A stretch of DNA of 64,000 nt from an uncultured Chloroflexota bacterium (GTDB lineage Bacteria > Chloroflexota > Dehalococcoidia > CAUJGQ01), in the NCBI GenBank assembly GCA_937879875.1, contig CALFMN010000021.1, positions 65,249 through 129,248 on the forward strand. The letters run 5' to 3'. The notes beneath the pieces are model-generated. The model saw nothing but the letters and a program-made list of their open reading frames with translations, was not told the DNA's origin and made no database searches. Both the position numbers and the translations under genes were made by a program. This document shows positions 1-64,000 of this stretch, piece after piece. Position 1 is the first letter of the stretch, and each line of letters opens with the position of its first letter.

Positions 1-167
1 CTGATGACCGCCAGTATGCTGCCGAGGATCGCCGTCAATCGCTTCCTCACGACTGTGCTCTCCATCTCTTACCAGACTGCCCACATCCGAAACGTTTGGT
101 GGACAACACGGCGGACACAGCCGTTGCACGCCGGAAAAAATGAGCCGCTAACACCGCAATTGAGCTG

Positions 168-974
168 TTAGCAGAGCAGTGCGATCTGGCCGCTCCCGAC
201 GGACACGGCCACGGGCGCCCGCCCACTGGGACAGAGGCCAACCGTCGCGCTGAACGGCACGCCACCGAAGACTGTCGTCGGCACGGTGACGAACGGCGCG
301 AACGGCACGCCGCCAATAGCCGTGATCGCCACCGGGAAGGCGAAGCCGGGGAACTGCGCCAGCACGAAGACCGGCACGCCAATCGCGGTGGTGACGGTTA
401 CGGGCACAAAGGCGTTCACGCCGGCGATCGGCTGCACGGGCGCCTGGATGTCGAGCGCCGTGTACGAGTCGGTCGCGTCGGCGGTGTTGATCAGGTCCAC
501 GGCGTTGTAGATGCTGCGCGGCAGGTCCGGCAGCAGCGCGTTGAAAGGCGTAATCGTGATGCTGGCGTTGCCGAAGTTGTCAGTGATCAGCGTGCCCTGC
601 TGCACCAGCGTCAGCACGACCGGACTCAGCGCCTTGGGCGCGATCTGCACCTGCTGCAGGCTGGGCGGCACGTTTTTGCCGGCGCAGGAGAGGTCGCCGC
701 CGGTGAGTGTCAGGCAGGTGAAGATGGCGTAGACCGCGTTGGGCCGCGCCCCGCCGATCGAGATGCTGATCGTGGCCTGCGCCCCGGTGATCGTCGTGGC
801 GCCGCCGGTGCCCTGGCCGTTGCCGTTGGGGAAGAAGGTTCCCGATGCCAGCCAGGCGTGCGCCGGCCGCGGCGCACCCACGGCGAGACCCGCCGCCAGC
901 AACACCGCCAGCGCGGCGATCACCGCCAGCGGGCGCGGACATGAAGGGGAGCGGCGCGGCGCATGCGCGTTCAC
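168..974 (-). CDS. Secreted hypothetical protein (Sec signal peptide ...LAVIAALAVLLAAGLAVGAPRPAHA; Gly/Thr/Ala/Val-rich)
   Basis: ORF 168..1088. Likely GTG start at 974 just before a hydrophobic signal peptide. No recognisable catalytic motif. Confidence 0.4.
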   Translation of the reverse strand: MNAHAPRRSPSCPRPLAVIAALAVLLAAGLAVGAPRPAHAWLASGTFFPNGNGQGTGGATTITGAQATISISIGGARPNAVYAIFTCLTLTGGDLSCAGKNVPPSLQQVQIAPKALSPVVLTLVQQGTLITDNFGNASITITPFNALLPDLPRSIYNAVDLINTADATDSYTALDIQAPVQPIAGVNAFVPVTVTTAIGVPVFVLAQFPGFAFPVAITAIGGVPFAPFVTVPTTVFGGVPFSATVGLCPSGRAPVAVSVGSGQIALLC

Positions 975-1097
975 GGCGAACTCCGTCAGCGGAAATGCTG
1001 TTCCGCGTATTCCCTTGCGGGAGGCATGTCTGTTCAAGGATCGGCTACGGCGGGCCTGATGGCAAGGCCGGCGCGGCGGCAGTGGCATAAGCGCTGA

Positions 1098-2954
1098 TCA
1101 TAACGGCAGCCGGCCGGCGCCTCGTGCCCGCGCCAGCGCTCCGCTCAGCGCCGGCACGACCTCCGCCCAGTCGCCGATGATGGTGTAGTCCGCCGCCTTC
1201 GCGATCGGCGCCCGCGGGCTGCGGTTGATCGCGACGATCGTGCCCGCTTTCAGCACGCCGACCATGTGATTGAAGCTGCCGCTGACGCCGACCGCGACGT
1301 AGAGCGCTGGCGCGATCGCGCGGCCGGTGAGGCCGACCTGGCGCTGGCGCGGCAGCCAGCCGAGATCCGTTACCACGCGCGTGGCGCCGATCTCGGCGTG
1401 CAGCTCGGCGGCGAGCGCATGGATCGCCGGCAGGTTCTCCGGCCCGCCGACGCCGCGGCCGACGCCGACCACGATCGCCGCCTCGGTCAGCTCGGAGACA
1501 TTCGCCCGCGGGTCCGGCCGCGATTCGAGCAGGCGGATGCCGAGCCTGGACGCGGGCGCGGCGCTGTCCGGTACGTTCGTTGCGTTCGTTGCGTTCATAT
1601 TGATGATGGGATGCGGCAGCGGCGCCGGCGCGCCGAGCAGACCGGGACGCACCGTCGCCAGCGCGGGCGCCGTGGTGCTGTAGACCGGCGCGACAATGTT
1701 GCCGCCGAAGGCCGGCTTGAGCATCACCAGCCGGCCCGCTTCGTCCACGCGCACGCCGATGCAGTCGCCCGTGAGGCCAAGGCCGAGGCGCGCCGCCAGG
1801 CGCGGCGCCAGATCGCGGCCGTCTGCGCTGGCGGGCAGCAGCACGGCGAACGGCGTCGTCTGCTGAATCGCCCACTGCAGACCCAGGATATGGCGCTCCA
1901 TCACACGAGTGCCGTCGTCCGCGATGCGCAGCACGCGGTCGGCGCCGTGGGCCGCCAGCCGCTCGTCGACGCGCTCATCGCCGCCCGACACGACCGCCGC
2001 GGTGTGCCCGCCGATCGCGTCGGCGATCTCGCCGGCAGCGCCGAGCAGTTCGAAGGCCGAGGGCCGCGGCCGGCCGTCGTGCAACTCGGCCCAGACCAGC
2101 ACGGCCTGTCCGCGCTCCGGCGCGCGCTGGCGGGCGCGCGGAGGCGCTGCGCCGGCCGGCCGCGCGAAGGCGCCGCGCGCCAGCAGCTTTTCGACCAGCT
2201 CTTCGGCCAGGACGGCCGGATCGTCGCCCGTCAGCACATCGCCCAGCCGTTCGGGCCGCTCCTCGTAGACCTCACCCACCCAGGTCGGCGAGCCGGCCGC
2301 GCCGAAGCGCTCGGGCGGTCCGAGATCGGCGGCTGCCAGCGTGGCGATGGCGCTCTGGTCGATCGCGTCGAGCTGATCCTGCCGCGGCCAGACCTCCTCG
2401 CCGATCGCTTCGGACACCGTTACCAGCGCCGGCAGCGGGCACTGCAGGAGATCGATTCCGTCGTCGGTCTCGCGCTCGGCGGTGAGCGTGCGCGCCGTTT
2501 CGTCGATCTGCATGGCGCGCACGCCGCTGAGGTGCGGGATGCCGAGCAGCTCGGCCACCTCCGGCCCGACCTGGCCCGTCTCCGAATCGGTGGAGTGCCG
2601 CCCGCAGAGGATCAGGTCGTAGCCGCCGGGCCGCAGCGCCGCGGCCAGTGCCCGCGCCGTGGCGAGCGTGTCGGCGCCGGCAAAGGCGCGGTCGTTCAGA
2701 TGTAATGCCCGATCCGCGCCGAGCGCCAGCGCCTGTTCAAGGATCTCGCGTGCCTGCGGCGGCCCCATCGTGACCGCCGTGAGGCCGCCGCCGCGCTCCG
2801 CCCGGTAGGCCGCGGCGAAGCCCAGGGCGCGGTTTTCGAACGAGTCCATCAGCCCGGCCACACCCTCGCGCACGACACGGCGCGTCTCGGGGTCGAAGCG
2901 GATGCGGGCGACGTTGGGCACCTGCTTCATGCAGACGGCGAGGGCAAGCGGCAC
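1098..2954 (-). CDS. Electron transfer flavoprotein, fused beta-alpha subunits (EtfB-EtfA / FixAB-like)
   Basis: N-terminus MPLALAVCMKQVPN... matches the ETF-beta start (MKILVCVKQVPD-like). C-terminus ...AAIVVGVGRGVGGPENL...LYVAVGVSGSFNHMVG...DWAEVVPAL matches the ETF-alpha FAD-binding domain. One continuous 618-aa frame. Confidence 0.85.
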   Translation of the reverse strand: MPLALAVCMKQVPNVARIRFDPETRRVVREGVAGLMDSFENRALGFAAAYRAERGGGLTAVTMGPPQAREILEQALALGADRALHLNDRAFAGADTLATARALAAALRPGGYDLILCGRHSTDSETGQVGPEVAELLGIPHLSGVRAMQIDETARTLTAERETDDGIDLLQCPLPALVTVSEAIGEEVWPRQDQLDAIDQSAIATLAAADLGPPERFGAAGSPTWVGEVYEERPERLGDVLTGDDPAVLAEELVEKLLARGAFARPAGAAPPRARQRAPERGQAVLVWAELHDGRPRPSAFELLGAAGEIADAIGGHTAAVVSGGDERVDERLAAHGADRVLRIADDGTRVMERHILGLQWAIQQTTPFAVLLPASADGRDLAPRLAARLGLGLTGDCIGVRVDEAGRLVMLKPAFGGNIVAPVYSTTAPALATVRPGLLGAPAPLPHPIINMNATNATNVPDSAAPASRLGIRLLESRPDPRANVSELTEAAIVVGVGRGVGGPENLPAIHALAAELHAEIGATRVVTDLGWLPRQRQVGLTGRAIAPALYVAVGVSGSFNHMVGVLKAGTIVAINRSPRAPIAKAADYTIIGDWAEVVPALSGALARARGAGRLPL

Positions 2955-3031
2955 GACGGTTGCTCCGGCCTGCGGTGCGTTGGGTGTGCTGCGAGTACGG
3001 CGCCCGTCCGCGCGCGGATCTGCCGCGTCGG

Positions 3032-3430
3032 CTAGCTGTTCATGAAGACGCGCAACTCATCCACCATCAGCCGCGGCAGGAACTGCAAGGAGAGCAGGTT
3101 GTTGCCCGAACGCCACTCCCAGCCGACGTGCGGCACACCCGGCCGCGGCGTGCCGGAGACGACGCGGCCGATCAGGAACTTGCTGTTCGGCGGCTGCATC
3201 GCCGTGCCGGAGGGCGGATCGAGGAAGCCGCTGATCGCCACGTCCATGCCGGTGGCGCTGTGAATGCGGCGCACCAGCTCCGGCTCGTCGTCCAGCTCTT
3301 TGCTCGTCGCGCAGATCTGCGGAAACTCGACCACGCCCGGCTCGCGCTCGAGCAGAAACACGGTTGTGTCGCCCGTGCGCGTACTGATGATGAACAGATG
3401 CAGGACGTGCTCGGTCTGGGTTTTGGGCAT
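3032..3430 (-). CDS. Hypothetical protein
   Basis: 132-aa ORF with a start context. No clear family motif (no Nudix box). Confidence 0.35.
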   Translation of the reverse strand: MPKTQTEHVLHLFIISTRTGDTTVFLLEREPGVVEFPQICATSKELDDEPELVRRIHSATGMDVAISGFLDPPSGTAMQPPNSKFLIGRVVSGTPRPGVPHVGWEWRSGNNLLSLQFLPRLMVDELRVFMNS

Positions 3431-3596
3431 GGCGTCAAAACCTTACATCGTCCGAGGAGCCGCGGCCATGCCGGGCAAGGGCTATCGTAGCGTAGCCGCT
3501 GCGCGGTGTCGCGCGCGGAAGCGACCGCAACCCGGGTGCCCGCGTACGCAGCGCACGTCCGGCCCGAAGCACGCGGGGGCTGCAGCGAGCGTCGGG

Positions 3597-3836
3597 CTGG
3601 CGGGGCACCTAACCCTGCTTTGCCTGACGGCAAAGCTGTCCCTTCCCGAGACGGGAAAGGGACTTCTGGAGCGTTCCTATCGCCGTGCGACGGCGGCGGG
3701 ATCACGGTGTCGTCGCGGGACACGCGGCTGGGTTGTCTCCCGTCCGTTTGTGTGTCCTCTACCCAAACCCTTCCTGTGTCGGGAAGGGACAGGTTTGCCG
3801 TCAGGCAAAGCAGGGTTAGGTGCCCCGCCAGCCCGA
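3597..3836. repeat. MITE-like interspersed repeat, family 1 (TIR ...GGCACCTAACCCTG...; internal hairpin GTCCCTTCCCG-N-CGGGAAGGGAC), full copy A
   Basis: About 45-bp near-perfect terminal inverted repeat (cgtcgggctggcggggcacctaaccctgctttgcctgacggcaaa / reverse complement) flanking about 130 bp. The same element recurs at 48398-48640. Confidence 0.8.
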
Positions 3837-3839
3837 CGT

Positions 3840-5243
3840 TCAGACGGCGAGCCGGTTGATGCCGTCGAAGGCGGCGACTTTGTACGCTTCGGCAAGAGTG
3901 GGATAGTTGAAGACCGTATGCACGAAGTAGTCGATCGGGCCGTGGTTGGCCAGCACCGCCTGGCCGACGTGCACCAGCTCGCTCGCGCCTTCGCCGATGA
4001 TATGCACGCCCAGCAGCTCGCGCGTGTAGATGTCGAAGATCAGCTTCAACATGCCGGTGGTGTCGCCGATAATCAGGCCGCGGGCGATCTCGCGGTAGAG
4101 CGCCTTGCCGACCTCGTACGGCACGCCGGCCGCCGTCAGCTCTTCCTCGGTGCGGCCCACCATCGAAATCTCCGGAATCGTGTAGATGCCGTAGGGGAAG
4201 TGATCCGGGCTGCTGGAGAGCGGCGCGCCGAAGGCGTGACAGGCCGCCAGCCGGCCCTGCTCCGACGACGTTGAGGCGAGGCTGGGAAAGCCGGTCAGGT
4301 CGCCCACGGCGTAGATGTGCGGCACGGCCGTCTGGTACTGCTCGTTGACGGCGATGCGGCCGCGCGCATCGGCCTCAAGCCCCGCCGCCGGCAAGTTGAG
4401 CAGCGCTGTGGCGCCGTCGCGGCCCGCGCAGTAGAGCACGGCTTCGCTGCCGATCTGCTTGCCGCTGGCGGTATGGATGCGTACCGAGCCGTCCTCGGCG
4501 ATCAGGACGCTCTCGACCGTCTCGCCCAGGCGCAGCACCACGCGCTGGTTGCGCAGGTGATACTCCAGCGTCTCCACGATCTCGCGGTCGACGAAGGGCA
4601 GCAGCGTCGGCCGCGCATCGATCAGGGTTACACGCACGCCGAGCGTGGCGAAGGTCGAGGCATACTCGCAGCCGATCACGCCGGCGCCGACGACGGCCAA
4701 CGAGCGCGGAATGCGTTCCATCTGCAAAATGCCGTCGCTGTCGAGCACGCGCTTCTCATCGAAGGCGACCTGTGCGGGCCGCGCCGGCGTGGTGCCCGTG
4801 GCGATCACGACCGTTTCCGCCGTGACTTCGCGCCCGCCGCGGTGGCGCTGATCCTCGATGTGGACGGTGTGCGGATCGGAGAAGCTGGCCGTGCCGCTCA
4901 AAACTTCGATGCCGTTGCGCCGCATCTGGTGGCGAATCACGTCGGCCTCGTGCTGAATCACGTACTTGCAGCGCGAGAGCAGGTCCGCCATCGTGATCGC
5001 GTCTTTGACGGCGTAGCTGTCGCCATAGAAGCCACGCTCGCGGTAGCCGGAGAGGTAGACCGCGGCCTCGCGCAGCGTCTTGCTCGGAATCGTGCCGGTA
5101 TTGATGCAGACGCCGCCGAGGTCTTCGCTGCGCTCGACGATGCCGACGTGCTTCTGCAGCTTGGCGCCCTGCACGGCGGCGCGCTGGCCCGCCGGTCCCG
5201 TGCCGATCACCAGCAGATCGTAGTCGCAGCTTGTGGCTTCCAT
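3840..5243 (-). CDS. sthA: Soluble pyridine nucleotide transhydrogenase (SthA-like; FAD pyridine nucleotide-disulfide oxidoreductase class I)
   Basis: DYDLLVIGTGPAG Rossmann motif. C-terminal stretch IYAVGDLTGFPSLAS..QGR..A...IYTIPEISMVGRTEEELTAAGVPYEVG...FNYPTLAEAYKVAA is near-identical in pattern to SthA. Start taken at MEATS (5243) rather than ORF start 5330. Confidence 0.8.
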   Translation of the reverse strand: MEATSCDYDLLVIGTGPAGQRAAVQGAKLQKHVGIVERSEDLGGVCINTGTIPSKTLREAAVYLSGYRERGFYGDSYAVKDAITMADLLSRCKYVIQHEADVIRHQMRRNGIEVLSGTASFSDPHTVHIEDQRHRGGREVTAETVVIATGTTPARPAQVAFDEKRVLDSDGILQMERIPRSLAVVGAGVIGCEYASTFATLGVRVTLIDARPTLLPFVDREIVETLEYHLRNQRVVLRLGETVESVLIAEDGSVRIHTASGKQIGSEAVLYCAGRDGATALLNLPAAGLEADARGRIAVNEQYQTAVPHIYAVGDLTGFPSLASTSSEQGRLAACHAFGAPLSSSPDHFPYGIYTIPEISMVGRTEEELTAAGVPYEVGKALYREIARGLIIGDTTGMLKLIFDIYTRELLGVHIIGEGASELVHVGQAVLANHGPIDYFVHTVFNYPTLAEAYKVAAFDGINRLAV

Positions 5244-5439
5244 GCCTGCCTCCGGTCGGGCAGTGCAGGTCCGCCCGGCAGTTCGTTGCTCTATTGCTTC
5301 GGGGCTTCGGTATATCAAGTATCGACGCAAGCGGGCGATTCGCGTAGTCGCGGCTTCTCATCGAATCTCACCGCGGATCACGAAGCCCGGACGGCCGTAC
5401 GGCGCGTCCGGGCTTCTGCCTTCGTGAAGACGTGCGGGC

Positions 5440-6798
5440 TTACTCGATTGTCCACGGCGGCGGCAGATAGCGCAGCGGGTCCACCTGCTTGCCGTTGACG
5501 CGCACCTCGTAATGCACGTGCGGGCCGGTGCATTTGCCCGTGCAGCCGCTGATGCCGAGCTTTTGCCCTTGCTTCACCACGTCGCCGACTTTGACGGCCA
5601 GGCTCGACATGTGCGCGTAGAGCGTGGCCAGGCCGTTGCCGTGGTCCACGATCACGTACAGGCCGTAGCTGCAGCAGGCATCGCCGCCGGCAAAGGTCAC
5701 GGTGCCATCGGCCGAGGCGCCGACCGGATTGCCGCCTGCCGGAAACTCGTCGATGTCAACGCCGAGGTGCGATGGACTGAAGACGGTGCTGATGCGCCGC
5801 GAGTTTGTCGGCCAGGCGAGCTTTGGCTGCGTGCCCGAGGCCGCGGGAGAAGCCGCGGGCGTGGCGGAAGCGCTGGGCGGGGCGGGGCTGTTGCCGCTGT
5901 CGTGGGTCGAGCCGCTGCTGCCGGAGCCGGCTGAGGCGGTGATCGCGGCGCCGCCGGTGCTGCTCGCGGCGTTGGCCGTCACGATCGTCGAGCTGCCGCT
6001 GTTGGAGATGAAGGCGCCGTCTACCCAGCCGCTCTGGCCGTTCACGCTGACGGGATACCACTGATTGTTGGCCGCGCCGGTGATCGTCACACTCGCCCCG
6101 CCGGGAATCACCGTGACCACGCCGTAGGACGTATCGGGGCCGGAGCGCAGGTTGAGGCCGTCCGGCGGCAGCACCGTGGCCGTGCCGGCAGGCGCCGGTG
6201 TGACGCTGGCGGCGGCAGCGAGCGGAGCAGCCGGCGGCGTGACGCTGGCTGCCGGTGCGGCCGCAGCCACGCTGGGCGAGCCATTGCCGCCGGCTTGCGG
6301 CGGCGTGGGGGCGTTCAACGTGATGTAGGCGCCGTCGGCCCAGCCGATCTGCCCGCTGTACTGCAAGGGCAGCCAGTTATCGGTAGTGGGGTTGCCGGTG
6401 ATCGTGACCGCGGCGCCGTTGGGCATGACGGTCACGATGTCGTAGCTCTGGCCGGGGCCGGAGCGCAAGTTCAGGCCATCCGCGGAGTTCACCGTGCCGG
6501 TGGGAGAGGTGATGGTGTCCGCCGTGGCGCTGCCGGCGCGGAAGGCGGAGAAAACGACCATGGTGACGACGGCCAGCCAGGGCGCCGTCCTGCGCCAGGC
6601 CGCCGTGGGCGCGGCCTCACATGCGGGAGCAGTCTTCGGGGTGGTCGTGTGCCGGCGCGAAGGTTGGGAAGGCTGGGCGGTGCGCCGGGGCTCGAGCATA
6701 CCGTTAATGCTCTCGTCCTCCTCTGCTGCGGTTTGGCGGAAGAGCGCCGCCGCGCGTCGCAGCGTATTGCGAAAAGACGACGCCAAAACCTCGGTCAT
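5440..6798 (-). CDS. M23 family metallopeptidase with two bacterial SH3 (SH3b) domains, membrane-anchored
   Basis: C-terminal M23 signature HLGVDID...DGTVTFAG...YGLYVIVDHGNGLATLYAHMS...GISGCTGKCTGPHVHYEV. Two NLRSGPG..Y..V SH3b repeats. TM/signal segment WLAVVTMVVFSAF. Start at MTEVL (6798) is a guess. Confidence 0.75.
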   Translation of the reverse strand: MTEVLASSFRNTLRRAAALFRQTAAEEDESINGMLEPRRTAQPSQPSRRHTTTPKTAPACEAAPTAAWRRTAPWLAVVTMVVFSAFRAGSATADTITSPTGTVNSADGLNLRSGPGQSYDIVTVMPNGAAVTITGNPTTDNWLPLQYSGQIGWADGAYITLNAPTPPQAGGNGSPSVAAAAPAASVTPPAAPLAAAASVTPAPAGTATVLPPDGLNLRSGPDTSYGVVTVIPGGASVTITGAANNQWYPVSVNGQSGWVDGAFISNSGSSTIVTANAASSTGGAAITASAGSGSSGSTHDSGNSPAPPSASATPAASPAASGTQPKLAWPTNSRRISTVFSPSHLGVDIDEFPAGGNPVGASADGTVTFAGGDACCSYGLYVIVDHGNGLATLYAHMSSLAVKVGDVVKQGQKLGISGCTGKCTGPHVHYEVRVNGKQVDPLRYLPPPWTIE

Positions 6799-7215
6799 TG
6801 TACAGGCACGTCCCAATGGCGCGATCCTTCGCAATCCAGCCACAGGCCGGCAGAGCCGGGGCGAGCGCGCCGCGTCCGCACGGTTGCGGCACGGTGGACA
6901 TAAATCGCTCGCGTTTACTCCCATTTTCTCGCCTTTTCGTATGCGAGTCCGGGAATTGTGTAACATCCATGTTTCGCGCCGGCCGGCTGGCCGGACCACG
7001 GGAACCCGTTCCATTCCCGCCAACGTACGCCGTCTGCCCTGGTTGGGCCGGCGCGGTTATGGCCTGTTTCACGGTCGGGGTCCGAGCCGCGCCGCCGCCA
7101 CCGTCGCCGTCGTCATGCTACGGTGGGGAGCGTCGCGCCCGGCACCCGGCGCGTCCCCTAAAAAATTGCCGGCCCGCGCGGGCGAAGCGACGTGCGCGGG
7201 CCGAGAGGAGTGCGC

Positions 7216-7750
7216 CATGACCCTCGTGGAGTTCATTCAGGCGGAGCTGCTGCGGCTGCACGAGCTGCTGGAGCGCGGCGTCGCCGATCTTTCGCCGCAG
7301 CAGTGGCACGCGGTGCCCGGTGGCGCCGCGGGCAAGGCGAACACGATCGCCTTCGAGCTCTGGCACTACGCGCGCACGGAAGACAACATCGTGCGCTTTA
7401 TCTTGCAAGGCCGGCCAACGGTCTGGATGGACGGCGGCTGGGCGGCGCGGCTGGGCCTGCCCGAGCGGGCGCAGGGCACCGGTATGCCGACCGACGACGC
7501 GCACGCCCTGCGCATCGCCGATCTGGACGGCTTCAAGCAGTACAGGCACGCTGTCTGGGCCAGCACCGGCGAGTATCTTGCGAACCCCGACGAAGCGACG
7601 TTCAGCCAGCCGAAGCTGGTGAAACCGCTGGGCGAGATGCCGGCGATCCGCGCCCTCGGCCAGGTCTGCATGACGCACGGCTTCACCCACCTTGGCGAGC
7701 TGGAGCTGTCGCGCACGCTGCTCGGCCTCGGCCCGGCGATCGGCATCTAA
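7216..7750 (+). CDS. DinB_2/YfiT-like (DinB superfamily) protein
   Basis: ATG at 7216. 177 aa. Paralogous (about 45% by eye) to the 23033..23608 product: shared LWHYARTEDNIVRFILQ / AWHWIRTEDNVVNFVLQ and C-terminal HG..HLGE.. motifs. Confidence 0.7.
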
Positions 7751-7751
7751 A

Positions 7752-7925
7752 CGAGACTGCGGCCCTCTATCCCCCTTCCCCTTTCTCCCAATCCTGGGAG
7801 AAAGGGGCGATCCCGGGTTAGAGCGATCCGATCTGCGAACGGCTAACCGCAAACCGATCGGATCGCCCGACGCGGGGTCGCCCCTCGCCCAGGATTGGGC
7901 GAGGGGACGGGGGTGAGGGCCGACT
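7752..7925. repeat. Interspersed palindromic repeat, family 2 (arms GGCCCTCACCCCC...CCCCTTTCTCCCAATCCTGGGAGAAAGGGGCGATCC), full copy
   Basis: Each arm is itself a hairpin (cccctttctccca/tgggagaaagggg). The two arms are inverted copies around a roughly 45-bp core. Full copies also at 30703-30880 and 57950-58125. Confidence 0.8.
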
Positions 7926-8090
7926 GCCGCGCCGCGCGCCGAAGAAGCCACGGCGATATGTCAGAAAGCGCACCGAAAGGTTCGTGCTGGTGCTTGTTAG
8001 ACGCCCTTAGGCGCTGTACCGTAAAGGCTGGCCGGCGATCGCGTCGCGCACGCGGTGGCCTGCGGGAGAGCACTCGCGACGGAGGTGCGC

Positions 8091-8591
8091 ATGGGGCAGG
8101 AGGAGCAGCAGACACCCGCGGAAGAGCTCTGGTGGCTGCTGATGCAGGTGGGCACACTGGTGCGGCGCGTGGCGGAGCGTCGGCTCTCGTCGGCGCGCAG
8201 TTCGCCCGACCAGGTGCAGGCGCTGCAGGCGATCGCCGCGCGCCAGCCGCTGACCGTGGGAGAGATCGCCCGGGCGATGGGTCTTGAGCGCAACAGCGCC
8301 TCGCAGCTGGTGGAGCGGCTGGTACGGCAGGGGCTGGTGGAACGCGAACGCTCGCTGAGCGACCGCCGGCAGGTCTTCGTCACAGTCAGCCATGCCGGGC
8401 GCTCGGCGATCGAAGCCTCGGCGCCGTCGATCCGCGCCCTCGCGGATGAGCTGCTCGGCGCGGTTAGTGAGGCGCAGATCCGCGAAGCCGCCGAGGCCCT
8501 GCGCGCCATGCGCGACAGTGCCGGCACGCTGCTGCAAGGTACCGGCGCCGACGCGGAGCCTGCGCCGATCGAAATCTCCGCCGCCGGCTAA
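8091..8591 (+). CDS. MarR family transcriptional regulator
   Basis: wHTH region ...LTVGEIARAMGLERNSASQLVERLVRQGLVERERSLSDRRQVFV... typical of MarR. ATG at 8091. Confidence 0.8.
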   Translation: MGQEEQQTPAEELWWLLMQVGTLVRRVAERRLSSARSSPDQVQALQAIAARQPLTVGEIARAMGLERNSASQLVERLVRQGLVERERSLSDRRQVFVTVSHAGRSAIEASAPSIRALADELLGAVSEAQIREAAEALRAMRDSAGTLLQGTGADAEPAPIEISAAG

Positions 8592-8680
8592 CGACACTGG
8601 CCTAGGATTGGCGTGCGGGCCAGCGCACGCGATCATCGTGACCTTCGGCGCGGTCTGTCCGCCCGCCGCCCTTCCCGTCG

Positions 8681-9247
8681 CTAGGTCAGCGGCCAGCGGC
8701 GCAGGGCGGGGAAGCGCTCGGCGAGCATGCGGTCGAGGCCGTAGAAGCGGCCGGCGCTGGTCAGTGCCAGCGCCAGGCAGGGGATGAACTCGGTCCAGTA
8801 GTCCCAGACAAAGTCGGCGTCGCCCTGGCCCCAGCGCGAGAACCAGATGTGCGCCGTCATCAAAAGGCCGGCGATCGCCAGCGCCGGCGTGAAGGCGCCC
8901 AGCACCAACCCCAGCCCGACCGTCAGCTCGCCCAGCCCGACCAAATGGCCAAAGATGTTCCAGTGCGGCACCAGCACGTCGAGCACGAGGCGCTTATACG
9001 GCTCGATCGGGTGGTGCTGCACGTTTGACTGGATGATGCCCTTCGCGCCGTTGTAGTCGATCAGGAAGCCCGGCAGCGGATGCAGGTGCTCAAGGCCGAA
9101 CAGCTTGCTCAGGCCGTTGCTGAGGAAGACGAGGCCGAAGAGCACGCGCAGAATCAGCAGACCCCAGGCGAGCAGGCGTGTCCGAAGTACGGCATCGCCC
9201 GCACTTGCCGCCGGTCCGGGAATCGCGATCACGTCACTGGACTGCAT
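8681..9247 (-). CDS. DoxX family membrane protein
   Basis: Four predicted TM helices. LRVLFGLVFLSNGLSKLFG motif typical of DoxX. ATG at 9247 (MQSSDV). Confidence 0.7.
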   Translation of the reverse strand: MQSSDVIAIPGPAASAGDAVLRTRLLAWGLLILRVLFGLVFLSNGLSKLFGLEHLHPLPGFLIDYNGAKGIIQSNVQHHPIEPYKRLVLDVLVPHWNIFGHLVGLGELTVGLGLVLGAFTPALAIAGLLMTAHIWFSRWGQGDADFVWDYWTEFIPCLALALTSAGRFYGLDRMLAERFPALRRWPLT

Positions 9248-9392
9248 GGGCGGCTCCTCTTCGGCGGCGCAAGCGGGCGTACCAGGGCCGTCCACTCCCG
9301 CGGCCGGCCCACGCGTATCGTGCCGTTCAATCGAAAATCAGGCAGGTGGTCGTGCGTCGGACGCCGCCGGCGGCCGCAATACCCTGCGACAC

Positions 9393-9572
9393 TCAGCGGC
9401 CGAGCTGCGCCAGGTCTGTGCTCTCCACCGTCGCGATCAGGTCGTACGGCCCGCTTACCACGGCGACCGACGTCACCTGTGAGCCGTCCAGCTCGATCTC
9501 GGGCAGCGCGTCACGCAGCTCTTCCACCCGCGTTTGGTCGGCTTCGATCAGGACAAAGGCCCGCACACTCAT
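9393..9572 (-). CDS. Mini-protein resembling the C-terminal ligand-binding (RAM) domain of Lrp/AsnC regulators, truncated
   Basis: MSVRAFVLIEADQTRVEELRDALPEIELDGSQVTSVAVVSGPYDLIATVESTDLAQLGR fits the RAM-domain pattern (AFVLI..k.g...ev.eal...pEV.ev..vsG.yDlla.v). It lacks any HTH and ends early. Confidence 0.4.
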   Translation of the reverse strand: MSVRAFVLIEADQTRVEELRDALPEIELDGSQVTSVAVVSGPYDLIATVESTDLAQLGR

Positions 9573-9749
9573 CTCGCTCGCTCCTCGGCCGCGCAGCATG
9601 ACGGCCGCTGACCCGGCTGCCGATCTGCGCTGCTCACCAATTCGCACGCATGAACCCGGCCTCGCGTTACACCACCCGGCCAGCTGCCGCGGCTGCGTGC
9701 TGCCGATCCTGCTCGCCGGCGGCCCCGCACGGGGGCCAGGCCGCTAGCC

Positions 9750-10532
9750 TCACTTGAACTGGCGCGGCATGGCGCCCGTCGCCAGCACCTGCTGCCAGCG
9801 GCAGGCCAGCAGCTCCCACGCCGCCGCCAGCGGGAAGAGACGTCGCGTCAGCAGCATGTCCTCGTCCAGCGCCAGCGGGTGCCAGAAGACGCCGTCCTGG
9901 CTCACGGTCAGCTCCGGCTCCAGATCCGCGGCCGAAAGCTCCAGCCCTTCGGTCGAGAAGCCGCGCTTCGCCAGCGGCCGCACGAAATGTCGCTCCGGCG
10001 GAATGCCGAGCGAAGCGACGAAGTCGCGCAGGCCGTCGATGCGGCCGCTGTTCACCGGCGTCTCGGTGCTGCCGATCACAACCGTGAAACCCAGCGTCTG
10101 CAAGGCGCCGATGCCGACGACGGTCTTCTCCCACGATCCGGCGCCGCGGTAGGCGTCGTGCGTCGTCGCCTCCGCGCCGTCCAGGCTCACCTGCACCGTC
10201 ACCTCGCGCGAGATCTGCTTCAGCGTCTCCAACCGACGACCGTGGTAGAGCATCGCGTTGGAGAGCACCGTTGTTTGCAGGCGGGCTGCGGCGTAATTGA
10301 GCCTATCGGCGAGGTCGGGCAGCAAGAACGGCTCGCCGCCGGTCAGGAAGACCTCGCGTACGTCCGTTGCGGCGGCCTCGTCGATCAGCCGGCGGAAGAC
10401 GTGCAGCGCCAGGCCGCGCCGTTCGGCACGCGGGCTGGACCTGGCGACGCAGTAGCTGCACTGCAAATTGCAGTCGAAGTTGGTGTAAATCCACAGCCGC
10501 CGCGCCGGTGTAACCGTTGTGGAGACGATCAT
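9750..10532 (-). CDS. Radical SAM protein (no SPASM/twitch domain), function unknown
   Basis: CNLQCSYC (CxxxCxxC) cluster motif at residues about 20-27. FLTGGEPFL glycine-rich SAM motif. C-terminal half lacks cysteines. ATG at 10532. Confidence 0.8.
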   Translation of the reverse strand: MIVSTTVTPARRLWIYTNFDCNLQCSYCVARSSPRAERRGLALHVFRRLIDEAAATDVREVFLTGGEPFLLPDLADRLNYAAARLQTTVLSNAMLYHGRRLETLKQISREVTVQVSLDGAEATTHDAYRGAGSWEKTVVGIGALQTLGFTVVIGSTETPVNSGRIDGLRDFVASLGIPPERHFVRPLAKRGFSTEGLELSAADLEPELTVSQDGVFWHPLALDEDMLLTRRLFPLAAAWELLACRWQQVLATGAMPRQFK

Positions 10533-10729
10533 CGATCCGTCCGCTGCCGCGGCGTTGGAGCGCCGCAAGGCCGGGTCTGGTTCAGCTTGTGCGCATGTCC
10601 CGGCACCAAACACTGTGAAATAGTCTCGGGCAGGCGGCAATCACCCGCTATGAACTGGCTCACGCGGCGGCGCCGCTGCGTGATCGCTGACACGCGCCCG
10701 CACCGGCCGACGCGCTACGATGCCCCGTG

Positions 10730-11272
10730 ATGGAATGGCTGCAGGGGAGCGATCGGGGTGACCTGTGCGCCGCCGGCGTCTACGCGCTGGGCGCGGCGCT
10801 GTACTTCGTGCTCGTGCAACTGGCCGGGCTGACCTTTCAGGCGACGCCGCTGATCTTCGGCGGCACGCTGCTTGTGGCGAGCGTCTTCCGGCCGCGCGTG
10901 CTGGCGGCGGCGCTGCTGCTGCTCTGCTGGGGCGTCGCCGTGGCGCTGCTGAACGCCGGAGCCTTGCCTGAGGCGCGCACCGGCGCGGCCTACATGGTCG
11001 CCTTCGGCGTTGCGGCGGCCGTCATGATGCTGCTGCGCCGCTGGATCGCGCCGCCGGTGGCGTTGCAAAGCGCCGCGGCGGTGCTGCTGGCGGGCGGGCT
11101 GGCGCTGTACGGCGCCTTCGACGTGGATGCGCTGGGGCGCGGCTGGTTGTGGACGCTGGTCGTGCTCGCGGACGCGGCGTGCCTGGCGGCAGCCTCCCTG
11201 TATCGGTCGCGGCGACGGCGAACGTCCGTAGCTGCCGGTCCGCAGACGCAGAAGCCCGCGGCAGCTCCGTGA
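10730..11272 (+). CDS. Hypothetical polytopic membrane protein
   Basis: Four or five hydrophobic helices. Basic C-terminal tail. Divergent from the radical-SAM gene. Confidence 0.45.
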   Translation: MEWLQGSDRGDLCAAGVYALGAALYFVLVQLAGLTFQATPLIFGGTLLVASVFRPRVLAAALLLLCWGVAVALLNAGALPEARTGAAYMVAFGVAAAVMMLLRRWIAPPVALQSAAAVLLAGGLALYGAFDVDALGRGWLWTLVVLADAACLAAASLYRSRRRRTSVAAGPQTQKPAAAP

Positions 11273-11304
11273 GAGCGTGCCGCGGGCCGTTGCGGGGCGC
11301 CGTG

Positions 11305-11658
11305 TTACTGTCCGGCCTTGACCAGACCGATCGTGTTACCGTCCGGGTCAGCGAACATCGCGAACGTGACCGTGCCTGGAATCTCGGTGACGGGCGTCAG
11401 CACCTTGCCGCCCATGCCGGACACCTTATCGAGCGTTGCCTGCGGGTCGGCAACTTCGACATAGAAGACCGCCTGTGGCTGGCCGCCCGCCTCGGAGCCG
11501 CCGATGCCCCCGTTGATGCCCTGGCCGCCATTGTCCACCATGCCGTAGTTCATCGGGTTGTTCGCATCGACCTTCCAGCCGAAGAGGGTGGAGTAGAACT
11601 GCTGCGTCTTCGCCGCGTCCTTGCCGATGATCTCGAAGTGTACGACCGGGTTCGCCAT
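11305..11658 (-). CDS. VOC (glyoxalase/bleomycin-resistance/dioxygenase) family protein
   Basis: MANPVVHFEIIG...FGW...FADPDGNTIGLV pattern of a small VOC protein. ATG at 11658. Confidence 0.8.
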   Translation of the reverse strand: MANPVVHFEIIGKDAAKTQQFYSTLFGWKVDANNPMNYGMVDNGGQGINGGIGGSEAGGQPQAVFYVEVADPQATLDKVSGMGGKVLTPVTEIPGTVTFAMFADPDGNTIGLVKAGQ

Positions 11659-11757
11659 CTCAGTGTCTCCTCTTCGCGTTGTGTGCCCCGGCGCCATCCG
11701 CGGGCGCCGGAGGAATACGCACGATGTCGATGGGTGGGCTGACCGCGGCGATCGCCG

Positions 11758-12234
11758 CTAGGCGGGGGCGAGGATATTCGTCAGGTGACCTTTGACGTGG
11801 CCGATCACCAGCATGTCGACGAGCTGGCCGGCGCCGACCGGAGCTTCGCCGAGGGGCGGGAACTGCGCCGTGCGAGCGAGCTGGTCGTCGCTGAAGGCGC
11901 GCAACTGCCCGAGCACGCCGGCTTTGCTGCTGCGCAGCAGATCAAGCGTCTCGGCCTTCGTGCAGTTGGCGAACTGCAGCGCGTGCTGCGCGTTGCCGGC
12001 ATTGATCATCTCGAAGGTAATCGGCGGCAGCGGCTGTGCGGTGGCGATGGCCTGGACCAATTCGAAGGTTGGCTGCACGCTGCTGGCGATGTGGTGCGCG
12101 GTGACGCCCACACTCCAGCTATCCGTTGGGTTCAGCGCGCCCCAGCGCGTGTCCGAACAAGCCGCGATCGCCGCGACCGCCTCGTCGATAGCCGCTTCCA
12201 GTTGACCCGCGAGCGCCTCCGCCTGAGTGCCCAT
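11758..12234 (-). CDS. DinB-like / maleylpyruvate-isomerase N-terminal-domain-like protein
   Basis: 158 aa from ATG at 12234. His-containing motif TAHHIASS and a four-helix-bundle-like composition. Family call is tentative. Confidence 0.5.
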   Translation of the reverse strand: MGTQAEALAGQLEAAIDEAVAAIAACSDTRWGALNPTDSWSVGVTAHHIASSVQPTFELVQAIATAQPLPPITFEMINAGNAQHALQFANCTKAETLDLLRSSKAGVLGQLRAFSDDQLARTAQFPPLGEAPVGAGQLVDMLVIGHVKGHLTNILAPA

Positions 12235-12385
12235 AGCCACGTCTCCTCCTCCGTCCCGCCGGCTGCATCGCCGGGCGAGGCCCACAATTTCACGTCGAAT
12301 CCAAAGCACCAGGACACCGCCGGGCATCTGTCGCTGGCTGACCTCCTTACATGACATGCGCCGCAGGCCGGCACCGCGCGGCGCG

Positions 12386-12850
12386 TTACGTCGATGCTTC
12401 GCCGGCCGCCCAGGGATCGGGGCCGGGATCGGCGCCCGCGGCGGCAAGGGCCAGGCGCGGCAGGTAGTGCTCCCAGCCCACGCTGTGGGCCTCACGCTGC
12501 GCGGCATCGAGGCCGCTGTGGCGCAGCCGCAGCAGCGTGCCGTCGCCGTCCGGCTCGAACGTCACCTCGACCGTGCTCGACCCCGGCGGCACGGCCTGAC
12601 CTTCGCCCTCCCAACCCCAGGTGAAGACGATGCGGCGTGGCGGCTCGACGGCGACGTACTCGCCGCGGGCGACGTCGCCGCCAGTCACGTTGACGCGGTA
12701 GATGCCGCCGGGGCGCGGATCGAGCTCGGCCTCGACGCCTTTCCAGCGGCGCAACTTCTCCGGATCGGTGAAGTAGCTGAAGACAATCTCTGGTCTGGCC
12801 GCGATACGCAACTCGCGTTCAACCGCGGCGTCGATACCGGGCAAGGTCAT
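12386..12850 (-). CDS. SRPBCC family protein (AHSA1/activator-of-Hsp90-ATPase-like)
   Basis: ...EIVFSYFTDPEKLRRW...RIVFTWGWEG...STVEVTFEP.GDGTLLRLRHSG...GWEHYL typical of the AHSA1 domain. Sits beside an ArsR gene, the usual partner. Confidence 0.8.
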   Translation of the reverse strand: MTLPGIDAAVERELRIAARPEIVFSYFTDPEKLRRWKGVEAELDPRPGGIYRVNVTGGDVARGEYVAVEPPRRIVFTWGWEGEGQAVPPGSSTVEVTFEPDGDGTLLRLRHSGLDAAQREAHSVGWEHYLPRLALAAAGADPGPDPWAAGEAST

Positions 12851-12926
12851 GGCTTTGCCCTCCGTTGCTCGCTCCGCGTTGTGACCTTATAACAGATCAT
12901 ATGTTCTGTGATCGCCGCTCCGCCTG

Positions 12927-13235
12927 TCAAGTCCCCTTTTGCTCTGCTTCCGCAACCGCGGCCAGCCGGCTCAGGGAGTCTGCCCAAAACTGATCGAGGA
13001 AGGACTTCAGCTCCGCCAGACCCTCGGGCCGGGCACGGTAGAGGCGCCGCGTCCCCAGCTTGCGCATGACGACCAGCTCGGCCTCTTCGAGCACGCGCAG
13101 GTGCTGCGAAACGGCCGGGCCGGTGATCGAGAAGTGCGCCGCGATCGCGCCGGAAGCCAATTCCTCATGCAAGACCAGCCGCAGGATCTCGCGCCGCCGC
13201 GGCTCGGCGATCGCACGCAGCGCTGTATCAATCAT
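12927..13235 (-). CDS. ArsR/SmtB family transcriptional regulator
   Basis: LRAIAEPRRREILRLV...AHFSITGPAVSQHLRVLEEAELV. ATG at 13235. Confidence 0.85.
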   Translation of the reverse strand: MIDTALRAIAEPRRREILRLVLHEELASGAIAAHFSITGPAVSQHLRVLEEAELVVMRKLGTRRLYRARPEGLAELKSFLDQFWADSLSRLAAVAEAEQKGT

Positions 13236-13413
13236 GCCACTATTGTAGCGACAGCTTTTGGAAGTAGTGCGTACAATATTATGCAATTACACTTACTGCT
13301 GCTGGGGCAGGCCCGCGGCGCGGCAGTTGGGCGAGCCGCCGCTGACCCGGCGATTGCAGGCCGCCGCGGCTCCGCATACGGTGGCAGCAGCCAAATCAGC
13401 AAAGGACCAGCGG

Positions 13414-14193
13414 ATGCCCGACGATGCTCAGCCCGCCGAGGGCGATGCGTTGCGCCACGCCCTGACGCTGGACCGCTATCCCCGTTCCGCCGCCTATGAC
13501 CCGCGCTGGGTGATCGAGCACATGATGGGGCCGAACGTGCTGTGGCTCACGGAGGCGCTGACCGAGGCGCTGCCGTTGGCGCCGGGCATGCGCGTGCTCG
13601 ACCTGGGCTGCGGCAGGGCGCTTTCGTCCATCTTCCTCGCCCGCGAGTTCGGCGTGCAGGTCTGGGCGGCGGACCCCTGGATCAAGCCGTCCGAGAACTG
13701 GACCCGCGTGCGCGAGGCCGGTCTGGAAGAGCGCATCTTTCCGATCTCCGCCGAGGCGCACCGGCTGCCGTTCGCGGAGGGCTTCTTCGACGCGATCCTC
13801 AGCATGGACGCCTACCATTACTTCGGCACCGACGATCTGTACCTGCCATACTGCGCCCGCTTTCTCAAAGACGGCGGCCGCATCGGCATCGCCGTGCCGG
13901 GCATACGCGCGGAGCAGCAGCGCTTGCCACCGCCGCAGCTCGCGCCGTACTGGGACGCGGACTTTTGCTCGTTCCACAGCCCCGCGTGGTGGCGCCGGCA
14001 CTGGGAGAAGAGCCTCGCGGTCACGGTCGAACATGCCGGCTGGCTGCCGCACGGCTGGGCGGACTGGTTGGCCTGGAATCGCGTCTGCGCCCTCGCGGGC
14101 CGCGGCTCCGAGCCGGAGCGCGCCCTGCTTGAGGCCGACGGCGGCGAACTGCTCGGCTTCAGCCGCGTGGTGGCGCGGCGGCAGCCTGCATAG
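13414..14193 (+). CDS. Class I SAM-dependent methyltransferase
   Basis: VLDLGCGRA SAM-binding motif I, then ...FDAILSMDAYHY... ATG at 13414. Confidence 0.75.
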   Translation: MPDDAQPAEGDALRHALTLDRYPRSAAYDPRWVIEHMMGPNVLWLTEALTEALPLAPGMRVLDLGCGRALSSIFLAREFGVQVWAADPWIKPSENWTRVREAGLEERIFPISAEAHRLPFAEGFFDAILSMDAYHYFGTDDLYLPYCARFLKDGGRIGIAVPGIRAEQQRLPPPQLAPYWDADFCSFHSPAWWRRHWEKSLAVTVEHAGWLPHGWADWLAWNRVCALAGRGSEPERALLEADGGELLGFSRVVARRQPA

Positions 14194-14225
14194 CCGCCTC
14201 ACGCCGCCGACGCGGGCGCGTTGCC

Positions 14226-15791
14226 TCAACCGCGGCGCAGCGCCCGGCCCGGCAAGGCGCCGGTATGCTCGCCGCCATCCACGACGATCTGGCCGTTGAC
14301 GATCACCTGCTCGATGCCGATCGGGAACTGCTTCGGCTGCTCGATCGTGGCGGGCGATCGCACCGTGGCCGGGTCGAAGACGACCACATCTGCCTTGAAC
14401 CCGTCTTTCAGCAGGCCGCGGTCGCGCAGTCCCAGCGTCTGCGCCGGCAGCGAGGTCAGCTTGCGAATGCAGTCCGCCATGCCGAGAATGCCCTCTTCGC
14501 GCACCAGATCGCCCAGCATCGTCGGCGCGGCGCCGTAGGTGCGCGGGCTGACTTTGTCGCCGACCAGCAGCGCGTCGCTGCCGAGCATCGTGCTCGGATG
14601 CTCCAGAAACTTGCGCACGTTCACGGGGTTGCCAAACGTGCCGATCTGCACCAGGTTCAGGTCTTCATCGAGCAAGAGATCGCAGAGCGTGTCGATCAGG
14701 CTCTTGCCCAGCGTCTCCGCGATCTGCGGCAGGCTCCAGCCCTCGAAACGGCGGTACTGCGGCCGGCTGAAGTTGGCGGTGAGGTAGCTGTCGAGCCGCA
14801 GCCGCTGGAAGTTGGGGTCGGCCGCCATCTTCCGGCGCACGGCCTCGTCGCTGATCCGCTCCAGCAGCTTCGGCACGCCGCCGTCGTGCGTCCACTCGGG
14901 CAGCAGACTGACGAGGCGTGTGCTCGAATAGACGTAGGGATACACGTCGGCCGTCACCTGCTGGCCGCGAGCGGCGCGCGCGTCCACCAGTTCCAGCAGC
15001 TTGCGCCAGGCGCCGGGGAACGGCCAACCCGAGTTGAAGTGCGAGATGTGTACGGGAATGCCGCTGCGTGCGCCGATCTCCAGCGCCTCGGTGATCGGAT
15101 CGACGTGGCGGTCGCCCATGCCGAAGCGCACGTGGGTGACGTAGAGGCCGCCGAGCGCGTCCGCCTCTTTCGACAGCTCAACCAGCTCCTCGGTGCCGGC
15201 GTAGCTGCCGGGCGGGTAGGTGAGACCCGTCGAGATGCCGAAGGCGCCCTCTTCCATGCCCTGCCGGATCAGCGTGCGCTGCGTCTGCAGCTCGGCGCCG
15301 GTCGGCGCGCGGTCGTCCCAGCCCATCGCCGAGATGCGAATCGGCGAGTTGCCCATCACGTAGCAGACGTTGACCGCGACCTTGCCGTCGAAGTGTTCGA
15401 GATACTCGCCCACCGAACGGGAGCGCAGGCCGTCGGGCGGCCGGCCGTCCAGCCCGGCGTTGAGCGTGATGAAGTGCTGCAGATCCTCGCCCTTAAGGAT
15501 CGGCGCGTAGGAGTTGCCGTCCACGCCGATCAGCTCGGTGGTAATGCCCTGCCGCACTTTGGGCTCGTGGCGGGGCTCGCTGAGGATCACGTTGCCGCTG
15601 TGCGCGTGCATGTCGATGAAGCCGGGGCAGACGATGCGGCCGCGCGCGTCGATCGTGCGCTGCGCCGCGACGCGCGCGGTGTCGCCGCGCAGGAGGCGCA
15701 GCGCGTCGCCCGCGATCGCCACGTCGGCGCGCAGCCAGGGATTGCCGCTGCCGTCGTAGACCTGGCCGTTGCGGATCAGCACGTCGTACAT
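14226..15791 (-). CDS. N-acyl-D-amino-acid deacylase (D-aminoacylase) family amidohydrolase
   Basis: MYDVLIRNGQVYDGSG...ADVAI.GD.I..G....A...IDA.G..V.PGFIDMHAHS matches the D-aminoacylase N-terminus. ATG at 15791. Confidence 0.85.
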   Translation of the reverse strand: MYDVLIRNGQVYDGSGNPWLRADVAIAGDALRLLRGDTARVAAQRTIDARGRIVCPGFIDMHAHSGNVILSEPRHEPKVRQGITTELIGVDGNSYAPILKGEDLQHFITLNAGLDGRPPDGLRSRSVGEYLEHFDGKVAVNVCYVMGNSPIRISAMGWDDRAPTGAELQTQRTLIRQGMEEGAFGISTGLTYPPGSYAGTEELVELSKEADALGGLYVTHVRFGMGDRHVDPITEALEIGARSGIPVHISHFNSGWPFPGAWRKLLELVDARAARGQQVTADVYPYVYSSTRLVSLLPEWTHDGGVPKLLERISDEAVRRKMAADPNFQRLRLDSYLTANFSRPQYRRFEGWSLPQIAETLGKSLIDTLCDLLLDEDLNLVQIGTFGNPVNVRKFLEHPSTMLGSDALLVGDKVSPRTYGAAPTMLGDLVREEGILGMADCIRKLTSLPAQTLGLRDRGLLKDGFKADVVVFDPATVRSPATIEQPKQFPIGIEQVIVNGQIVVDGGEHTGALPGRALRRG

Positions 15792-15980
15792 CGCGAGCCC
15801 CCTCTGTCCCTGCATGGAATCTGCAGGAAAGTCCGGCAGCCGACCCGTGAGCGCCGTCCCCGCGGCATTCACGGCCTGCCTGAATCGGCTGTGGCCACGC
15901 TACCATGGCAGAGCCTGGCAGGAACGCAGCCCGCCATTACAGGGTAACGCGGCACCGGCAGAGCACCGAGGAGGCCGTCC

Positions 15981-16573
15981 ATGACGAGCGCCGTCGAGCA
16001 TCTGCTGGCGAGGGATGAGGCGCTGCGGGCGTGGGCGCGGGCCGTGATTCCCGGCGGCATGCAGGGCCACGGGAGCCACTGGGCGTGCTGCCGGACCTCG
16101 CCACCTATTCGAAGGCGATCGCCAACGGCTATCCGCTGGCAGCCGTGGCCGGTTCCGACCGGCTGCGCGAGGAGACGGCCGGCGTCTACGCTACCGGATC
16201 GTTCTGGTATGGCGCCGTGCCGATGGCCGCCGCGATCGCCACGATCGCGACGCTGCGCGACGAGCAGGGCATCGCCACGATGCAGCGCATGGGCACGCTG
16301 CTGCGCGATGGTCTCGCCAGACAGGCCGAGAGCCACGGGCTGATGATTCACCAGACCGGACCCGTGCAGATGCCGTTCCTCACCTTCGCCCGCGACCAGG
16401 CGTTCGAGCGGGCGAACGTCTTCACCGGCGAGGCGGCGCAGCGCGGCGTCTACCTGCACCCCTGGCACGACTGGTTTTTAAGCGCGGCGCATACGGAAGA
16501 CGACATCGGCCAGGCGTTGGAACGCACGGACGAGGCATTCGCGGTCGTGCGGCGCAAGTTCGGCGCGGAATAG
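15981..16573 (+). pseudogene. Remnant of a class-III (GSA-aminomutase-like) aminotransferase: N-terminal 30 aa fused out of frame to the C-terminal 175 aa (large internal deletion)
   Basis: Frame 1 reads MTSAVEHLLARDEALRAWARAVIPGGMQG (typical class-III N-terminus). A +1 frame then continues ...GVLPDLATYSKAIANGYPLAAVAG...FTGEAAQRGVYLHP (C-terminal domain). About 230 aa of PLP-binding core are missing. Confidence 0.55.
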
Positions 16574-16721
16574 CGCGATTCCGACAACCGGCGCTCGCTG
16601 CTCCACGGTATTCTTGGAGAGGCCGGACCCCGCGCGGTCGGCCTGGATCGCGTCGGGGAAACCGCCGGCAGCTCGCGCTGCGGGCGCATGAGAAACCGCC
16701 GCGGCGGAGAAGGAGCGGACG

Positions 16722-17459
16722 ATGGGCAGACTGGAGGGCAAGGTCGCCCTGATCACCGGCGGGGCGCGCGGGCAGGGCGCGGCCGAAGGCCGGTTGTTCG
16801 CGGCGGAGGGCGCGGGGGTAGTGCTTACCGACGTGCTGGACGCGGAGGGCGAGGCCACGGCGAAAGCCTGCGGCGGCGTCTACCTGCATCACGACGTCAC
16901 CAGCGCCGAGCAGTGGGCACGGGTGGTCGCGGCCGTGCTCGATCGCCACGGCCGGCTCGACATCCTGATCAACAACGCCGGCATCTGGCTGACGGGCCGG
17001 CTAACCGATACGTCCGAGGCCGACTACCGCCGCGTGATCGACGTGAACCAGATCGGCGTCTTCCTCGGCATGCAGGCCGTGGCGAAGCCAATGATTGCCG
17101 CGCATGCGGGCGCGATCGTGAACATCTCGTCGATCGCCGGCATGCGCGGCGCGGCGGCGGGCTTCGCCTACGGGGCGAGCAAATGGGCCGTGCGCGGCAT
17201 GACCAAGTCGGCGGCGCGCGAGCTTGGGCCGCACGGCATTCGCGTCAACTCGATCCACCCCGGTTTGATCGAAACCGCGATGCTGCACCAATTGCCGGGC
17301 ATCGACGCCGGCGGGCTGGAAGATCGCCTGCGCGCCATTCCGCTGGGCCGCGTGGGCGAAGCGGAGGACGTGGCGAAGCTGGCGCTGTTCCTCGCGTCGG
17401 ACGACAGCGCCTACGCCAGCGGCCACGAGTTCATCATCGACGGCGCCCTGACCGCGTAG
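16722..17459 (+). CDS. SDR family oxidoreductase
   Basis: ALITGGARGQG Rossmann motif. NNAG. Catalytic S..Y..SK (YGASK). Confidence 0.85.
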   Translation: MGRLEGKVALITGGARGQGAAEGRLFAAEGAGVVLTDVLDAEGEATAKACGGVYLHHDVTSAEQWARVVAAVLDRHGRLDILINNAGIWLTGRLTDTSEADYRRVIDVNQIGVFLGMQAVAKPMIAAHAGAIVNISSIAGMRGAAAGFAYGASKWAVRGMTKSAARELGPHGIRVNSIHPGLIETAMLHQLPGIDAGGLEDRLRAIPLGRVGEAEDVAKLALFLASDDSAYASGHEFIIDGALTA

Positions 17460-17471
17460 CGGAGGCGTTCG

Positions 17472-17525
17472 GCCCGCCCCAGGATCGTCTCCTTCGCCCA
17501 GGATTGGGCGAAGCAACGGTCTTGA
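17472..17525. repeat. Family-2 repeat, solo right arm (caggatcgtctccttcgcccaggattgggcgaag...)
   Basis: Matches the right arm of the 57950-58125 copy. Confidence 0.6.
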
Positions 17526-17718
17526 TGGTGCCGGTGCGGGGCAGCGTGTGGGGAGCGCAGCCCATGGGGCACCGCCATGCCCGCCGGTGGCCGGCGCTGC
17601 GGCGCTGGTCAGGGACGGCGCGGGGACAGCGGCGGCGGGGGCGGGAGCGCTCCGCGTTGCGGGCGCGGCCCGGCGCCGGCGTGTCCCGAATCAACCGGCC
17701 AATCGCCGTGGTCAGCTA

Positions 17719-18257
17719 TTTGAGCTGGCGGACATATTCGGCGACGGCAGCGGCGAGACTTGCGGCGACCAGGCCGTCGGCGAAGGGCTGGCGGCGGCGT
17801 TCGGCCCCCAGCTATTCCTGGACCTGGCGCCGGCGCGTGACCAACGCGGCCAACTCACGCAGCGGCCTGGTGGGCAGCGGCCGGGGCACCAGCGTCGTGG
17901 TGGCGGCGAAGGGGCGAGCACGCGGGCATCGCCGCGGTCGGTCTTGCAGAGAATCCCCTGGCTTCTGGCGAAGGCGCGGGCCTGGCGGGGATTGACGACC
18001 AGCACCGGCAGAGCCGCTGCCTGCAGCGCCAGGGCACAGGCGGCCTCATAGGCACCCACCGCCTCCAACACGATGAGGCGCGGCCGCTGTGTGGCGAGCT
18101 GCGCGACGAGGGCGGCGATGCCGTCGGCGTCGTTGGCCAGGCGCTGCGGCGTGCCTTGCCGATGGACGGCGAGGTCGAGCTGCGCCTTGCTCACGTCGAT
18201 GCCCACAGCACAGGCAGCGGTAGCGGGCGCAGGGCCGGAGGTGGGTGTGCTGGTCAT
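17719..18257 (-). mobile_element. IS110-family transposase remnant (N-terminal DEDD domain; frameshifted, internal stop, C-terminal Transposase_20 domain missing)
   Basis: CAVGIDVSKAQLDLAV...LIVLEAVGAYEAACALALQAAALPVLVVNPRQARAFARSQGILCKTDRGDARVLA is the classic IS110 N-terminus. A -1 frame continues PRPLPTRPLRELAALVTRRRQVQE* and then ERRRQPFADGLVAASL...; similarity ends at about 17719. Confidence 0.7.
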
Positions 18258-18444
18258 CGCTGGGCCTCCTGTGCCCCGACCTTGTCGATGCGGGCTCGTG
18301 GATCCGGGCAACGGTCCGGGGTTGCTGAGGAGTCAGGGGCGCCGCCCAGGCTCATCCACGGGCTGGCGGCACCGAGGGCCGAACGGGCTGACGCGCCTGC
18401 CAGCTCCCACCCTGCGGGATGAGCAAGATACAGGGGCCGAACGG

Positions 18445-20664
18445 CTACAGCGGCAGGCCGACCGTTGCGGTATCGCGCTCGCCGATGCGCAGATCGTGGT
18501 TGGGCGCCATGCCCTCCGGGAAGAGGTTCGTCTCCAGCAGCGAGCCGCAGGCCGGACACGACCACTCGTACAGCTCCACCGCCGGATCGTGTCGCGGCCG
18601 GATATGCACGCCCAGCTCGGCCAGGCGCCCGGATGCCTCGGAGACGCGCATTTTGCAGCCGTCACGCCAGTTGCGCCCCGCGCCGGCCAGCTCGGCGCCG
18701 CAGGAACCGCAGGCGATCGCGCCGTCGCCGCCCAGCGCCAGCGCGGGGTGGAAGCCGTCCTGGCCGGAGACGTCCCGGCTCGGCTCGCCGCCGATGCGCC
18801 GGCGGCGAATCTCCAGCCGCTCGCGCCGCGTCGCCGCCTCGTCCACCGAGACGCCGTCCGCACCGAGCACCACGCCGTGGGCGACGCGGGCCACATCCGG
18901 TGTCACGTAGGCGGCGATCACGTCGGCCAGCACCCGCCGCGGGTCGCGCGTGATCGGGTCGCCGATGCCGGCGCCGCCGCCGGTGATCTGGTGGAAGACA
19001 TCGCCCTTTGACAGCGGCACTCCGGCGATGTGATTGAGCAGCGTCGTCTCGCCGCCGCCCATCTCCGCTACGCCCTGCGGCAGCCCCTGGCCGTTCGCCA
19101 GCCGGTTACGCACGTTGGTGCCGCGCACCACGTTGAAGAAGTTCGTGCCGCCGGGGTAGCCGCCCATCAGCGCCCGCGTGGGCACGGACGACATCGCGTT
19201 CTCCAGCGTGCCGGTCAGCGCCTCGGTGCGCCACGGCGTCCAGGCGAAGTCCATGCCCTGGCCGCCCCGGTTGTAGCCCGGCCCGCCCGAGCCTTTGTTC
19301 AGCCGGCGCCAGAGGTAGAGCATCGGGTAGTTGCCCTCGTTAATCTCCACGTCCGGAATGCCGTTGCCGAGCTGCACTTCGTATGAGGAGACATCGAGGC
19401 CGTCGATCGTGCTCTGCGCACCCATGCCGCCGGAGCCGCAGTCCATCACCGCGAAGGCGGTATACGTTCCGAACTGCGACTGCCCCACCCACGAATTGCC
19501 CGGCCACGACATGACGCCGAGTGAGAACGTGCGCTGGCGCAGCTCGGGCTCCAGCGCGATGCCCAGCGCCTTGGCGAACGCTTCGGCCGCGGCGCGCGCC
19601 GCCTTCGAGGCGCCCTCCATGTGCCCGCAGGAGACAGGCGCGGGCAGCACGGGGTGCAGCACCGTGCCCGGCGCGGGCAGTTGCATGCGCACGGGTCGGA
19701 AGAGGCCGGCGTTGGCGGGCATGTCGTAGCAGAGGGCAAAGAGCAGGATGCTGCCGACCACGCCCAGCATCGCGCCGTAGCCCGCGTTGATGAAGCCGTC
19801 GCTCTGCGCGTCGGTCTCCGTGAAGTCGAGCACGAGATCGGAGCCCTTGATGATCAGACGCAGGCCGATCTTGTAGAGTTGGTCGGCGCCGTGGCCGTCG
19901 TACTCAGCCCAGTCGTACGTCTCGTAGACGCCGTCCGGCAGCGCTTCGATGCGGCCGCGCACCACCTGCTCGCAGAGGTTCTTGTTGACCTCAACGTACT
20001 TTTCGTATTCCTCCAGCCCGTAGACGTCGAGCAGATCGGCCACGCGCATCTGCGCCACGTTGAGCGCGGCCACCAGCGAGCGCACGTCGTTGATCACGAT
20101 CGGCAGCCGCACGTTATGCACGAGCAGCCGCACCATGTCGGGAATGAAGGTGCCGCGGCTGACGATGCGGATCGGCGGCAGCCGCAGCGCCTCGCCGTAG
20201 CAGTCCCAGGCCACCGGCGCCCAGCCGCCGGGCGACATGCCGCCCACGTCGAGGATGTGTGCGTTGGAGAAGGCCCAGCCGACGAGCTGCTCTTTCCAGA
20301 AGAGCGGTGAAACCACGGCCACATCGCCCTGGTGAATGGCGCCGCCGTCGTAGGGGTCGTTGAGAATGAAGGCGTCGCCGGGGTGCACGTCGTCGCCGTA
20401 CTGCTTCACGACGGCGCGCACGCCTTCGAGCGAGCTGCCCATATGCGCGATCACGTAGCCTGAGAAGCCGATGTGCTCGACCTTGCGGTCGAAGATCGCG
20501 CAGCAGAAGTCTTTGGCCTCGGAGAGGATGGGCGAGCCGGAGGTGCGGATCAGCGTCGTCGCCATCTCCAGGCTGATATTGCGCAGCCGGTTCTGGATCA
20601 CCTCGGCGATGATCGGGTCGTACTCAAGCTGCTCTTGCTCGCTGCGAACCGCGGTGCTGGCCAT
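18445..20664 (-). CDS. Hydantoinase B/oxoprolinase (HyuB/acetone-carboxylase-alpha-like) with C-terminal Cys4 zinc-ribbon extension
   Basis: About 580-aa HyuB core (…ILNDPYDGG..H..D..VV.P.F…). An extra roughly 150 aa carries CGSCG...(46 aa)...CPACG, resembling acetone-carboxylase gamma subunits. ATG at 20664 (MASTAV). Confidence 0.85.
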   Translation of the reverse strand: MASTAVRSEQEQLEYDPIIAEVIQNRLRNISLEMATTLIRTSGSPILSEAKDFCCAIFDRKVEHIGFSGYVIAHMGSSLEGVRAVVKQYGDDVHPGDAFILNDPYDGGAIHQGDVAVVSPLFWKEQLVGWAFSNAHILDVGGMSPGGWAPVAWDCYGEALRLPPIRIVSRGTFIPDMVRLLVHNVRLPIVINDVRSLVAALNVAQMRVADLLDVYGLEEYEKYVEVNKNLCEQVVRGRIEALPDGVYETYDWAEYDGHGADQLYKIGLRLIIKGSDLVLDFTETDAQSDGFINAGYGAMLGVVGSILLFALCYDMPANAGLFRPVRMQLPAPGTVLHPVLPAPVSCGHMEGASKAARAAAEAFAKALGIALEPELRQRTFSLGVMSWPGNSWVGQSQFGTYTAFAVMDCGSGGMGAQSTIDGLDVSSYEVQLGNGIPDVEINEGNYPMLYLWRRLNKGSGGPGYNRGGQGMDFAWTPWRTEALTGTLENAMSSVPTRALMGGYPGGTNFFNVVRGTNVRNRLANGQGLPQGVAEMGGGETTLLNHIAGVPLSKGDVFHQITGGGAGIGDPITRDPRRVLADVIAAYVTPDVARVAHGVVLGADGVSVDEAATRRERLEIRRRRIGGEPSRDVSGQDGFHPALALGGDGAIACGSCGAELAGAGRNWRDGCKMRVSEASGRLAELGVHIRPRHDPAVELYEWSCPACGSLLETNLFPEGMAPNHDLRIGERDTATVGLPL

Positions 20665-20742
20665 GTTACCCTCCTGGGGGTTAGGTGACAGTAGGTTTCT
20701 GGTCCAGCCGCTCCCTGTAACCAGTAACCAGTAACCTGTCAC

Positions 20743-22815
20743 CTAAACGGTGAGCCGGTAGTTGCGGAACTCGTCCACGCTGAGTTCCGCACCCGTGGGC
20801 ACGTAGATCGTCGTATCCACATCTTCCACGATCGCCGGGCCTTGCAGGCTCATGACCGGCGCGAAGGCGGCGCCGCGATACACGGCCACGCGCTCGCGCC
20901 GGCCGAGGTCGGGCAGCAGCGCCTCGCGCGAGCCGTGCCAGGCTCTGTCCGCCGAGCCGCCGTCGCGCGCGAAGCGGCGCAGCGCCGGCTTGTTGACGCG
21001 GCCGATGCCCGTTACGCGGGCGTTGAGCATGATCGGCGGGAACCCTTCCCAGGCCGTGCCCTTGCCGTACAGCCGCTCGTAGCTGTCTTTGAACTCGCTG
21101 GCGATCTGCTCGCGGTGCGCCTCGGTGAGCTGCGCCGCGGGCAGCGGCACGGTCAGTTCGAAGATTTGGCCGGCGAACTTGAGATCGCCCTCGTAGCGCA
21201 GCTCGATCTGGTCGGGCGCGAAGTTGCGCTGCGCGAGCACGCTGCGCGCCTGCTCGGCCAGGCTGCCGATCACGGCGTTCACCGGCTCCAGCGGCGCCGC
21301 CGGCACGATCCAGTTCACGGTCTGCACGAAGGAGCGCACGCCGTCCGCCCACAGCAGGCCGTAGGCGGAGAAGACGGCCGCATCGTCCGGGATAATGATC
21401 TCCTTGATCCCCATCGTGCGGCAGATCTGCGCCATGAACAGGCCGCTGGCGCCGCCGAACGAAACCATGACGAAGCGGCGCGGGTCGTAGCCCTTCTCGA
21501 TCGTGGCCGAGCGCACCGCGTTCGCCATCGTGTCGGTCACGATCTGGTAGAGGCCGCTGGCCGCCGCGTCTTCTGTCCAGCCCAGCGGCTCGGCGATGCG
21601 CGTACGCACGGCGCTCGCCGCCGCCGCGCGGTCCAGCTTGATCGCGCCGCCGAGGAAGTAGTCGGGGTCGATCAGGCCGAGCGCCACGGCCACATCGGTT
21701 ACGGTCGGCTCGGCGCCGCCGCGCCCGTAGCAGGCGGGGCCGGGCACGGCGCCGGCCGACTGCGGCCCCACGCGTGGGGCGCCGCGCGAATCGAGCCAGC
21801 AGACCGAGCCGCCGCCCGCGCCGATCGCGGAGATGTCCACCATCGAGATGCCGGTGTCGAACTTGCCGAGCTGCACGCGGTGCGCCAGCGTGAGCTCGCC
21901 GTCTTTGATCAGCGCCGTGTCGAACGAGGTGCCGCCCATGTCGGCGGTGATCGCGTCTTGAATGCCCAGCGCCTGCGTCAGCGCCCGTGCGCCAAGCGCA
22001 CCGCCGACGGGGCCGGAGTTGATGAGCTGGATCGGCTGCTCCTGCGCCTCGGCAGTGGAGAGCAGGCCGCCGATCGACTGCATCATCGACAGCTCGACGC
22101 CGAGGCCGCGCTGCTTCAGCTCACGTTCGAGTTTGTCGACGTAGGTCTCGATCCCCTTCGAGGCGTAGCTGTTGAAAACCGTCGTCACCATGCGCTCGTA
22201 CTCGCGCGCCACGGGGAAGACGCGTGAGGAGATGGAAACGAACAGGTCCGGATACAGCTCGCCCGCGATCTCGCGTACGCGCTGCTCGTGCGCCGAGTTG
22301 GCGAACGACCAGAGGAAGCAGACGGCCAGCGCCTCGCAGCCGCCCTCCACGAGCCGCCGGATCGCCTCGCGCACCTGCTCCTCGTGCAGCGGCACCACGA
22401 CCTGGCCGAAGGAATCGACCCGCTCGTCCAGCTCAGCGATGTCCTCGCGGGCGACGATGTCGGGCGGCGGTGTCTGCGTCCAGAGGTCCATGTCGTTGGT
22501 GCGGGCCGAGCGGGCGATGCGCAGCGTATCGCGGAAGCCGCGCGTGGTGATCAGGCCGACGCGCCGGCCGCGCAGCTCGGCGATGGCGTTGGTGACGATC
22601 GTGGTGCCGTTGATGAACAGCTCGCAGCCGCGCAGGATGCCGCCCAGATCAAGGTCGGCCTCACGGGCCAGCGTTTCGAGGGCGTCGAAGATGCCGCGGG
22701 GATAGTCGTCGGGTGTGGTGGGCGCCTTGGCGCGGCGGACGTGGCCGTCTTCGTCGATGGACACCACATCCGTGAACGTCCCGCCGATATCGACGCCGAT
22801 GTGGTAGCGAGGCAT
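20743..22815 (-). CDS. Hydantoinase A/oxoprolinase (HyuA/acetone-carboxylase-beta-like)
   Basis: MPRYHIGVDIGGTFTDVV N-terminal ATPase motif. 690 aa. Its stop abuts the hyuB start. Confidence 0.9.
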   Translation of the reverse strand: MPRYHIGVDIGGTFTDVVSIDEDGHVRRAKAPTTPDDYPRGIFDALETLAREADLDLGGILRGCELFINGTTIVTNAIAELRGRRVGLITTRGFRDTLRIARSARTNDMDLWTQTPPPDIVAREDIAELDERVDSFGQVVVPLHEEQVREAIRRLVEGGCEALAVCFLWSFANSAHEQRVREIAGELYPDLFVSISSRVFPVAREYERMVTTVFNSYASKGIETYVDKLERELKQRGLGVELSMMQSIGGLLSTAEAQEQPIQLINSGPVGGALGARALTQALGIQDAITADMGGTSFDTALIKDGELTLAHRVQLGKFDTGISMVDISAIGAGGGSVCWLDSRGAPRVGPQSAGAVPGPACYGRGGAEPTVTDVAVALGLIDPDYFLGGAIKLDRAAAASAVRTRIAEPLGWTEDAAASGLYQIVTDTMANAVRSATIEKGYDPRRFVMVSFGGASGLFMAQICRTMGIKEIIIPDDAAVFSAYGLLWADGVRSFVQTVNWIVPAAPLEPVNAVIGSLAEQARSVLAQRNFAPDQIELRYEGDLKFAGQIFELTVPLPAAQLTEAHREQIASEFKDSYERLYGKGTAWEGFPPIMLNARVTGIGRVNKPALRRFARDGGSADRAWHGSREALLPDLGRRERVAVYRGAAFAPVMSLQGPAIVEDVDTTIYVPTGAELSVDEFRNYRLTV

Positions 22816-23032
22816 GCGCCCTCCCTGTCACCGCAATCGTCGCGGCCGATCCTCAGCCGGACCACGAGAGCCGGCTCTTACTCCAGGCCGCGGCAGCAAT
22901 CCCGGCGATTGTGCACCGTGCCCTCTGAAGTATCAACAACCCGGAATGGCGATCCTGCCGCGGTTCAACGCGCTGCGCGGTGCGCTTGAAAGCGATCCGG
23001 CGCGAGCGAGAACGGAATGCGCCGCTTCGGTG

Positions 23033-23608
23033 CTACATCCCCTGGCCGGTCGTCTCCTGCAACTCGCGCGTGAGCCAGATCTCGCCGAGGTGCTGGTTGC
23101 CGTGCGCGATCACGGTCTGGCCGATCGCCTGTAGGATCGGGATCTCACCGAAAGGCATGACTTTGACGATACGGTTCATCTCGTCGGCGGTGAGGCCGGC
23201 GTAATAGGGTGCGGTGCTTTCCCAGACGGCACGGGCGTAGGGCAGGAACTCGGCCGGCGGCGGCACGGTCATGGCGTGCGCCTCGTCGGGCTCCATGCCG
23301 GTGCCCTGTGCCGCTTTCGGCAGGTGCCACTGCTGATCGAGTCCCTGCTCAAGCCAGACGGTGTTCTTGCGCTGCAACACGAAGTTGACGACGTTGTCCT
23401 CCGTGCGAATCCAGTGCCAGGCGGTGAAGCCGATGTGGTTGGTAGTGGGACCGAGGCGACGCTGCCACTGCTCCAGCGAAAGATCCTCCAGCGCCTTCGC
23501 GTAGTTTTCGTGCAGTTGGTCGATGAAGTGACGCAGATAGTCACGGATCTCCACGGTCGTGCTCCTGCCGGCCGGCGGCGTCAAGGCGGCGCCGGCCGCG
23601 CCCCGCAT
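23033..23608 (-). CDS. DinB_2/YfiT-like protein (paralog of 7216..7750)
   Basis: Shared motifs with 7216..7750. True start is probably an internal GTG near 23559 (VEIRDYLRHF...). Confidence 0.65.
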   Translation of the reverse strand: MRGAAGAALTPPAGRSTTVEIRDYLRHFIDQLHENYAKALEDLSLEQWQRRLGPTTNHIGFTAWHWIRTEDNVVNFVLQRKNTVWLEQGLDQQWHLPKAAQGTGMEPDEAHAMTVPPPAEFLPYARAVWESTAPYYAGLTADEMNRIVKVMPFGEIPILQAIGQTVIAHGNQHLGEIWLTRELQETTGQGM

Positions 23609-23616
23609 TCTGCCGT

Positions 23617-24657
23617 CTACTTGCCCGCCGGCGCAACCGGCCGTGCCGGCGCGATCGACTCGCGCACCACCAGCTCGGAGCGCTGAACCAACGTCTGCTC
23701 GCGCGCCTCGCCTGCTGCCACGGCGAAGAACAGTTCCGCAGCGCGGCGGCCGAATTCGCTGTAGTCGAGCCGGATCACGCTGATCGGCGGTTCGAAGGCG
23801 TTGGCCCAGAGCGAATCGCCGTGCGCGAGCAGCGAGACATCGCGCGGCATGCGCAGACCGGCCTCGCGCACGGCGAGCAGCATGCCAGGCGTGAAGCGGT
23901 GCATGCCGGCGATCAGTGCCGTCGGCCGGTCGGGCCGGGCCAGCATCTCGCTGGTAAAGGTACGTGCCTCGTCCAGATTCTGCGCGGCGTACAGTAGTGA
24001 CTCATCGACCGAGACGCCGGCTGCGGCGTGCGCTTTGCGGTAGTCGCGCATGCGCACGGACATGCTGGCCACCGGTTGGGCCGGCTCGCTGCCGTAGGAG
24101 CGGATGATCAGGCCGATGCGCCGGTGGCCCAGATCGAACAGCAGCCGGAAGGCCGAGCGCGCGGCCTCCTCTTCGTCGACGACGATCTCCGGCTCCATGC
24201 CGCTGGGCGAGCGCTGACCCATCACGATCACCGGGATGCCCGTGGCCCGTGCCGCGGCGATCTGCTCCTGATAGGGGCCGAGCGGATGGATCAGGATGCC
24301 GTCGACGCGCTGGCCGTAGAGCCGGTCGAGGTGCGTGCCCTGGGCGCTGAAGGAGCCGGCCGCGTCGCAGACGAACAGGCTGCGGCCGCGGGCCGCGGCG
24401 ACTTGCTCGATGCCGTGCAGGATGTCGGTGAAGGTCGGATTGGTGAGATCGGGCACGACCACGCCGATCGTGCCGGTGCGGGCGAGGCGCAGGCTGCGCG
24501 CGGCGGCGTTCGGCCGGTAGCCGAGCTGCGCGATCGCCTCTTCGACCAGGCGGCGCAGGCCGGGGTGAACCGAGCGGTCGCCATTGACGACGCGCGAGAC
24601 CGTCGCGATGGAGACGTTGGCCGCGCGGCCGACGTCGCGGATGGTAGCCACGGGCAC
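23617..24657 (-). CDS. LacI family transcriptional regulator
   Basis: N-terminus ATIRDVGRAANVSIATVSRVVNG (LacI HTH) followed by a periplasmic-binding-protein-like sugar-binding domain. Confidence 0.85.
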   Translation of the reverse strand: MPVATIRDVGRAANVSIATVSRVVNGDRSVHPGLRRLVEEAIAQLGYRPNAAARSLRLARTGTIGVVVPDLTNPTFTDILHGIEQVAAARGRSLFVCDAAGSFSAQGTHLDRLYGQRVDGILIHPLGPYQEQIAAARATGIPVIVMGQRSPSGMEPEIVVDEEEAARSAFRLLFDLGHRRIGLIIRSYGSEPAQPVASMSVRMRDYRKAHAAAGVSVDESLLYAAQNLDEARTFTSEMLARPDRPTALIAGMHRFTPGMLLAVREAGLRMPRDVSLLAHGDSLWANAFEPPISVIRLDYSEFGRRAAELFFAVAAGEAREQTLVQRSELVVRESIAPARPVAPAGK

Positions 24658-24879
24658 CCTCGCGCCGGGCGACTTGCGCGAAAAGGTTTACCGGCCGCCG
24701 AAGTATCCCGCCGCGTCGCAACGATGTCAAGACGGCTGAAGGGTGAAGGGTGAGAGGTGAAGCGTGAACGTGCTGCATGGTTGGCCCGTACTCTGGTGTA
24801 CGACTCGCCGCTCGCCTGCACCCTGCACCCTCAACCCTGGCCCTGGCGTGTAGAATGCAGGCGCTCGCGGCGGGCCTAG

Positions 24880-25085
24880 CCCTGGTTTCGCACACGAAAC
24901 CTGTCCCTTTCCGACGCGGAAAGGGTTTTGGCTGCGGAGGACTCCCGACGCCAATCCTGCCTGCGCGGCAACCGAGGAGTCGCCGCGCGCCCGCAGGCCT
25001 GATCACGCGATCAGCGGTCACATGATCGAAAGGTGGAAAATCCTCCCAACGAGAAAACCCTTCCCGTGTCGGGAAGGGAGACGCG
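24880..25085. repeat. Degenerate copy of family-1 MITE (hairpin gtccctttccgacgcggaaaggg...cccttcccgtgtcgggaaggga)
   Basis: Internal hairpin modules recognisable. Outer CACCTAACCCTG termini absent. Confidence 0.5.
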
Positions 25086-25134
25086 GCGCTTTTTAGATCG
25101 CCGCTCCACGGCGATGAGGGCGCGGCGGGGTTAG

Positions 25135-25905
25135 GTGACGGTGCAGGTGGACGAGTTCGATCTGAAGGGCGAGGTTGCGCTGGTGACGGGCGGCAACGGC
25201 GGCATCGGCCGCGGTATCGCCGTCGGGCTGGCCCGGGCGGGCGCCGATATTGTGATCGCGGCGCGCGACGAGGCGAAGACGGCGGACGCCCGCGCCGAGG
25301 TCGAGGCGCTGGGCCGTCGCTGCGTCGGTGTGCGCTGCGACGTGAGCCGCCGCGCCGAGCTGCAGGCCGCGGTACAGATCGCGCGCGATGCGCTGGGCAA
25401 GCTCAGCATCGTCGTGGCGAACGCGGGCATCGCCGTGCGCGGGGCGCCGCAGTCGCTGGCGGAAGAAGATTGGCTGCGGGTGATCGGCACGAACCTGAAC
25501 GGCGTCTTCTTCGCCGCGCAGACGGCGCATCCGGCGCTTGTGGCGAACGGCGGCGGCAAGGTGATCACGATCGGCTCCGAGTACTCATTGTTCGGCAGCC
25601 CGACCGTGCCGTCGTATTCGGCCAGCAAAGGCGGCGTGGTGCAACTGACGAAGTCGCTGGCGGTGGCCTGGGCGCGGGACAACATCCAGGTCAACTGCAT
25701 CATCCCCGGCTGGGTGCGCACCGACCTGACCGCACCGGTCATGGAAGACAAAGAGAGCTACGAGCGCATCGTCGGCCGCACGCCGGCGCGCCGCTTCGCC
25801 GAGCCCGAAGAGCTGGCCGGCGCCGCCGTCTTCCTCGCCTCGCGCGCCTCGAATTTTGTGACCGGCCAGAGCCTGGTGGTGGACGGCGGCTACTCGATCG
25901 CCTGA
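25135..25905 (+). CDS. SDR family oxidoreductase
   Basis: ALVTGGNGGIGRGIA...NAG...S..Y.ASK. GTG start at 25135. Confidence 0.85.
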   Translation: MTVQVDEFDLKGEVALVTGGNGGIGRGIAVGLARAGADIVIAARDEAKTADARAEVEALGRRCVGVRCDVSRRAELQAAVQIARDALGKLSIVVANAGIAVRGAPQSLAEEDWLRVIGTNLNGVFFAAQTAHPALVANGGGKVITIGSEYSLFGSPTVPSYSASKGGVVQLTKSLAVAWARDNIQVNCIIPGWVRTDLTAPVMEDKESYERIVGRTPARRFAEPEELAGAAVFLASRASNFVTGQSLVVDGGYSIA

Positions 25906-25990
25906 ACGTTGCCAGCGCCGCGCTGTGCTGGCTATGCTCGCGCTGGCACAAGATCATTCGGAGCCGTTCCCTGCGCCGTGAGGCCGCGCG

Positions 25991-28807
25991 ATGGCCGAAC
26001 TGCCGACTGGCACGCTCACCTTTCTCTTCACCGACGTGGAGGGCAGCACGCGCCTGTGGGAGCGGCACCCGCAGGCGATGCGCCGGATCATGGCCCGTCA
26101 CGACGCGCTGCTGACCCAATGCTTCGAACAACACAAAGGTGTCGTCGTGCGCCCGCGTGGGGAGGGCGACTCGCTGTTCGCCGTCTTCATGCGGGCGAGC
26201 GATGCCGTCACCGCGGCACTCGAAGGGCAGCGCGTGCTGCTTACAGAGGATTGGGGCGCGATCGGGCCGCTGCGGGTGCGCATGGGCTTGCACACGGGCG
26301 AGGCGGACCTGCGCGCGGGGGACTACTACGGCAGCGCCGTGAATCGCTGCGCCCGCATCCGCGCCGCCGGCCACGGCGGCCAGGTGCTGCTCTCCGAGGC
26401 GACGGCGAAGCTCGTGCGCGAAACGCTGCCGGACGGCGCAACGCTGCTGGACCTCGGCCGGCACCGGCTGCGCGACCTGAGCGAGCCAGAGCAACTGTTC
26501 CAACTCATTGCCGCAGACCTCCCCGGCACGTTTCCACCGCTGAAGACGTTGGAGAGCCGGCCCAACAACCTGCCGCTGCAGCTCACCAGCTTCGTCGGTC
26601 GCGGGCGCGAGCTGGCCGAGCTTGCAAGCCTGCTGAAAACGGCGCGTTTGGTGACGCTCACTGGCCCCGGCGGCACCGGCAAAACGCGGTTGGCGCTGCA
26701 CGTCGCCGCTGGGCTGCTGGACGGCTTCTCCGATGGCGTGTTCTTTGTGGACCTGGCGTCGCTGCAGGATCCGGCGCTCGTGCCCGCGGCGGTCGCCCAG
26801 GCCCTCGGTGTCCAGGGCCTGCCGGAGGTGTCGGCCCGCGAGAGCGTGCTGCGCTTCCTCCGGGACAAACAGGTGCTGCTCGTGCTGGACAACTACGAGC
26901 ACCTGTTGGCAGCGGCTGAATTCGCAGCGGCGCTGCTTCAGGCGGCGCCGGCGGTGCGCCTCCTCGTGACGAGCCGCGCGCCGCTGCGGGTGACCGGCGA
27001 GCGGGAATATGCGGTTGCGCCCTTGCTGGCGCCGCAGGAGCGCGTGCACTCGGCAGCGGAGCTGGCGCAGAATCCGGCAGTGCAACTCTTCGTGCAGCGG
27101 GCACAGGCCGTGCGAGCCGACTTCGCGCTGAGCGATGCAAACGCCTCGACCGTGGCGGCCACCTGCGCACGGCTGGACGGCTTGCCGCTGGCGCTCGAAC
27201 TGGCGGCGGCGCGGATGCGTGCGTTGCCAGTGGCAGCGCTGCTGGCGCGATTGGAGCAGCGCTTGCCGATCTTGACGGGCGGCGCACGGGACGTGCCGGC
27301 GCGCCAGCAGACGTTGCGGGACGCGATCGCCTGGAGCTACGCCCTGCTTGAGCCGGCGGAGCAGCGCTTGTTCCGACGGGTTGGCGTGTTTGCCGGCGGC
27401 TGTACGCTGGCGTTGGCGGAGGCCGTCTGCACCGCCGACGGCGACCTCGGCCTCGACGTGCTGGACGGCGTCGGTTCGCTGGTGGAGAAGAGCCTGCTGC
27501 GCGAAGTCGACGGCCAGGCGGGAGAGCCCCGCTACCGCATGTTGGAGACCATCCGCGAGTTTGCCCTCGGGGAGCTTGAGGCCCATGGCGAAGCGGAGGC
27601 TGTACGGCGGCACCTGGCGGTGCAGGTGTTACAGCTGGTCCGACAGGCCGCCGTGGCGGGTGCCCAGGAGCGCCTGGACGTCGACCTGGATAATGCCCGG
27701 ACCGTGCTGGGGTGGTGCGTCGAACACATGGAGTTGGCGGTGGGGGTGCGATTGTTCTGGGCGTTGCGCTGGTATCTGCACTACCGTGGACTCGGAAAGG
27801 AGCTCAACCTGTGGCGCCAGCGCCTCCTCGCCCTGCCGGACGCCTCGGCGCCGAGCGTTTCTCGGGCGCGGCTGCTTGGAATCACGCTGTTTGACCCGCT
27901 CTCCCTCGCCGAACAGGAGCGCGCGGTGCTTGAGCTCGAGGAAGCCATTGGCCTCAGTCGTGCCCTGGGCGACGCGTCCTGCCTCGCCGATGCGCTCCAA
28001 CACCTTGCGGTGCTGCGGATGAGTCAGGGCCGGTTTGACGCGCTGGTGCCGCCGGCAGAAGAAGCGCTCCCGCTGTATCTCGCAGCGGGAGCGCCACAGG
28101 CCGCTGCCTCTATGCAGCTCTTCCTGGTTCATGCCGCGCTTTCCCGCGGCGATATCGCCACCGCAGAAGCGCTGGTCGCGGCCAATCGGGCGCTCGAGGG
28201 CACGAAACGCTCGTCGCCCGGCCTATCAGCGGAGTCCGCGCTCGCAGAGGCGCACGGCGACCATGGGCGGGCGCGGGTGTTCCTGGAGGAGTCGGCTCGA
28301 GCGGCGGCCGCGTTACAGGGGGAGCAGAGCCCTGACAGACTGGCCCGCCTCGCCATGCTCGTGCAGGTCACCCTGCGCCAAGGGGACACGCGGGGCGCGG
28401 TGGCACGCTGCACCGAGAGTCTCGCCGTGGAACGCCGTGTGGGGCCCTCGCGCTTTCTGGCGGCGGTCTTGACGGTGCTCGCCCAGGCGGCGGAGCGCTG
28501 TGGCCGGCTGCCCGCCAGCGCACGGCTGTTGGCCGCCGTCGACGGGCAACGGCGAACGTTCGCCGTGGAGGTGCCGGGCGTGCAGGAGGCGCAGCAGGCG
28601 GCGGTGGCGCGGGTGCGGGTCGCGCTGGGCGAGGCGGCGTTCGCCGAAGCGTGGGCGGTGGGCGAGGCGCTTGCTCCGGAGGAAGCCATCGAGCTTGGCC
28701 TGGCTGTTGCCGGGGAGCTGGCGGCCGGCCCAGCGGCCCTCATCCTCACCCCCGTCCCCTCTCCTTCTCCCAATCCTGGAGAGAAGGAAAGGGGCGATCC
28801 GGCGTGA
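25991..28807 (+). CDS. Signal-transduction protein: class III adenylate/guanylate cyclase domain + STAND (NB-ARC/AAA) NTPase + TPR-like repeats
   Basis: N-terminus LTFLFTDVEGSTRLWE...GDS.FAVF...R.G.HTGE (CHD cyclase). Walker A GPGGTGKTRLAL. hhhhDN Walker B (LLVLDNYEH). Helical repeat C-terminus. The last about 20 codons are encoded by a family-2 repeat. Confidence 0.85.
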   Translation: MAELPTGTLTFLFTDVEGSTRLWERHPQAMRRIMARHDALLTQCFEQHKGVVVRPRGEGDSLFAVFMRASDAVTAALEGQRVLLTEDWGAIGPLRVRMGLHTGEADLRAGDYYGSAVNRCARIRAAGHGGQVLLSEATAKLVRETLPDGATLLDLGRHRLRDLSEPEQLFQLIAADLPGTFPPLKTLESRPNNLPLQLTSFVGRGRELAELASLLKTARLVTLTGPGGTGKTRLALHVAAGLLDGFSDGVFFVDLASLQDPALVPAAVAQALGVQGLPEVSARESVLRFLRDKQVLLVLDNYEHLLAAAEFAAALLQAAPAVRLLVTSRAPLRVTGEREYAVAPLLAPQERVHSAAELAQNPAVQLFVQRAQAVRADFALSDANASTVAATCARLDGLPLALELAAARMRALPVAALLARLEQRLPILTGGARDVPARQQTLRDAIAWSYALLEPAEQRLFRRVGVFAGGCTLALAEAVCTADGDLGLDVLDGVGSLVEKSLLREVDGQAGEPRYRMLETIREFALGELEAHGEAEAVRRHLAVQVLQLVRQAAVAGAQERLDVDLDNARTVLGWCVEHMELAVGVRLFWALRWYLHYRGLGKELNLWRQRLLALPDASAPSVSRARLLGITLFDPLSLAEQERAVLELEEAIGLSRALGDASCLADALQHLAVLRMSQGRFDALVPPAEEALPLYLAAGAPQAAASMQLFLVHAALSRGDIATAEALVAANRALEGTKRSSPGLSAESALAEAHGDHGRARVFLEESARAAAALQGEQSPDRLARLAMLVQVTLRQGDTRGAVARCTESLAVERRVGPSRFLAAVLTVLAQAAERCGRLPASARLLAAVDGQRRTFAVEVPGVQEAQQAAVARVRVALGEAAFAEAWAVGEALAPEEAIELGLAVAGELAAGPAALILTPVPSPSPNPGEKERGDPA
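28742..28805. repeat. Family-2 repeat, solo hairpin arm (cccgtcccctctccttctcccaatcctggagagaaggaaaggggcgatcc)
   Basis: Overlaps the 3' end of CDS 25991..28807. Confidence 0.6.
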
Positions 28808-28974
28808 AGCGTTCCGGAGGGCGTCGGGCCAGCAATCGCCTGTAGGGGCGCACGGCGTGCGCCCTTCGCGGCCAAAGCCGCGCCCAACGGCGCGCCGGAT
28901 AACCCGGTGCTCTTGTGGATCGCCGCAACGCCAACCATCTCCATCAACCTGCTAACCCGGCGCCCTTTCGGATC

Positions 28975-29040
28975 GCTTCATGCCGGATCGCCCCTTTCCC
29001 TCCAGAATTGGGGGAAAGGGGACGGGGGATGGAGGGCCAG
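28975..29040. repeat. Family-2 repeat, solo arm in opposite orientation (gatcgcccctttccctccagaattgggggaaaggggacgggggatggagggcc)
   Basis: Lies upstream of the 29083 start. With 28742-28805 it brackets about 170 bp. Confidence 0.6.
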
Positions 29041-29082
29041 CCGCGCTATGATGGCGCTGCGTTTCTGCTCAGGAGCTACGCC

Positions 29083-30690
29083 ATGACGACGCTGCACACC
29101 ACCAGCCGCACGCTACCGCGGTTCACGTTGCAGGACGGCGAGGGCCGCGAGCGCCGCTTCCCCAGCGGCCGCCATGCCCTGCTCTGCTTCGTGAAAGAGG
29201 ACTGTCCCACCTGCCGTCTCTCGATGCCGCTGGTCGAGGCGGCGCACCGCGCCTTCGGCGAGGCGCTCGACATCTGGGCGATCGGCCAGGACGAAGCGGG
29301 CAACGCGAAGCTGGTGGACGAGTTCGGCCTCAGCGTCCCCATGCTGGACGACACGGCGCTGAAGGTTTCGTACGCCTACGACCTCGACACCGTGCCCACG
29401 GTGATCCTTGCGGACGGCAGCGGCGCCGAACAGCGGCACTTCGTCGGCTTCGATAAGGCCGACTGGCTGGATCTGGTGCGCGCGCTGGCGCGGCTGGCGG
29501 GCGGCGCGGCGCCGGCGGTCGATTGGGCGTCCTATCCCGAGTCGCGGCCGGGCTGCGGCTCGAAGTCGGTCGAGCCGGGCATCGCCGAGCGGCTGGCGGC
29601 GGAGGCCGAGGGCAGCCCGCTGCGGGCGCGGCGCATCGAGGTCGGCGAGGGCGACGACGTTTTCGAGTTCATGTTCGACCAGGGGCTGACGGACGGCCTG
29701 CCCGTGGTGCCGCCCACACCGGAGCGGGTGCTGCGTATGCTGCACGGCACACGGCGCGATCCGCAGGAGGTTGTAGCCGTGGTGCCGCCGAACATGGCGC
29801 CGGCCACGGTCGAGAAGGTCGCGGCCAACGCGGTGCTGGCCGGCTGCAAGCCCGCGTACCTGCCTGTCGTGATCGCCGCGCTTGAGGCCGTCTGCACCGA
29901 TACATTCAACATCCACGGCGTGAACGCCACGACCTGGGCAGCCAGCCCGGTGATCGTCGTCAACGGCCCGATCCGCGACCGCATCGGCATGAACTACGGG
30001 CTGATGGCGCTGGGCTACGGCAACCGCGCCAACGCCACGATCGGCCGCGCGCTGAAGCTGTGCATCCGCAACCTCGGCGGCGCCAGGCCGGGCGGCGTCG
30101 AACGCTCGGTGCTCGGCTCGCCGGGCAAATACACGATGTGCTTCGCCGAGCACGAGGCGCGCAGCCCCTGGCAGCCGCTGCACGTGGAGCGCGGCTTCCG
30201 CCCGGAACAGAGCGTGGTCACCGTCTTCGGCCTCGAAGTCTCGCCCCGCCACATCGCCGACCAGACCTCGCGCACGGCGCGGCAGCTCGGCGGCAGCCTC
30301 GGCCTGGGCCTTGAGGCGTGCTGGCTGCCGAAGGCGCACGGCCAGGGCGATGTGCTGCTCGTCGTCTGCCCCGAACACGTTGATACGCTCTGGCGCGACC
30401 GCTGGACCAAAGCGCAACTGCGCGAGCGCATTCAGGAGATCACGTCGCGGCCCGTGCGCGAGCTGCTGGCGGACGACGAAAGCGGCGAAGGCATTCCCCG
30501 CTCACGCTTCGGTCCGGGTGGTCCGAGCGAGGAGGAGCTAAACCGGCGCATTCCCAAGTTCCGCTCGCCGGAGAACATCCACATCGTCGTGGCCGGCGGC
30601 GAGGGCGGCAAGTTCTCCTCGGTTTTCGCCGGCTGGGTCAGCGGCCCGACAGGTTCGTCCTCCGTCAGCCGCGTGATCGAAGAGGTGTGA
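29083..30690 (+). CDS. Fusion protein: N-terminal thioredoxin-fold (redoxin/AhpC-TSA-like, CPTC active site) + about 400-aa uncharacterised C-terminal domain
   Basis: AGGAGC RBS 7 nt before ATG 29083. ...ALLCFVKEDCPTCRLSMP...DIWAIGQDE...VPTVILADG typical of a TlpA/ResA-like Trx fold. The C-terminal domain (HGVNATTWAASPVIVVNGP...GNRANATIGRALKLC) was not recognised. Confidence 0.7.
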   Translation: MTTLHTTSRTLPRFTLQDGEGRERRFPSGRHALLCFVKEDCPTCRLSMPLVEAAHRAFGEALDIWAIGQDEAGNAKLVDEFGLSVPMLDDTALKVSYAYDLDTVPTVILADGSGAEQRHFVGFDKADWLDLVRALARLAGGAAPAVDWASYPESRPGCGSKSVEPGIAERLAAEAEGSPLRARRIEVGEGDDVFEFMFDQGLTDGLPVVPPTPERVLRMLHGTRRDPQEVVAVVPPNMAPATVEKVAANAVLAGCKPAYLPVVIAALEAVCTDTFNIHGVNATTWAASPVIVVNGPIRDRIGMNYGLMALGYGNRANATIGRALKLCIRNLGGARPGGVERSVLGSPGKYTMCFAEHEARSPWQPLHVERGFRPEQSVVTVFGLEVSPRHIADQTSRTARQLGGSLGLGLEACWLPKAHGQGDVLLVVCPEHVDTLWRDRWTKAQLRERIQEITSRPVRELLADDESGEGIPRSRFGPGGPSEEELNRRIPKFRSPENIHIVVAGGEGGKFSSVFAGWVSGPTGSSSVSRVIEEV

Positions 30691-30702
30691 GTGCGGCCGG
30701 CG

Positions 30703-30880
30703 CGCTCGGCCCTCTATCCCCCTACCCCTTTCCCCCAATCCTGGAGGGAAAGGGGCGATCCTGGGTTGGAGCGATCCGATACTGGGCAGGGTTAACCGTG
30801 CCGGCCACGGAACGCCCGACCCAAGATCGCCCCTCGCCCAGGATTGGGAGAGGGGAAGGGGGTGAGGGCCGACGCCCGCG
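30703..30880. repeat. Family-2 palindromic repeat, full copy
   Basis: ggccctctatccccctacccctttcccccaatcctggagggaaaggggcgatcc ...core... gatcgcccctcgcccaggattgggagaggggaagggggtgagggcc. Confidence 0.8.
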
Positions 30881-30962
30881 CACGCCCCAGCATTTCGCCG
30901 TACACTAAGGCCGGTCCGCGCATAGTCGTGCGCCGGGCGCCAGCAGCCAGCGGGAGGATAGG

Positions 30963-31481
30963 ATGACGACCCTCATCGACCCCACGGACGAACGTGTGCC
31001 CATTCGCCGGCAGCTCACGCGCCGGCCGGAGGCGATCACCGGCACGGTCGCGTTGCTGGACATCAGCAAGCCGCGCGGCGACGTGCTGATCGCGGAGCTG
31101 GAGGCGCGCCTTGCCGAGCGGCTGCCCGCGGTCACAATCAAGCGCTACAAGAAGCCAACCTTCACCAAGCCGGCGCCCGACGAACTGCGCCGCGAGATCG
31201 CGCAGGAGGCGGACTTCGTCATCGAAGCCCTTGCCGATTGAGGGTCATGCACGACGTGCAGTGTGCACGACACGGTGTGGTTCGAAATCCAGGGCAAGCC
31301 GAGCGTCTTCGTCGCCTCCAACGTCTTCGTCACCGCCGCCGAGGCACAGTCCGCCGCGCTGGGGCTGCCGGACGTGCGGCGCATCTTCGTCCCGCACCCG
31401 ATCCAGGACGCGGCCGACGACGAAATGCGTGCGAAAGCCGACGCGATCGTGGACGAGGTCATCGCCGCGCTGGTGGACTGA
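30963..31481 (+). CDS. UGSC-family selenoprotein (in-frame TGA at 31239-31241 read as selenocysteine)
   Basis: GGAGG RBS before ATG 30963. ORFs 30963..31241 and 31263..31481 are in the same frame. Read-through gives ...FVIEALAD-U-GSC-TTCSVHDTVWFEIQGK..., matching the eponymous U-G-S-C motif. Small palindromes (cgtgca/tgcacg) lie 10-30 nt downstream of the UGA. Confidence 0.75.
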
Positions 31482-31498
31482 AGGCGGGCCGCCGGCCC

Positions 31499-31576
31499 TC
31501 ATCGTCTCCTTCCTCCTTCCTCCAATCCGCCGGAAGGAGACGATCATGCACCGTGCGTTCCGAGCACCCGACGGTT
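31499..31576 (+). promoter_or_regulatory. 13-bp perfect stem-loop sequestering an AAGGAGA-N6-ATG, followed by a 10-codon mini-ORF (MHRAFRAPDG*)
   Basis: Left arm atcgtctccttcc (31501-31513) pairs with right arm ggaaggagacgat (31532-31544). The right arm contains a Shine-Dalgarno sequence and ATG 31546. Lies 17 nt after the selenoprotein stop. Confidence 0.4.
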
Positions 31577-32026
31577 AACCCGGCTCGGTCCGAGTGGTGC
31601 TCCCCACGATCGCTCCGTGCCCGTGGTCTAATATTACCGTGACCGTTTAGTATCACGGGCAGCGCGGCGGCGGATCTGGCCTCGGCGGGCGATCGCCTGG
31701 TGCCGGCGGCGCCAACGCGACCACGCGATCACGGTGCTGGGCGGATGCCCGGCGGCGAAGCGGTTCAGCAGCCGGCGGAGTTCCGCGACACGGAGCGGCA
31801 CGCGGTCGTCGCCTGGGCCCCCTGTTTGCCCGGGCGGTTTCGACGGCCCGGCGCGCCGGCGTCATCTGCCGGTGCCAGCCCCGCCAGGCGCGTCCCTCGG
31901 CCTGATCGAGCCCGACCTGCCCCTGCGCCAGCGTCAAGCAGTCCGCGCTGCGCGTGCGCGGGCCGGCCACGCGCACGATGGCGGTCAGCCCCCTCTCGTC
32001 GGGGGCGTAGACGAGCGAGGAGGTAG

Positions 32027-33090
32027 TCACGGCGCGATTGCGGGATAGAGATGCTGCAAGCGAATGCGGGCAGCGGCGGTGGTGAAGCGCCAGCGGATGG
32101 CGGTGGTGCCGGCGTTGCGCTCGGCCTCCCAGGCGGCGACCTCAGCGGTGAGCGTGTCGGCATCGGCGATGCGCCGGTCCAGGCACTGGCGGCTGAGGAT
32201 GCTGCACTCAATCTCGGCCATGTTCAGCCACGACCCGTGCGGCGGCGTGTGATGCAGCTCCAGCTTATCCAGCAGGCGCGTGGCCTCGGCCGGTGGGAAG
32301 GCCTGGTACAGCGCCGCCCCACTATGCGTGTTCAGGTTGTCCAGCACCAGCACGAGGCGCTCGGCCTCGGGGTAGTGGACCTCGACCAGGTCTTTGATGA
32401 CGTGGGCGCAGTCGACCGCCGTGCGCCGCGCGGTGACCGTCACGTGCCGCCAACCGGCAAGCGGCTCACAGACCACAAAGAGGTTGGCCACGCCGTTGCG
32501 CACGTCCTCATCGTCCTCGCGGGCGGGCTGGCCCGGCTGGACCGGGCGTGGGGGCTGGACCGCGCCCACCAGGTGCTTGCTGGTCTCGTCCAGACAGACC
32601 TGCGGACGCCGGGGATCCTGGGGCCGGTGATAGACATCCAGCACGTCCTCCAGCTGGCAGACCAAGGCGGCACTGCCCTGCGGCGGCAGGCACCAGCGCG
32701 TGTCTGCCAGGGCTTCAGCACGTTGTTTTGCGCGTGCGCCGTACGGTTTCGTACGCGATCGCCTCGACGAGGTTGAGTTCGACCAGGCGCTGGGCGACCA
32801 GGCGCAAGGTCCAGCCCCTCCTCCACGAAGCGGCGGCGCACGCGCTCGACGGTGTCGCTGCTCACACCGGCGGTGGCGGCGATCGCGGCGTCGAAGCGGC
32901 CGGACTGCCCGGGCGGCGCATCGGCCAGCAGCAGGATGCGGGCGTGCTGGAGCGTGCGGGCGGCATGCGTGCCGCTGTGCAGGAACTGCTGCAGATGCTC
33001 CCGCTCAGCAGAGGTGAGGGTGACACGATAGCGTTTCGTTCGCATGCGCCCAGCATGCCAGCGCCTTACCATAACGGGCAAGGCGGCCGT
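32027..33090 (-). mobile_element. IS630-family insertion sequence (copy 1); transposase broken into N-terminal HTH and C-terminal DDE ORFs by frameshifts
   Basis: N-terminus MRTKRYRVTLTSAEREHLQQF...VSSDTVERVRRRFVEEGLD (IS630 HTH). C-terminus ...DETSKHL...LVLVLDNLNTHS...HHTPPHGSWLNMAEIECSIL...LYP (DDE domain, ORF 32027..32665). At least two frame changes in between. Confidence 0.75.
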
Positions 33091-33094
33091 GATG

Positions 33095-34200
33095 GGGTAC
33101 TAAGCAGGTAGCCCTCGTTATGGTACGTTCGCGGCATGCGCCGCACGACGTTGAGCGACGAGGCACGGGCCGCGCTCCAGGCGGCCCGCCACGACTCTGG
33201 CTGGAGTCCGCGGGAGCGCGACCGGGTGGCGATGGTGCTGCTGTCGGCGGCGGGCTGGTCGCCACCGCGCATCGCCGGGCACTTCGGCTGTTCGGTGCAG
33301 CCAGTGCGTACGGCGCTCGACCAGTACGCGGCCAGCGGCCTGGACGGGTTGCGCCACCGGCGGCCCGGCCCGCCGCCCAACGCCGCGCGACGCACGCAGG
33401 TGACGGCAGCGTTGACGGCGCTGCTGGAGCAAGACCGTAGCTGGACGGCGGCGCAGCTGGCAGCCGCGCTCGACGAGCAGGACATCCGGCTCAGCACGCG
33501 CCAGACGCGCACGTAGCTGGGCGGGATCGCCGCCTGGCGGCGCACCGTGCGCACCCTGGCGCACAACCAGGCCCCGGTCAAGGTCGCCCGGGCCGAGCGG
33601 CACCTTGGGGTGCTGCAAAAACAGGGGGCGCCGGCCGGGCCACGCTCTGCGATCGCGACGGTTGTGGCGTCAGCCCCAGCCAGCCGGTGAATTACCGTTG
33701 GACGCTGGTCGGGCAGCGCAAAGCCGTGCCCGACGAGAACCCCTGTGGGCGGCGCCTGCACGTGCTGGCGGCGCTGGTGTGCGACGGTCCCCATCCCAGC
33801 CTGACCTGGGACATGCAGCCACGCACGCTGCGGGCCAGCGACCTGCGCGCCTTCCTGCCCGGCATCCCCCGCCAGCCGGACACGCCGCTGGTCGTGGTGC
33901 TGGACAACGCCGGCAGGCAGCGCCGCAAGGCCGGGCAAGCAGCCGTGCCCGCGCTGTGGCGCCAGGGGCATCTATCTCTACTACCTGCCGCCCTCCAGTC
34001 CGCAGCTCAACGCGCTTGCGCGCGTCTTCGGCGTGATCAAGCCGTACGACCTACCCGAACGACGCTATGCCACCGATACCGCCCTGGAGGAGGCACTCGA
34101 TGCCGCCTTTACCCGCTACGAAACCCGACTCCTCGCGAAAACGACCCCACAACCGGGGCTAGCTGCTTAGGCTGTAAACTGGACGAGGGGCTTTCGGCCC
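33095..34200 (+). mobile_element. IS630-family insertion sequence (copy 2, distinct member), transposase interrupted by in-frame TAG (33514) and TGA (33690) plus frameshift
   Basis: MRRTTLSDEARAALQ...GWSPPRIAGHFGCSVQPVRTALDQYAASGLDGL (HTH). Later ...LVVVLDNAGRQRRK... and, in another frame, ...YLYYLPPSSPQLNALARVFGVIK...TRYE. Head-to-head with copy 1. Confidence 0.7.
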
Positions 34201-34226
34201 CATTATCCGAACCGATCCTCAAAAGA

Positions 34227-34349
34227 TGACTACAGTGCCTGGCGTCTTTGCTGCCGGCGACATCACGCGTTCCGCCCACAATGCGACCTGGGCAAGCGCC
34301 GATGGCGTCACTGCCGGCATGGCCCTGCACCGCTCGCTGGTCTTCTGAT
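34227..34349 (+). pseudogene. C-terminal 40-aa fragment of an FAD-dependent pyridine nucleotide-disulfide oxidoreductase (thioredoxin-reductase-like)
   Basis: MTTVPGVFAAGDITRSAHNATWASADGVTAGMALHRSLVF* is the canonical C-terminal GD-FAD motif. No N-terminal part remains; it is directly flanked by IS630 copy 2. Confidence 0.5.
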
Positions 34350-34700
34350 CAGTACCCCACCCAATTGCGGGATTCCCATCAACCGGTGGAAGGCGCCGGC
34401 CGAGGATTGGCTGCGCGACCTCTACGAGAAGCGCCAGCGCAAGGCGGCGCGGACCTCGCGCGGGCGATCGCCGCCTTCGGCAATAGCGGCGGCACGCCGC
34501 TGCTCGGGACCGGCGACGATGGAGCGGTTCCCGGCCTGTAGTATGCCCAGCCAACTCACATCACGCGCCCTGAGAGCCCTGCACGCGCGCCCGACACGCG
34601 AACGCGCGCTGTTGAAGCCGTCGCACTTGGAGTATTGTGACCTCGAAGCAGCCGCGCGTCGGCGGCGGTGCGATGCCGGTTCACGAGAGAGGTGAGGCAG

Positions 34701-35843
34701 ATGGCGCAGATCTACTACTCCTGCGATTCGCATGTGGTGGAGGCGGCCGAGGTCTACGACGGCCTCGTGGACCGCTTCGGCGATCGGGCGCCGCGCATCG
34801 TCGACGGCGTCAACGGCCGCGAGGGCGTCTATCTCTACTGGCCGAAGCTCAACCGGCCGATCCTCGTTGGCCGCCTGGGCATCGCCGGCAGCCGCCTCGA
34901 CAACCCGGAAACGCACGAGCGCATGAAGCACGGCTGGGACAACCTCAATCCCGGCGTCAAAGACCCGGTGGCGCGGCTCAAGGAGCAGCAGGTCGATGGC
35001 ATCGTGGGCGAGGTGATGTACCCGAGCCTGAACATGTTCACCTTCGCCGTGCCCGATCGCGAGGTCGCGCAGGCGGTGATGCAGCGCCACAACGACTGGA
35101 TCCGCGACTACTGCTCGCACGCGCCGGAACGGCTGATCGGCGTCGCCTGCCTGCCGCTGCCGGACGTGGACGAGGCGATCGCCGAGCTGTACCGCTGTGC
35201 GAAGATGGGCATCCGCGGCGTCGCCATCCCCTGCACGGCCCCCGTCGCCAAACCGTACAAAGATCCGGCCTACGAGCCGTTCTGGGCGGCGGCGGAAGAG
35301 GTCGGCCTGCCGATCACGATGCACATCTTCTGCGGCGCCGAGTGGGGCATGAGTCTGCCCGACTACTGGGATCCAATCGTCAGCTATACGCTCTCCCATG
35401 CCGGCATCTGGAATACGGTCAGCAACCTGATCACCTCCGGCGTCGCCGAACGGCATCCGAAGCTGCGCTTCATCTGCGCCGAGTGGGAGACGGGCTGGCT
35501 GGGGCACGTGCTCAAGCGCTTCGACCACGCGATCTACCGCAGCCGCGCCGACGCCTCGCCCGACCTGCAGATGCACGGCAGCGAGTACTTCAAGCGACAG
35601 TTCTTCGCCACGTTTGAAGACGACGACATCGGCGTGGAGACGCGCCACTCGATCGGCGTGGACCGGCTGCTGTGGGGCAACGACTATCCGCACCACGACT
35701 CGATCTGGCCGCGCTCGCAGGAGATCCTGCGCGAGATCATGGCCGGCGTGCCGGACGACGAGCGCGACGCGATGGTCTGGAAGAACGTGCAGCAGCTCTA
35801 CGCGATCGACGAGTCGAAGCTGCCGGTGGGCGCGGCGGTGTAG
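34701..35843 (+). CDS. Amidohydrolase-2 family metal-dependent hydrolase/decarboxylase (ACMSD-like)
   Basis: MAQIYYSCDSHVVE N-terminal metal-binding HxH-like start. ...WGNDYPHHDSIWP... C-terminal Asp/His motif. RBS GAGGTGAGG before ATG 34701. Confidence 0.85.
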   Translation: MAQIYYSCDSHVVEAAEVYDGLVDRFGDRAPRIVDGVNGREGVYLYWPKLNRPILVGRLGIAGSRLDNPETHERMKHGWDNLNPGVKDPVARLKEQQVDGIVGEVMYPSLNMFTFAVPDREVAQAVMQRHNDWIRDYCSHAPERLIGVACLPLPDVDEAIAELYRCAKMGIRGVAIPCTAPVAKPYKDPAYEPFWAAAEEVGLPITMHIFCGAEWGMSLPDYWDPIVSYTLSHAGIWNTVSNLITSGVAERHPKLRFICAEWETGWLGHVLKRFDHAIYRSRADASPDLQMHGSEYFKRQFFATFEDDDIGVETRHSIGVDRLLWGNDYPHHDSIWPRSQEILREIMAGVPDDERDAMVWKNVQQLYAIDESKLPVGAAV

Positions 35844-35879
35844 TCGGCCCTGGTATTGGAAGCCTCCGGCGGTTGCGCT

Positions 35880-35935
35880 GTGCTCTGGCCCCGACCCCTC
35901 CCTCTCCCAATCCTGGAGAGAGGGAGGGGAGCTTG
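35880..35935. repeat. Family-2 repeat, solo hairpin (cccctccctctcccaatcctggagagagggagggg)
   Basis: Perfect hairpin of the family-2 type. Confidence 0.6.
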
Positions 35936-36241
35936 AACGCTGGTGGGATGGAGGCTGGGGCGGAGTGCGGAGGCCGCTCGCGGGCGCACCACTGTGTGCC
36001 CCTACGATCTGCGAACCAGTCACGCCGCCAGGTGCAACGCCCCGCACTTCGACAAATGTCCGGCTGAGACTACCGAGAATAGCTTGTCCGTCCCGACCCC
36101 CTTCGAATCCGGCACCAACTTGCTCGCTCCAGGCGCTCACGCGCGGCCTGCCTGCTTTACGATGGCCCAGACGGCGTCGTTGCCTGACTGAGGTACGACT
36201 GCGCCGAGCTTCCCCTGAAGGAGACGGCCACGAGGACGTCA

Positions 36242-37057
36242 GATGCGAGCAGTCCGATAAAGACGGAATATGCGCTTGACAATGCCTGGCAGGGGGCACG
36301 TGAGCGCCTCCGGCTGCTGGAGGAGACCCAGGATCCGGGCACTCTCCGCCACCTGGACGCGCTGGGCGTAGCGAGTGGCTGGCGCTGTCTTGAGGTGGGT
36401 GGCGGCGGTGGCTCGATTGCGACCTGGCTCTGCCAGCGGGTTGGGCCGACTGGCCGGGTGGTGGCGACCGATATCGACACACGCTTCCTTGAGGCGCTGG
36501 ATTTCTCCAACCTTGAGGTCCGCCAACAGAACATTGTCACCGACGCCGTCGAGGAGGCCGGCTTCGACCTCGTCCACGCCCGCGCCGTGCTCATGCACCT
36601 CCCGGAGCGGCAGCGCGCGCTGGATCGGCTGGTGGCGGCCCTGAAGCCAGGGGGCTGGTTGCTCCTTGAGGAGGGTGAATATATTTCGCACGCGCTGCCT
36701 GACCCACGGATTGATGCGGCGGCGGGCGAACTGCTGGCGAAGCACAAGCGCGCGCTGGATATCGGCGGGGCGACGAGCGGCATCGACTTTTACTACGGGC
36801 GGCGGCTCTTCGGGGACCTGCTTGCCCGGGGCATCGCCGACATCGGGTCAGAAGGTCGGCTGGAGATGGTGCGCGGCGGCAGTACTCCAGCGAAGTTTTT
36901 GCAGCGTACTGGGCAGCAGACGCGACAGCAGCCTCAAGCGAGTGCACACATGTCTGAAACTGAGCGCGACGCGTTTCTCACTCTGCTCGATGACCCTGCC
37001 TTGCTCTATCTGGGTCCTATCTTGATGGCCGTGTGGGGTCGGAAACCACTCGGGTAG
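36242..37057 (+). CDS. Class I SAM-dependent methyltransferase lacking a canonical start codon (possible pseudogene/5' truncation)
   Basis: Frame open from stop at 36190. Conserved N-terminal region ...ERLRLLEETQDP...GWRCLEVGGGGGSIATWL...VVATDID... lies upstream of the first ATG/GTG/TTG (GTG 36395, inside SAM motif I). Confidence 0.55.
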   Translation, partial: DASSPIKTEYALDNAWQGARERLRLLEETQDPGTLRHLDALGVASGWRCLEVGGGGGSIATWLCQRVGPTGRVVATDIDTRFLEALDFSNLEVRQQNIVTDAVEEAGFDLVHARAVLMHLPERQRALDRLVAALKPGGWLLLEEGEYISHALPDPRIDAAAGELLAKHKRALDIGGATSGIDFYYGRRLFGDLLARGIADIGSEGRLEMVRGGSTPAKFLQRTGQQTRQQPQASAHMSETERDAFLTLLDDPALLYLGPILMAVWGRKPLG

Positions 37058-37230
37058 GCGAGGAACGGTGCTCGCTCTCTGCAAGCGGCGCCGGCCGAGG
37101 GTCTTCGCCCCGTGGTCCTCTGCGGCCAATTCCTCTGCACCGCGGACCGCGCATACTGTTGCCCGTGAGCGGCGTCTTTTGGCCGCCGCCGGTCACGCGA
37201 GCTGTCCGAATGTGTAAAGCATCCTGGCTC

Positions 37231-37377
37231 TCCCGCGATTTTGGTGACGATGGTTCGAGGGGCGATCTCGTCGAACGGCACGCCGAACCTGTCGTGCAGG
37301 ACGAAGGTCACCCGCTCAGCTGGAGTCAGCGCGTCCGGTACGAGCAGCAGGGCCAGGCCCACTGCGTCGGAGACCAC
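37231..37377 (-). pseudogene. Fragment resembling sigma-70 family region 4 (ECF-type) without regions 2/3
   Basis: [31 protein letters not shown] fits the region-4.2 HTH pattern (L.ER.VF.L....G.SY.EIA). Upstream space is occupied by an opposite-strand gene. Weak call. Confidence 0.3.
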
Positions 37378-37459
37378 GGCTTCGTGCTCGGGATTTGCTT
37401 CGTCGGCGGGTTGCAGGAGCGTGATCCGTCATAATACTGTCGAACCACAACCGGTCCCT

Positions 37460-37951
37460 GTGACCGCCGGAGGAGCACAGAGATGCCAGCAGGCAACAAG
37501 AGCACCAGCGCGAGCGGCGGAGAAGTCCCAGGGCTTCACGGACGCGGAACGAGCCGCGATCAGGGCGCGCGCCCAGGAGCAGCAGGCGGACGCGCGCCGC
37601 GGCCGGCGCGCGGACAAGGCGGACGGGGAAAGCGCCGTGCTGGCGGCGATCGCCGCGATGACGGGACCGGATCGCGCCATGGGCGAGCGGCTCCATGCGA
37701 TCATCACCGCCAGCGCGCCAGCCCTCTCACCGAAAACCTGGTACGGGATGCCCGCGTATGCCAGGGACGGCAAGGTCGTCTGCTTCTTCCAAAGCGCGCA
37801 GAAGTTCAACACGAGGTACGCGACGTTCGGCTTCAACGACACGGCGCACCTCGACGAAGGCGCCATGTGGCCCGTCGCCTTCGCGCTGCAGGAGTTGACT
37901 GCCGCCGCCGAGGCACGGATCGCCGCGCTCGTGACGCAAGCGGTGGGCTGA
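37460..37951 (+). CDS. DUF1801/YdhG-like domain protein, probably frameshifted near the 5' end
   Basis: Body ...[15 protein letters not shown]...[23 protein letters not shown]....[52 protein letters not shown] is typical. The best N-terminus ([15 protein letters not shown] 37483) is in the +1 frame relative to the body. Confidence 0.5.
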
Positions 37952-38029
37952 GGGCGCGCCGTCTGGCCTGGTTTGACGGTCATGACGGACCGAAACCTCG
38001 CCACGAGCTGCCGGGGCTTCCGCGAACCT

Positions 38030-39805
38030 GGTGAAGGCGAGCCGGTGACGCTAGCGACGTGATGCCAACCACGATCGACGCCGCTGACCTCCTACCCACT
38101 GGCTCGTAGTTCCGTGTCGAGGCGCTGAGCCGCACGGCGGACGCGAGCACCCTGCCCCTCACCAGTCCCCAACCGACCGCGGCCTGCCTGCGGTGCCGCG
38201 CGCCCTCGGCCGCCGTCCATAGTCGCTACCAACGCACGCTCGCCGACCTGCTCTGGGTCCGCCTACCCGTACGCCTCGACCTCCACGTCCGCAAGTTCTT
38301 CTGCCGCGTCTCCACCTGTACGCGGCAGATCTTCACCGAGCGGCTCCCCACGCTCGTTGCCCCCTCTGCGCGGCGCACGCTGGGCCTGACCGCAGCGCTC
38401 TGGCTGGTGGCGCTGGCCCCTGGTGGCGCAGCGGGCGCCCGGGTCGTCGCCGGGTTGGTGATGGGCACGAGCCCTGACACCTTGCTGCGGCTCATTCAGA
38501 CCGCGCCAATCAGCAACCGCGAGCCGACCCGCGTGCTGGGCATCGATGATTGGTCCTGGCGCCGCGGCCTGCGCTTCGGGACGATCCTCGTCGACCTCGA
38601 ACGGCATTGCCCGGTGGACCTCCTGCCCGATCGTGCGGTCGAGCCCATCGTGGCATGGCTGAAGGCGCATCCCGGTATTGAAGTCATCAGCCGCGACCGC
38701 GCCCAGTGCTACGCCGAGGCGGCCAGGCAAGGGGCACCGGATGCCGTGCAGGTCGCCGACCGCTGGCATCTCCTCAAGAATCTGGCGGAGGCGCTGGAGC
38801 GCTGCCTGCTGCGCGCTGCCAGCAGCCGGAAAGTGGCCGCCCAGCACACCGCCGACCGCGACCCGCCGCTCCAGAGTTACCCGGACGCGGACTGCGTCCC
38901 CTGGGAACAGCGGGCCGAGGAGGCCAGCCAGGCGAAGCACCAGGCAGCCGTGGAGCGCTATCAGCGCATCCGCAGCCTGCATGCCGCCGGGGCCGACATC
39001 GCCGACATCGCCCGCACCGTCGGCGTCTCCCGCGTCACGGTGTATCGCTATCTCCGGCTCACGGCGCTTCCTGAACGAAAACATTCCCGCTGCCGGCGGC
39101 CAGTGCTGGACCCCTACAAGGACTACCTGCTGCGCCGCTGGGAGGAGGGCTGCCACGTCAAACTCACCCTCTTCCGCGAAATTCAGGCGCAGGGCTATGC
39201 CTTCTCGGCGACGAACGTCTTCCGCTTCCTCAACCGGACGGCGCGAGCGCGGAGCCGCGACCCGGTCCAGGTCGTCCCACCCCCGGCCAGCGCCGTGCCC
39301 ACGGCGCGCCAGGTCGCCGGACTGTTCGTCGCCCGGCCCGAGCGGCTGGCGAAGGACGACCGGGCCTCTCTCACGCGCTTGACGGCTGGGGAGCCGAGCC
39401 TGGCAATGGCGTATGCCCTCACCCAGGCGTTCGGCCGCATGCTGCGCGAGCGTCAGGGCGAGCAGCTCGATGACTGGCTCACGCAGGCGAAAGCGAGCGG
39501 GGTGAAGGAGCTGGCCGCCTATGCCTGCGGCCTGGAAGCGGACGAGGCGGCGGTCACGGCGGGGCTGACGCTCGCCTGGAGCAACGGCCAGACCGAGGGC
39601 CACGTCCATCGCCTGAAGTTGCTCAAGCGCCAGAGCTACGGTCGCGCCGGCTTCGATCTCCTGCGCCGGCGCGTCCTGCTCGCTGCGTGAGCGATCAGCG
39701 CAGGCGCGACGCGGTTGACCGTTGCCTGCTCACCGCGATTCACCAAAAGACCGGAAGACCCAGCATCATTTGGCGAGGTGTGCAACGCCGCTCGCTCTTC
39801 GCCCT
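38030..39805 (+). mobile_element. ISL3-family insertion sequence; transposase 38062..39690 carries an in-frame TAG at codon 16 (38107-38109)
   Basis: MPTTIDAADLLPTGS*FRVEAL...PTAACLRCRAPSAAVHSRYQRTLADL (zinc-finger N-terminus) ...LGIDDWSWRRGLRFGTILVDLERHCPVDLLPDR...W.NGQTEGHVHRLKLLKRQSYGRAGFDLLRRRVL (ISL3 C-terminus). Imperfect terminal IRs GGTGAAGGCGAGCCGG (38030) / CCGCTCGCTCTTCGCC (39788). Confidence 0.75.
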
Positions 39806-39812
39806 CTATTCC

Positions 39813-40778
39813 CTAACCCCTATTCCCTGCATTGAGCACGCGCTGCGGCGTGCCGGCGATGAACGCCTCGATGTTTTCCAGCGTTTGGCCGTAGAAGACG
39901 CGGTACGTGTCGGCGGTGACGTAGCCGAGGTGCGGCGTCAGCACGACGTTCGGCAGCGAACGCAAGGGGTGGTCGAGCGGCAGCGGCTCCTGGTCGAACA
40001 CGTCGAGGCCGGCGCCGGCGAAGGCGCCTGCCTGCAGCGCCGCGATCAGCGCGGCCTCGTCCACGATCGGGCCGCGCGAGGTGTTGACGAGATAGGCGGA
40101 CGGCCGCAGCAGCGCCAGTTCGCGCGCGCCGAGCAGGCCGGTGCTGCGCGGGCTGAGCACGAGATGGATCGTAACGATGTCGCTCTGCGCCAGCAGCTCG
40201 TCCTTGCTCGCGCGCTCGGCGCCGCAGGCCCGCGCCCGTTCGTCGGTCAGGTTCTGGCTCCAGACGAGCAGACGCATGTGAAAGGCCCGCGCCACTTCCG
40301 CCACCTGCCCGCCGATGTTGCCCAGGCCGATGATGCCCAGCGTCTTGCCGTCGAGGCCGAAGCCGACCGTCTCCTGCCAGCCGCCGCCCCGCACCGAGCG
40401 GTCTTCACGCGGAATGCTGCGCACCAGCGCCAGGATCAGCCCCCAGGTCAGCTCCATCGTGGAGCGGCTGCCACCGCCCGTGCCGCAGACGAGCACACCG
40501 CGCTCAGTTGCGGCCTCCAAGTCGATCGCGGCGTTGCGCATGCCGGCGGTGCACAGCAGCTTAAGGTTGGGCAGCCGCTGCAAGAGCGAGCGGCGGAAGG
40601 GCGTGCGCTCGCGCAGCGCCATCACCACGTCGAAGGGCTGCAGCCGCTCGGCCAGCGCCGCCTCGTCCGTCAGATGATCGTGAAACGCCTCGACCCTGAC
40701 CTTGCCTTCGAGGCGCCGCCAATCCGCGGAGCCGAGCGCTGCATCCTGGTAGTCGTCGAGCAAAGCGACCCGCAGCAT
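39813..40778 (-). CDS. D-isomer-specific 2-hydroxyacid dehydrogenase (NAD-binding)
   Basis: GKTLGIIGLGNIGGQVA Rossmann motif. Catalytic R...E...H region (LVNTSRG..VD, TPHLGYVT). ATG at 40778. Confidence 0.85.
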   Translation of the reverse strand: MLRVALLDDYQDAALGSADWRRLEGKVRVEAFHDHLTDEAALAERLQPFDVVMALRERTPFRRSLLQRLPNLKLLCTAGMRNAAIDLEAATERGVLVCGTGGGSRSTMELTWGLILALVRSIPREDRSVRGGGWQETVGFGLDGKTLGIIGLGNIGGQVAEVARAFHMRLLVWSQNLTDERARACGAERASKDELLAQSDIVTIHLVLSPRSTGLLGARELALLRPSAYLVNTSRGPIVDEAALIAALQAGAFAGAGLDVFDQEPLPLDHPLRSLPNVVLTPHLGYVTADTYRVFYGQTLENIEAFIAGTPQRVLNAGNRG

Positions 40779-40830
40779 AATCGACCTCAATGATGCTGGC
40801 TGCACCCGGAGAAGCGGCTGAAGGGAGCGG

Positions 40831-41073
40831 CTAAGGCAGCGGCTCCGCCTGCTTGAGGGCGCGCTCGTCGAAAGCGGCGCGGGCGGAGAGCACCTGCTCG
40901 ATGTTCGCCTCCGCCCACGCCCGCAGCGCTCCGATCGGCGCGATCAGCGTCTCGTCCGGCGGCGTGAGCGCATACTCGACGCTCGACGGCGTGGTGGGAT
41001 AGACGCGCCGGCTCACCAGCCCGTCACGTTCGAGGTTGCGCAGAAGATGCTGACGCAGACGCTGCGGTTTCAA
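40831..41073 (-). pseudogene. HxlR-type HTH regulator, C-terminal fragment only (TTG start; first ~50 aa absent)
   Basis: ...RQHLLRNLERDGLVSRRVYPTTPSSVEYALT matches the HxlR wing/recognition region. A stop codon lies two codons upstream of the TTG. Confidence 0.45.
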
Positions 41074-41169
41074 TCCTCACTCGGCGACGCCGCTGGGTGC
41101 GACACGTGGCACTTGCTTCACTATAGTGAGTATACCGGACGGATGGCGTCCCGAAACGGAGGGTTTCAC

Positions 41170-41619
41170 ATGGCAGTCAAGGAACTTGGACATCTCGTGC
41201 TGTACGTACGCAACATCGGCGAGTCGGCCGCCTTTTACGGCGACGTGCTCGGCTGGCAGCCCATTCCCACGCCCGCCGGCGCGCCGGTCGCGCTGTTTTC
41301 GAGCGGCCGCACGCACCACGAGCTGCTGCTGATCGAAGTAGGAGCGGACGCGCAGCCGATTCCCTCAGGTCGCCGCGTCGGCCTCTATCACTTCGGCCTC
41401 AAGGTCGGAGAGACGGACGACGAACTGCGCGAGGCGCTGGCGCGGGTGCAGGCCGCGGGCACACGCGTCGTCGGTGCCAGCGACCACACGGTCAGCCACA
41501 GCCTCTACATCCTCGACCCGGACGGCAACGAGATCGAGCTGTACGTCGACGTGCCGGGCGTCGATTGGAAGAACCATCCGGAGCTGGTTCTGGCGCCGGT
41601 CAAGGCCCTGGCGCTGTAA
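41170..41619 (+). CDS. VOC family protein (glyoxalase/extradiol-dioxygenase-like)
   Basis: GGAGGG RBS 8 nt before ATG 41170. ...LGHLVLYVRNIGESAAFYGDVLGW... and ...YILDPDGNEIELY. Confidence 0.85.
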   Translation: MAVKELGHLVLYVRNIGESAAFYGDVLGWQPIPTPAGAPVALFSSGRTHHELLLIEVGADAQPIPSGRRVGLYHFGLKVGETDDELREALARVQAAGTRVVGASDHTVSHSLYILDPDGNEIELYVDVPGVDWKNHPELVLAPVKALAL

Positions 41620-41787
41620 TCACATTCCCGCGAGGAGCTAGGAGCTGATGCGGCTTGACCTGGACCAGGTGCAGCCGCATACTGCTCAAAAGTTCCGTGC
41701 TGTGCGCTGCGCGGCCCTCACTGGCGTCCAGGGGCAGGGTCGCTCGCAGCGCATCGCTTTACTCTCCGCCGCTGATCTGAAGTCAGA

Positions 41788-42219
41788 ATGAAGCTTCAAC
41801 CACGTACAGCACACAAAGTTATCACTGCTGCTGGGTGTCTTGCTGCATTGATAATTTGCACTACGCTGGCGTACGAACTGGGAGTGCGAAACGAAGCGCA
41901 CTATTTTAAGAATCTCACTACTGTTAGCGTCAATGCTGACCAGATTGCGCAGGCAATGCAGGACGACCGATTTTTTGCAGACTACGGAGCACACCGGCTG
42001 CTTGTCCAGGGCACCGTGACCGGCGTGAGTCAGACGCACAGTGGCTTTATCCTGGAGTTTGGTACCGCCGTGCCAACAAAAGTGCTGTGTGACCTGGACT
42101 ACCAGCCGCCCTCGGTGCATGTCGGAGATACAGCCACGGTGACGGCGCTGGCTGCCGACGCACAGCGCGCATCGCGGGCGGTGAGGCTCAAGAGCTGCAG
42201 CCTGTCTCCGCAGGAGTAG
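41788..42219 (+). CDS. Hypothetical membrane-anchored protein in a low-GC islet
   Basis: N-terminal TM (VITAAGCLAALIICTTLAY). Local GC visibly lower (about 50-55%) than the flanks (about 70%). No family recognised. Confidence 0.45.
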   Translation: MKLQPRTAHKVITAAGCLAALIICTTLAYELGVRNEAHYFKNLTTVSVNADQIAQAMQDDRFFADYGAHRLLVQGTVTGVSQTHSGFILEFGTAVPTKVLCDLDYQPPSVHVGDTATVTALAADAQRASRAVRLKSCSLSPQE

Positions 42220-42577
42220 CTGCTCTCCCGCTGCCCGCCAACCCGACCACTTTTGCAGCCCGGCACCGGGCCTTCATCGCTGCGGGTATCGCGACAGCGA
42301 TCCTGTCGCTGCGGTCGCGCCCCTGGCTGGCGCGCGGGATGCTTGCCGGCGGCGGCGCTGTCTCATTCGTGCTGGCGACCCTTGCAGGCATTGCCCTCGC
42401 ACCCCTGCTCGTGCTCTGGCTAGCCCAGCGCCTCCCGTCCGTCTGGCACGAGCAGGCCCGGAGCGGGATGATCCCCGCTCGAGCCCGCCAGTTGCTGCCG
42501 CGCACAACGAACCGGGGACGGGCTCGTCGCTCCGTCCCCGGTTCAGGTCGGGGTGTCCGCGCGGGGATGCGATCGCT

Positions 42578-44128
42578 CTACTGGGTGACGGGTGACGTCG
42601 TCACAACCGTCTTCCAGGGGCCGGCGGGAACGTTCTGCGCATCGATGAACTGCCAGTCGACGTGGTCGTTGTCGCCGTCGAGTTCCGCGTAGCCCAGGCA
42701 GCCGTTCAATGCGGGGCTGACATCGAGGCCGGCGTCGTTGAACTGACCCTGGACAGGACGGGCATCCGTGCTGCCGAAGACGTAGGTTGCGTCATGGTAG
42801 AGGCTGCCGTGCGACGGTCCGGCGTCCTCGATCTGGCCGTAGCAGGTGTGGCCGTTGGGACCGACGATCTCGACCCAGTGGTTCTTCATGTAGCTGAAGT
42901 TGCCGTCGGAGCAGTGGGCGCCGGTCGGGTCGAGCTGCGTTGCCCACGGTATCACCTGGCAGCGCTCGGCGAAGGCGGTCGGGTCGTTGAGATCATCGAA
43001 AGGGAGATCGAGATAGAACGGATTTTCATGCGGTGTGGCGTGTGTGGGGAAGTAGCCGTTCGTCGCGCTGCGCGCTTCGGTCTGGCATGTGAACATGGCA
43101 AGGGTCGTGCCAGAAGGAACGCCATCACAGCCGCCCACGGGCGAGCCGGTGCAGCCGGTGTCCGGAGAGGGCCCCATGTTTATGCCGCCCGACCAGTGCA
43201 TGGCCCACTGGCTGTCGTATGCGCTGCACACCTGGCTGCCATCGCTCAGGCTGGCATTGAAGATCTCGCCCACCCAGAATGTCGTGCTGACGATGTTCGT
43301 ATGCCACGGATAGCCGCCCGATGCAGGGCTCGGACTCGGCGACGGGGTTGGCGTCGGGGTCGGGCTGGGGCTCGGACTTGGCGTTGGGGTTGGGGTGTGC
43401 GTCGGCGTGGCCGTCACCGTGGGCGGTTGCGTGGCAACTGCCGTTGCCGTGGCCGTCGGCGGTTTGGTCGGGGCCGCCGTCGCGGTTGTAGTCGGTGAAC
43501 TGGTCGCCGAGGGCGGGGCAGACGCCGTGGCTGTGGCCAGCAGCGGCGTACTGCCCGCGGTGAGTGCGATCTGATCGACGTACATCGGCGGCTCGGCCTT
43601 GCCGCTCTCGTCCTGGATGATGATGCCGCCCACCGTCTTGTTCACGCCGCCGAGGGCGCTGAGCGGGATGCTGTAGAGCTTCCATGAGCCGGCGATCGGC
43701 TGGCCGCCGTAGGTGCTGTTCAGCTTCACCACCGGGCCGAGTGGATTGTCATGCACATCTTCGAGCACGACCGAGACCGCCTGCCCGGCTTGCGTCGCCT
43801 CCAAGGCGAAGCTGAGGTTCGCGAAGGGGCTGCTGCTCACGCCGGTGTCGCTATGCAGATAGAGGCCGCCCCACGCCGCCTTCACCGTCCAGGAGATCGC
43901 CTTCGTGCCACTGTAGACCGGGGCGGAGACGCCGTAGTTGACGCTGGAGTCCCAGGACCAGTTCACCCAGCCAGGCGCCAGCGCATCGCCGTAGGCCATG
44001 AAACTTGTGGTCGAGGCCGAGGCCGTGACCCCGGAGCCGCCGGCGCGGGCGCCGAACAGCGCCGCGCCCACCGCCGCCGCCACGACCGCGGTCGCGCCGA
44101 CGTTCCGTAAAACCGACCCGCCACGCAT
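42578..44128 (-). CDS. Secreted protein: signal peptide + about 160-aa beta-sandwich-like module + Pro/Thr/Ser linker + uncharacterised Cys-rich C-terminal domain
   Basis: GGAGGA RBS before ATG 44128. N-terminal module YGDALAPGWVNWSWDSSVNYG..YSGTKAISWTVKAAWGGLYL... is homologous to the 4x repeated module of 44576..47773. Linker [24 protein letters not shown]-terminal domain has 8 Cys. Confidence 0.75.
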   Translation of the reverse strand: MRGGSVLRNVGATAVVAAAVGAALFGARAGGSGVTASASTTSFMAYGDALAPGWVNWSWDSSVNYGVSAPVYSGTKAISWTVKAAWGGLYLHSDTGVSSSPFANLSFALEATQAGQAVSVVLEDVHDNPLGPVVKLNSTYGGQPIAGSWKLYSIPLSALGGVNKTVGGIIIQDESGKAEPPMYVDQIALTAGSTPLLATATASAPPSATSSPTTTATAAPTKPPTATATAVATQPPTVTATPTHTPTPTPSPSPSPTPTPTPSPSPSPASGGYPWHTNIVSTTFWVGEIFNASLSDGSQVCSAYDSQWAMHWSGGINMGPSPDTGCTGSPVGGCDGVPSGTTLAMFTCQTEARSATNGYFPTHATPHENPFYLDLPFDDLNDPTAFAERCQVIPWATQLDPTGAHCSDGNFSYMKNHWVEIVGPNGHTCYGQIEDAGPSHGSLYHDATYVFGSTDARPVQGQFNDAGLDVSPALNGCLGYAELDGDNDHVDWQFIDAQNVPAGPWKTVVTTSPVTQ

Positions 44129-44575
44129 GAAGCTTCCTCCTCGGCGGTCGTGCCACCGCCGCCATGGCCCGACAGCGGCTGAACAGACCGTGAGGAGGTC
44201 TGCGCCTTCGGCAACCCGGCTGCCTGTGCCGTTCCGCTGGCGTGCCGCCAGGGAAACGACCGAAGGCCCGTGGCTTTGCGTCCCCGCCTTTCGGCGGGTT
44301 TGCCTTTGTCGGACGTTCTGTAAAGCGACCCGGCAGCCGGTGCTACCTGTGGTCCAGGTGCAGTAATCGCGTGGCCGCGGGTGCTGCAAGAGGGTTGCCG
44401 GACAGTGGTGGGCCGGGCGTTACTGAAATGTTACAACCGGCAAACGGACCATCGGCCCGCCGGCAGAGGTCTTCCGCGGACAAACGAATCGGCCCGAAGC
44501 CCGGTGACGGGCTTCGGGCCGGCGCCGTTGCCAGCGTTACGGCGAGAGCAGGTCCGTGGAGAGGGCGCTGGCCTG

Positions 44576-47500
44576 CTACTTGAACTGGATGTCGTCGATA
44601 TAGACGGCTGGCTGCGCCGCGCCCAGCGCATCCTGGAAGACGATGCCCATAATCGTCTGTCCGGTACCGTTTAGATCGGACAGCGGGATGGTGTACTGCG
44701 TCCACGAGCCGGTTGCGGGCTGGCCGCCGTAGTTGGCGAGCGATACCAGCTTAATCATGGTGTTGGTAGGATCCACCAGCGAGACATCGTAGGCCTGGCC
44801 GGACTGTGACGCCTGCGCCCAGAAGCTGAGCGAGGTGTAGCCCGCCAGGTTCAGGTTGTTCCAGGTCCATGGGTAGAGCGCGCCCCATGCTGCCGTAATC
44901 GTCGCCGAGATCGAGTGCGTGCCGCTGTGCACAGGGCTGGTGTTGGCGTAGTTGACGGTCGCGTTCCAGGATGAATCGCCCCAGCCGGTTGCCTCTGCGT
45001 CATCGTACACAACAAACGTCGGGATCGCGGTGGGACTCGGCGTCGGGCTCGGCGTCGGGCTCGGCGTGGGGCTCGGCGTCGGCGTCGGGCTTGGCGTCGG
45101 GCTTGGTGTTGGCGTCGGCGTGGCGGCCGGTGTGTTGTCGAACTTGATGTCGTCCAGGTAGACGGCCGGCTGCGCCTTGCCCAGCGCGTCCTGAATAACG
45201 AAGCCCTGAATCTGCTTGCCCACGCCGTTCAGGTCGGTGAGCGGGATGATGTACTGCTTCCACGAGCCGGTTACGGGCTGGCCGCCGTAACCGGTGAGCG
45301 ACACCGACTTGATCATCGTGTTGGTCGTGTCCACCAGGCTGGCGGCGTAGGCCTCTCCTGAGGCGCTGGCCTGTGCCCAGAACTGCAGGTTGGTGAACGG
45401 CGTCGTGTTGAGCGGCGGGGCGGTGGAGGCATAGAAAGCGCCCCACGCCGCCGTCACCGTCAGCGAGATCGAGTCGGTACCCGTGTGCACGGGGCTGGTG
45501 TTCAGCAAGTTCGTCGAGGCGCTCCACGACGAGTTCGCCCAGCCGGGAGCCAGGTGGTCGTCGTAGACGGTCAGCTTGCCGGGCGTGTTGGGCGTGGGCG
45601 TAGGAGTACTGATCGCCGGGCTGGTCAGGGCGACATCGTCGATGTAGACGTTGGACTGGGTCTTGCCAAGTGCATCCTGCAGGACGATGCCCGTGATCTG
45701 CTGATGGTTCGGGTTCAGGTCAGAGAGCGGTACCGTGTACTGCTTCCAGGCGGTGCTGACCGGCTGGAAGCCGTAGTCAGCCAGCGTAAGCAGCGGCATC
45801 TGGCGGTTGAGCTGGTCGACGAGGCCGATGTCGTACGCCTGGCCGGACTGGCTGGCCTTCAGCCAGAAGCTGAGCGCGGTGTATGGCGACGGGTCGATCG
45901 GCAGGCCGTCGTACAGATAGAGCGCCCCCCAGGCGGCTTTGATGTTCATCGAGATCGACTTCGTGCCGGCGTGCACCGGGCTGGTGTTGGCGAAGTTGAT
46001 CCCCGCGTTCCAGGACTCATTGCCGAAGAGGCCGTTCACGGCGTCGTCAAAGATCGTCAGCGTACCCGGCGTCGGGTTTGGCGTTGGCGTGGGCTTCGCG
46101 TTGCAGTTCGACAGCGGCGTGGCGGCCGTTGCGATGAACGCGTCGAGAATGTTGGTGGTGACCTTCTGCAGCGCTGCGCTGACGGTGTGCGCCTGGTACG
46201 TGTTGCTGTCGAGCTTCCAGGCCCAGTAGATCGTGCCCGCGTTGAAGACGTAGGCGCCGCTGCACGCCGTGTAAATGGTGGAGTTCGACGTGTCGGCGTT
46301 GTTCCACGCGTCTTTGGTGGGCGAGTTGGAGAGCACGGTCAGATTCTGCGGCTGCAGGCCGTTGGGATAGACCTTGTCCCACTCGTAACCGACGACGCCG
46401 GTGACCTTGGAACCGTTGGCTAGGCCGCTGCCGGTGAAGACCCAGTTGCTGGCGTTGCTCACCACCCAGGGGAAGGCGGGGTCGGTTGTGGTGTAAGCAG
46501 GGCTGTACATGCCGCCGAGGAAGGCGTTTTCGGGCTGGCTGACGGGCGACTGGCGCCATTGCACGGTCGTGAGCCCGGGTGTGGCGGCTTCGACCGGATC
46601 CTGTGTCGCATCGCGGTAGCAGACGATCACGCGGTTGGCGACGCCCGCGGCGTTCGCTTCCCAGCGGATCTGCCAGTACATGGAGTTGGCATCGAAGAAA
46701 GCGAGGTGTACGCCGGCATCGCGCGCCGCGATGATGTTGGTGCGCATCTGCTGCGACCAGTACTCGTCGTGCCACGGTGAGATGAAGGCCTTATGGCCCG
46801 AGAGCAGCGAGGGGTTGGTCTGCACGTCGGTGCTGGTGACGTAGGTGATGTTGTAGTTCTTCGACTCGATGAAGCGAATGAAGCCGTAGTCGCCGTCGAA
46901 GAGGTCGCCGGCGCCGGCGTAGTCGGAGTACGGCCGGTCAAAGGAGGCCTTGACTGCCTGTGGGCCGGTCGAGTTGAAGGCGTACAGACTCTTGCCGCCC
47001 CAGTTGTTGTACGCCTGGTAGGTGGCGACCGGCAGCTCGTACACCAGCGGCGCCGTGCTGCTGTCGTCGCGCACCACGAAGATCAGGTAGCCGACATCGC
47101 TGCTTGCCGCGGTCAGCTTGACCAGGTAGACGCCCGTGGTCCAGGCGGTGGTGGTTTGCAGGGTGTAGGAGACCTGCCAGTTGGTGGCGATCAGGCCAGT
47201 CGTCGGGTCCGGCGTGGGCACGGCCTGGTTTTGGCCCGTCAGGTTGGCCACTGAGGTGACGAGGGTAGAGCCGGCCCCCGCGTACCAGCCGATGCGGTAG
47301 ACATCAAGATTGTAGGTCGGCTGGGCCGTGCTGACGTAAAAGGAGACCGCATCGCCGTGGTTGATGCTCGTGGCGGAGGCGTAGCCGCGGATCACCTGGT
47401 CGGTCCAGCAGTCGGTGCCGCAGGTGGAAGCGTCGACCGCGTCGTACTCCGCATCGCTGGCGCTGTCCTTGCCGGGCTTGTGCGGGTTCGCCTTCGGCGC

Positions 47501-47773
47501 CTTGTCGATCTCGTCATCCTGGTCATTCAGGTGACGGCCGCGACCCCTGTCAAGCTCCTTGGAGCCGAAGTTCGTCGTGCCGGGCTTGAGATTCTCGTCG
47601 TGAATCGGGTTGGACTCGTTGTGCGGCTTGAGCTGGGGCGCTGGGCCGGAACCCGGGGTACCGGCGGCTACCTGACTGCTGCCCGAAGCGCCGGCAAAGG
47701 CGATGCCAACGGCGATCAAGCAGAACAGGAGTCCGAGGGCATGAACAGGCCGGAGTCGCGCAAAGATCTTCAC
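44576..47773 (-). CDS. Large secreted multidomain protein: signal peptide, about 500-aa N-terminal domain (possibly DmfA2/N,N-dimethylformamidase-large-subunit-like), then 3 tandem about 165-aa modules separated by Pro/Thr linkers
   Basis: GTG 47773 preceded by GAGGTG. Signal peptide [28 protein letters not shown]-terminal domain carries [13 protein letters not shown]. Modules share ..DD...GW.NSSWNA..N.ANTSPVH.GT.SIS....AAWGALY... Linkers [10 protein letters not shown] / [10 protein letters not shown] / (PTPS)n. Confidence 0.8.
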
Positions 47774-48397
47774 AGCGGAGCACCTCACACAATACCTACA
47801 AAACGCGGCGAGCTACCAAATTTTGCTCATCTCCCATCTGATGAAGCCCGGGGCCGGGCGCGCGGCGCCTCGCATGGGATGCTTGTTACAGGTTCTTCGA
47901 ACCTTAACCGAATGTCAACCGTGAAGTGTTGCAGGGGGATAACACTCCTGTTGCAGGTTTGGCAGATGTACATATGGTTGCGTCGGTTGCCGCCGAAGCA
48001 CTCCCGCCGGCTCAGTGCGCGAGCGGGAACCTGGCCGCTTACTTCTCGCGGATTCTCTCTTTGCCGGCCGCCACACCGCCGCCGTCCGTGCCACCCGCCA
48101 GCGCCAGCACGGCGATCGTGACACCGGCCAGGAGCGCAAGCACAGAGAGCGGGCGGGGGCGATGCGATCGCTTCATGAGAAGGTACCTCTTGCGGTTCAC
48201 AATAGAAGAACGCTGCCGGTTACAAGATCGCCGCTACAAAAGGGCGTCGATGCGCCGACCCTACATTAGTATTGATAGAGATTCGCAGACTCTTAACCGA
48301 TTGTCAACGATGAGCGTTGCGACCGCGTAACGTTCTTCTTGCATAACGTGCGGCGGCGCCGGACGGCGGCAGGGTCTCGTCAAGCCCGGGCCCGTGG

Positions 48398-48640
48398 AGC
48401 TTGCGAGGCACCTAACCCTGACTTCCCTTGCGGGAAGTCTGTCCCTTCCCGAGGCGGGAAAGGGACTTTTGGAGCGCTCCCGACAACGCCGGACGGCGGC
48501 GGGGTCTGGGTGTCCCTGTGGGACACGCGGCGGGCTGGCCTCCCAGCCCTATGTGCGTCCTCGAACCCCACCCTTCCCGGCTCGGGAAGGGACAGACCTG
48601 GCTTCAGCCAGGTCAGGGTTAGGTGCCGCGCGCGGCGAAC
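48398..48640. repeat. MITE-like interspersed repeat, family 1, full copy B
   Basis: Starts cacctaaccctga and ends tcagggttaggtgcc. The internal sequence aligns with copy A (3597-3836), including hairpins gtcccttcccgaggcgggaaagggac and cccttcccggctcgggaaggg. Confidence 0.8.
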
Positions 48641-48864
48641 GAGATTGCGGGTGCTGGACGTAGCACGGCCTTGCAGCAGAAGCGCTGCCCCGCCTGTCAT
48701 GCACCGGAAGTTGTATGCAGCGATCGTTCTGTTACGCCGATACTGTGCGTTGTGAGACGCCCGCAAGGCGGGACCGCGGCGCACCGCCGTACACTGGGCG
48801 CACGCCGTGCATTTTCGCGGAGCCGGCGCGGTGTTGGACGCCGCCCGGCGCGAGGAGAGAGGCC

Positions 48865-50085
48865 GTGAACTTTCCGCGGCCGCGACTCTGGCGTTCAACC
48901 TTCGCTCACGGCGCTGCCTCGGGCTGGCCGGCAGAGACCGACGTCGGGACGCCCCCCGGCCGTGATCGCCGCTCTGCGGGCACGTCGCTCTCCTACCTCG
49001 TCGCCGCAGCGCTCGGGCTGGCGATCGCCCTGACGGCGATCCGGGTGCTGCCGGGCGCCGTGCACGCGGCGAGGACCGCGTTCCAGCAGTCCTCCCGGGC
49101 CGCGGGCCGAAAGGCGGCGACCGATTCGCTCATCTACACGGTGACGGATGGCGATCACAGCAGGATTTGGCGCCAGAGTGTAGGCGGCAAGCCAGACAGC
49201 GCGACCGTGCAGAACGGTCTGCAGGGCGCCGCGCTGGCCGCAAGCGACGGCTCGGCCATCCTTTACTTGCAGGCCGGCTGCCCAAGCTGTACCGCGCTGT
49301 ACACGCTGCGCGAGAGCGGCAGCGGTCAGACGCGCGTGCTGGGCAGCGCGCCGCTGCGCCCGCTGTTCGAAGGGCTGCGGCCGGACGCGGCCTTCTCGTC
49401 CGATGGCCGTTTCGTGGCCTTCGCCGAAGCCGGGGCCGACGCGCCCACGCCCCACATCTTCGTCTTCGACCGCCGGACCGGCGAACGCCATGCCCTCGCG
49501 CCCTACGATCCGGCGCCGGAAGACAGCCCGGTCTGGTCGCCGGATGGCGGCAGCGTGGCGTTCTTTGCCGGCGGTGCGAAGACCATTGTTACGGCCGCGA
49601 ACGTGCAGACGGGCGAGCTGCGCCCGCTCAACGACCAGCTCGACCATGCCGGCGCGCTGGCCTGGTCGCCGGACGGCCGCTACCTCTCGCTGCTGCGCGG
49701 CGGCCAGGTCTGGCTGATCGACACCAGCGACGGACACGGCTTCGCCCTCGCTGCGCCGGGCGCTGTGCGGGCGATCGGCGGCTGGGCGCCCGGCTCGCGC
49801 GAGTTGATCGCCGCGGTCGCCCCGAATGATGCCGGTCTGCAACCCACGCCGGATGGCCCGAAACTGCTCGCGGTTACCGCGCTGCCGGTGGATGGCAGCG
49901 CGGCGCGCCCGCTCGCCCGCGGGCCGCTCCTGGGCGCGCCGCGCTGGTCGGCGGACGGCCGCTGGGTCGCATGGGCCGAGGGCAGCGACACGGCGTGGAC
50001 GCTGCACATCGCGCCGTCAAACGGCGGCGCACCGCGCGTGCTGAGCAGCGGCACCGGACAGATCTCGCTGGACGATTGGCGTTGA
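48865..50085 (+). CDS. TolB-like WD40/PD40 beta-propeller repeat protein with N-terminal TM anchor
   Basis: GGAGAGAGG RBS 5 nt before GTG 48865. TM LSYLVAAALGLAIALTAI. Repeated ...SPDG..VAF... / WSPDGRYLS / WSADGRWVAW PD40 motifs. Confidence 0.7.
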   Translation: MNFPRPRLWRSTFAHGAASGWPAETDVGTPPGRDRRSAGTSLSYLVAAALGLAIALTAIRVLPGAVHAARTAFQQSSRAAGRKAATDSLIYTVTDGDHSRIWRQSVGGKPDSATVQNGLQGAALAASDGSAILYLQAGCPSCTALYTLRESGSGQTRVLGSAPLRPLFEGLRPDAAFSSDGRFVAFAEAGADAPTPHIFVFDRRTGERHALAPYDPAPEDSPVWSPDGGSVAFFAGGAKTIVTAANVQTGELRPLNDQLDHAGALAWSPDGRYLSLLRGGQVWLIDTSDGHGFALAAPGAVRAIGGWAPGSRELIAAVAPNDAGLQPTPDGPKLLAVTALPVDGSAARPLARGPLLGAPRWSADGRWVAWAEGSDTAWTLHIAPSNGGAPRVLSSGTGQISLDDWR

Positions 50086-50097
50086 TCTGCAGCGCGG

Positions 50098-50736
50098 TCA
50101 GCCGGAATGCGGCCGGTCCGCGACGTCGCGGGCGCGAATGCGGTAGGTGCAGGCGCTGTCGCCGCGCAGCAGGCTGCTGGTGAGGCGGGCGTCGGCGCCG
50201 GTCATGCGCTGCACGAAGCCGACCTCGAGTGCGCAGACGGCGCTGTGGCGGCGGGCGACGTTGGGATACGGGCAGGTGCACTGGCGCAACTGGAACTCGT
50301 CGCCCTGCTGCGCGACCTCGACCACGCAGCCTTGCTCGCGCAGCACGTCGGCGGTGACGGCGACGCGTTCGGCCAGCGCGAGCCCTTCGGTGCGGTCGCT
50401 GTAGCGTTCGGCCAGGCGGCTGGAGACGCGGCGCATCAGTCGTTGCAGCGCATCGGTGCCGGCCATGGCCCGCACCTCTTCCATCAACAGATTGGCAAGC
50501 GTGTCATAGTTGTGTGGATAGAGCGCTTCGCCCTGGGCGCTGAGGCGGTAGACGTGCGCCGGGCGGCCGACGTGGCCGCGCTCCTCGTGCGCTTCGACCA
50601 ACCCGTCGCGTTCGAGCACGGTGAGGTGTTGGCGCACGCCCGTTGCGGTCAGCGAGAGCAGATCGGTGAAATCGCGCACCGTGCAGGCGCCGTGCCGGTG
50701 CAGATGGTCGAGGATTTGCTGCCGCGTCGCCTGCAT
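50098..50736 (-). CDS. SufR-like wHTH transcriptional regulator with C-terminal Cys cluster
   Basis: N-terminus QILDHLHRHGACTVRDFTDLLSLTATGVRQHLTVLERDGLV (DeoR/ArsR-type wHTH). C-terminal cysteines C-x16-CTC-x14-C-x25-C as in Fe-S-sensing SufR. ATG at 50736. Confidence 0.6.
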   Translation of the reverse strand: MQATRQQILDHLHRHGACTVRDFTDLLSLTATGVRQHLTVLERDGLVEAHEERGHVGRPAHVYRLSAQGEALYPHNYDTLANLLMEEVRAMAGTDALQRLMRRVSSRLAERYSDRTEGLALAERVAVTADVLREQGCVVEVAQQGDEFQLRQCTCPYPNVARRHSAVCALEVGFVQRMTGADARLTSSLLRGDSACTYRIRARDVADRPHSG

Positions 50737-50871
50737 CGTTCGGCCCTTCGCATGCAGCGCCAGCGCCGGCGGCCGGCGCCTCCACATACCATGCTAGCAC
50801 AGCGCGCAGGCGCTGAAGCCGGCGCGCGATTGAGCCAGGGCCGCGGCTCTCCCTATACTGCGGCCTGAAGG

Positions 50872-51285
50872 ATGGCCCATATGGCGGATTTGGAGATCGA
50901 CCCGCTCGCCCGCAAAGCGCAGGCCGACCTGATCGTCGAGCGCGCCGCCGCGCAGCTACGCCGCCTGGTCGAAGACCTGGCCGCGCAGTTACGGCCGTTT
51001 CCGCCCTTTCCCGGCGCCTTCTTTACGAACGCGATCGAAGTCGAGCCGGACGCGGCCGGCAGCGCCGAGCGCGGCTGCGTGGTCGTCACCGAGGACGGCA
51101 CGCTGCAGGAACTGGTGATCGGCGTCGAATTCGACAGCCCGGAGGCGCTGATCGACCCCGTGGCGGCGCGCAAGGAAGAGTTGCGGGCGCTGGATCTGCA
51201 CCCGCGCGACTATGTCGTTTACGCCTACAACGCCGTGACGGCGCTCAGCGAGCAGTTGCTCGAACGCGCCGAGCAGAATCTGTGA
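50872..51285 (+). CDS. Hypothetical protein
   Basis: 137-aa acidic soluble protein. Overlaps the next gene start by 4 nt (operon-like). Confidence 0.45.
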   Translation: MAHMADLEIDPLARKAQADLIVERAAAQLRRLVEDLAAQLRPFPPFPGAFFTNAIEVEPDAAGSAERGCVVVTEDGTLQELVIGVEFDSPEALIDPVAARKEELRALDLHPRDYVVYAYNAVTALSEQLLERAEQNL

Positions 51286-52214
51286 GCCGCCGTGATCTCG
51301 CCCTGGCGTTGGCCGCCGCCGCGGCGCAGGGCGTCGCCTTCGCCGTGGTCGCCCGGCTGCTGCAACGCCGTGCGCCGCAAAGCGCCGCGCTTCCCGAACT
51401 GCTGGACGCCCGCATAGGGCGCGTCGAGCAGCGGCTGGAGGCGATCGAGCAACGAGCGACCGCGCCAGCGCCGAAGGTCGCGGAGAGCCTCGTACCGGCG
51501 CGCGAAAGCTTCGCGTCGTTACCGCCTCCCGAGACGCTTGCCGCCGCTGATCCCGGCGGCATAGAAACGCCCTTTCCGCGGCCGCGCGGCGCCGAGTCGT
51601 ATCTCGAAGAGGGCACGGTCTATTTCGCCGTCGGGCAATTCGAGCGGGCCGAAGAGCGGTTCAGCCGCGCCCTGCAAACCGAGCCGCTGCTGGGCAGCGC
51701 CTACTACAACCGCGGCCTCGCGCTGGCTCGCATGGGCCGCATCGGCGAGGCGCTGGCCGACTACGATCGCGCGGCCACGCTGCTGCCCGACGACCCCGAT
51801 GTGTTCAACAACCGCGGCCTGATGCGCTGCGCCCGCGGCGAGTTTGCGGCGGCGCTGGCCGATTTCCGCCGTGCGCTGGCGCTGGCGCCGGAGGATGGGT
51901 TGATTCGCCTCAACCTGGGCCTCACCCTGATCGAAACCGGCGACGCCGGGGCCGCGCTCGTCGAGTTTGAACGGGCGCGGGCGAGCGACGCGGCGGAGTC
52001 CTCCGCCCGCTACGGCGCGGCGATCGCGCTGGCCGCGCTCGGCCGAGTGGGCGGCGCCGCCGGCGAGCTTGCCGCCGCGCTTGTCGCCGATCCGGCGCTG
52101 GCAGAGTCCGCGCGTACGGAGCCGCGCCTGGCGCCCGTGCGCGGCGATGCGCGGGTGCAGACGCTGCTCGACGGTGGGCCGGCGGGCGCTGCCCACGCTC
52201 GGGCACTTGATTAG
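51282..52214 (+). CDS. TPR-repeat protein with N-terminal TM anchor
   Basis: GTG 51282. TM ALALAAAAAQGVAFAVVARLL. At least five TPR-like units (AYYNRGLALARMGRIGEALADYDRAATLLPDDPDVFNNRGL...). Confidence 0.7.
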   Translation: MSRRDLALALAAAAAQGVAFAVVARLLQRRAPQSAALPELLDARIGRVEQRLEAIEQRATAPAPKVAESLVPARESFASLPPPETLAAADPGGIETPFPRPRGAESYLEEGTVYFAVGQFERAEERFSRALQTEPLLGSAYYNRGLALARMGRIGEALADYDRAATLLPDDPDVFNNRGLMRCARGEFAAALADFRRALALAPEDGLIRLNLGLTLIETGDAGAALVEFERARASDAAESSARYGAAIALAALGRVGGAAGELAAALVADPALAESARTEPRLAPVRGDARVQTLLDGGPAGAAHARALD

Positions 52215-52439
52215 CTAACGGTCGTCACGCCTAAGATGTTATGAGAATGTTGCGCCGCGGCGCGGGAGGTGATCCGGGCAGACCGCTCGCGCCGACGCGC
52301 GGGGCGCGCCGACAGAGTGCAGAGCCGCACCCCACGGGCGCAGAACGCCCAGCCCATACGTCGACCGCGGCAACGCGCCGCCCCCTCCGGCGTCCGAAGA
52401 CCGTACTTCAGCGCCGTTCGAGCACGGAGGAACACGGCC

Positions 52440-53618
52440 ATGCAGTTCCGCCTTCCCCAGATCACGAAGCCGCGCCTGCCGTTCGCCGCGTTCACGCTGG
52501 CGGCGCTGGCGGGCCTCACGCTCGCTTGCAGCAGCAGTAACAACAACTCGAACAAGAACAACACCGCCGCCACGAAGGCGCCCGCCGCGGTCACAACGGT
52601 CGCCGCCGGCTCGCCCACCGCCGCAACGGCGAAGAGCGCTACGGCCGCCGCAGCGCCGTCGCCTTCTGAGGTGCTTCCGGTCGGTGTGATCAACGGAAGT
52701 CCGACCGCCGCGGCAACCGGCGCCCTGCCGGCCCTGCCCGCGGGCGGCAACGACGATCCGAAGTCGCTGGTGATGGCGTTCGTGCCATCGCGCGACGTGA
52801 GCGTGATTCAGCTCAGCGCGGATAAGATCGCCGCCTATCTCAGCAAGGAGCTGAACCGGCCGGTCAAATCGGTCACGCTGGCCAGCTATGCCGCCGTCAC
52901 GCAGGCGCTCACCTCGAAGACCGCCGATATCGGCTGGGTCGGGCCGCTTGACTATCTGATCGGCCACGAGCAGAACGGCTCCTATCCCGTGACCTGCTCG
53001 CTGCGGCCGGGCGACACGCCGGGCTCGCTGGTGCCTGGCTACAAGGCGTTCATCATCACGAAGACGGACAGCGGCATTAATACGCTCGCGGACCTGAAGG
53101 GCAAGAGCTTCGCCTTCGGCGATACGACCTCGACCTCAAGCAGCCTCGTGCCGAAGGGCGCCCTGATGAAGGCCGGCGTTAATCCGGACAAGGATCTGAA
53201 GTCGGTCAACATCTCGAACCAGAGCGCGATCGCGGTCGCGGTCTACCAGGGCAAGGCGGACGCCGGCGCGATCTACAACGACGCCCGCACGAACAAGGAA
53301 GTGACCGACCAATACCCCGATATCCTGCAAAAGACGAAGGTGATCTACACCTCCGACCTGATCCCCTGCGACCCGCAGATCGTGCGCAAGGATCTGACGC
53401 AGGCGCTCGCCGGCCAGATCCGCGCGGCGTTGCTCAAGTACTCGGGCGACCCTGAAGGCAAGCAGGTGCTCAACGACCTGTTCAGCATCAGCGCCCTGGG
53501 CGCGACCTCCGACAGCGATTACGATGGTCTGCGCAACACCGTAAAGGCCGTGGCGCCCGATCTGCTGAAGGGCTATCCGAGCCCGACGCCGGCCCCATCC
53601 CCGAAGCCGACGCCATAG
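52440..53618 (+). CDS. phnD: Phosphonate/phosphite ABC transporter substrate-binding lipoprotein (PhnD/PtxB family)
   Basis: GGAGG 10 nt before ATG 52440. Lipobox LTLAC followed by a Ser/Asn/Ala/Thr-rich linker. ...SLVMAFVPS...IGWVGPLDYL... matches the PhnD-type SBP. Confidence 0.8.
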   Translation: MQFRLPQITKPRLPFAAFTLAALAGLTLACSSSNNNSNKNNTAATKAPAAVTTVAAGSPTAATAKSATAAAAPSPSEVLPVGVINGSPTAAATGALPALPAGGNDDPKSLVMAFVPSRDVSVIQLSADKIAAYLSKELNRPVKSVTLASYAAVTQALTSKTADIGWVGPLDYLIGHEQNGSYPVTCSLRPGDTPGSLVPGYKAFIITKTDSGINTLADLKGKSFAFGDTTSTSSSLVPKGALMKAGVNPDKDLKSVNISNQSAIAVAVYQGKADAGAIYNDARTNKEVTDQYPDILQKTKVIYTSDLIPCDPQIVRKDLTQALAGQIRAALLKYSGDPEGKQVLNDLFSISALGATSDSDYDGLRNTVKAVAPDLLKGYPSPTPAPSPKPTP

Positions 53619-53732
53619 GATACGCTGTGCTGGCGGGAGGCGACCCGTGGGATCGCCCCCGCCGCCTATACTTACGGTCCGCTTGGCGCCCATCGTTGCG
53701 CCGGCGTCTCCGTTCCCTGGCGAGGGCGTCCC

Positions 53733-54506
53733 ATGGTCGATGCCGAGCCTTCCCATGACGCCCCGTCCGATCCGCAGATCGTCGCGCGCGGCGTGAGCAA
53801 GCAGTTTCCCAACGGCGCGCAGGCGCTCAGCGATGTCAGCGTCGACGTGCGGCCCGGCGAGTTCCTCGCGGTGATCGGCCCTTCCGGCGCGGGCAAGTCC
53901 ACATTCTTGCGCTGCATCAACGGCCTCGTGCGGCCGAGCGCAGGCACGATCGCCTTCGAAGGCCGGGATATCTGTCGGGCTCGGGGCGGCGACGTGCGCC
54001 GGGCGCGCCGGCAGATGGGCATGATCTTCCAGCAGTTCAACCTGGTGAAGCGCACCTCCGTCTTGCAGAACGTGCTCTGCGGCCGGCTGGGCTATCAGTC
54101 CGGCTGGCGCGCCGTCGTGCCGGTGTTCAAGCAGAGCGATGTCGAGCTGGCGCTGGCGGCGCTGGAGCGCGTCGGCATCGCCGACAAAGCCTACGTCCGC
54201 GCCGACAGTCTCAGCGGCGGCCAGCAGCAGCGCGTTGCCATCGCGCGGGCGCTGGCGCAGCAGCCGCGGCTGATGCTCGCGGACGAGCCGGTGGCCTCGC
54301 TCGATCCCGAAACCTCGATCACCGTGCTGGACGACCTGCGCCGCATCAACCGCGAGCAAGGGATCACCACGATCGTCAACCTGCACCAGCTCGATTTCGC
54401 CCGCGAGTACGCCGACCGCGTGATCGGCTTCAAACAGGGGCGGCTGGTCTTCGACGGCCTGCCCTCTGAACTGGACCGCGACGTCTATGAGCGAGTCTAC
54501 CGATAA
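53733..54506 (+). CDS. phnC: Phosphonate ABC transporter ATP-binding protein
   Basis: Walker A GPSGAGKST. LSGGQQQRVAIARAL signature. Walker B LMLADEP. FLRCINGL is typical of PhnC. Confidence 0.9.
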   Translation: MVDAEPSHDAPSDPQIVARGVSKQFPNGAQALSDVSVDVRPGEFLAVIGPSGAGKSTFLRCINGLVRPSAGTIAFEGRDICRARGGDVRRARRQMGMIFQQFNLVKRTSVLQNVLCGRLGYQSGWRAVVPVFKQSDVELALAALERVGIADKAYVRADSLSGGQQQRVAIARALAQQPRLMLADEPVASLDPETSITVLDDLRRINREQGITTIVNLHQLDFAREYADRVIGFKQGRLVFDGLPSELDRDVYERVYR

Positions 54507-55794
54507 CGGCTCAGCGGGTGAGGGCGTCGCCGTGCGGGATGCGGCCGAGGCGCCATGGCCCGTGTCCGCGCCGGCGATCCGGCCGCAGATCGCCGGCCGC
54601 TGGGTGAGCGCCAGGCCGCCGCTGCCTGGCATCGCGCTCGGCGTGCTCACGCCCACGATCGCTCGGCCGCGTGCCGACGGGCTCCCGCCGCAGCGGCCGC
54701 TGGCGTCGGGCGGCACCGTGCTGGTCGCGCAGGCGCTCGTGCCGGGGCTGGGCTACGCGCTGCTGCGGCGGCCGCTGCGCGGTGCGGTCACGCTCGCCAT
54801 GTTCGTCCTGGTCGTGCTGGCGCTGTACTGGCAGTTTCCCAAGGACGCGAAGCAGCCGGGCGCGGCCTGGCTCTGGTTCGGCGCGATCGCGGCCGCGGTC
54901 TGGCTGAACCTGCTGTACCGCACCGCGCGCGACATGCAATTCGCCGCGCTCGCAAGCGAAGACCTCGATTCCGCGGCGATGCAGCAGCGCAGGCACGCGC
55001 AGCGGCAGGGCTTCGTCCGCTCGCTGTGCGGACTCAACCTGCTGGCGATCGCGCTCGTTATCTATGGGCTGAACCGGCTGGCGATCGACGCGGAGGTCGA
55101 CTTCGCACTGTTCACCAGGCAAAGCAACCTGCACTCGGCCCAGCAGCTCGTCAGCGGCCTGTTTCACCCGAAGTGGTCGATCGCGGGCAGCACGATCAGC
55201 CACTACGCCTGGATCAGCCTGGAGATGGCGATCCTCGGCACCGTGGGCGGAGCAATCGTCGCCGCGCCCTTCAGCTTTCTCGCCGCGCGCAACCTGATGG
55301 GGCGGCATCCGGCGACGCGACCGGTCTACTACGTGATGCGTTTCCTCTTCAGCTGCATCCGCGCCATCCCCACGCTGATCTGGGGGTTGATCGCGATCTC
55401 CTTCACGCTCGGCCACTTTCCCGGCGTGATCGCGCTCAGCATCTTCTCCTTCGGCCTGCTGGCAAAACTCTATTCGGAGGCGATCGAGGCGATCGACTGG
55501 GGCCAGATCGAGGCAGTCACGGCCGCGGGCGCGAATCCGTTGCAGGTGGTGCTGTTCTCAGTCGTGCCGCAGGTCGTGCCCTACTTCATCTCGTCGACGC
55601 TGTACTCGCTGGAGGTCAACGTCCATTCTGCGGTGGTGCTGGGCCTGATCGGCGCCGGCGGCCTCGGCCTCGTGATCAACGAGTACGTCGGCACCTTCCA
55701 CTGGAGCGAGGCGTCGATGGTGCTGATCATCACGATCGTCATGACGCTCGCGATCGACTACGGCAGCGCCTTCATTCGCAGCCGGGTAGTGTAA
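54487..55794 (+). CDS. phnE: Phosphonate ABC transporter permease (PhnE) with about 200-aa N-terminal membrane extension
   Basis: C-terminal 230 aa match PhnE (…MAILGTVGGAIVAAPFSFLAARN…EAIEAID.GQIEA..AAGA...QVVLFSV.PQV.P…). Start overlaps the phnC stop. Confidence 0.8.
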   Translation: MSESTDNGSAGEGVAVRDAAEAPWPVSAPAIRPQIAGRWVSARPPLPGIALGVLTPTIARPRADGLPPQRPLASGGTVLVAQALVPGLGYALLRRPLRGAVTLAMFVLVVLALYWQFPKDAKQPGAAWLWFGAIAAAVWLNLLYRTARDMQFAALASEDLDSAAMQQRRHAQRQGFVRSLCGLNLLAIALVIYGLNRLAIDAEVDFALFTRQSNLHSAQQLVSGLFHPKWSIAGSTISHYAWISLEMAILGTVGGAIVAAPFSFLAARNLMGRHPATRPVYYVMRFLFSCIRAIPTLIWGLIAISFTLGHFPGVIALSIFSFGLLAKLYSEAIEAIDWGQIEAVTAAGANPLQVVLFSVVPQVVPYFISSTLYSLEVNVHSAVVLGLIGAGGLGLVINEYVGTFHWSEASMVLIITIVMTLAIDYGSAFIRSRVV

Positions 55795-55840
55795 GCTCGG
55801 CTCTGGTCTGCCGGCACGCGCGGACGCGGAGCACGAACCG

Positions 55841-57073
55841 ATGTCGCTGCCCGACGCCGATCCGGATCTGCCGCTCAGCGGCCTGCGCGTGATCGACTTC
55901 GCCACCACCGTCGCCGGTCCCTCGGCGGCGCGGCATCTCGCCGACTTCGGCGCGCAGGTGATCAAAGTCGAGTCGCAGGCGCACCCGGACACGCTGCGCG
56001 CGGCGACGCCCTTCCCCGAGCGCCAGGCCGGCGTGAACCGCTCCGGCTACTTCGCCGCCTACAACGCCGGCAAGCTCTCGTTCTCGCTCAACATGCAGAA
56101 GCCGGAGGCGCGCGAGATCGTGCGGCGGCTGGTGGAGCGCAGCGACGTGCTGATCGAGGCGTTCGTGCCTGGCGTGATGGCACGCTGGGGTCTGACCTAC
56201 GAACAGATCGGCGCCTGGAACCCACGCATAATCATGGCCAGCCACTGCCTGCAAGGGCAGACGGGGCCGCACGCGCAGCACCGCGGCTACGGCCAGATCG
56301 CCGGCGCGATGAGCGGCTGGTACGACCTCACCGGGCTGGAGGGCGGCGAGCCGCTCGGCCCGTACTCCGCCTACACCGACTTCGTCTCCTGGCCGTTCCT
56401 GCTCTCCGCCATCCTCGTGGCGCTGGACGTGCGCGACGGCACCGGTCGCGGCCAATATATCGACCACGCGCAGCTCGAAAGCTCGATCCACTTTCTCGCC
56501 GCGCCGCTGCTGGATCTGCAGATCAATGGCCGCGAGCTGACGCGCCGCGGCAACCGCGAGGACTATGTCTGCCCGAACAACGTCTATCAGTGCGCCGGCG
56601 ACGACCGCTGGATCGCGATCACCGTCGATTCCGACGCGGCCTGGACCGCGCTGTGCGAAGCGTTGGGCCATGCCGAGGCGGGCAGCGAGGCGCGCTTTGC
56701 CACGCTCGCCGGGCGCAAGGCGCACGAGGCCGAGATCGATGCGTTGATCACGGGCTGGGTGGCCGGCGCGGAGCCGTTCGCGCTGGCCGAACGGCTGCAA
56801 GGTGCGGGTGTCGCGGCCGGCGTGGTGGAGCGGGCAGAGGATCTGTTTGCCGACCCGCAGTTGCAGCACCGCGGCTTTTTCACGCGGCTGCCGCACGCGG
56901 AGATCGGCGAGCACGCCGTGCTGACGCAGAGCTTCCGCATCGACGGCTGGCGGCCCGGTCCGGCGCGGGCCGCGCCGTTGCTTGGCGAACACACGCACGC
57001 GATCTGCAGCGAACTGCTGGAGCTGAACGAGGCTGAGATCGCCCGGTTCGCGGCGGCGGGCGTGTTCGAATAA
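55841..57073 (+). CDS. Family III CoA-transferase (CaiB/BaiF-like)
   Basis: LSGLRVIDFATTVAGPSAARHLADFGAQVIKVES N-terminal signature of CaiB/BaiF enzymes. Confidence 0.85.
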   Translation: MSLPDADPDLPLSGLRVIDFATTVAGPSAARHLADFGAQVIKVESQAHPDTLRAATPFPERQAGVNRSGYFAAYNAGKLSFSLNMQKPEAREIVRRLVERSDVLIEAFVPGVMARWGLTYEQIGAWNPRIIMASHCLQGQTGPHAQHRGYGQIAGAMSGWYDLTGLEGGEPLGPYSAYTDFVSWPFLLSAILVALDVRDGTGRGQYIDHAQLESSIHFLAAPLLDLQINGRELTRRGNREDYVCPNNVYQCAGDDRWIAITVDSDAAWTALCEALGHAEAGSEARFATLAGRKAHEAEIDALITGWVAGAEPFALAERLQGAGVAAGVVERAEDLFADPQLQHRGFFTRLPHAEIGEHAVLTQSFRIDGWRPGPARAAPLLGEHTHAICSELLELNEAEIARFAAAGVFE

Positions 57074-57093
57074 ACGACGCGCAGGAGCGATCG

Positions 57094-57930
57094 ATGTACC
57101 AGGAGATCCTGTTCGAGGTTGAGGATCCGGTCGCCACGATCACGCTGAACCACCCGGAGAAGCTGAACGCGCTGACCTCGCGCATGCAGCAGGAGCTGCG
57201 CCACGCGCTCGGCGAGGCCGAGCGCCGGGCGGACGTGGTCGGCATTGTGATTACGGGCGCGGGGCGCGGCTTCTGCGCCGGCGCCGACATGGGCGAGCTG
57301 CGCGTGATTCAAGCCGCCGGCTCGATCGCGGCGGCGGAGACGAAGACCGAGTTCGCCAGCGCGCGTGCGGGCGATCCGGCGATGGGCCCGGACTACACGC
57401 GCGTCTTCACCTATCTCCTGACCGTGCGCAAGCCGATCATCGCTGCGATCAACGGTCCCTGCGCGGGCCTCGGCTTCTCGCTGGTGATGTTCTGCGACCT
57501 GCGCTTCGCCGCCGAAGATGCGTTGATTACCACGGCCTACGCGCAGCGCGGTCTCGTCGCCGAGCACGGGACGAGCTGGATGCTGCCACGGCTGATCGGC
57601 CCGGCGCGGGCGCTGGACGTGCTTTGGAGCGGGCGTCGCTTCGATGGGCGCGAGGCGCTGCAACTGGGCATCGCCAACGCCGCCGTGCCGCGCGAGCGGC
57701 TGCTGGTCGAGACGCAGGAGTACGTGCGCACGCTGGCAGCCACCAGTTCGCCGGCGTCGCTGATGCAGATGAAGCGCCAGGTCTACCGCCATCTGATGCT
57801 GCCGCTGGGCGAGGCGATGGACGAAACGCAGGCGCTGATGGACGCGAGCGTGACACGGCCGGACTTCAACGAAGGGCTCGCCTCGTTCGCGGAGCGCCGG
57901 GCGCCGCGCTTCGGCCGCGTGCAGGGCTGA
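57094..57930 (+). CDS. Enoyl-CoA hydratase/isomerase (crotonase) family protein
   Basis: ITLNHPEKLNAL...ITGAGRGFCAGADM oxyanion-hole motifs. GCAGGAGCG RBS. Confidence 0.9.
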   Translation: MYQEILFEVEDPVATITLNHPEKLNALTSRMQQELRHALGEAERRADVVGIVITGAGRGFCAGADMGELRVIQAAGSIAAAETKTEFASARAGDPAMGPDYTRVFTYLLTVRKPIIAAINGPCAGLGFSLVMFCDLRFAAEDALITTAYAQRGLVAEHGTSWMLPRLIGPARALDVLWSGRRFDGREALQLGIANAAVPRERLLVETQEYVRTLAATSSPASLMQMKRQVYRHLMLPLGEAMDETQALMDASVTRPDFNEGLASFAERRAPRFGRVQG

Positions 57931-57949
57931 GGCGGGCGATCCGCGGCGT

Positions 57950-58125
57950 TCGGCCCTCACCCCCGTCCCCTCTCCCAATCGTCCAGATCGCGCGGAGCGC
58001 GATGTCAGATGGCGAGGGGCGATCCTGGGTTGCTAACGCGAGAGGGCGTCGGGTTAACCGAAGGTTGATTGGAACGCTTCAGGCAGGATCGTCTCCTTCT
58101 CCCAGGATTGGGAGCCAGAGCGTAG
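57950..58125. repeat. Family-2 palindromic repeat, full copy
   Basis: ggccctcacccccgtcccctctcccaatcgtccag ...core... gcaggatcgtctccttctcccaggattgggag. Confidence 0.75.
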
Positions 58126-58232
58126 CGCAACCGTCGGAGACGTTCAAAGCACAGGAGAGGATGAGGGCCGAACGCCGCGAACGGGCGCCATGGTCGTGAT
58201 GCGTCAAACGTGAGCTGCGGCGGTCTGCCCGG

Positions 58233-58625
58233 TTAGTGCGCGTGCGCCAGCTCGGGCGCGACGAGGTGCTCTTCAAGATGCGTGGCCGGCTCGCCGGGGA
58301 ATGTCTCGCTCGAACCGGGCTTCGGCAGCGATCGCAGCACGGAGTCGAGCAGGCCGGGAAAGCGGGTGTCGAGGTCATCGCAGCGCAGGGCATACAGCCG
58401 CGTCGTGCCTTCGACACGAACCGAGACGATCCCTGCCTGCCGCAGCACCTTCAGGTGGTGTGAGAGCGTCGGCTTGGGGATGGGAATGCCCAGCTCGCCG
58501 CAGGGCCGCAGGCTGGTTTGCAGCGCAAGCTGCTGCACCACGCGCAGACGCACCGGATCGCTCAGCGCATACAGCACGTCGGTCAGCGAGAGATGTTCGC
58601 AAGCAGGATGGAACAGCGTTCGCAT
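58233..58625 (-). CDS. ArsR/SmtB family transcriptional regulator
   Basis: LSDPVRLRVVQQLA...LSHHLKVLRQAGIV. Confidence 0.8.
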   Translation of the reverse strand: MRTLFHPACEHLSLTDVLYALSDPVRLRVVQQLALQTSLRPCGELGIPIPKPTLSHHLKVLRQAGIVSVRVEGTTRLYALRCDDLDTRFPGLLDSVLRSLPKPGSSETFPGEPATHLEEHLVAPELAHAH

Positions 58626-58872
58626 GCCTGCATTCTGGCACGTTACCTCGCGTTCCTCAAATATGCCCGTCCTACGCAGTGCCGCCCGCCCGTTCTGGAG
58701 TCACGAAATGGTAACGACTCGCCGGTCGCGCGATCCGCGCAACGCCGCCGGGCGTACCCCGATCAGGACGATCCCTTCAGCCCTCGATCCGCGCGCCGAT
58801 AACTCATGCGTAGCGCCGCAGAACCGCGGGACGCCAGGGCGGCCGGAATCCTGCTCTCCGGGAGTACCAGCC

Positions 58873-59838
58873 GTGAACCAGTTCAGCCAGGACGCCGGCC
58901 AGCCTCCGGCCGCGCCGAGCGGCGGCGCCGATCTCTTCACCGTGTGGGCGACCAGCACCCTGATCGGCGTCTACATCGTGCAAGACGGCGTCTTCGCGTG
59001 GGTCAACGAGACCTTTCGCCGCGACCTCGGCTACGAGGCGGGGGCGCTGGTTGGACGCGCGCCCCTGACGCTGATCCACGCGGACGATCGCCTGCTCGCC
59101 CATACGGCCGCGGTGCGCATGTTGCACGGCACGCTGCGCACGCCGTACGAGTTCCGCTATCTCACCCACGGCGGCGACGTGCGCTGGGCGCTGGAGACGG
59201 TGGCCTCGATTCCGTTCCACGGCCGGCGGGCGGTGCTCGGCAACTTCATGGACATCACGGCGCGCAAAGACGCCGAAGCGCAGCTGGCCCACCAGGCCTT
59301 TCACGACCCGCTGACCGATCTGCCCAACCGCGCCCTGTTCATGGAGCGGCTGACACGCGCCCTCACCCGGCGCGAGCGCCATCCCGGCGAAGCAGCCGTG
59401 CTCTACCTCGACCTCGACGGCTTCAAGGCGGTGAACGACTCGCTTGGCCATCACGCCGGCGACCAACTGCTCACGGCCGTCGCGCGTCGGCTGAGCGGCA
59501 GCGTTCGCCCGAGCGACACCGTTGCCCGCCTGGGCGGCGATGAGTTCGCGGTACTGCTGGAGGACATGCAGGCGCCGGCACATGCGCTGCGCGTCGCCGA
59601 AGACCTGATCGCCGCGCTGCGCGAGCCCTTCATCGTCACCGGCCACCAGGTCGCGGTGACGAGCAGCGCCGGGGTCACGGTGAGCCGGCCGCTGGTCGCC
59701 TCGCCGGAAGGGCTGCTGCGCGAGGCCGACGCGGCGCTGTATCTCGCCAAGGCGCGGGGCAAAGCCTGCGCCGTGCTCGCCGTGCCAGACGCGATCCGCA
59801 CCGCCCGTCCGGAGCTGAGCGAGATCCCGGCCGCGTAG
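58873..59838 (+). CDS. PAS-GGDEF diguanylate cyclase
   Basis: GTG 58873. PAS-like N-terminus. ...HDPLTDLPNRALF... and GGDEF motif LGGDEFAVLL. The ORF-track start at 58282 is in a long GC-shadow frame. Confidence 0.8.
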   Translation: MNQFSQDAGQPPAAPSGGADLFTVWATSTLIGVYIVQDGVFAWVNETFRRDLGYEAGALVGRAPLTLIHADDRLLAHTAAVRMLHGTLRTPYEFRYLTHGGDVRWALETVASIPFHGRRAVLGNFMDITARKDAEAQLAHQAFHDPLTDLPNRALFMERLTRALTRRERHPGEAAVLYLDLDGFKAVNDSLGHHAGDQLLTAVARRLSGSVRPSDTVARLGGDEFAVLLEDMQAPAHALRVAEDLIAALREPFIVTGHQVAVTSSAGVTVSRPLVASPEGLLREADAALYLAKARGKACAVLAVPDAIRTARPELSEIPAA

Positions 59839-59998
59839 CCCGGCCGCACGCTCAGCCTCACACGGCCTCGTTCATCCCCGGCGTACTGTTAAAGCCGCGC
59901 GTGGCGACGTACGCTGCGATCGAGAGCGGCAACCTGGCTCGGGCCGTGCGTTCGCTCACGGCGGCACGGGACGGTCCACGCCGCGGCGAGGGATCGCG

Positions 59999-61129
59999 AT
60001 GGGCGGCACACTCACGGTCGGCCGGATCGCCGGGATCAAGGTCCGTGTGCATTTTAGCTGGGTCGTGGTGCTCGTGCTGCTGGTCTGGTCGCTGGCCGCG
60101 AGCGAGTTTCCCAGCGCTTATCCGCACTGGAGCCAGGCCGAGTACTGGGTCACGGCCACGATCGCCTCGCTGCTGCTGTTCGTCTCCGTGCTGGTCCACG
60201 AGCTCAGCCACTCACTGGTCGCGCGGGCACGCGGCCTCTCGGTCGCCTCGATCACACTGTTTATCTTCGGCGGCGTCTCACAGATCGAGCAGGAAGCACG
60301 CACGCCGGGCGTCGAGTTCGCCGTGGCCGTCGTCGGTCCGCTGGCGAGCCTGATCATCGCCGGCATCTGCTTTGCGCTCACGCCGCTCGCCGGCGCGGTC
60401 AGCCAGCAGACAAAGGCGGTGTTGGTCTACCTCGGCGCGGTCAATCTGCTGCTGGGCATTTTCAACCTGCTGCCCGGCTTCCCGCTGGACGGGGGCCGCG
60501 TCCTGCGCTCGCTGGTCTGGCGGGCCACGCACAGCCCCGTACGCGGCACGGTGGTCGCGGCGTCGGTGGGGCGGCTGATCGGCTTTTTGATGATCATCGG
60601 CGGCGTGATCGCCACGTTCAGCGGCGCCGGCTTCAGCGGCCTCTGGATCGCCTTCATCGGCTGGTTTCTGGACAACGCGGCCAGCGCCTCGCTGCAGCAG
60701 ACGGCCGTGCACGGCGTGATCAGCGGCGCCCATGTCTCCGACGCGATGACCACCGACTTCAAAACCGTGGTGCCGGCGCTGCCGGTGGAAGCGCTGGTGG
60801 AGGAGTACATCCAGGGCAGCCACCAGCGCAGCTTCCCCGTCTTCGGCGGCGGGCGGCTGTGGGGTCTCGTCTCGCTGGCGGATGTGGCGCACCTGCCGCG
60901 CGACCGCTGGGCCGAAACGCCGGTCGAGCGGATCATGACGCCGCGCGAGCGGCTGAAGACCACCAGCAGCGACACGCCGATCGAAGTCGCGCTGCCCGAG
61001 CTGCAGCGCAGCGGCGTCAAGCAGCTCGTGGTGCTCGAAGGCGAGCCGGAGCGCGTGGCCGGCCTGCTCAGCCGCGCCGACCTGATGGACTACCTGCAGG
61101 TGCAACAACTGCTGGCCAGACAGGTCTGA
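59999..61129 (+). CDS. Site-2 protease (M50) family zinc metalloprotease with tandem CBS domains
   Basis: HELSH zinc motif in TM helix. LLPGFPLDGGRVL second motif. Two CBS-like repeats at the C-terminus. Confidence 0.85.
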   Translation: MGGTLTVGRIAGIKVRVHFSWVVVLVLLVWSLAASEFPSAYPHWSQAEYWVTATIASLLLFVSVLVHELSHSLVARARGLSVASITLFIFGGVSQIEQEARTPGVEFAVAVVGPLASLIIAGICFALTPLAGAVSQQTKAVLVYLGAVNLLLGIFNLLPGFPLDGGRVLRSLVWRATHSPVRGTVVAASVGRLIGFLMIIGGVIATFSGAGFSGLWIAFIGWFLDNAASASLQQTAVHGVISGAHVSDAMTTDFKTVVPALPVEALVEEYIQGSHQRSFPVFGGGRLWGLVSLADVAHLPRDRWAETPVERIMTPRERLKTTSSDTPIEVALPELQRSGVKQLVVLEGEPERVAGLLSRADLMDYLQVQQLLARQV

Positions 61130-61423
61130 GCGCGAGGACAGGGAGGCGATCCGGCACACTGCTCCGCGTTGGCCACCACCCCGTCCGCTGTGCCCCGTTT
61201 GCCGCGACCTGTGCGCTCGGGGCCGCCAGGCTGCCTCCTCGCCCCCTGGCGTGGCTGTGCGTACTCCACGCTCACCTACGGCCACTCGATGGTGCTCGGC
61301 TTCATCGATCCGGCCGAGGTGGACGTGGTTTCGGCGGACCCACATGTCGGCGGTCAGCCAATCGCCGAGGCGGTGCCAGCAGTTCCGACCACCGTCGCGG
61401 CCCGCGCAAGGGCCGGTCCTGGG

Positions 61424-62854
61424 CTACGGCGTGCCCGGATACGGCGTGGCCACGTAGGGGAAGGCCGGCAGCGGCGCTTCGTCCGGGGCGTCCACGCCGT
61501 CGCCAAGCGTGGACGCCGCCGGGTCAGGCGTAAACGACTTGTCGATCAGCGGATAGGTGGCGCCGGCCATGGCTTGCAGCACGATGTCCACCACGTCGTC
61601 GGTCAGCCGGCGTCCGTTGGGGAAGCCCTGCGTGTCGTTTGCCAGCACGCCCAGCCGGTTCGGGTTGACCGTGGGCGGGACGGCGACGTTGAGGCGCAGC
61701 TCGTCCGCGGGGAGATTGGTGCCCGTGTTGTTGAGACCGGGCACGCCGAAGAGGAAGATCTCGGAGATATCGCCGCGCGGCGTGGGTGGCACGTTGATAT
61801 TGTGGATCAGCTTCAGCAGCCGCGCCGGCTCCGGATCGGTGTAGTACTGCATATACTGCGCATCGTCGGCGGGCGCCGACTCGCCGAAGTGGTCCTGCTG
61901 CGCGATCGGAATCAGCAGTTCATTGGTCAGCGGCATACCGAGGCGGGACACCTGGACGTAGCCGCCCGACTCCTGCGGCGGGGTGCCATCCGTATTCAGC
62001 ACTGACGTCGACTGCCGGTAGGCGGCGGTCCACACACCGATGATTGCATCGCTCGCTTTGGGGTCGGCCGGCCGTTGGCCGTCGTTGGTCAGCGAGCCGA
62101 TCGGCACCTGCAGGACGATGCTGTGGACGTTGCTGCCCTTCAGCGTGTTGACCGCCGCTGTCGGCCTGAGCTGCAGCAGATCGAAGACGGCGCCGAGATC
62201 GATGAAGAACGGATCGGCGCGCTGGCCGGCGAAGACCTGGCCGCCGCCGGGCAACGGGTTGGTCGCCGCCTGGGCCAGCGCGGGATAGTTCGGCGTGGAA
62301 GCCTGGCCCACGTTCACCGGCGGCGTCTTGCAGGCGCTGCAGAGCACCATCGAGCCGTTCGCATCGACGCGCGTGACCTGCATCGACTGCCGCACGTTCC
62401 AGTTCGGGTCATCCAGCGACATGATCGGCCCGGTGTTGTACAGGAACGTGTTCTTGTTCTGATAGGTCGTCGTGAACTGGAAGTAGTAGCTGATGTGCGG
62501 CTGTCCGTCGCCCATGTTGTCGATGTTGATGCTGTACAGCACATCATCGCCGAAGCGCTCGAAGCTCGGCCCACCCTGTGGAAACTCCGGGCCGATGTAG
62601 TCCGCGATCAACGTCACCGTGTCTGGCTTATCAGGGCTGACAAACGCGTAGAGATCCGTGCTGTCCGCCACCGGATCCCCACTGATCAGCGGCGCTTCGC
62701 GGTAGCTGCCTGCGATCGCCGCGTGTGGATCATGCGTCGCGGCTACCGGCAAACACAGCGCCGTCAGTACCGCGAAGACCAGCGTCTTTCGCAACGTTCC
62801 AACCTTCTGTCTCGGGTTACAGGGGGTGATGCGTGCCGGGATAGGCGATTTCAA
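61424..62854 (-). CDS. DUF4331 family secreted protein
   Basis: Signal peptide LVFAVLTALCLPVAA. DSTDLYAFVSPD and RADPFFIDL motifs are characteristic of DUF4331. Exact start uncertain. Confidence 0.7.
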   Translation of the reverse strand: MKSPIPARITPCNPRQKVGTLRKTLVFAVLTALCLPVAATHDPHAAIAGSYREAPLISGDPVADSTDLYAFVSPDKPDTVTLIADYIGPEFPQGGPSFERFGDDVLYSINIDNMGDGQPHISYYFQFTTTYQNKNTFLYNTGPIMSLDDPNWNVRQSMQVTRVDANGSMVLCSACKTPPVNVGQASTPNYPALAQAATNPLPGGGQVFAGQRADPFFIDLGAVFDLLQLRPTAAVNTLKGSNVHSIVLQVPIGSLTNDGQRPADPKASDAIIGVWTAAYRQSTSVLNTDGTPPQESGGYVQVSRLGMPLTNELLIPIAQQDHFGESAPADDAQYMQYYTDPEPARLLKLIHNINVPPTPRGDISEIFLFGVPGLNNTGTNLPADELRLNVAVPPTVNPNRLGVLANDTQGFPNGRRLTDDVVDIVLQAMAGATYPLIDKSFTPDPAASTLGDGVDAPDEAPLPAFPYVATPYPGTP

Positions 62855-62915
62855 CCCGCAACGTGCCTGACGATCGGCGGTTCGAACCCGTCTTCGAGCC
62901 CAGTGCGCCGGCCGG

Positions 62916-64000
62916 TTAGCCGGCGATCGTCACCTGACCGCTGTCGCCATCGACGGAAACCAGCTGGCCCGTCTTGATCAGGCGGGTGGCGCCTTTGACG
63001 GCGACGACAGCAGGAATGCCGAACTCGCGCGCCACCGTAGCCGCATGTGAAAGCAGTCCGCCCGTTTCCACCACCACGGCCGCGGCGGCAACGAACAACG
63101 GCGTCCAGGGCGCGTCGGTGTAGGGTGCAACCAGCACCTCGCCGGGCTCCAGCTCAACTTCTTCGGCGGCTTCGGCGGAGAGCACGACGCGGGCCTTGCC
63201 CGAGGCCTTCCCCGCCGACACCGGCATGCCGTTGAGCACACCGTCAGCGGTGAGCGGCGCCGTCACTGGCTGCAGCGGAAGCAGCTCGACGGGCGTGCTG
63301 AAGACTTCAGGCAGGGTGTATTGCTCCAGCCGCTCGCGTACGGCGCGGCGGCGCCGGACGCTCGCGCGCGCCTCTGCCGTATCGAGCCTGCCCTGCACGG
63401 CGCGCTCGACTTCGTCCGCAAGCAGGTACCAGAAGTCGTCGGGCTCAGCGATCAGGCCGCCTGCCGTGAAGCGCCGGGCCAGCTCCAGCAGCGGCGCACG
63501 CACCGGCCGCAGCGAACGCACCCAGTTCGCCTTCGACGCCTCACGCAGCCGGGCGAAGCGCTGCGAGCCGGCCAGTAAGCGGTTGAACTCGGCCAGCGCG
63601 GCGCGCGGCAACTGCCGGCGCACGTCCGCCTCGACGGCTTCGCGGCGCGTCGCCGCTGCCTCTTCGAGCCGGTACGGATCGTGCTCCTTGCCGGCGTGCA
63701 GGAAGGCTTTGATCGCGCTGATCGCAAAGGCCGGCTCCTCCTCCCAATCGGCGGCCGATGGATCGGCCTCGCGCTGGCCGCGGAACCCGAACTCGGCGAT
63801 GAAGGCGTCAAAGCGCTCGGCAAAGGCCTTCCAGCCGGCGCCGCGCGGTTCGCGCAGCTTCGCCGCGATTGTGTGCGGCGCGAGGTGTTCGACCTCCTCG
63901 GCCAGCGCGTTGTGCCGGCGCACGAATTGCGCCACGTCCCAGGCGCCCTTCCCCGGCCGCGCGCTCTCCACCCCGCGCAGGGCGCTGGTCAACCCAACGA
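62916..64000 (-). CDS. PEP-utilising enzyme (PEP synthase/rifampicin-phosphotransferase-like), C-terminal part; gene continues beyond window
   Basis: C-terminal mobile phosphohistidine domain ...VVETGGLLSHAATVAREFGIPAVV... Confidence 0.75.
   Translation of the reverse strand, partial: VGLTSALRGVESARPGKGAWDVAQFVRRHNALAEEVEHLAPHTIAAKLREPRGAGWKAFAERFDAFIAEFGFRGQREADPSAADWEEEPAFAISAIKAFLHAGKEHDPYRLEEAAATRREAVEADVRRQLPRAALAEFNRLLAGSQRFARLREASKANWVRSLRPVRAPLLELARRFTAGGLIAEPDDFWYLLADEVERAVQGRLDTAEARASVRRRRAVRERLEQYTLPEVFSTPVELLPLQPVTAPLTADGVLNGMPVSAGKASGKARVVLSAEAAEEVELEPGEVLVAPYTDAPWTPLFVAAAAVVVETGGLLSHAATVAREFGIPAVVAVKGATRLIKTGQLVSVDGDSGQVTIAG

Follow-up and report, generated by a model that had tools for sequence, protein, structure and literature searches.

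A probable UGSC-family selenoprotein gene from a Dehalococcoidia bacterium, with a minimal, sequence-frozen SECIS hairpin and a conserved upstream partner

Selenoproteome surveys have recorded a "UGSC-containing protein" from the Sargasso Sea and GOS studies onwards (Zhang & Gladyshev 2008, PMC2398784), and UGSC is curated as a selenoprotein family (NF041046; PMC2398784; PMC13188914). In aquatic metagenomes it ranks with the most abundant selenoprotein families, without known function (PMC2398784, PMC13188914), and reviews from 2022 and 2026 still give it as uncharacterised. The GOS data contained 255 Sec forms versus 21 Cys forms with a UxxC motif, and the protein was called a "likely Trx-like fold" that was once seen fused to a domain termed "Unknown_1" (PMC2398784). 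Bacterial SECIS (bSECIS) elements are heterogeneous. The published model describes a loop of 3-9 nt, an upper stem of 4-16 bp, a loop-to-UGA distance of 16-37 nt and a minimum free energy (MFE) of -7.5 kcal/mol or lower, with G in the first two loop positions and usually G[G|U] at the loop start (PMC13188914).

The window, a 64-kb stretch of DNA of an uncultured Dehalococcoidia bacterium (Chloroflexota) analysed as a whole, holds a complete UGSC-family gene on its forward strand at 30963..31481, with 172 codons including Sec. It is a regular member of the family and an ordinary copy of it, sharing the U-G-S-C motif, the Sec/Cys dichotomy, a length of about 170-180 aa and an environmental, mostly uncultured distribution. 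It differs in its Dehalococcoidia lineage and in a repeat-filled spacer of 272 nt that separates it from a partner gene upstream; nothing else sets this copy apart. Three features are new: a very small SECIS with a frozen sequence, a partner gene kept across Sec and Cys forms, and a fold predicted to be other than thioredoxin. They provide handles for finding the function of UGSC. We put the probability that 30963..31481 is a Sec-decoded UGSC gene at roughly 0.9.

Two open reading frames make up the locus. The first, 30963..31241, starts with ATG, encodes 92 aa and ends in TGA 31239-31241, while the second, 31263..31481, starts with GTG, encodes 72 aa and lies in the same frame. A sequence-only reading of this DNA had proposed that the two are split only by this TGA; the sequence, the ORF list and the translation confirm that it is the sole interruption of the frame 30963..31481 (+). 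Reading through it yields a product of 172 aa and about 19 kDa (...EADFVIEALAD-[UGA]-GSCTTCSVHDTVWFEIQG...) that ends at the stop TGA 31479-31481, as given by translation and profile matches, and places the putative selenocysteine at residue 93. A Shine-Dalgarno-like GGGAGGA (30952..30958, +), read from the sequence, lies 4 nt 5' of ATG 30963, and inspection found no comparable ribosome-binding motif 5' of GTG 31263. The motif itself is U93-G-S-C96-T-T-C99, within the pattern U-x-x-C-x-x-C-x-x-H-D. The U-G-S-C assignment made earlier stands; the "CxxC-like TTCS" that accompanied it does not, as the CxxC element is C96-T-T-C99.

The juxtaposition of the two frames was assessed by a composition screen, run on both strands of the window, for TGA codons flanked on each side by at least 45 stop-free codons, with GC3 of at least 0.80 and GC2 of at most 0.58. 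TGA 31239 is the single match in 64 kb, with coding-like sequence on both flanks. Although a GC content of 70% makes long spurious ORFs abundant, this sole match indicates that the arrangement is not due to chance.

Membership in the family, the earlier assignment, holds over the full length of the protein in both curated models. With U written as C, the product scores 162.3 bits against NF041046, "UGSC family (seleno)protein" (cut-off 125; profile positions 4-146 of 147), and 162.6 bits against PF24696, "UGSC" (cut-off 25; positions 2-171 of 172). D92, G94, S95, C96, C99, H102 and D103, all present in the window protein, are invariant columns in up to 61 sequences.

In public gene calls the gene is broken into its two ORFs of 92 and 72 aa, both of which match the UGSC Pfam model, and the exact products are stored as separate unnamed or "hypothetical" proteins whose cluster mates come from Dehalococcoidia MAGs. 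These two public ORFs should be annotated as one selenoprotein gene. A protein search returned 3330 relatives among 5.8 billion proteins. Among the best 120 listed, most close relatives measure 94-100 aa and match no more than the first 53% of the query, having been ended at the TGA by the same mis-call. Cysteine takes the Sec site (ALAD-C-GSCTSC) in P0025, P0118 and more than 100 further proteins, P0241-P0358. A few full-length database homologs have W or G there. One further full-length homolog (P0004, JGI, 58% identity) has Arg at this position, ALAD-R-GSCTSC, perhaps through a genuine change to CGA, perhaps as an artefact of translation.

A scan of species-representative genomes yielded at least 599 matches, and the best 80 loci were analysed. 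The closest of them, with up to 78% identity, belong to Tepidiformaceae and other Dehalococcoidia; the rest are from Gamma- and Alphaproteobacteria, Binatia, Myxococcota and Acidobacteriota. TGA occupies the aligned codon in all 80 species genomes and in three assemblies of the window organism (83 of 83 loci), with the frame kept on both sides. None of the 80 loci has a stop in the 76 codons 3' of the TGA, and the median pN/pS against the window is 0.31 in these 76 codons, compared with 0.40 in the 60 codons before it. Being free of stops and low in pN/pS, the part after the TGA must be translated and under purifying selection. In seven Cys-form loci from unrelated genomes, the Sec codon is replaced by TGT or TGC. 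The alignment of Sec and Cys forms that the sequence-only reading had called for thus gives TGA in the close orthologs and Cys in the more distant homologs, in agreement with a Sec position at this UGA. That reading had also named homologs all terminating here as evidence against itself; what follows the TGA in 80 of 80 loci is conserved, stop-free coding sequence.

These data bear directly on the view that the locus is a pseudogene or an assembly or sequencing error, in which a Cys-type UGSC gene carries a nonsense mutation and either a 92-aa fragment or nothing is made. Such a defect would fit the calling of two separate small ORFs in three metagenomes and one NCBI assembly, and also the lack of visible Sec machinery in the window. 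It does not fit the same TGA in 80 of 80 species-level genomes from several phyla (the best 80 of at least 599), the stop-free and constrained codons downstream, or the identical sequence, TGA included, in three independent metagenome assemblies (L001-L003). In addition, the hairpin and frozen synonymous codons described below occur in TGA forms only. Both versions of the defect fall because the codons beyond the TGA are translated and purifying selection acts on them; TGA conservation effectively refutes them, and we regard them as extremely improbable.

Directly 3' of the UGA, the coding sequence contains a conserved apical SECIS hairpin at 31255..31269 (+), supported by RNAalifold and by frozen synonymous sites. 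It consists of CGTGCA (31255-31260), GTG (31261-31263) and TGCACG (31264-31269), which form a 6-bp stem, CGUGCA/UGCACG, closed by a GUG loop that begins 19 nt after the UGA. The sequence-only reading had seen this palindrome by eye but placed it at 31254-31268, one base off. Its expectation of a SECIS within about 40 nt 3' of the UGA agrees with what was found: no other structure is conserved across the family, and the palindrome falls within the published bSECIS description.

Codon usage after the TGA shows where selection acts on the nucleotides. The seven codons that precede GTG 31263 encode G-S-C-T-T-C-S, and these amino acids are invariant in 81 TGA-form sequences. Codons +1 to +4 use their synonyms freely (Cys+3, for example, is TGT in 42 and TGC in 39 of the 81 sequences), while codons +5 to +8 are frozen: Thr is ACG in 79 of 81 and ACA in two, Cys is TGC and Ser is AGT in all 81, and Val is GTG in 42 of 42. 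The remaining 39 sequences have Leu at codon +8, read as TTG or CTG. AGT, the frozen codon of Ser+7, is rare at other Ser columns. In the seven Cys-form loci the hairpin motif is absent and the same codons vary freely.

The same codons weigh on the idea of two genes, in which a 72-aa product initiated at GTG 31263 joins the 92-aa one to form a split protein and no read-through occurs. An in-frame GTG does stand seven codons after the TGA, and ORF finders list the 72-aa ORF. This GTG has no ribosome-binding motif, and half of the homologs have TTG or CTG (Leu) at its position. Furthermore, a start at the GTG would leave out G-S-C-T-T-C-S, the most conserved residues of the family. Since these residues are invariant while unconstrained third positions vary, their codons are translated. 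The Cys-form homologs, finally, are single polypeptides. A pair of separately started proteins has next to no probability on this evidence.

RNAalifold on 77 distinct sequences returns a single consensus structure, the 6-bp stem with a 3-nt G-U-N loop. Five of the six stem pairs are invariant, and the only variable one is GC in 47, GU in 28 and AU in two sequences and is never broken. Covariation is thus limited to one pair with two double changes. The frozen synonymous sites prove selection at the nucleotide level, not pairing as such. What carries the SECIS call is that selection on the nucleotides is seen in TGA forms only, and that its position and shape are those expected of such an element.

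Compared with the bSECIS model, the window hairpin has a 3-nt loop, GUG, with G-U at loop positions 1-2, a 6-bp stem and a spacing of 19 nt, all within the described ranges. At -7.4 kcal/mol, the MFE of the 19-nt mini-hairpin narrowly misses the -7.5 criterion; a 43-nt element reaches -15.5 kcal/mol. Against shuffled sequences the 43-nt fold has a z of about 0, which is not distinctive at 70% GC, and energy was dropped as evidence. Rfam SECIS families gave no match at the gathering threshold in the whole window, nor at E <= 10 in 31150-31400; given the heterogeneity of bSECIS elements, this miss is not evidence against SECIS function.

The hairpin resembles the bSECIS prototype of E. coli fdhF in its position within coding sequence directly 3' of the UGA and in its small G-U apical loop. 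The apical element of fdhF, UGCA-GGUC-UGCA, is similar to UGCA-GUG-UGCA of the window hairpin. The window hairpin departs from the prototype in three respects: its 3-nt loop is the allowed minimum, there is no evident bulged U, and the lower stem varies between clades. In this organism, a G-U rich extended lower stem is possible at 31242..31283 (+), where the fold has the MFE of -15.5 kcal/mol and the z of about 0 given above, and it is not conserved across the family. A conserved lower stem was considered and rejected, as the pairing registers differ between clades and RNAalifold retains only the apical 6 bp.

These elements suggest a model for expression of the gene. Translation would start at ATG 30963, behind the GGGAGGA ribosome-binding site, and at UGA 31239-31241 the ribosome would insert selenocysteine instead of terminating. 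The hairpin at 31255-31269 would act as a bacterial SECIS by recruiting SelB with GTP and Sec-tRNA(Sec), and translation would run on to TGA 31479-31481. The UGA would be read as Sec because this hairpin, within the coding sequence, is proposed to serve as its SECIS. We infer that Sec decoding in this organism is SelB-dependent. The window itself contributes no part of the machinery: ARAGORN found no tRNA, including tRNA-Sec, in its 64 kb, and Pfam scans of 40 ORFs, which together take up most of it, revealed no SelA, SelB or SelD domains. The remark in the sequence-only reading that sel genes are missing from the window was therefore correct for these ORFs.

The UGA could in principle be read through without selenocysteine, by a near-cognate Trp, Cys or Arg tRNA or by reassignment (codes 4 or 25), and the hairpin would then do no more than stimulate the event. 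The database entries with W or G at the site would suit this, as would the lack of observed Sec machinery in the window. Such W and G entries would be expected if the TGA had been translated under an alternative genetic code, which is their simplest explanation. TGA is the ordinary terminator for 12 of the 34 window genes, which points to the standard code and speaks against reassignment. Homologs without TGA always have Cys, in a U/C-x-x-C redox motif that is the classical Sec/Cys signature, and the hairpin matches the SelB-type SECIS consensus. UGSC is also a curated selenoprotein family (NF041046; PMC2398784; PMC13188914). Read-through with an ordinary amino acid is very unlikely in light of these points, if a little less so than the two readings weighed above.

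The fold predicted for UGSC differs from the expectation in the literature. The AlphaFold model of a homolog 59% identical to the window protein, with Gly at the Sec site (P0001), has a pLDDT of 90.9 and predicts a five-fold beta-alpha Rossmann/flavodoxin-like domain for UGSC. The position of residue 93 in this model is at the N-terminus of a helix, where it opens the U-x-x-C-x-x-C-x-x-H-D motif. The model of this homolog does not have the features of a thioredoxin fold, namely a mixed beta-sheet with CxxC at the N-terminus of helix 1. The prediction is thus that UGSC does not adopt a classical thioredoxin fold, in contrast to the "likely Trx-like fold" of PMC2398784.

A thioredoxin domain is found instead in the product of the gene upstream. 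This partner gene (29083..30690, +; 535 aa), conserved upstream of UGSC, encodes an N-terminal TlpA/ResA-like domain, a thioredoxin fold with a CxxC active site (CPTC), followed by a C-terminal domain of about 385 aa. The C-terminal domain has no Pfam match even at E <= 10, and neither sequence nor fold lists gave a PDB relative. Cys41, Cys44 and Cys255 never vary among 47 homologs of the partner, Cys158 and Cys353 hardly ever, and all five are retained in relatives of 40% identity.

Of the 80 Sec-form loci (the best 80 of at least 599), 70 have the partner directly upstream in the same orientation; all seven Cys-form loci have it too, with a 4-nt overlap between it and UGSC. The pair is thus kept together from Chloroflexota to Proteobacteria, in Sec and Cys versions. 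The ten Sec loci without an upstream partner include a Tepidiformaceae group in which UGSC adjoins a secA-like ORF, judged from its C-terminal sequence. The spacer of 272 nt between the two genes here compares with a few nt or an overlap in most other loci. No other neighbour is consistently conserved among the 80 loci. An acyl-CoA-dehydrogenase-like gene was considered as a third member, occurs in only about 16-23 loci at variable distance and orientation, and was judged not specific. Fusion of partner and UGSC was likewise discarded for these 80 loci, as the long upstream stop-free stretches are out of frame with the partner. In five Dehalococcoidia loci (L065, L068, L076, L080 and L081, at about 6500-8700), one or two extra paralogs of the partner C-terminal domain lie downstream of UGSC; they are 46-55% identical to residues ~155-519, and a full-length partner is present upstream as well.

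The partner differs from TlpA, ResA and DsbE in two ways. It has the additional C-terminal domain of about 385 aa with conserved Cys, and, whereas those proteins are extracytoplasmic and membrane-anchored, it has no N-terminal hydrophobic segment. As read from the sequences, UGSC has none either, so the pair is probably cytoplasmic.

Gene order and motifs suggest a role for UGSC as a selenol/thiol redox centre (U93-x-x-C96-x-x-C99, with the invariant H102 and D103 after it), a role probably played together with the product of the upstream gene. UGSC may exchange electrons with the CPTC thioredoxin domain of the partner. The Cys-bearing C-terminal domain could also trade reducing equivalents with the U/C centre and would carry the substrate chemistry. 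Taken a step further, UGSC and its partner might form a widespread, undescribed two-component cytoplasmic redox enzyme, with UGSC as the Se-dependent carrier and the partner C-terminal domain as the component for catalysis and substrate binding. This is a tentative proposal, to which we give somewhat less than even odds.

The closest functional parallels are among the small selenoproteins that serve multi-subunit reductases as carriers, for example GrdA (glycine reductase) and PrdB (proline reductase); in these systems too, a small Sec redox protein with a U/C-x-x-C-type centre adjoins a larger Cys-rich partner. The likeness is a functional analogy only and not one of membership: UGSC has no sequence relationship to either, and the orientation of the motif and the partners differ. 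Sixty UGSC family members gave no GRDA or GRDB Pfam match even at E <= 10, and a distant sequence link to GrdA, GrdB or PrdB was sought and none was found.

One Cys-form locus (L085/L086, 3576-4532) has a thioredoxin-reductase-like gene (Pyr_redox_2, 318 aa) directly before the partner-UGSC pair, with stop and start overlapping. The gene also adjoins a TctABC transporter and a GntR regulator. Its product is a possible electron donor for the UGSC system, as seen in this one genome.

The surroundings of the gene in the window are rich in repeats. REP-like palindromes of about 30-60 nt, G/C-rich (for example CCCCTTTCCCCCAATCCTGGAGGGAAAGGGG), occur at 28744-28821, 28964-29046, 30700-30769 and 30808-30868; they flank the partner gene and fill the spacer between it and UGSC. 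They also inflate ORF calls, as a 591-aa ORF (28915-30690) and the tail of a 938-aa ORF extend into them. The 938-aa protein (25991-28807, +), encoded immediately upstream of the partner and UGSC genes, combines an adenylate/guanylate cyclase catalytic domain with a STAND NTPase module (AAA_22/NACHT/NB-ARC), to which precomputed matches in the metagenome loci add an HTH_77 domain.

Mobile-element debris lies directly 3' of the UGSC gene, at 32027-34229 and again at 38407-39690. Besides an ISL3 transposase, it includes IS630-family transposase fragments on both strands (DDE_3 at 32027-32665, -; HTH ORFs at 32440-33081, -, and 33136-33516, +). Each of the three metagenome contigs with the UGSC gene ends about 220-290 bp after it, which is consistent with assemblies breaking at mobile-element repeats.

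Further downstream, a c-di-GMP-I-GGC riboswitch aptamer (RF03167; 44206-44313, -) scores 78.1 bits against a gathering score of 59. It is located at the 5' end of a minus-strand ORF without a Pfam match (42578-44389), and the gene for a 1070-aa DMFA2_C/CBM30 protein (44576-47788, -) is found just upstream of it. The window also encodes a PAS-GGDEF diguanylate cyclase, at 58282-59838.

Follow-up and report, generated by a model that had tools for sequence, protein, structure and literature searches.

We found that two adjacent genes in the window (the whole 64-kb stretch of DNA that was analyzed) encode apparently secreted proteins, here called A and B, in which a repeated module assigned to carbohydrate-binding family CBM8 is joined to two partner domains: a dimethylformamidase (DMFase)-family domain in B and an eight-cysteine (8-Cys) domain with a predicted double-psi beta-barrel (DPBB) core in A. 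We are highly confident of the architecture and family assignments of the two proteins and consider both to be probably glycan-targeted secreted enzymes. The fuller reading that we favor, while granting it slightly less than an even chance, is that A and B work as a pair of enzymes tethered to glycan, one probably a deacylase and the other with an expansin/RlpA-like domain (both activities predicted), in a role linked to biofilm or exopolysaccharide biology.

The two open reading frames (ORFs) are laid out as follows, together with their leader, spacer, and linker regions and an intergenic hairpin.

44576..47773, minus strand: gene B, ORF of 1065 aa with a GTG start and a GC3 of 0.87; identical gene call at JGI
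47690..47773, minus strand: signal-peptide-like N terminus of B (aa 1–28, cut before AS), by heuristic, with a basic n-region, a core of Kyte-Doolittle value 2.74, and an AFA/AGA site
47399..47689, minus strand: low-complexity charged spacer of B (aa 29–125) with the subfamily N-terminal motif NPI..EN..PGT, from the sequence and the consensus of 26 homologs
46064–46138 and 45578–45619, minus strand: shorter Pro-Thr linkers of B, from the sequence
45020..45133, minus strand: longest Pro-Thr-Ser linker of B (aa 881–918), from the sequence
44490..44521, minus strand: terminator-like hairpin with a 14-bp stem (12 G-C pairs) and then a weak U-tract, 55 nt past the B stop codon
42578..44128, minus strand: gene A, ORF of 516 aa with a strong Shine-Dalgarno (SD) sequence; identical gene call on JGI contigs
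43322..43555, minus strand: Pro/Thr/Ser/Ala linker of A (aa 192–269), by composition

Both ORFs were confirmed at these coordinates as co-oriented neighbors. Their codon GC is of coding type (GC3 0.82–0.87 vs. GC2 0.51–0.59), and JGI annotators independently arrived at gene calls of 516 and 1065 aa on a pair of metagenome contigs. On heuristic inspection, the N termini of A and B look Sec-like: both combine a basic n-region with a hydrophobic core of 15 aa (Kyte-Doolittle 2.1 and 2.7) and have AxA-type sites. A runs from its signal peptide through one CBM8 module and an ∼80-aa Pro-Thr-Ser linker to a 247-aa 8-Cys DPBB-like domain; B runs from its signal peptide through the charged spacer and the DMFase-like PF20254 domain to a tandem array of three CBM8 modules joined by Pro-Thr-Ser linkers. 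An earlier, sequence-only reading had described such linkers between modules, and their composition agrees (22 P, 23 T, 11 S, and 15 A per 79 residues at aa 191–269 of A). Its proposal that both proteins are extracellular and polymer-directed is likewise supported. A sigma-70 promoter scan gave no match. No glycosyltransferase, CE4, GH18, or UGDH genes and no CAZyme cluster were found in the 64-kb window, and A-type and B-type genes had no conserved synteny in the loci of other genomes that we compared.

The module (∼148 aa) is present once in the N-terminal part of A and three times in tandem at the C terminus of B, the same four copies that had been read from the sequence.

43556..44008, minus strand: CBM8 module of A (aa 41–191), binding pattern complete and canonical, W-W-W-W-Q (NWSW...AAWG...QD)
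45620..46063, minus strand: CBM8 copy 1 of B (aa 571–718), pattern F-E-W-W-Q, without the W572 equivalent
45134..45577, minus strand: CBM8 copy 2 of B (aa 733–880), pattern W-S-W-W-Q
44579..45019, minus strand: CBM8 copy 3 of B (aa 919–1065), pattern W-S-W-W-Q; the copy modeled with AlphaFold (pLDDT 98.2)

With pairwise identities of 39%–66% and BLASTP E-values of 1e-37 to 6e-67, the repeat is far beyond chance, and 38 columns of the alignment are invariant. In hmmsearch, a profile of the four copies alone matched PDB 7T7Y, the CBM8 of Dictyostelium (DdCBM8), at E = 1.2e-13; a profile that added relatives (18 sequences) matched 7T7Y chain A at E = 3.8e-25, spanning residues 5–150 of 154. Pairwise BLASTP gave 25%–30% identity to DdCBM8 over the full length (E 1e-8 to 4e-12). 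The AF2 model of B copy 3 had 7T7Y as its first-ranked Foldseek match (TM 0.85/0.81, rmsd 2.0 Å), and other CBMs (CBM11, CBM29, a mannanase CBM) reached a TM of at most 0.66. Judging by profile and predicted fold, we place the module in CBM8, an established family that has received little study. The carbohydrate-binding beta-sandwich suspected earlier is thereby borne out. The accompanying view that the module had no assigned family, which was to hold as long as it matched no well-characterized CBM family, gives way: CBM8 is such a match. The module had seemed unassignable because Pfam, to our knowledge, has no CBM8 model and returned only CBM30 (27.3 bits, cut-off 27) and CBM11 (25.8 bits), both dropped as its identity since the scores are borderline. 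NCBIfam matches on A and B (internalin, SslE, TonB) proved to be low-complexity linker artifacts.

DdCBM8 (PDB 7T7Y/7T7Z), a module of Dictyostelium CelA, was characterized by structure and mutagenesis in 2022 (Liberato et al., PMC9079177). It binds cellulose, beta-glucan, glucomannan, and xyloglucan through a ligand platform of W572, W574, Y600, and Q686, and binding is abolished in the W572 Ala mutant (PMC9079177). Equivalents of W574, Y600 (as W), and Q686 are kept in four out of four module copies. At the W572 position, only the A copy has a Trp; B copies 1–3 have E, S, and S, so the platform is complete in A (4/4) and partial in B (3/4). A word-indexed homolog search with the module returned 25 short fragments only, and an exhaustive profile search was then used. 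This recovered 5902 metagenomic cluster representatives of the CBM8-type module at 50% identity, in proteins with up to nine copies each, some of them without a recognizable enzyme domain. Among partner domains, GH44 accounted for 15 out of 54, with GH6, GH5, GH113, and CE4 also seen. In metagenomes, CBM8 is very large, and it includes a sub-branch without one of its two essential tryptophans.

The N-terminal half of B had been called DmfA2-like on the strength of a YQAYNNWGG motif, and Pfam agrees.

46139..47398, minus strand: predicted catalytic region of B (aa 126–545), including the PF20254 (DMFA2_C) match (aa 156–526, nt 46196–47308)

The PF20254 match scores 363 bits (cut-off 27; E = 2.7e-108), covers model positions 2–372 of 374, and surrounds the motif (aa 252–260). 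The iron-site ligands of DMFase are Y399, Y440, and E521, with H519 nearby (PMC7686228). In profile alignments to PDB 6LVB and 8HUY (E = 3e-21), Y399, Y440, H519, and E521 of 6LVB fall on Y255 (YQAYNN), Y264 (KSLY), and H335 and E337 (WHDEYW) of B, a putative Fe site whose four residues are invariant in 26 homologs. By this alignment, B has retained the two-Tyr/one-Glu iron ligands and the nearby His of dimethylformamidase. B is possibly a polysaccharide deacylase, an assignment that we make tentatively. A literature search on PF20254/DUF6605 and on secreted DMFase-like proteins found nothing on function.

CBM8-like modules are also carried by 13 of the 120 closest B homologs, in some other B homologs the fusion partner is CBM3, dockerin, or mannanase-GBD, and CE4 deacetylases elsewhere carry a fused CBM8-type module. 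Relatives of B occur within operons for polysaccharide synthesis, among them the arrangement UGDH, DMFA2_C with two CBM8 modules, PgaC-like GT2 (L003) and the arrangement Bac_transf, three DMFA2_C genes, UDP-GlcNAc 2-epimerase, GT2 (L107 and L121). Bac_transf was the top neighbor family of B-like genes (six out of 99), and an exopolysaccharide (EPS) context was seen at only about 11–13 out of 80 loci. A home-built "DMFA2C" HMM from full-length homologs also matched module-only proteins; it was unspecific because many members carry a C-terminal module, and we discounted its labels, relying instead on Pfam, BLAST, and tblastn anchors.

The small protein A ends, as had been noted, in an 8-Cys domain.

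42581..43321, minus strand: 8-Cys domain of A, 247 aa, with the motifs TTFWVGE, CYGQ[IV]EDAGP, and GxDVSPALNGCLG and a predicted DPBB core

There are exactly eight cysteines (301, 326, 334, 348, 390, 406, 429, and 477), each of them either invariant or conserved to at least 90% across 30 homologs. We collected 1386 homologs of the domain and 312 matching stretches in GTDB species genomes, with 55%–77% identity across several Actinomycetota orders and sporadic copies in other phyla. On sequence comparison, this is a large, highly conserved, and undescribed family. Pfam and NCBIfam gave no family at E ≤ 1 (DPBB_1, RlpA-like, 3D, and expansin models included), PDB sequence searches with the single sequence and a 30-sequence profile gave no match, and hhalign of the domain profile against Escherichia coli RlpA gave no signal (probability 0.3%). 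Alignments to a "Kunitz-like GGCxG" in the PDB search were chance matches. The AF2 model of the domain (pLDDT 78.8, pTM 0.80) had weak Foldseek matches, their E no better than about 5e-3 across ∼90 of the 247 residues; the 13 best were all DPBB proteins (kiwellin, PA4485, cerato-platanin, and expansin), plus one phage baseplate entry, and p97-N and MltA ranked after them. The order strand, DxGP, strand, helix in the motifs agrees with the secondary structure of the model. We consider a DPBB glycan-acting domain somewhat more likely than not.

In 78 GTDB loci, the neighbors of the A family were GT2 (42), CE4 (19), GH18-like (17), UGDH (9), and epimerase (9) genes. Stop and start codons overlap between CE4 and DPBB genes in L082 and L085 and between GH18 and DPBB genes in L084. 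The GT2/CE4/GH18 linkage belongs to Actinomycetota loci, in Arthrobacter and relatives. Other DPBB homologs of A are fused to CBM60 and dockerin. We weighed whether the domain could instead be directed at peptidoglycan (PG), as a lytic transglycosylase-like or PG-binding domain of RlpA/MltA/YuiC type; A would then breach the cell wall so that polymer can be exported or the cell can grow, and CBM8 and B would be only loosely related to that task. MltA and the RlpA-like PA4485 are among the fold matches, a homolog lies directly 3' of a YkuD L,D-transpeptidase gene in Gaiellaceae (L006 and L007) with an M23 peptidase gene also near it in L006, and some homologs are lipoprotein-like (LAGC lipobox, L067). 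Nevertheless, RlpA similarity was not found at the sequence level, the CBM8, CBM60, and dockerin fusions point to non-PG glycans, and GT2, CE4, and GH18 rather than PG enzymes dominate the neighbors. We consider a PG-directed role unlikely.

The stretch between B and A holds a putative regulatory element of A.

44206..44313, minus strand: predicted riboswitch aptamer of the c-di-GMP-I-GGC type (RF03167) within the 5' leader of A, between B and A
44136..44198, minus strand: predicted expression platform, in which the anti-SD CCUCCUC (44192–44198) pairs with the SD GAGGAGG (44136–44142) in MFE and centroid folds

RF03167 (clan CL00126) matches with 78.1 bits (gathering score 59; E about 1e-17 to 6e-19) over model positions 1–80 of 80 and is the sole Rfam match at gathering level across the window. 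The aptamer lies 78 nt 5' of the A ATG on the same strand as A, and the SD is 7 nt ahead of that ATG; the anti-SD/SD fold has a z of −3.9. From these matches, a c-di-GMP-I-type riboswitch with an anti-Shine-Dalgarno platform is predicted to precede A. A GGDEF cyclase gene is present in the same window. Searches for the riboswitch near homologs found it at zero out of 27 related loci, at zero out of 166 loci by pattern search, and not at the nearest A-like contig. The riboswitch had escaped the sequence-only reading, as had the probable fold of the 8-Cys domain and the kinds of genes that surround its family.

Putative riboswitch control would also suit noncatalytic adhesins or matrix scaffolds, in which modules and "enzyme" domains alike serve only for attachment to polymers or surfaces, in the manner of c-di-GMP-regulated adhesins. 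The modules are multivalent, proteins with up to nine copies and no recognizable enzyme domain are known, and several DPBB proteins (expansin, cerato-platanin, kiwellin) are nonenzymatic. We nonetheless think this very improbable: the DMFase metal ligands are invariant across B and 25 homologs, and the high identity of the A domain across Actinomycetota orders suggests a constrained active or recognition site.

A more serious alternative is nutrient acquisition, in which A and B act on external polymers from plant or fungal cell walls (cellulose, hemicellulose, chitin) and not on the cell's own matrix. CBM8 would target beta-1,4-glycans, B would strip acetyl or acyl decorations, and A would be expansin-, swollenin-, or GH45-like. 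The Vibrio chitin-binding protein controlled by a c-di-GMP riboswitch is a precedent, and the CBM-linker-DPBB layout of A is that of swollenin, GH45, and expansin. The ligands of DdCBM8 (PMC9079177) fit as well, as do the mainly plant-wall hydrolases (GH44, GH6, GH5, GH113) among the partners of the module, the CBM3, dockerin, and mannanase-GBD fusions of B-like domains, and the CBM60 and dockerin fusions of the DPBB homologs. On the other side, GH, PL, and sugar-uptake genes were not found around the pair, the conserved neighbors of the DPBB family are biosynthetic (GT2, UGDH, epimerase) and not catabolic, and B-like genes occur inside Bac_transf/GT operons. We regard nutrient acquisition as possible, though on the whole doubtful; as the target, we give about equal odds to a matrix polymer made by the cell itself and to exogenous biomass.

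In the glycan-tethered, matrix-linked reading that we prefer, the CBM8 modules would tether A and B to a beta-linked glycan, which could resemble cellulose, beta-glucan, or glucomannan or be an exopolysaccharide that contains GlcNAc. The catalytic domain of B would be a metal-dependent amidohydrolase that deacylates the polymer (N-acetyl or N-formyl, possibly O-acetyl groups), a functional analog of CE4 polysaccharide deacetylases, and the DPBB-core domain of A, like expansins, GH45, and RlpA, would loosen or cleave glycan chains. c-di-GMP would couple A synthesis to the sessile/biofilm state, and such coupling would make extracellular matrix polysaccharide the most likely object of remodeling by the pair. 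Several observations count against this preferred reading. Known PF20254 enzymes use small soluble amides and not polymers; DMFase has a small subunit and ∼300 aa of N-terminal domains that have no counterpart in B; and all three of its modules miss the W572 equivalent. The window holds no glycosyltransferase/CAZyme cluster, few B-like loci have an EPS context, A and B are not syntenic elsewhere, and the riboswitch is missing at the 27 related loci and at the nearest A-like fragment. The DPBB assignment is weak, given the absent Pfam and PDB sequence matches and the null RlpA hhalign result.

The repeated module is itself ordinary, and the interest lies in the partner domains of CBM8. In B, a dimethylformamidase-family domain with its predicted iron site intact is tethered to CBMs in an apparently secreted protein, which points to a natural polymer-associated substrate for a family whose only known substrates are a man-made solvent and a synthetic amide; B could bring to light a new class of carbohydrate deacylase. 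The link of the A family to GT2/CE4/GH18 loci is testable in culturable Arthrobacter and relatives, and the riboswitch, if functional, offers a direct regulatory handle joining A to biofilm physiology. A bolder and rather unlikely extension is that B founds a family of carbohydrate-active deacylases (Fe(III), two-Tyr/one-Glu) for N-/O-acetylated polysaccharides and A a new family of DPBB enzymes. B would then replace CE4 in some exopolysaccharide operons, the A domain would be an integral, overlooked part of the PgaC/HAS-like GT2-CE4-GH18 exopolysaccharide system of Actinomycetota, and CBM8 would have re-targeted both here, one of them under direct c-di-GMP riboswitch control.

Compared with DdCBM8, the modules of A and B share the ∼150-aa beta-sandwich, the aromatic/Gln platform, and attachment by Thr/Pro-rich linkers. 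They differ in their sub-branch, marked by QASxSGQAY where DdCBM8 and the majority of relatives read NGGxSGxQ, and in their DMFase-like and DPBB-like partners, where DdCBM8 is joined to GH9.

Like DmfA2 (6LVB) and N-acetyl-(R)-beta-phenylalanine acylase (8HUY), B has the PF20254 domain, the predicted Fe(III) ligands, and the adjacent His, and its N-terminal "IRGY..." beta-sandwich segment aligns too. However, B aligns only to residues 3–40 and about 339–766 of the ∼770 of DmfA2; approximately residues 45–335 are absent, as is the 36-aa insert that DmfA2 has between its Tyr ligands, and no DMFase small-subunit-like gene adjoins B. We therefore regard B as a family member by domain and not as a DMFase ortholog. 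The known enzymes work in the cytoplasm, with small soluble amides as substrates (DMF, N-acetyl-beta-Phe), whereas B appears to be secreted and is fused to three CBMs.

The A domain resembles expansin, swollenin, GH45, RlpA, kiwellin, and cerato-platanin in its predicted DPBB core, disulfide-rich character, and secretion, and follows the motif order of the expansin/RlpA group, strand-DxGP and then an xDxS-helix (xALxxxLG). It differs from that group in having no detectable sequence similarity, its own invariant motifs and eight cysteines, and about twice the minimal DPBB size, with an ∼90-residue low-confidence insert. The clusters of A homologs recall pgaABCD, icaADBC, and hasABC, with a PgaC/IcaA/HAS-like GT2, a CE4 deacetylase, a GH18-like glycosidase, and UGDH. 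Unlike PNAG and hyaluronan (HA) loci, their genes score far below equivalog cut-offs, and none of those genes is in the 64-kb window; we know of no PNAG or HA locus with a DPBB protein. Finally, the leader of A is built as in c-di-GMP-I (GEMM-I) riboswitches, with a full-length aptamer in the 5' leader and then a helix predicted to sequester the ribosome-binding site; it differs in that the gene under putative control here encodes a CBM8-DPBB protein and in being absent ahead of all 27 related loci that were scanned.

Two neighbouring genes on the same strand, A and B, encode proteins that share a repeated module:

42578-44128 (-): A, open reading frame of 516 aa with an ATG start
44576-47773 (-): B, open reading frame of 1065 aa with a GTG start
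A, aa 41-191 (-): module copy, refined boundary
B, aa 571-718, 733-880 and 919-1065 (-): module copies, refined boundaries
A, C-terminal 247 aa (-): domain following signal peptide, module and linker

Both genes have a coding-type codon composition (GC3 of 0.82 and 0.87 and GC2 of 0.59 and 0.51 for A and B, respectively), and the JGI annotation called identical proteins on two metagenome contigs containing this stretch. With the last 160 residues of B as the BLASTP query, the further copies recovered were one in A, at 45% identity (E = 4e-40), and two in B itself, at 64% (E = 2e-66) and 56% (E = 1e-56); 38 alignment columns are invariant in all four. The sequence-only reading had reported four module copies over two proteins, Pro-Thr-Ser linkers between modules, a YQAYNNWGG motif in B and an 8-Cys domain ending A. 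All elements of that observation hold: BLASTP and alignment agree on the copies, the linkers of both proteins are rich in Pro, Thr and Ser by composition, and the motif and the eight cysteines lie where they had been placed.

The module, which the same reading had left without a family, is a divergent bacterial member of carbohydrate-binding module family 8 (CBM8) rather than a family of its own. A four-copy profile strongly matched one solved structure, 7T7Y/7T7Z ("Endoglucanase"; E = 1.2e-13), which is DdCBM8, the family-8 module of Dictyostelium CelA (PMC9079177). Enlarging the profile by 14 relatives gave E = 3.8e-25 over residues 5-150 of 154, with a Meiothermus endoglucanase (7VT4) ranked second at E = 6e-4; pairwise identity of DdCBM8 to the copies is 25%-30% over the full length. 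The AlphaFold model of B's last copy was very confident (pLDDT 98.2), and 7T7Y ranked first in Foldseek against the PDB (TM 0.85/0.81, rmsd 2.0 Å), ahead of CBM11, CBM29, CBM22 and a mannanase CBM (TM ≤0.66). Pfam returned only threshold-level matches to CBM30 (27.3 bits) and CBM11 (25.8 bits), which we rejected as the module's identity.

The ligand platform of DdCBM8 comprises W572, W574, Y600 and Q686, with binding abolished by W572A or Y600A and weakened by Q686A (PMC9079177). In the HMM alignments, W574, Y600 and Q686 correspond to three invariant residues, in turn W in "(N/D)xSW", W in "AAWG" and Q in "QD"; the W572 equivalent is W in A's copy only ("NWSW") and E, S and S in B's copies. 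Searched exhaustively with the profile, 1.84 billion cluster representatives yielded 5902 proteins with the module at E ≤1e-3 (1006 at E ≤1e-30), with up to nine copies per protein; by 2022, CAZy already counted 109 members of CBM8, 99 being bacterial. Platform positions among 368 module instances were W (58%), W (77%), aromatic (81%) and Q (62%), and the commonest pattern was that of A, WWWWQ. Partner domains in 54 of the top module proteins (GH44 in 15, GH6 in two, GH5, GH113, CE4, M23 and others) are consistent with the measured specificity of DdCBM8 for cellulose, beta-glucan, glucomannan and xyloglucan (PMC9079177). Each of B's three copies has its nearest relatives in the other two, indicating intragenic duplication; A's copy shares less identity with them (39%-46%) than with modules found in other proteins (70% and 53%). 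We also observed CBM8-like proteins with four to nine tandem modules and no recognisable catalytic domain (P0146-P0292; nine copies in the 1490 aa of P0146), and modules joined to M23 peptidase, tyrosinase, lysyl oxidase or PQQ glucose/sorbosone dehydrogenase domains.

The catalytic region of B belongs to PF20254 (DMFA2_C; aa 156-526, Pfam E = 2.7e-108). A 26-sequence profile of it matched 6LVB, the large subunit of dimethylformamidase (DMFase), and 8HUY, an N-acetyl-(R)-beta-phenylalanine acylase, at E = 3e-21 each; both share PF20254 with B. The DMFase centre is a mononuclear Fe(III) with ligands Y399, Y440 and E521 and with H519 close by (PMC7686228). Y399 aligns to B Y255 (YQAY), Y440 to Y264 (KSLY), and H519 and E521 to H335 and E337 (WHDEYW), and equivalents of all four are invariant in 26/26 homologues. 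The catalytic centre of B thus appears intact. B is not a DMFase orthologue, since it is shorter, aligning to large-subunit residues 3-40 and about 339-766, and no small-subunit gene was found near it. Its closest relatives (45%-67% identity) are chiefly from Chloroflexota metagenome bins. CBM8-like modules also occur in 13 of the best 120, and others carry CBM3, dockerin, mannanase galactose-binding-like, LamG, TIG or fn3 domains; we found no account of the function of secreted PF20254 members in the searchable literature. In the closest relative (67%; P0293, L004 6001-10181), the DMFA2_C protein (557 aa) is encoded apart from a TIG/fn3 protein that carries two CBM8-like modules; the two genes are adjacent, with 20 nt between them, which is either a split form of B's architecture or a frameshift.

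The C-terminal domain of A belongs to an undescribed 8-Cys family, with no match in Pfam, NCBIfam or PDB sequences and with 1386 homologues (55%-77% identity), each labelled "hypothetical". Eight cysteines and the motifs TTFWVGE, CYGQ[IV]EDAGP and GxDVSPALNGCLG are invariant, and occasional partners are CBM60, Big_7, PKD and dockerin. CBM8 occurred in 0/120 of the closest homologues, making A's architecture unusual in its family. The best PDB matches of the AlphaFold model (pTM 0.80) were all double-psi beta-barrels (DPBBs), namely, kiwellins, PA4485, cerato-platanin and an expansin, and p97-N domains and MltA ranked next. The matches were weak, starting at E = 5e-3 and covering about 90 aligned columns. 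The model runs strand-DxGP ... strand (GLDVS)-helix (PALNGCLG)-strand, and a strand-DxGP ... strand-helix-strand order is the classical DPBB signature. A profile comparison with Escherichia coli RlpA (hhalign) gave no signal. On this modelling the domain is probably, if unproven, a DPBB. Scanning GTDB with a single genome for each species yielded 312 stretches with relatives, chiefly from Actinomycetota (Arthrobacter, Pseudarthrobacter, Cryobacterium, Gaiellaceae, Solirubrobacterales, Nocardioides, Curtobacterium, Arsenicicoccus and Rhodococcus) and sporadically from myxobacteria, caulobacteria and one archaeal bin. The archaeal copy (Thermoplasmata MAG, L021 5001-5684; 72% identical to the otherwise bacterial domain) reflects either binning contamination or recent transfer. 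One A-like fragment (P0124; L167 about 2020-2054) terminates in "...CLLYTSPSPRDS", which we take to be the Nextera adapter CTGTCTCTTATACACATCTCCGAGCCCACGAGAC translated in frame; this contig end appears to be adapter read-through rather than protein.

Within the 447 nt that separate B from A are a hairpin and a riboswitch, the latter not mentioned in the sequence-only reading:

55 nt past B's stop: strong hairpin of 14 bp, 12 of them G-C pairs, with a weak U-tract
44206-44313 (-), coding strand of A: c-di-GMP-I-GGC aptamer (RF03167), full-length match, 78.1 bits (gathering score 59)
down to 44136 (-): expression platform, with CCUCCUC starting eight nt downstream of the aptamer
58237-59838 (+), elsewhere in the window: PAS-GGDEF diguanylate cyclase gene

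The aptamer is the sole Rfam gathering-level match in the 64-kb window. CCUCCUC is base-paired to GAGGAGG, the Shine-Dalgarno sequence ahead of A's ATG, in the MFE as well as the centroid fold (z = -3.9), a predicted translational expression platform that also confirms A's start codon. The riboswitch is lineage-specific: none of 13 DPBB loci and none of 14 DMFA2_C loci has it, nor does the fragment most like A, and the only sequences recovered with a core-motif pattern were both JGI copies of the present contig. The GGDEF product is a potential source of its ligand. The window also encodes a large adenylate/guanylate cyclase-NACHT/NB-ARC (STAND) protein (25982-28807, +).

The pair lies among unrelated metabolic and regulatory genes (2-hydroxyacid dehydrogenase, glyoxalase, PD40 propeller, MarR-like regulator, TPR protein, phosphonate-type ABC transporter, hydantoinases), with transposases on one side:

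38407-39690 (+): ISL3-family transposase
L001 (contig with its own coordinates) 20613-21551: HTH/DDE_3 transposase genes, further out on the same side

G+C over 42-48 kb is 0.63-0.67 versus about 0.70 elsewhere, with strongly positive GC skew; with the transposases, this suggests that the segment may have been horizontally acquired or rearranged. We found no CAZyme or EPS cluster within the window and no A-type gene beside a B-type gene in loci of other genomes. The two copies of a 42-nt direct repeat (47883-47924 and 48272-48313; 74% identical) share the exact core GTTGACA(A/T)TCGGTTAAG, which occurs 0 times elsewhere in the window and 0 times in 100 shuffles. One copy precedes B and the other a 45-aa ORF (48039-48176, -; MKRSHRPRPLSVLALLAGVTIAVLALAGG...), and the repeat may act as a promoter or operator for both. 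Also upstream of B, in a long stretch without coding sequence, is a 61-nt inverted repeat (48403-48463/48571-48631; 80% complementary, arms 107 nt apart), each arm matching whalefall-1 RNA below threshold (30.3 and 25.4 bits; gathering score 37).

Relatives of both proteins occur near polysaccharide genes. P0190 (50% identity to B; DMFA2_C domain plus two modules) is flanked by UDP-glucose dehydrogenase (UGDH) and a PgaC/IcaA-like GT2. Across 79 metagenome loci, the initiating sugar transferase Bac_transf was the top family among immediate neighbours of B-like genes (6/99), alongside GT1 (3), UDP-GlcNAc 2-epimerase (2) and Acyl_transf_3 (2); such polysaccharide context is seen in a minority (about 11-13/80 loci, many on short contigs), yet it is a strong enrichment for a family present few times per genome. 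Two loci (L107 6570-16776, L121 3169-13375) read Bac_transf, three tandem DMFA2_C paralogues, UDP-GlcNAc 2-epimerase and GT2, an order that places DMFase-like genes within a polysaccharide biosynthesis operon. For A, within 5 kb in 78 loci, many of them from Arthrobacter and hence phylogenetically redundant, we counted a membrane GT2 (42/78) whose distant relatives are PgaC/IcaA, hyaluronan synthase and NodC, CE4 deacetylase (19/78), GH18-like proteins (17), UGDH (9) and NAD-epimerase (9); L035 4584-10375 is an example among L010-L087. The linkage recurs in Mycobacteriales (L081 477-5657, GH18-GT2-CE4-DPBB on a single strand), in Arsenicicoccus (L082, L085; L085 2893-10453), where the CE4 stop codon overlaps the DPBB start, in uncultured Actinomycetota (L084, with a GH18 stop overlapping the DPBB start; also L067), and in Curtobacterium, Gaiellaceae and Rhodococcus. 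This recurrent Actinomycetota cluster looks like an uncharacterised exopolysaccharide system.

We propose that A and B would be exported and held on beta-glycan through CBM8. B may act as a metallo-amidohydrolase on polysaccharide acyl substituents, analogous to CE4, given the family chemistry, the module-CE4 fusions elsewhere and the operon positions with UGDH/GT2 and Bac_transf/epimerase; such operons are the usual place of deacetylases. A's domain could serve as a DPBB unit for glycan loosening or cleavage, with c-di-GMP presumably coupling A to the sessile state. For the target polymer two readings compete. The cell's own matrix, to which we give an even chance, is favoured by the contexts of both families and by the riboswitch; exogenous plant or fungal material, a possible if somewhat doubtful target, is favoured by the partner spectrum of CBM8 together with those relatives of B that are fused to CBM3 or dockerin.

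Neither catalytic-type domain has a characterised secreted member. As far as the searchable literature shows, a DMFase-like domain with three CBM8 copies, and CBM8 with a DPBB-like domain under a c-di-GMP riboswitch, are undescribed. The repeated module that drew attention to the pair itself belongs to a known family, CBM8.
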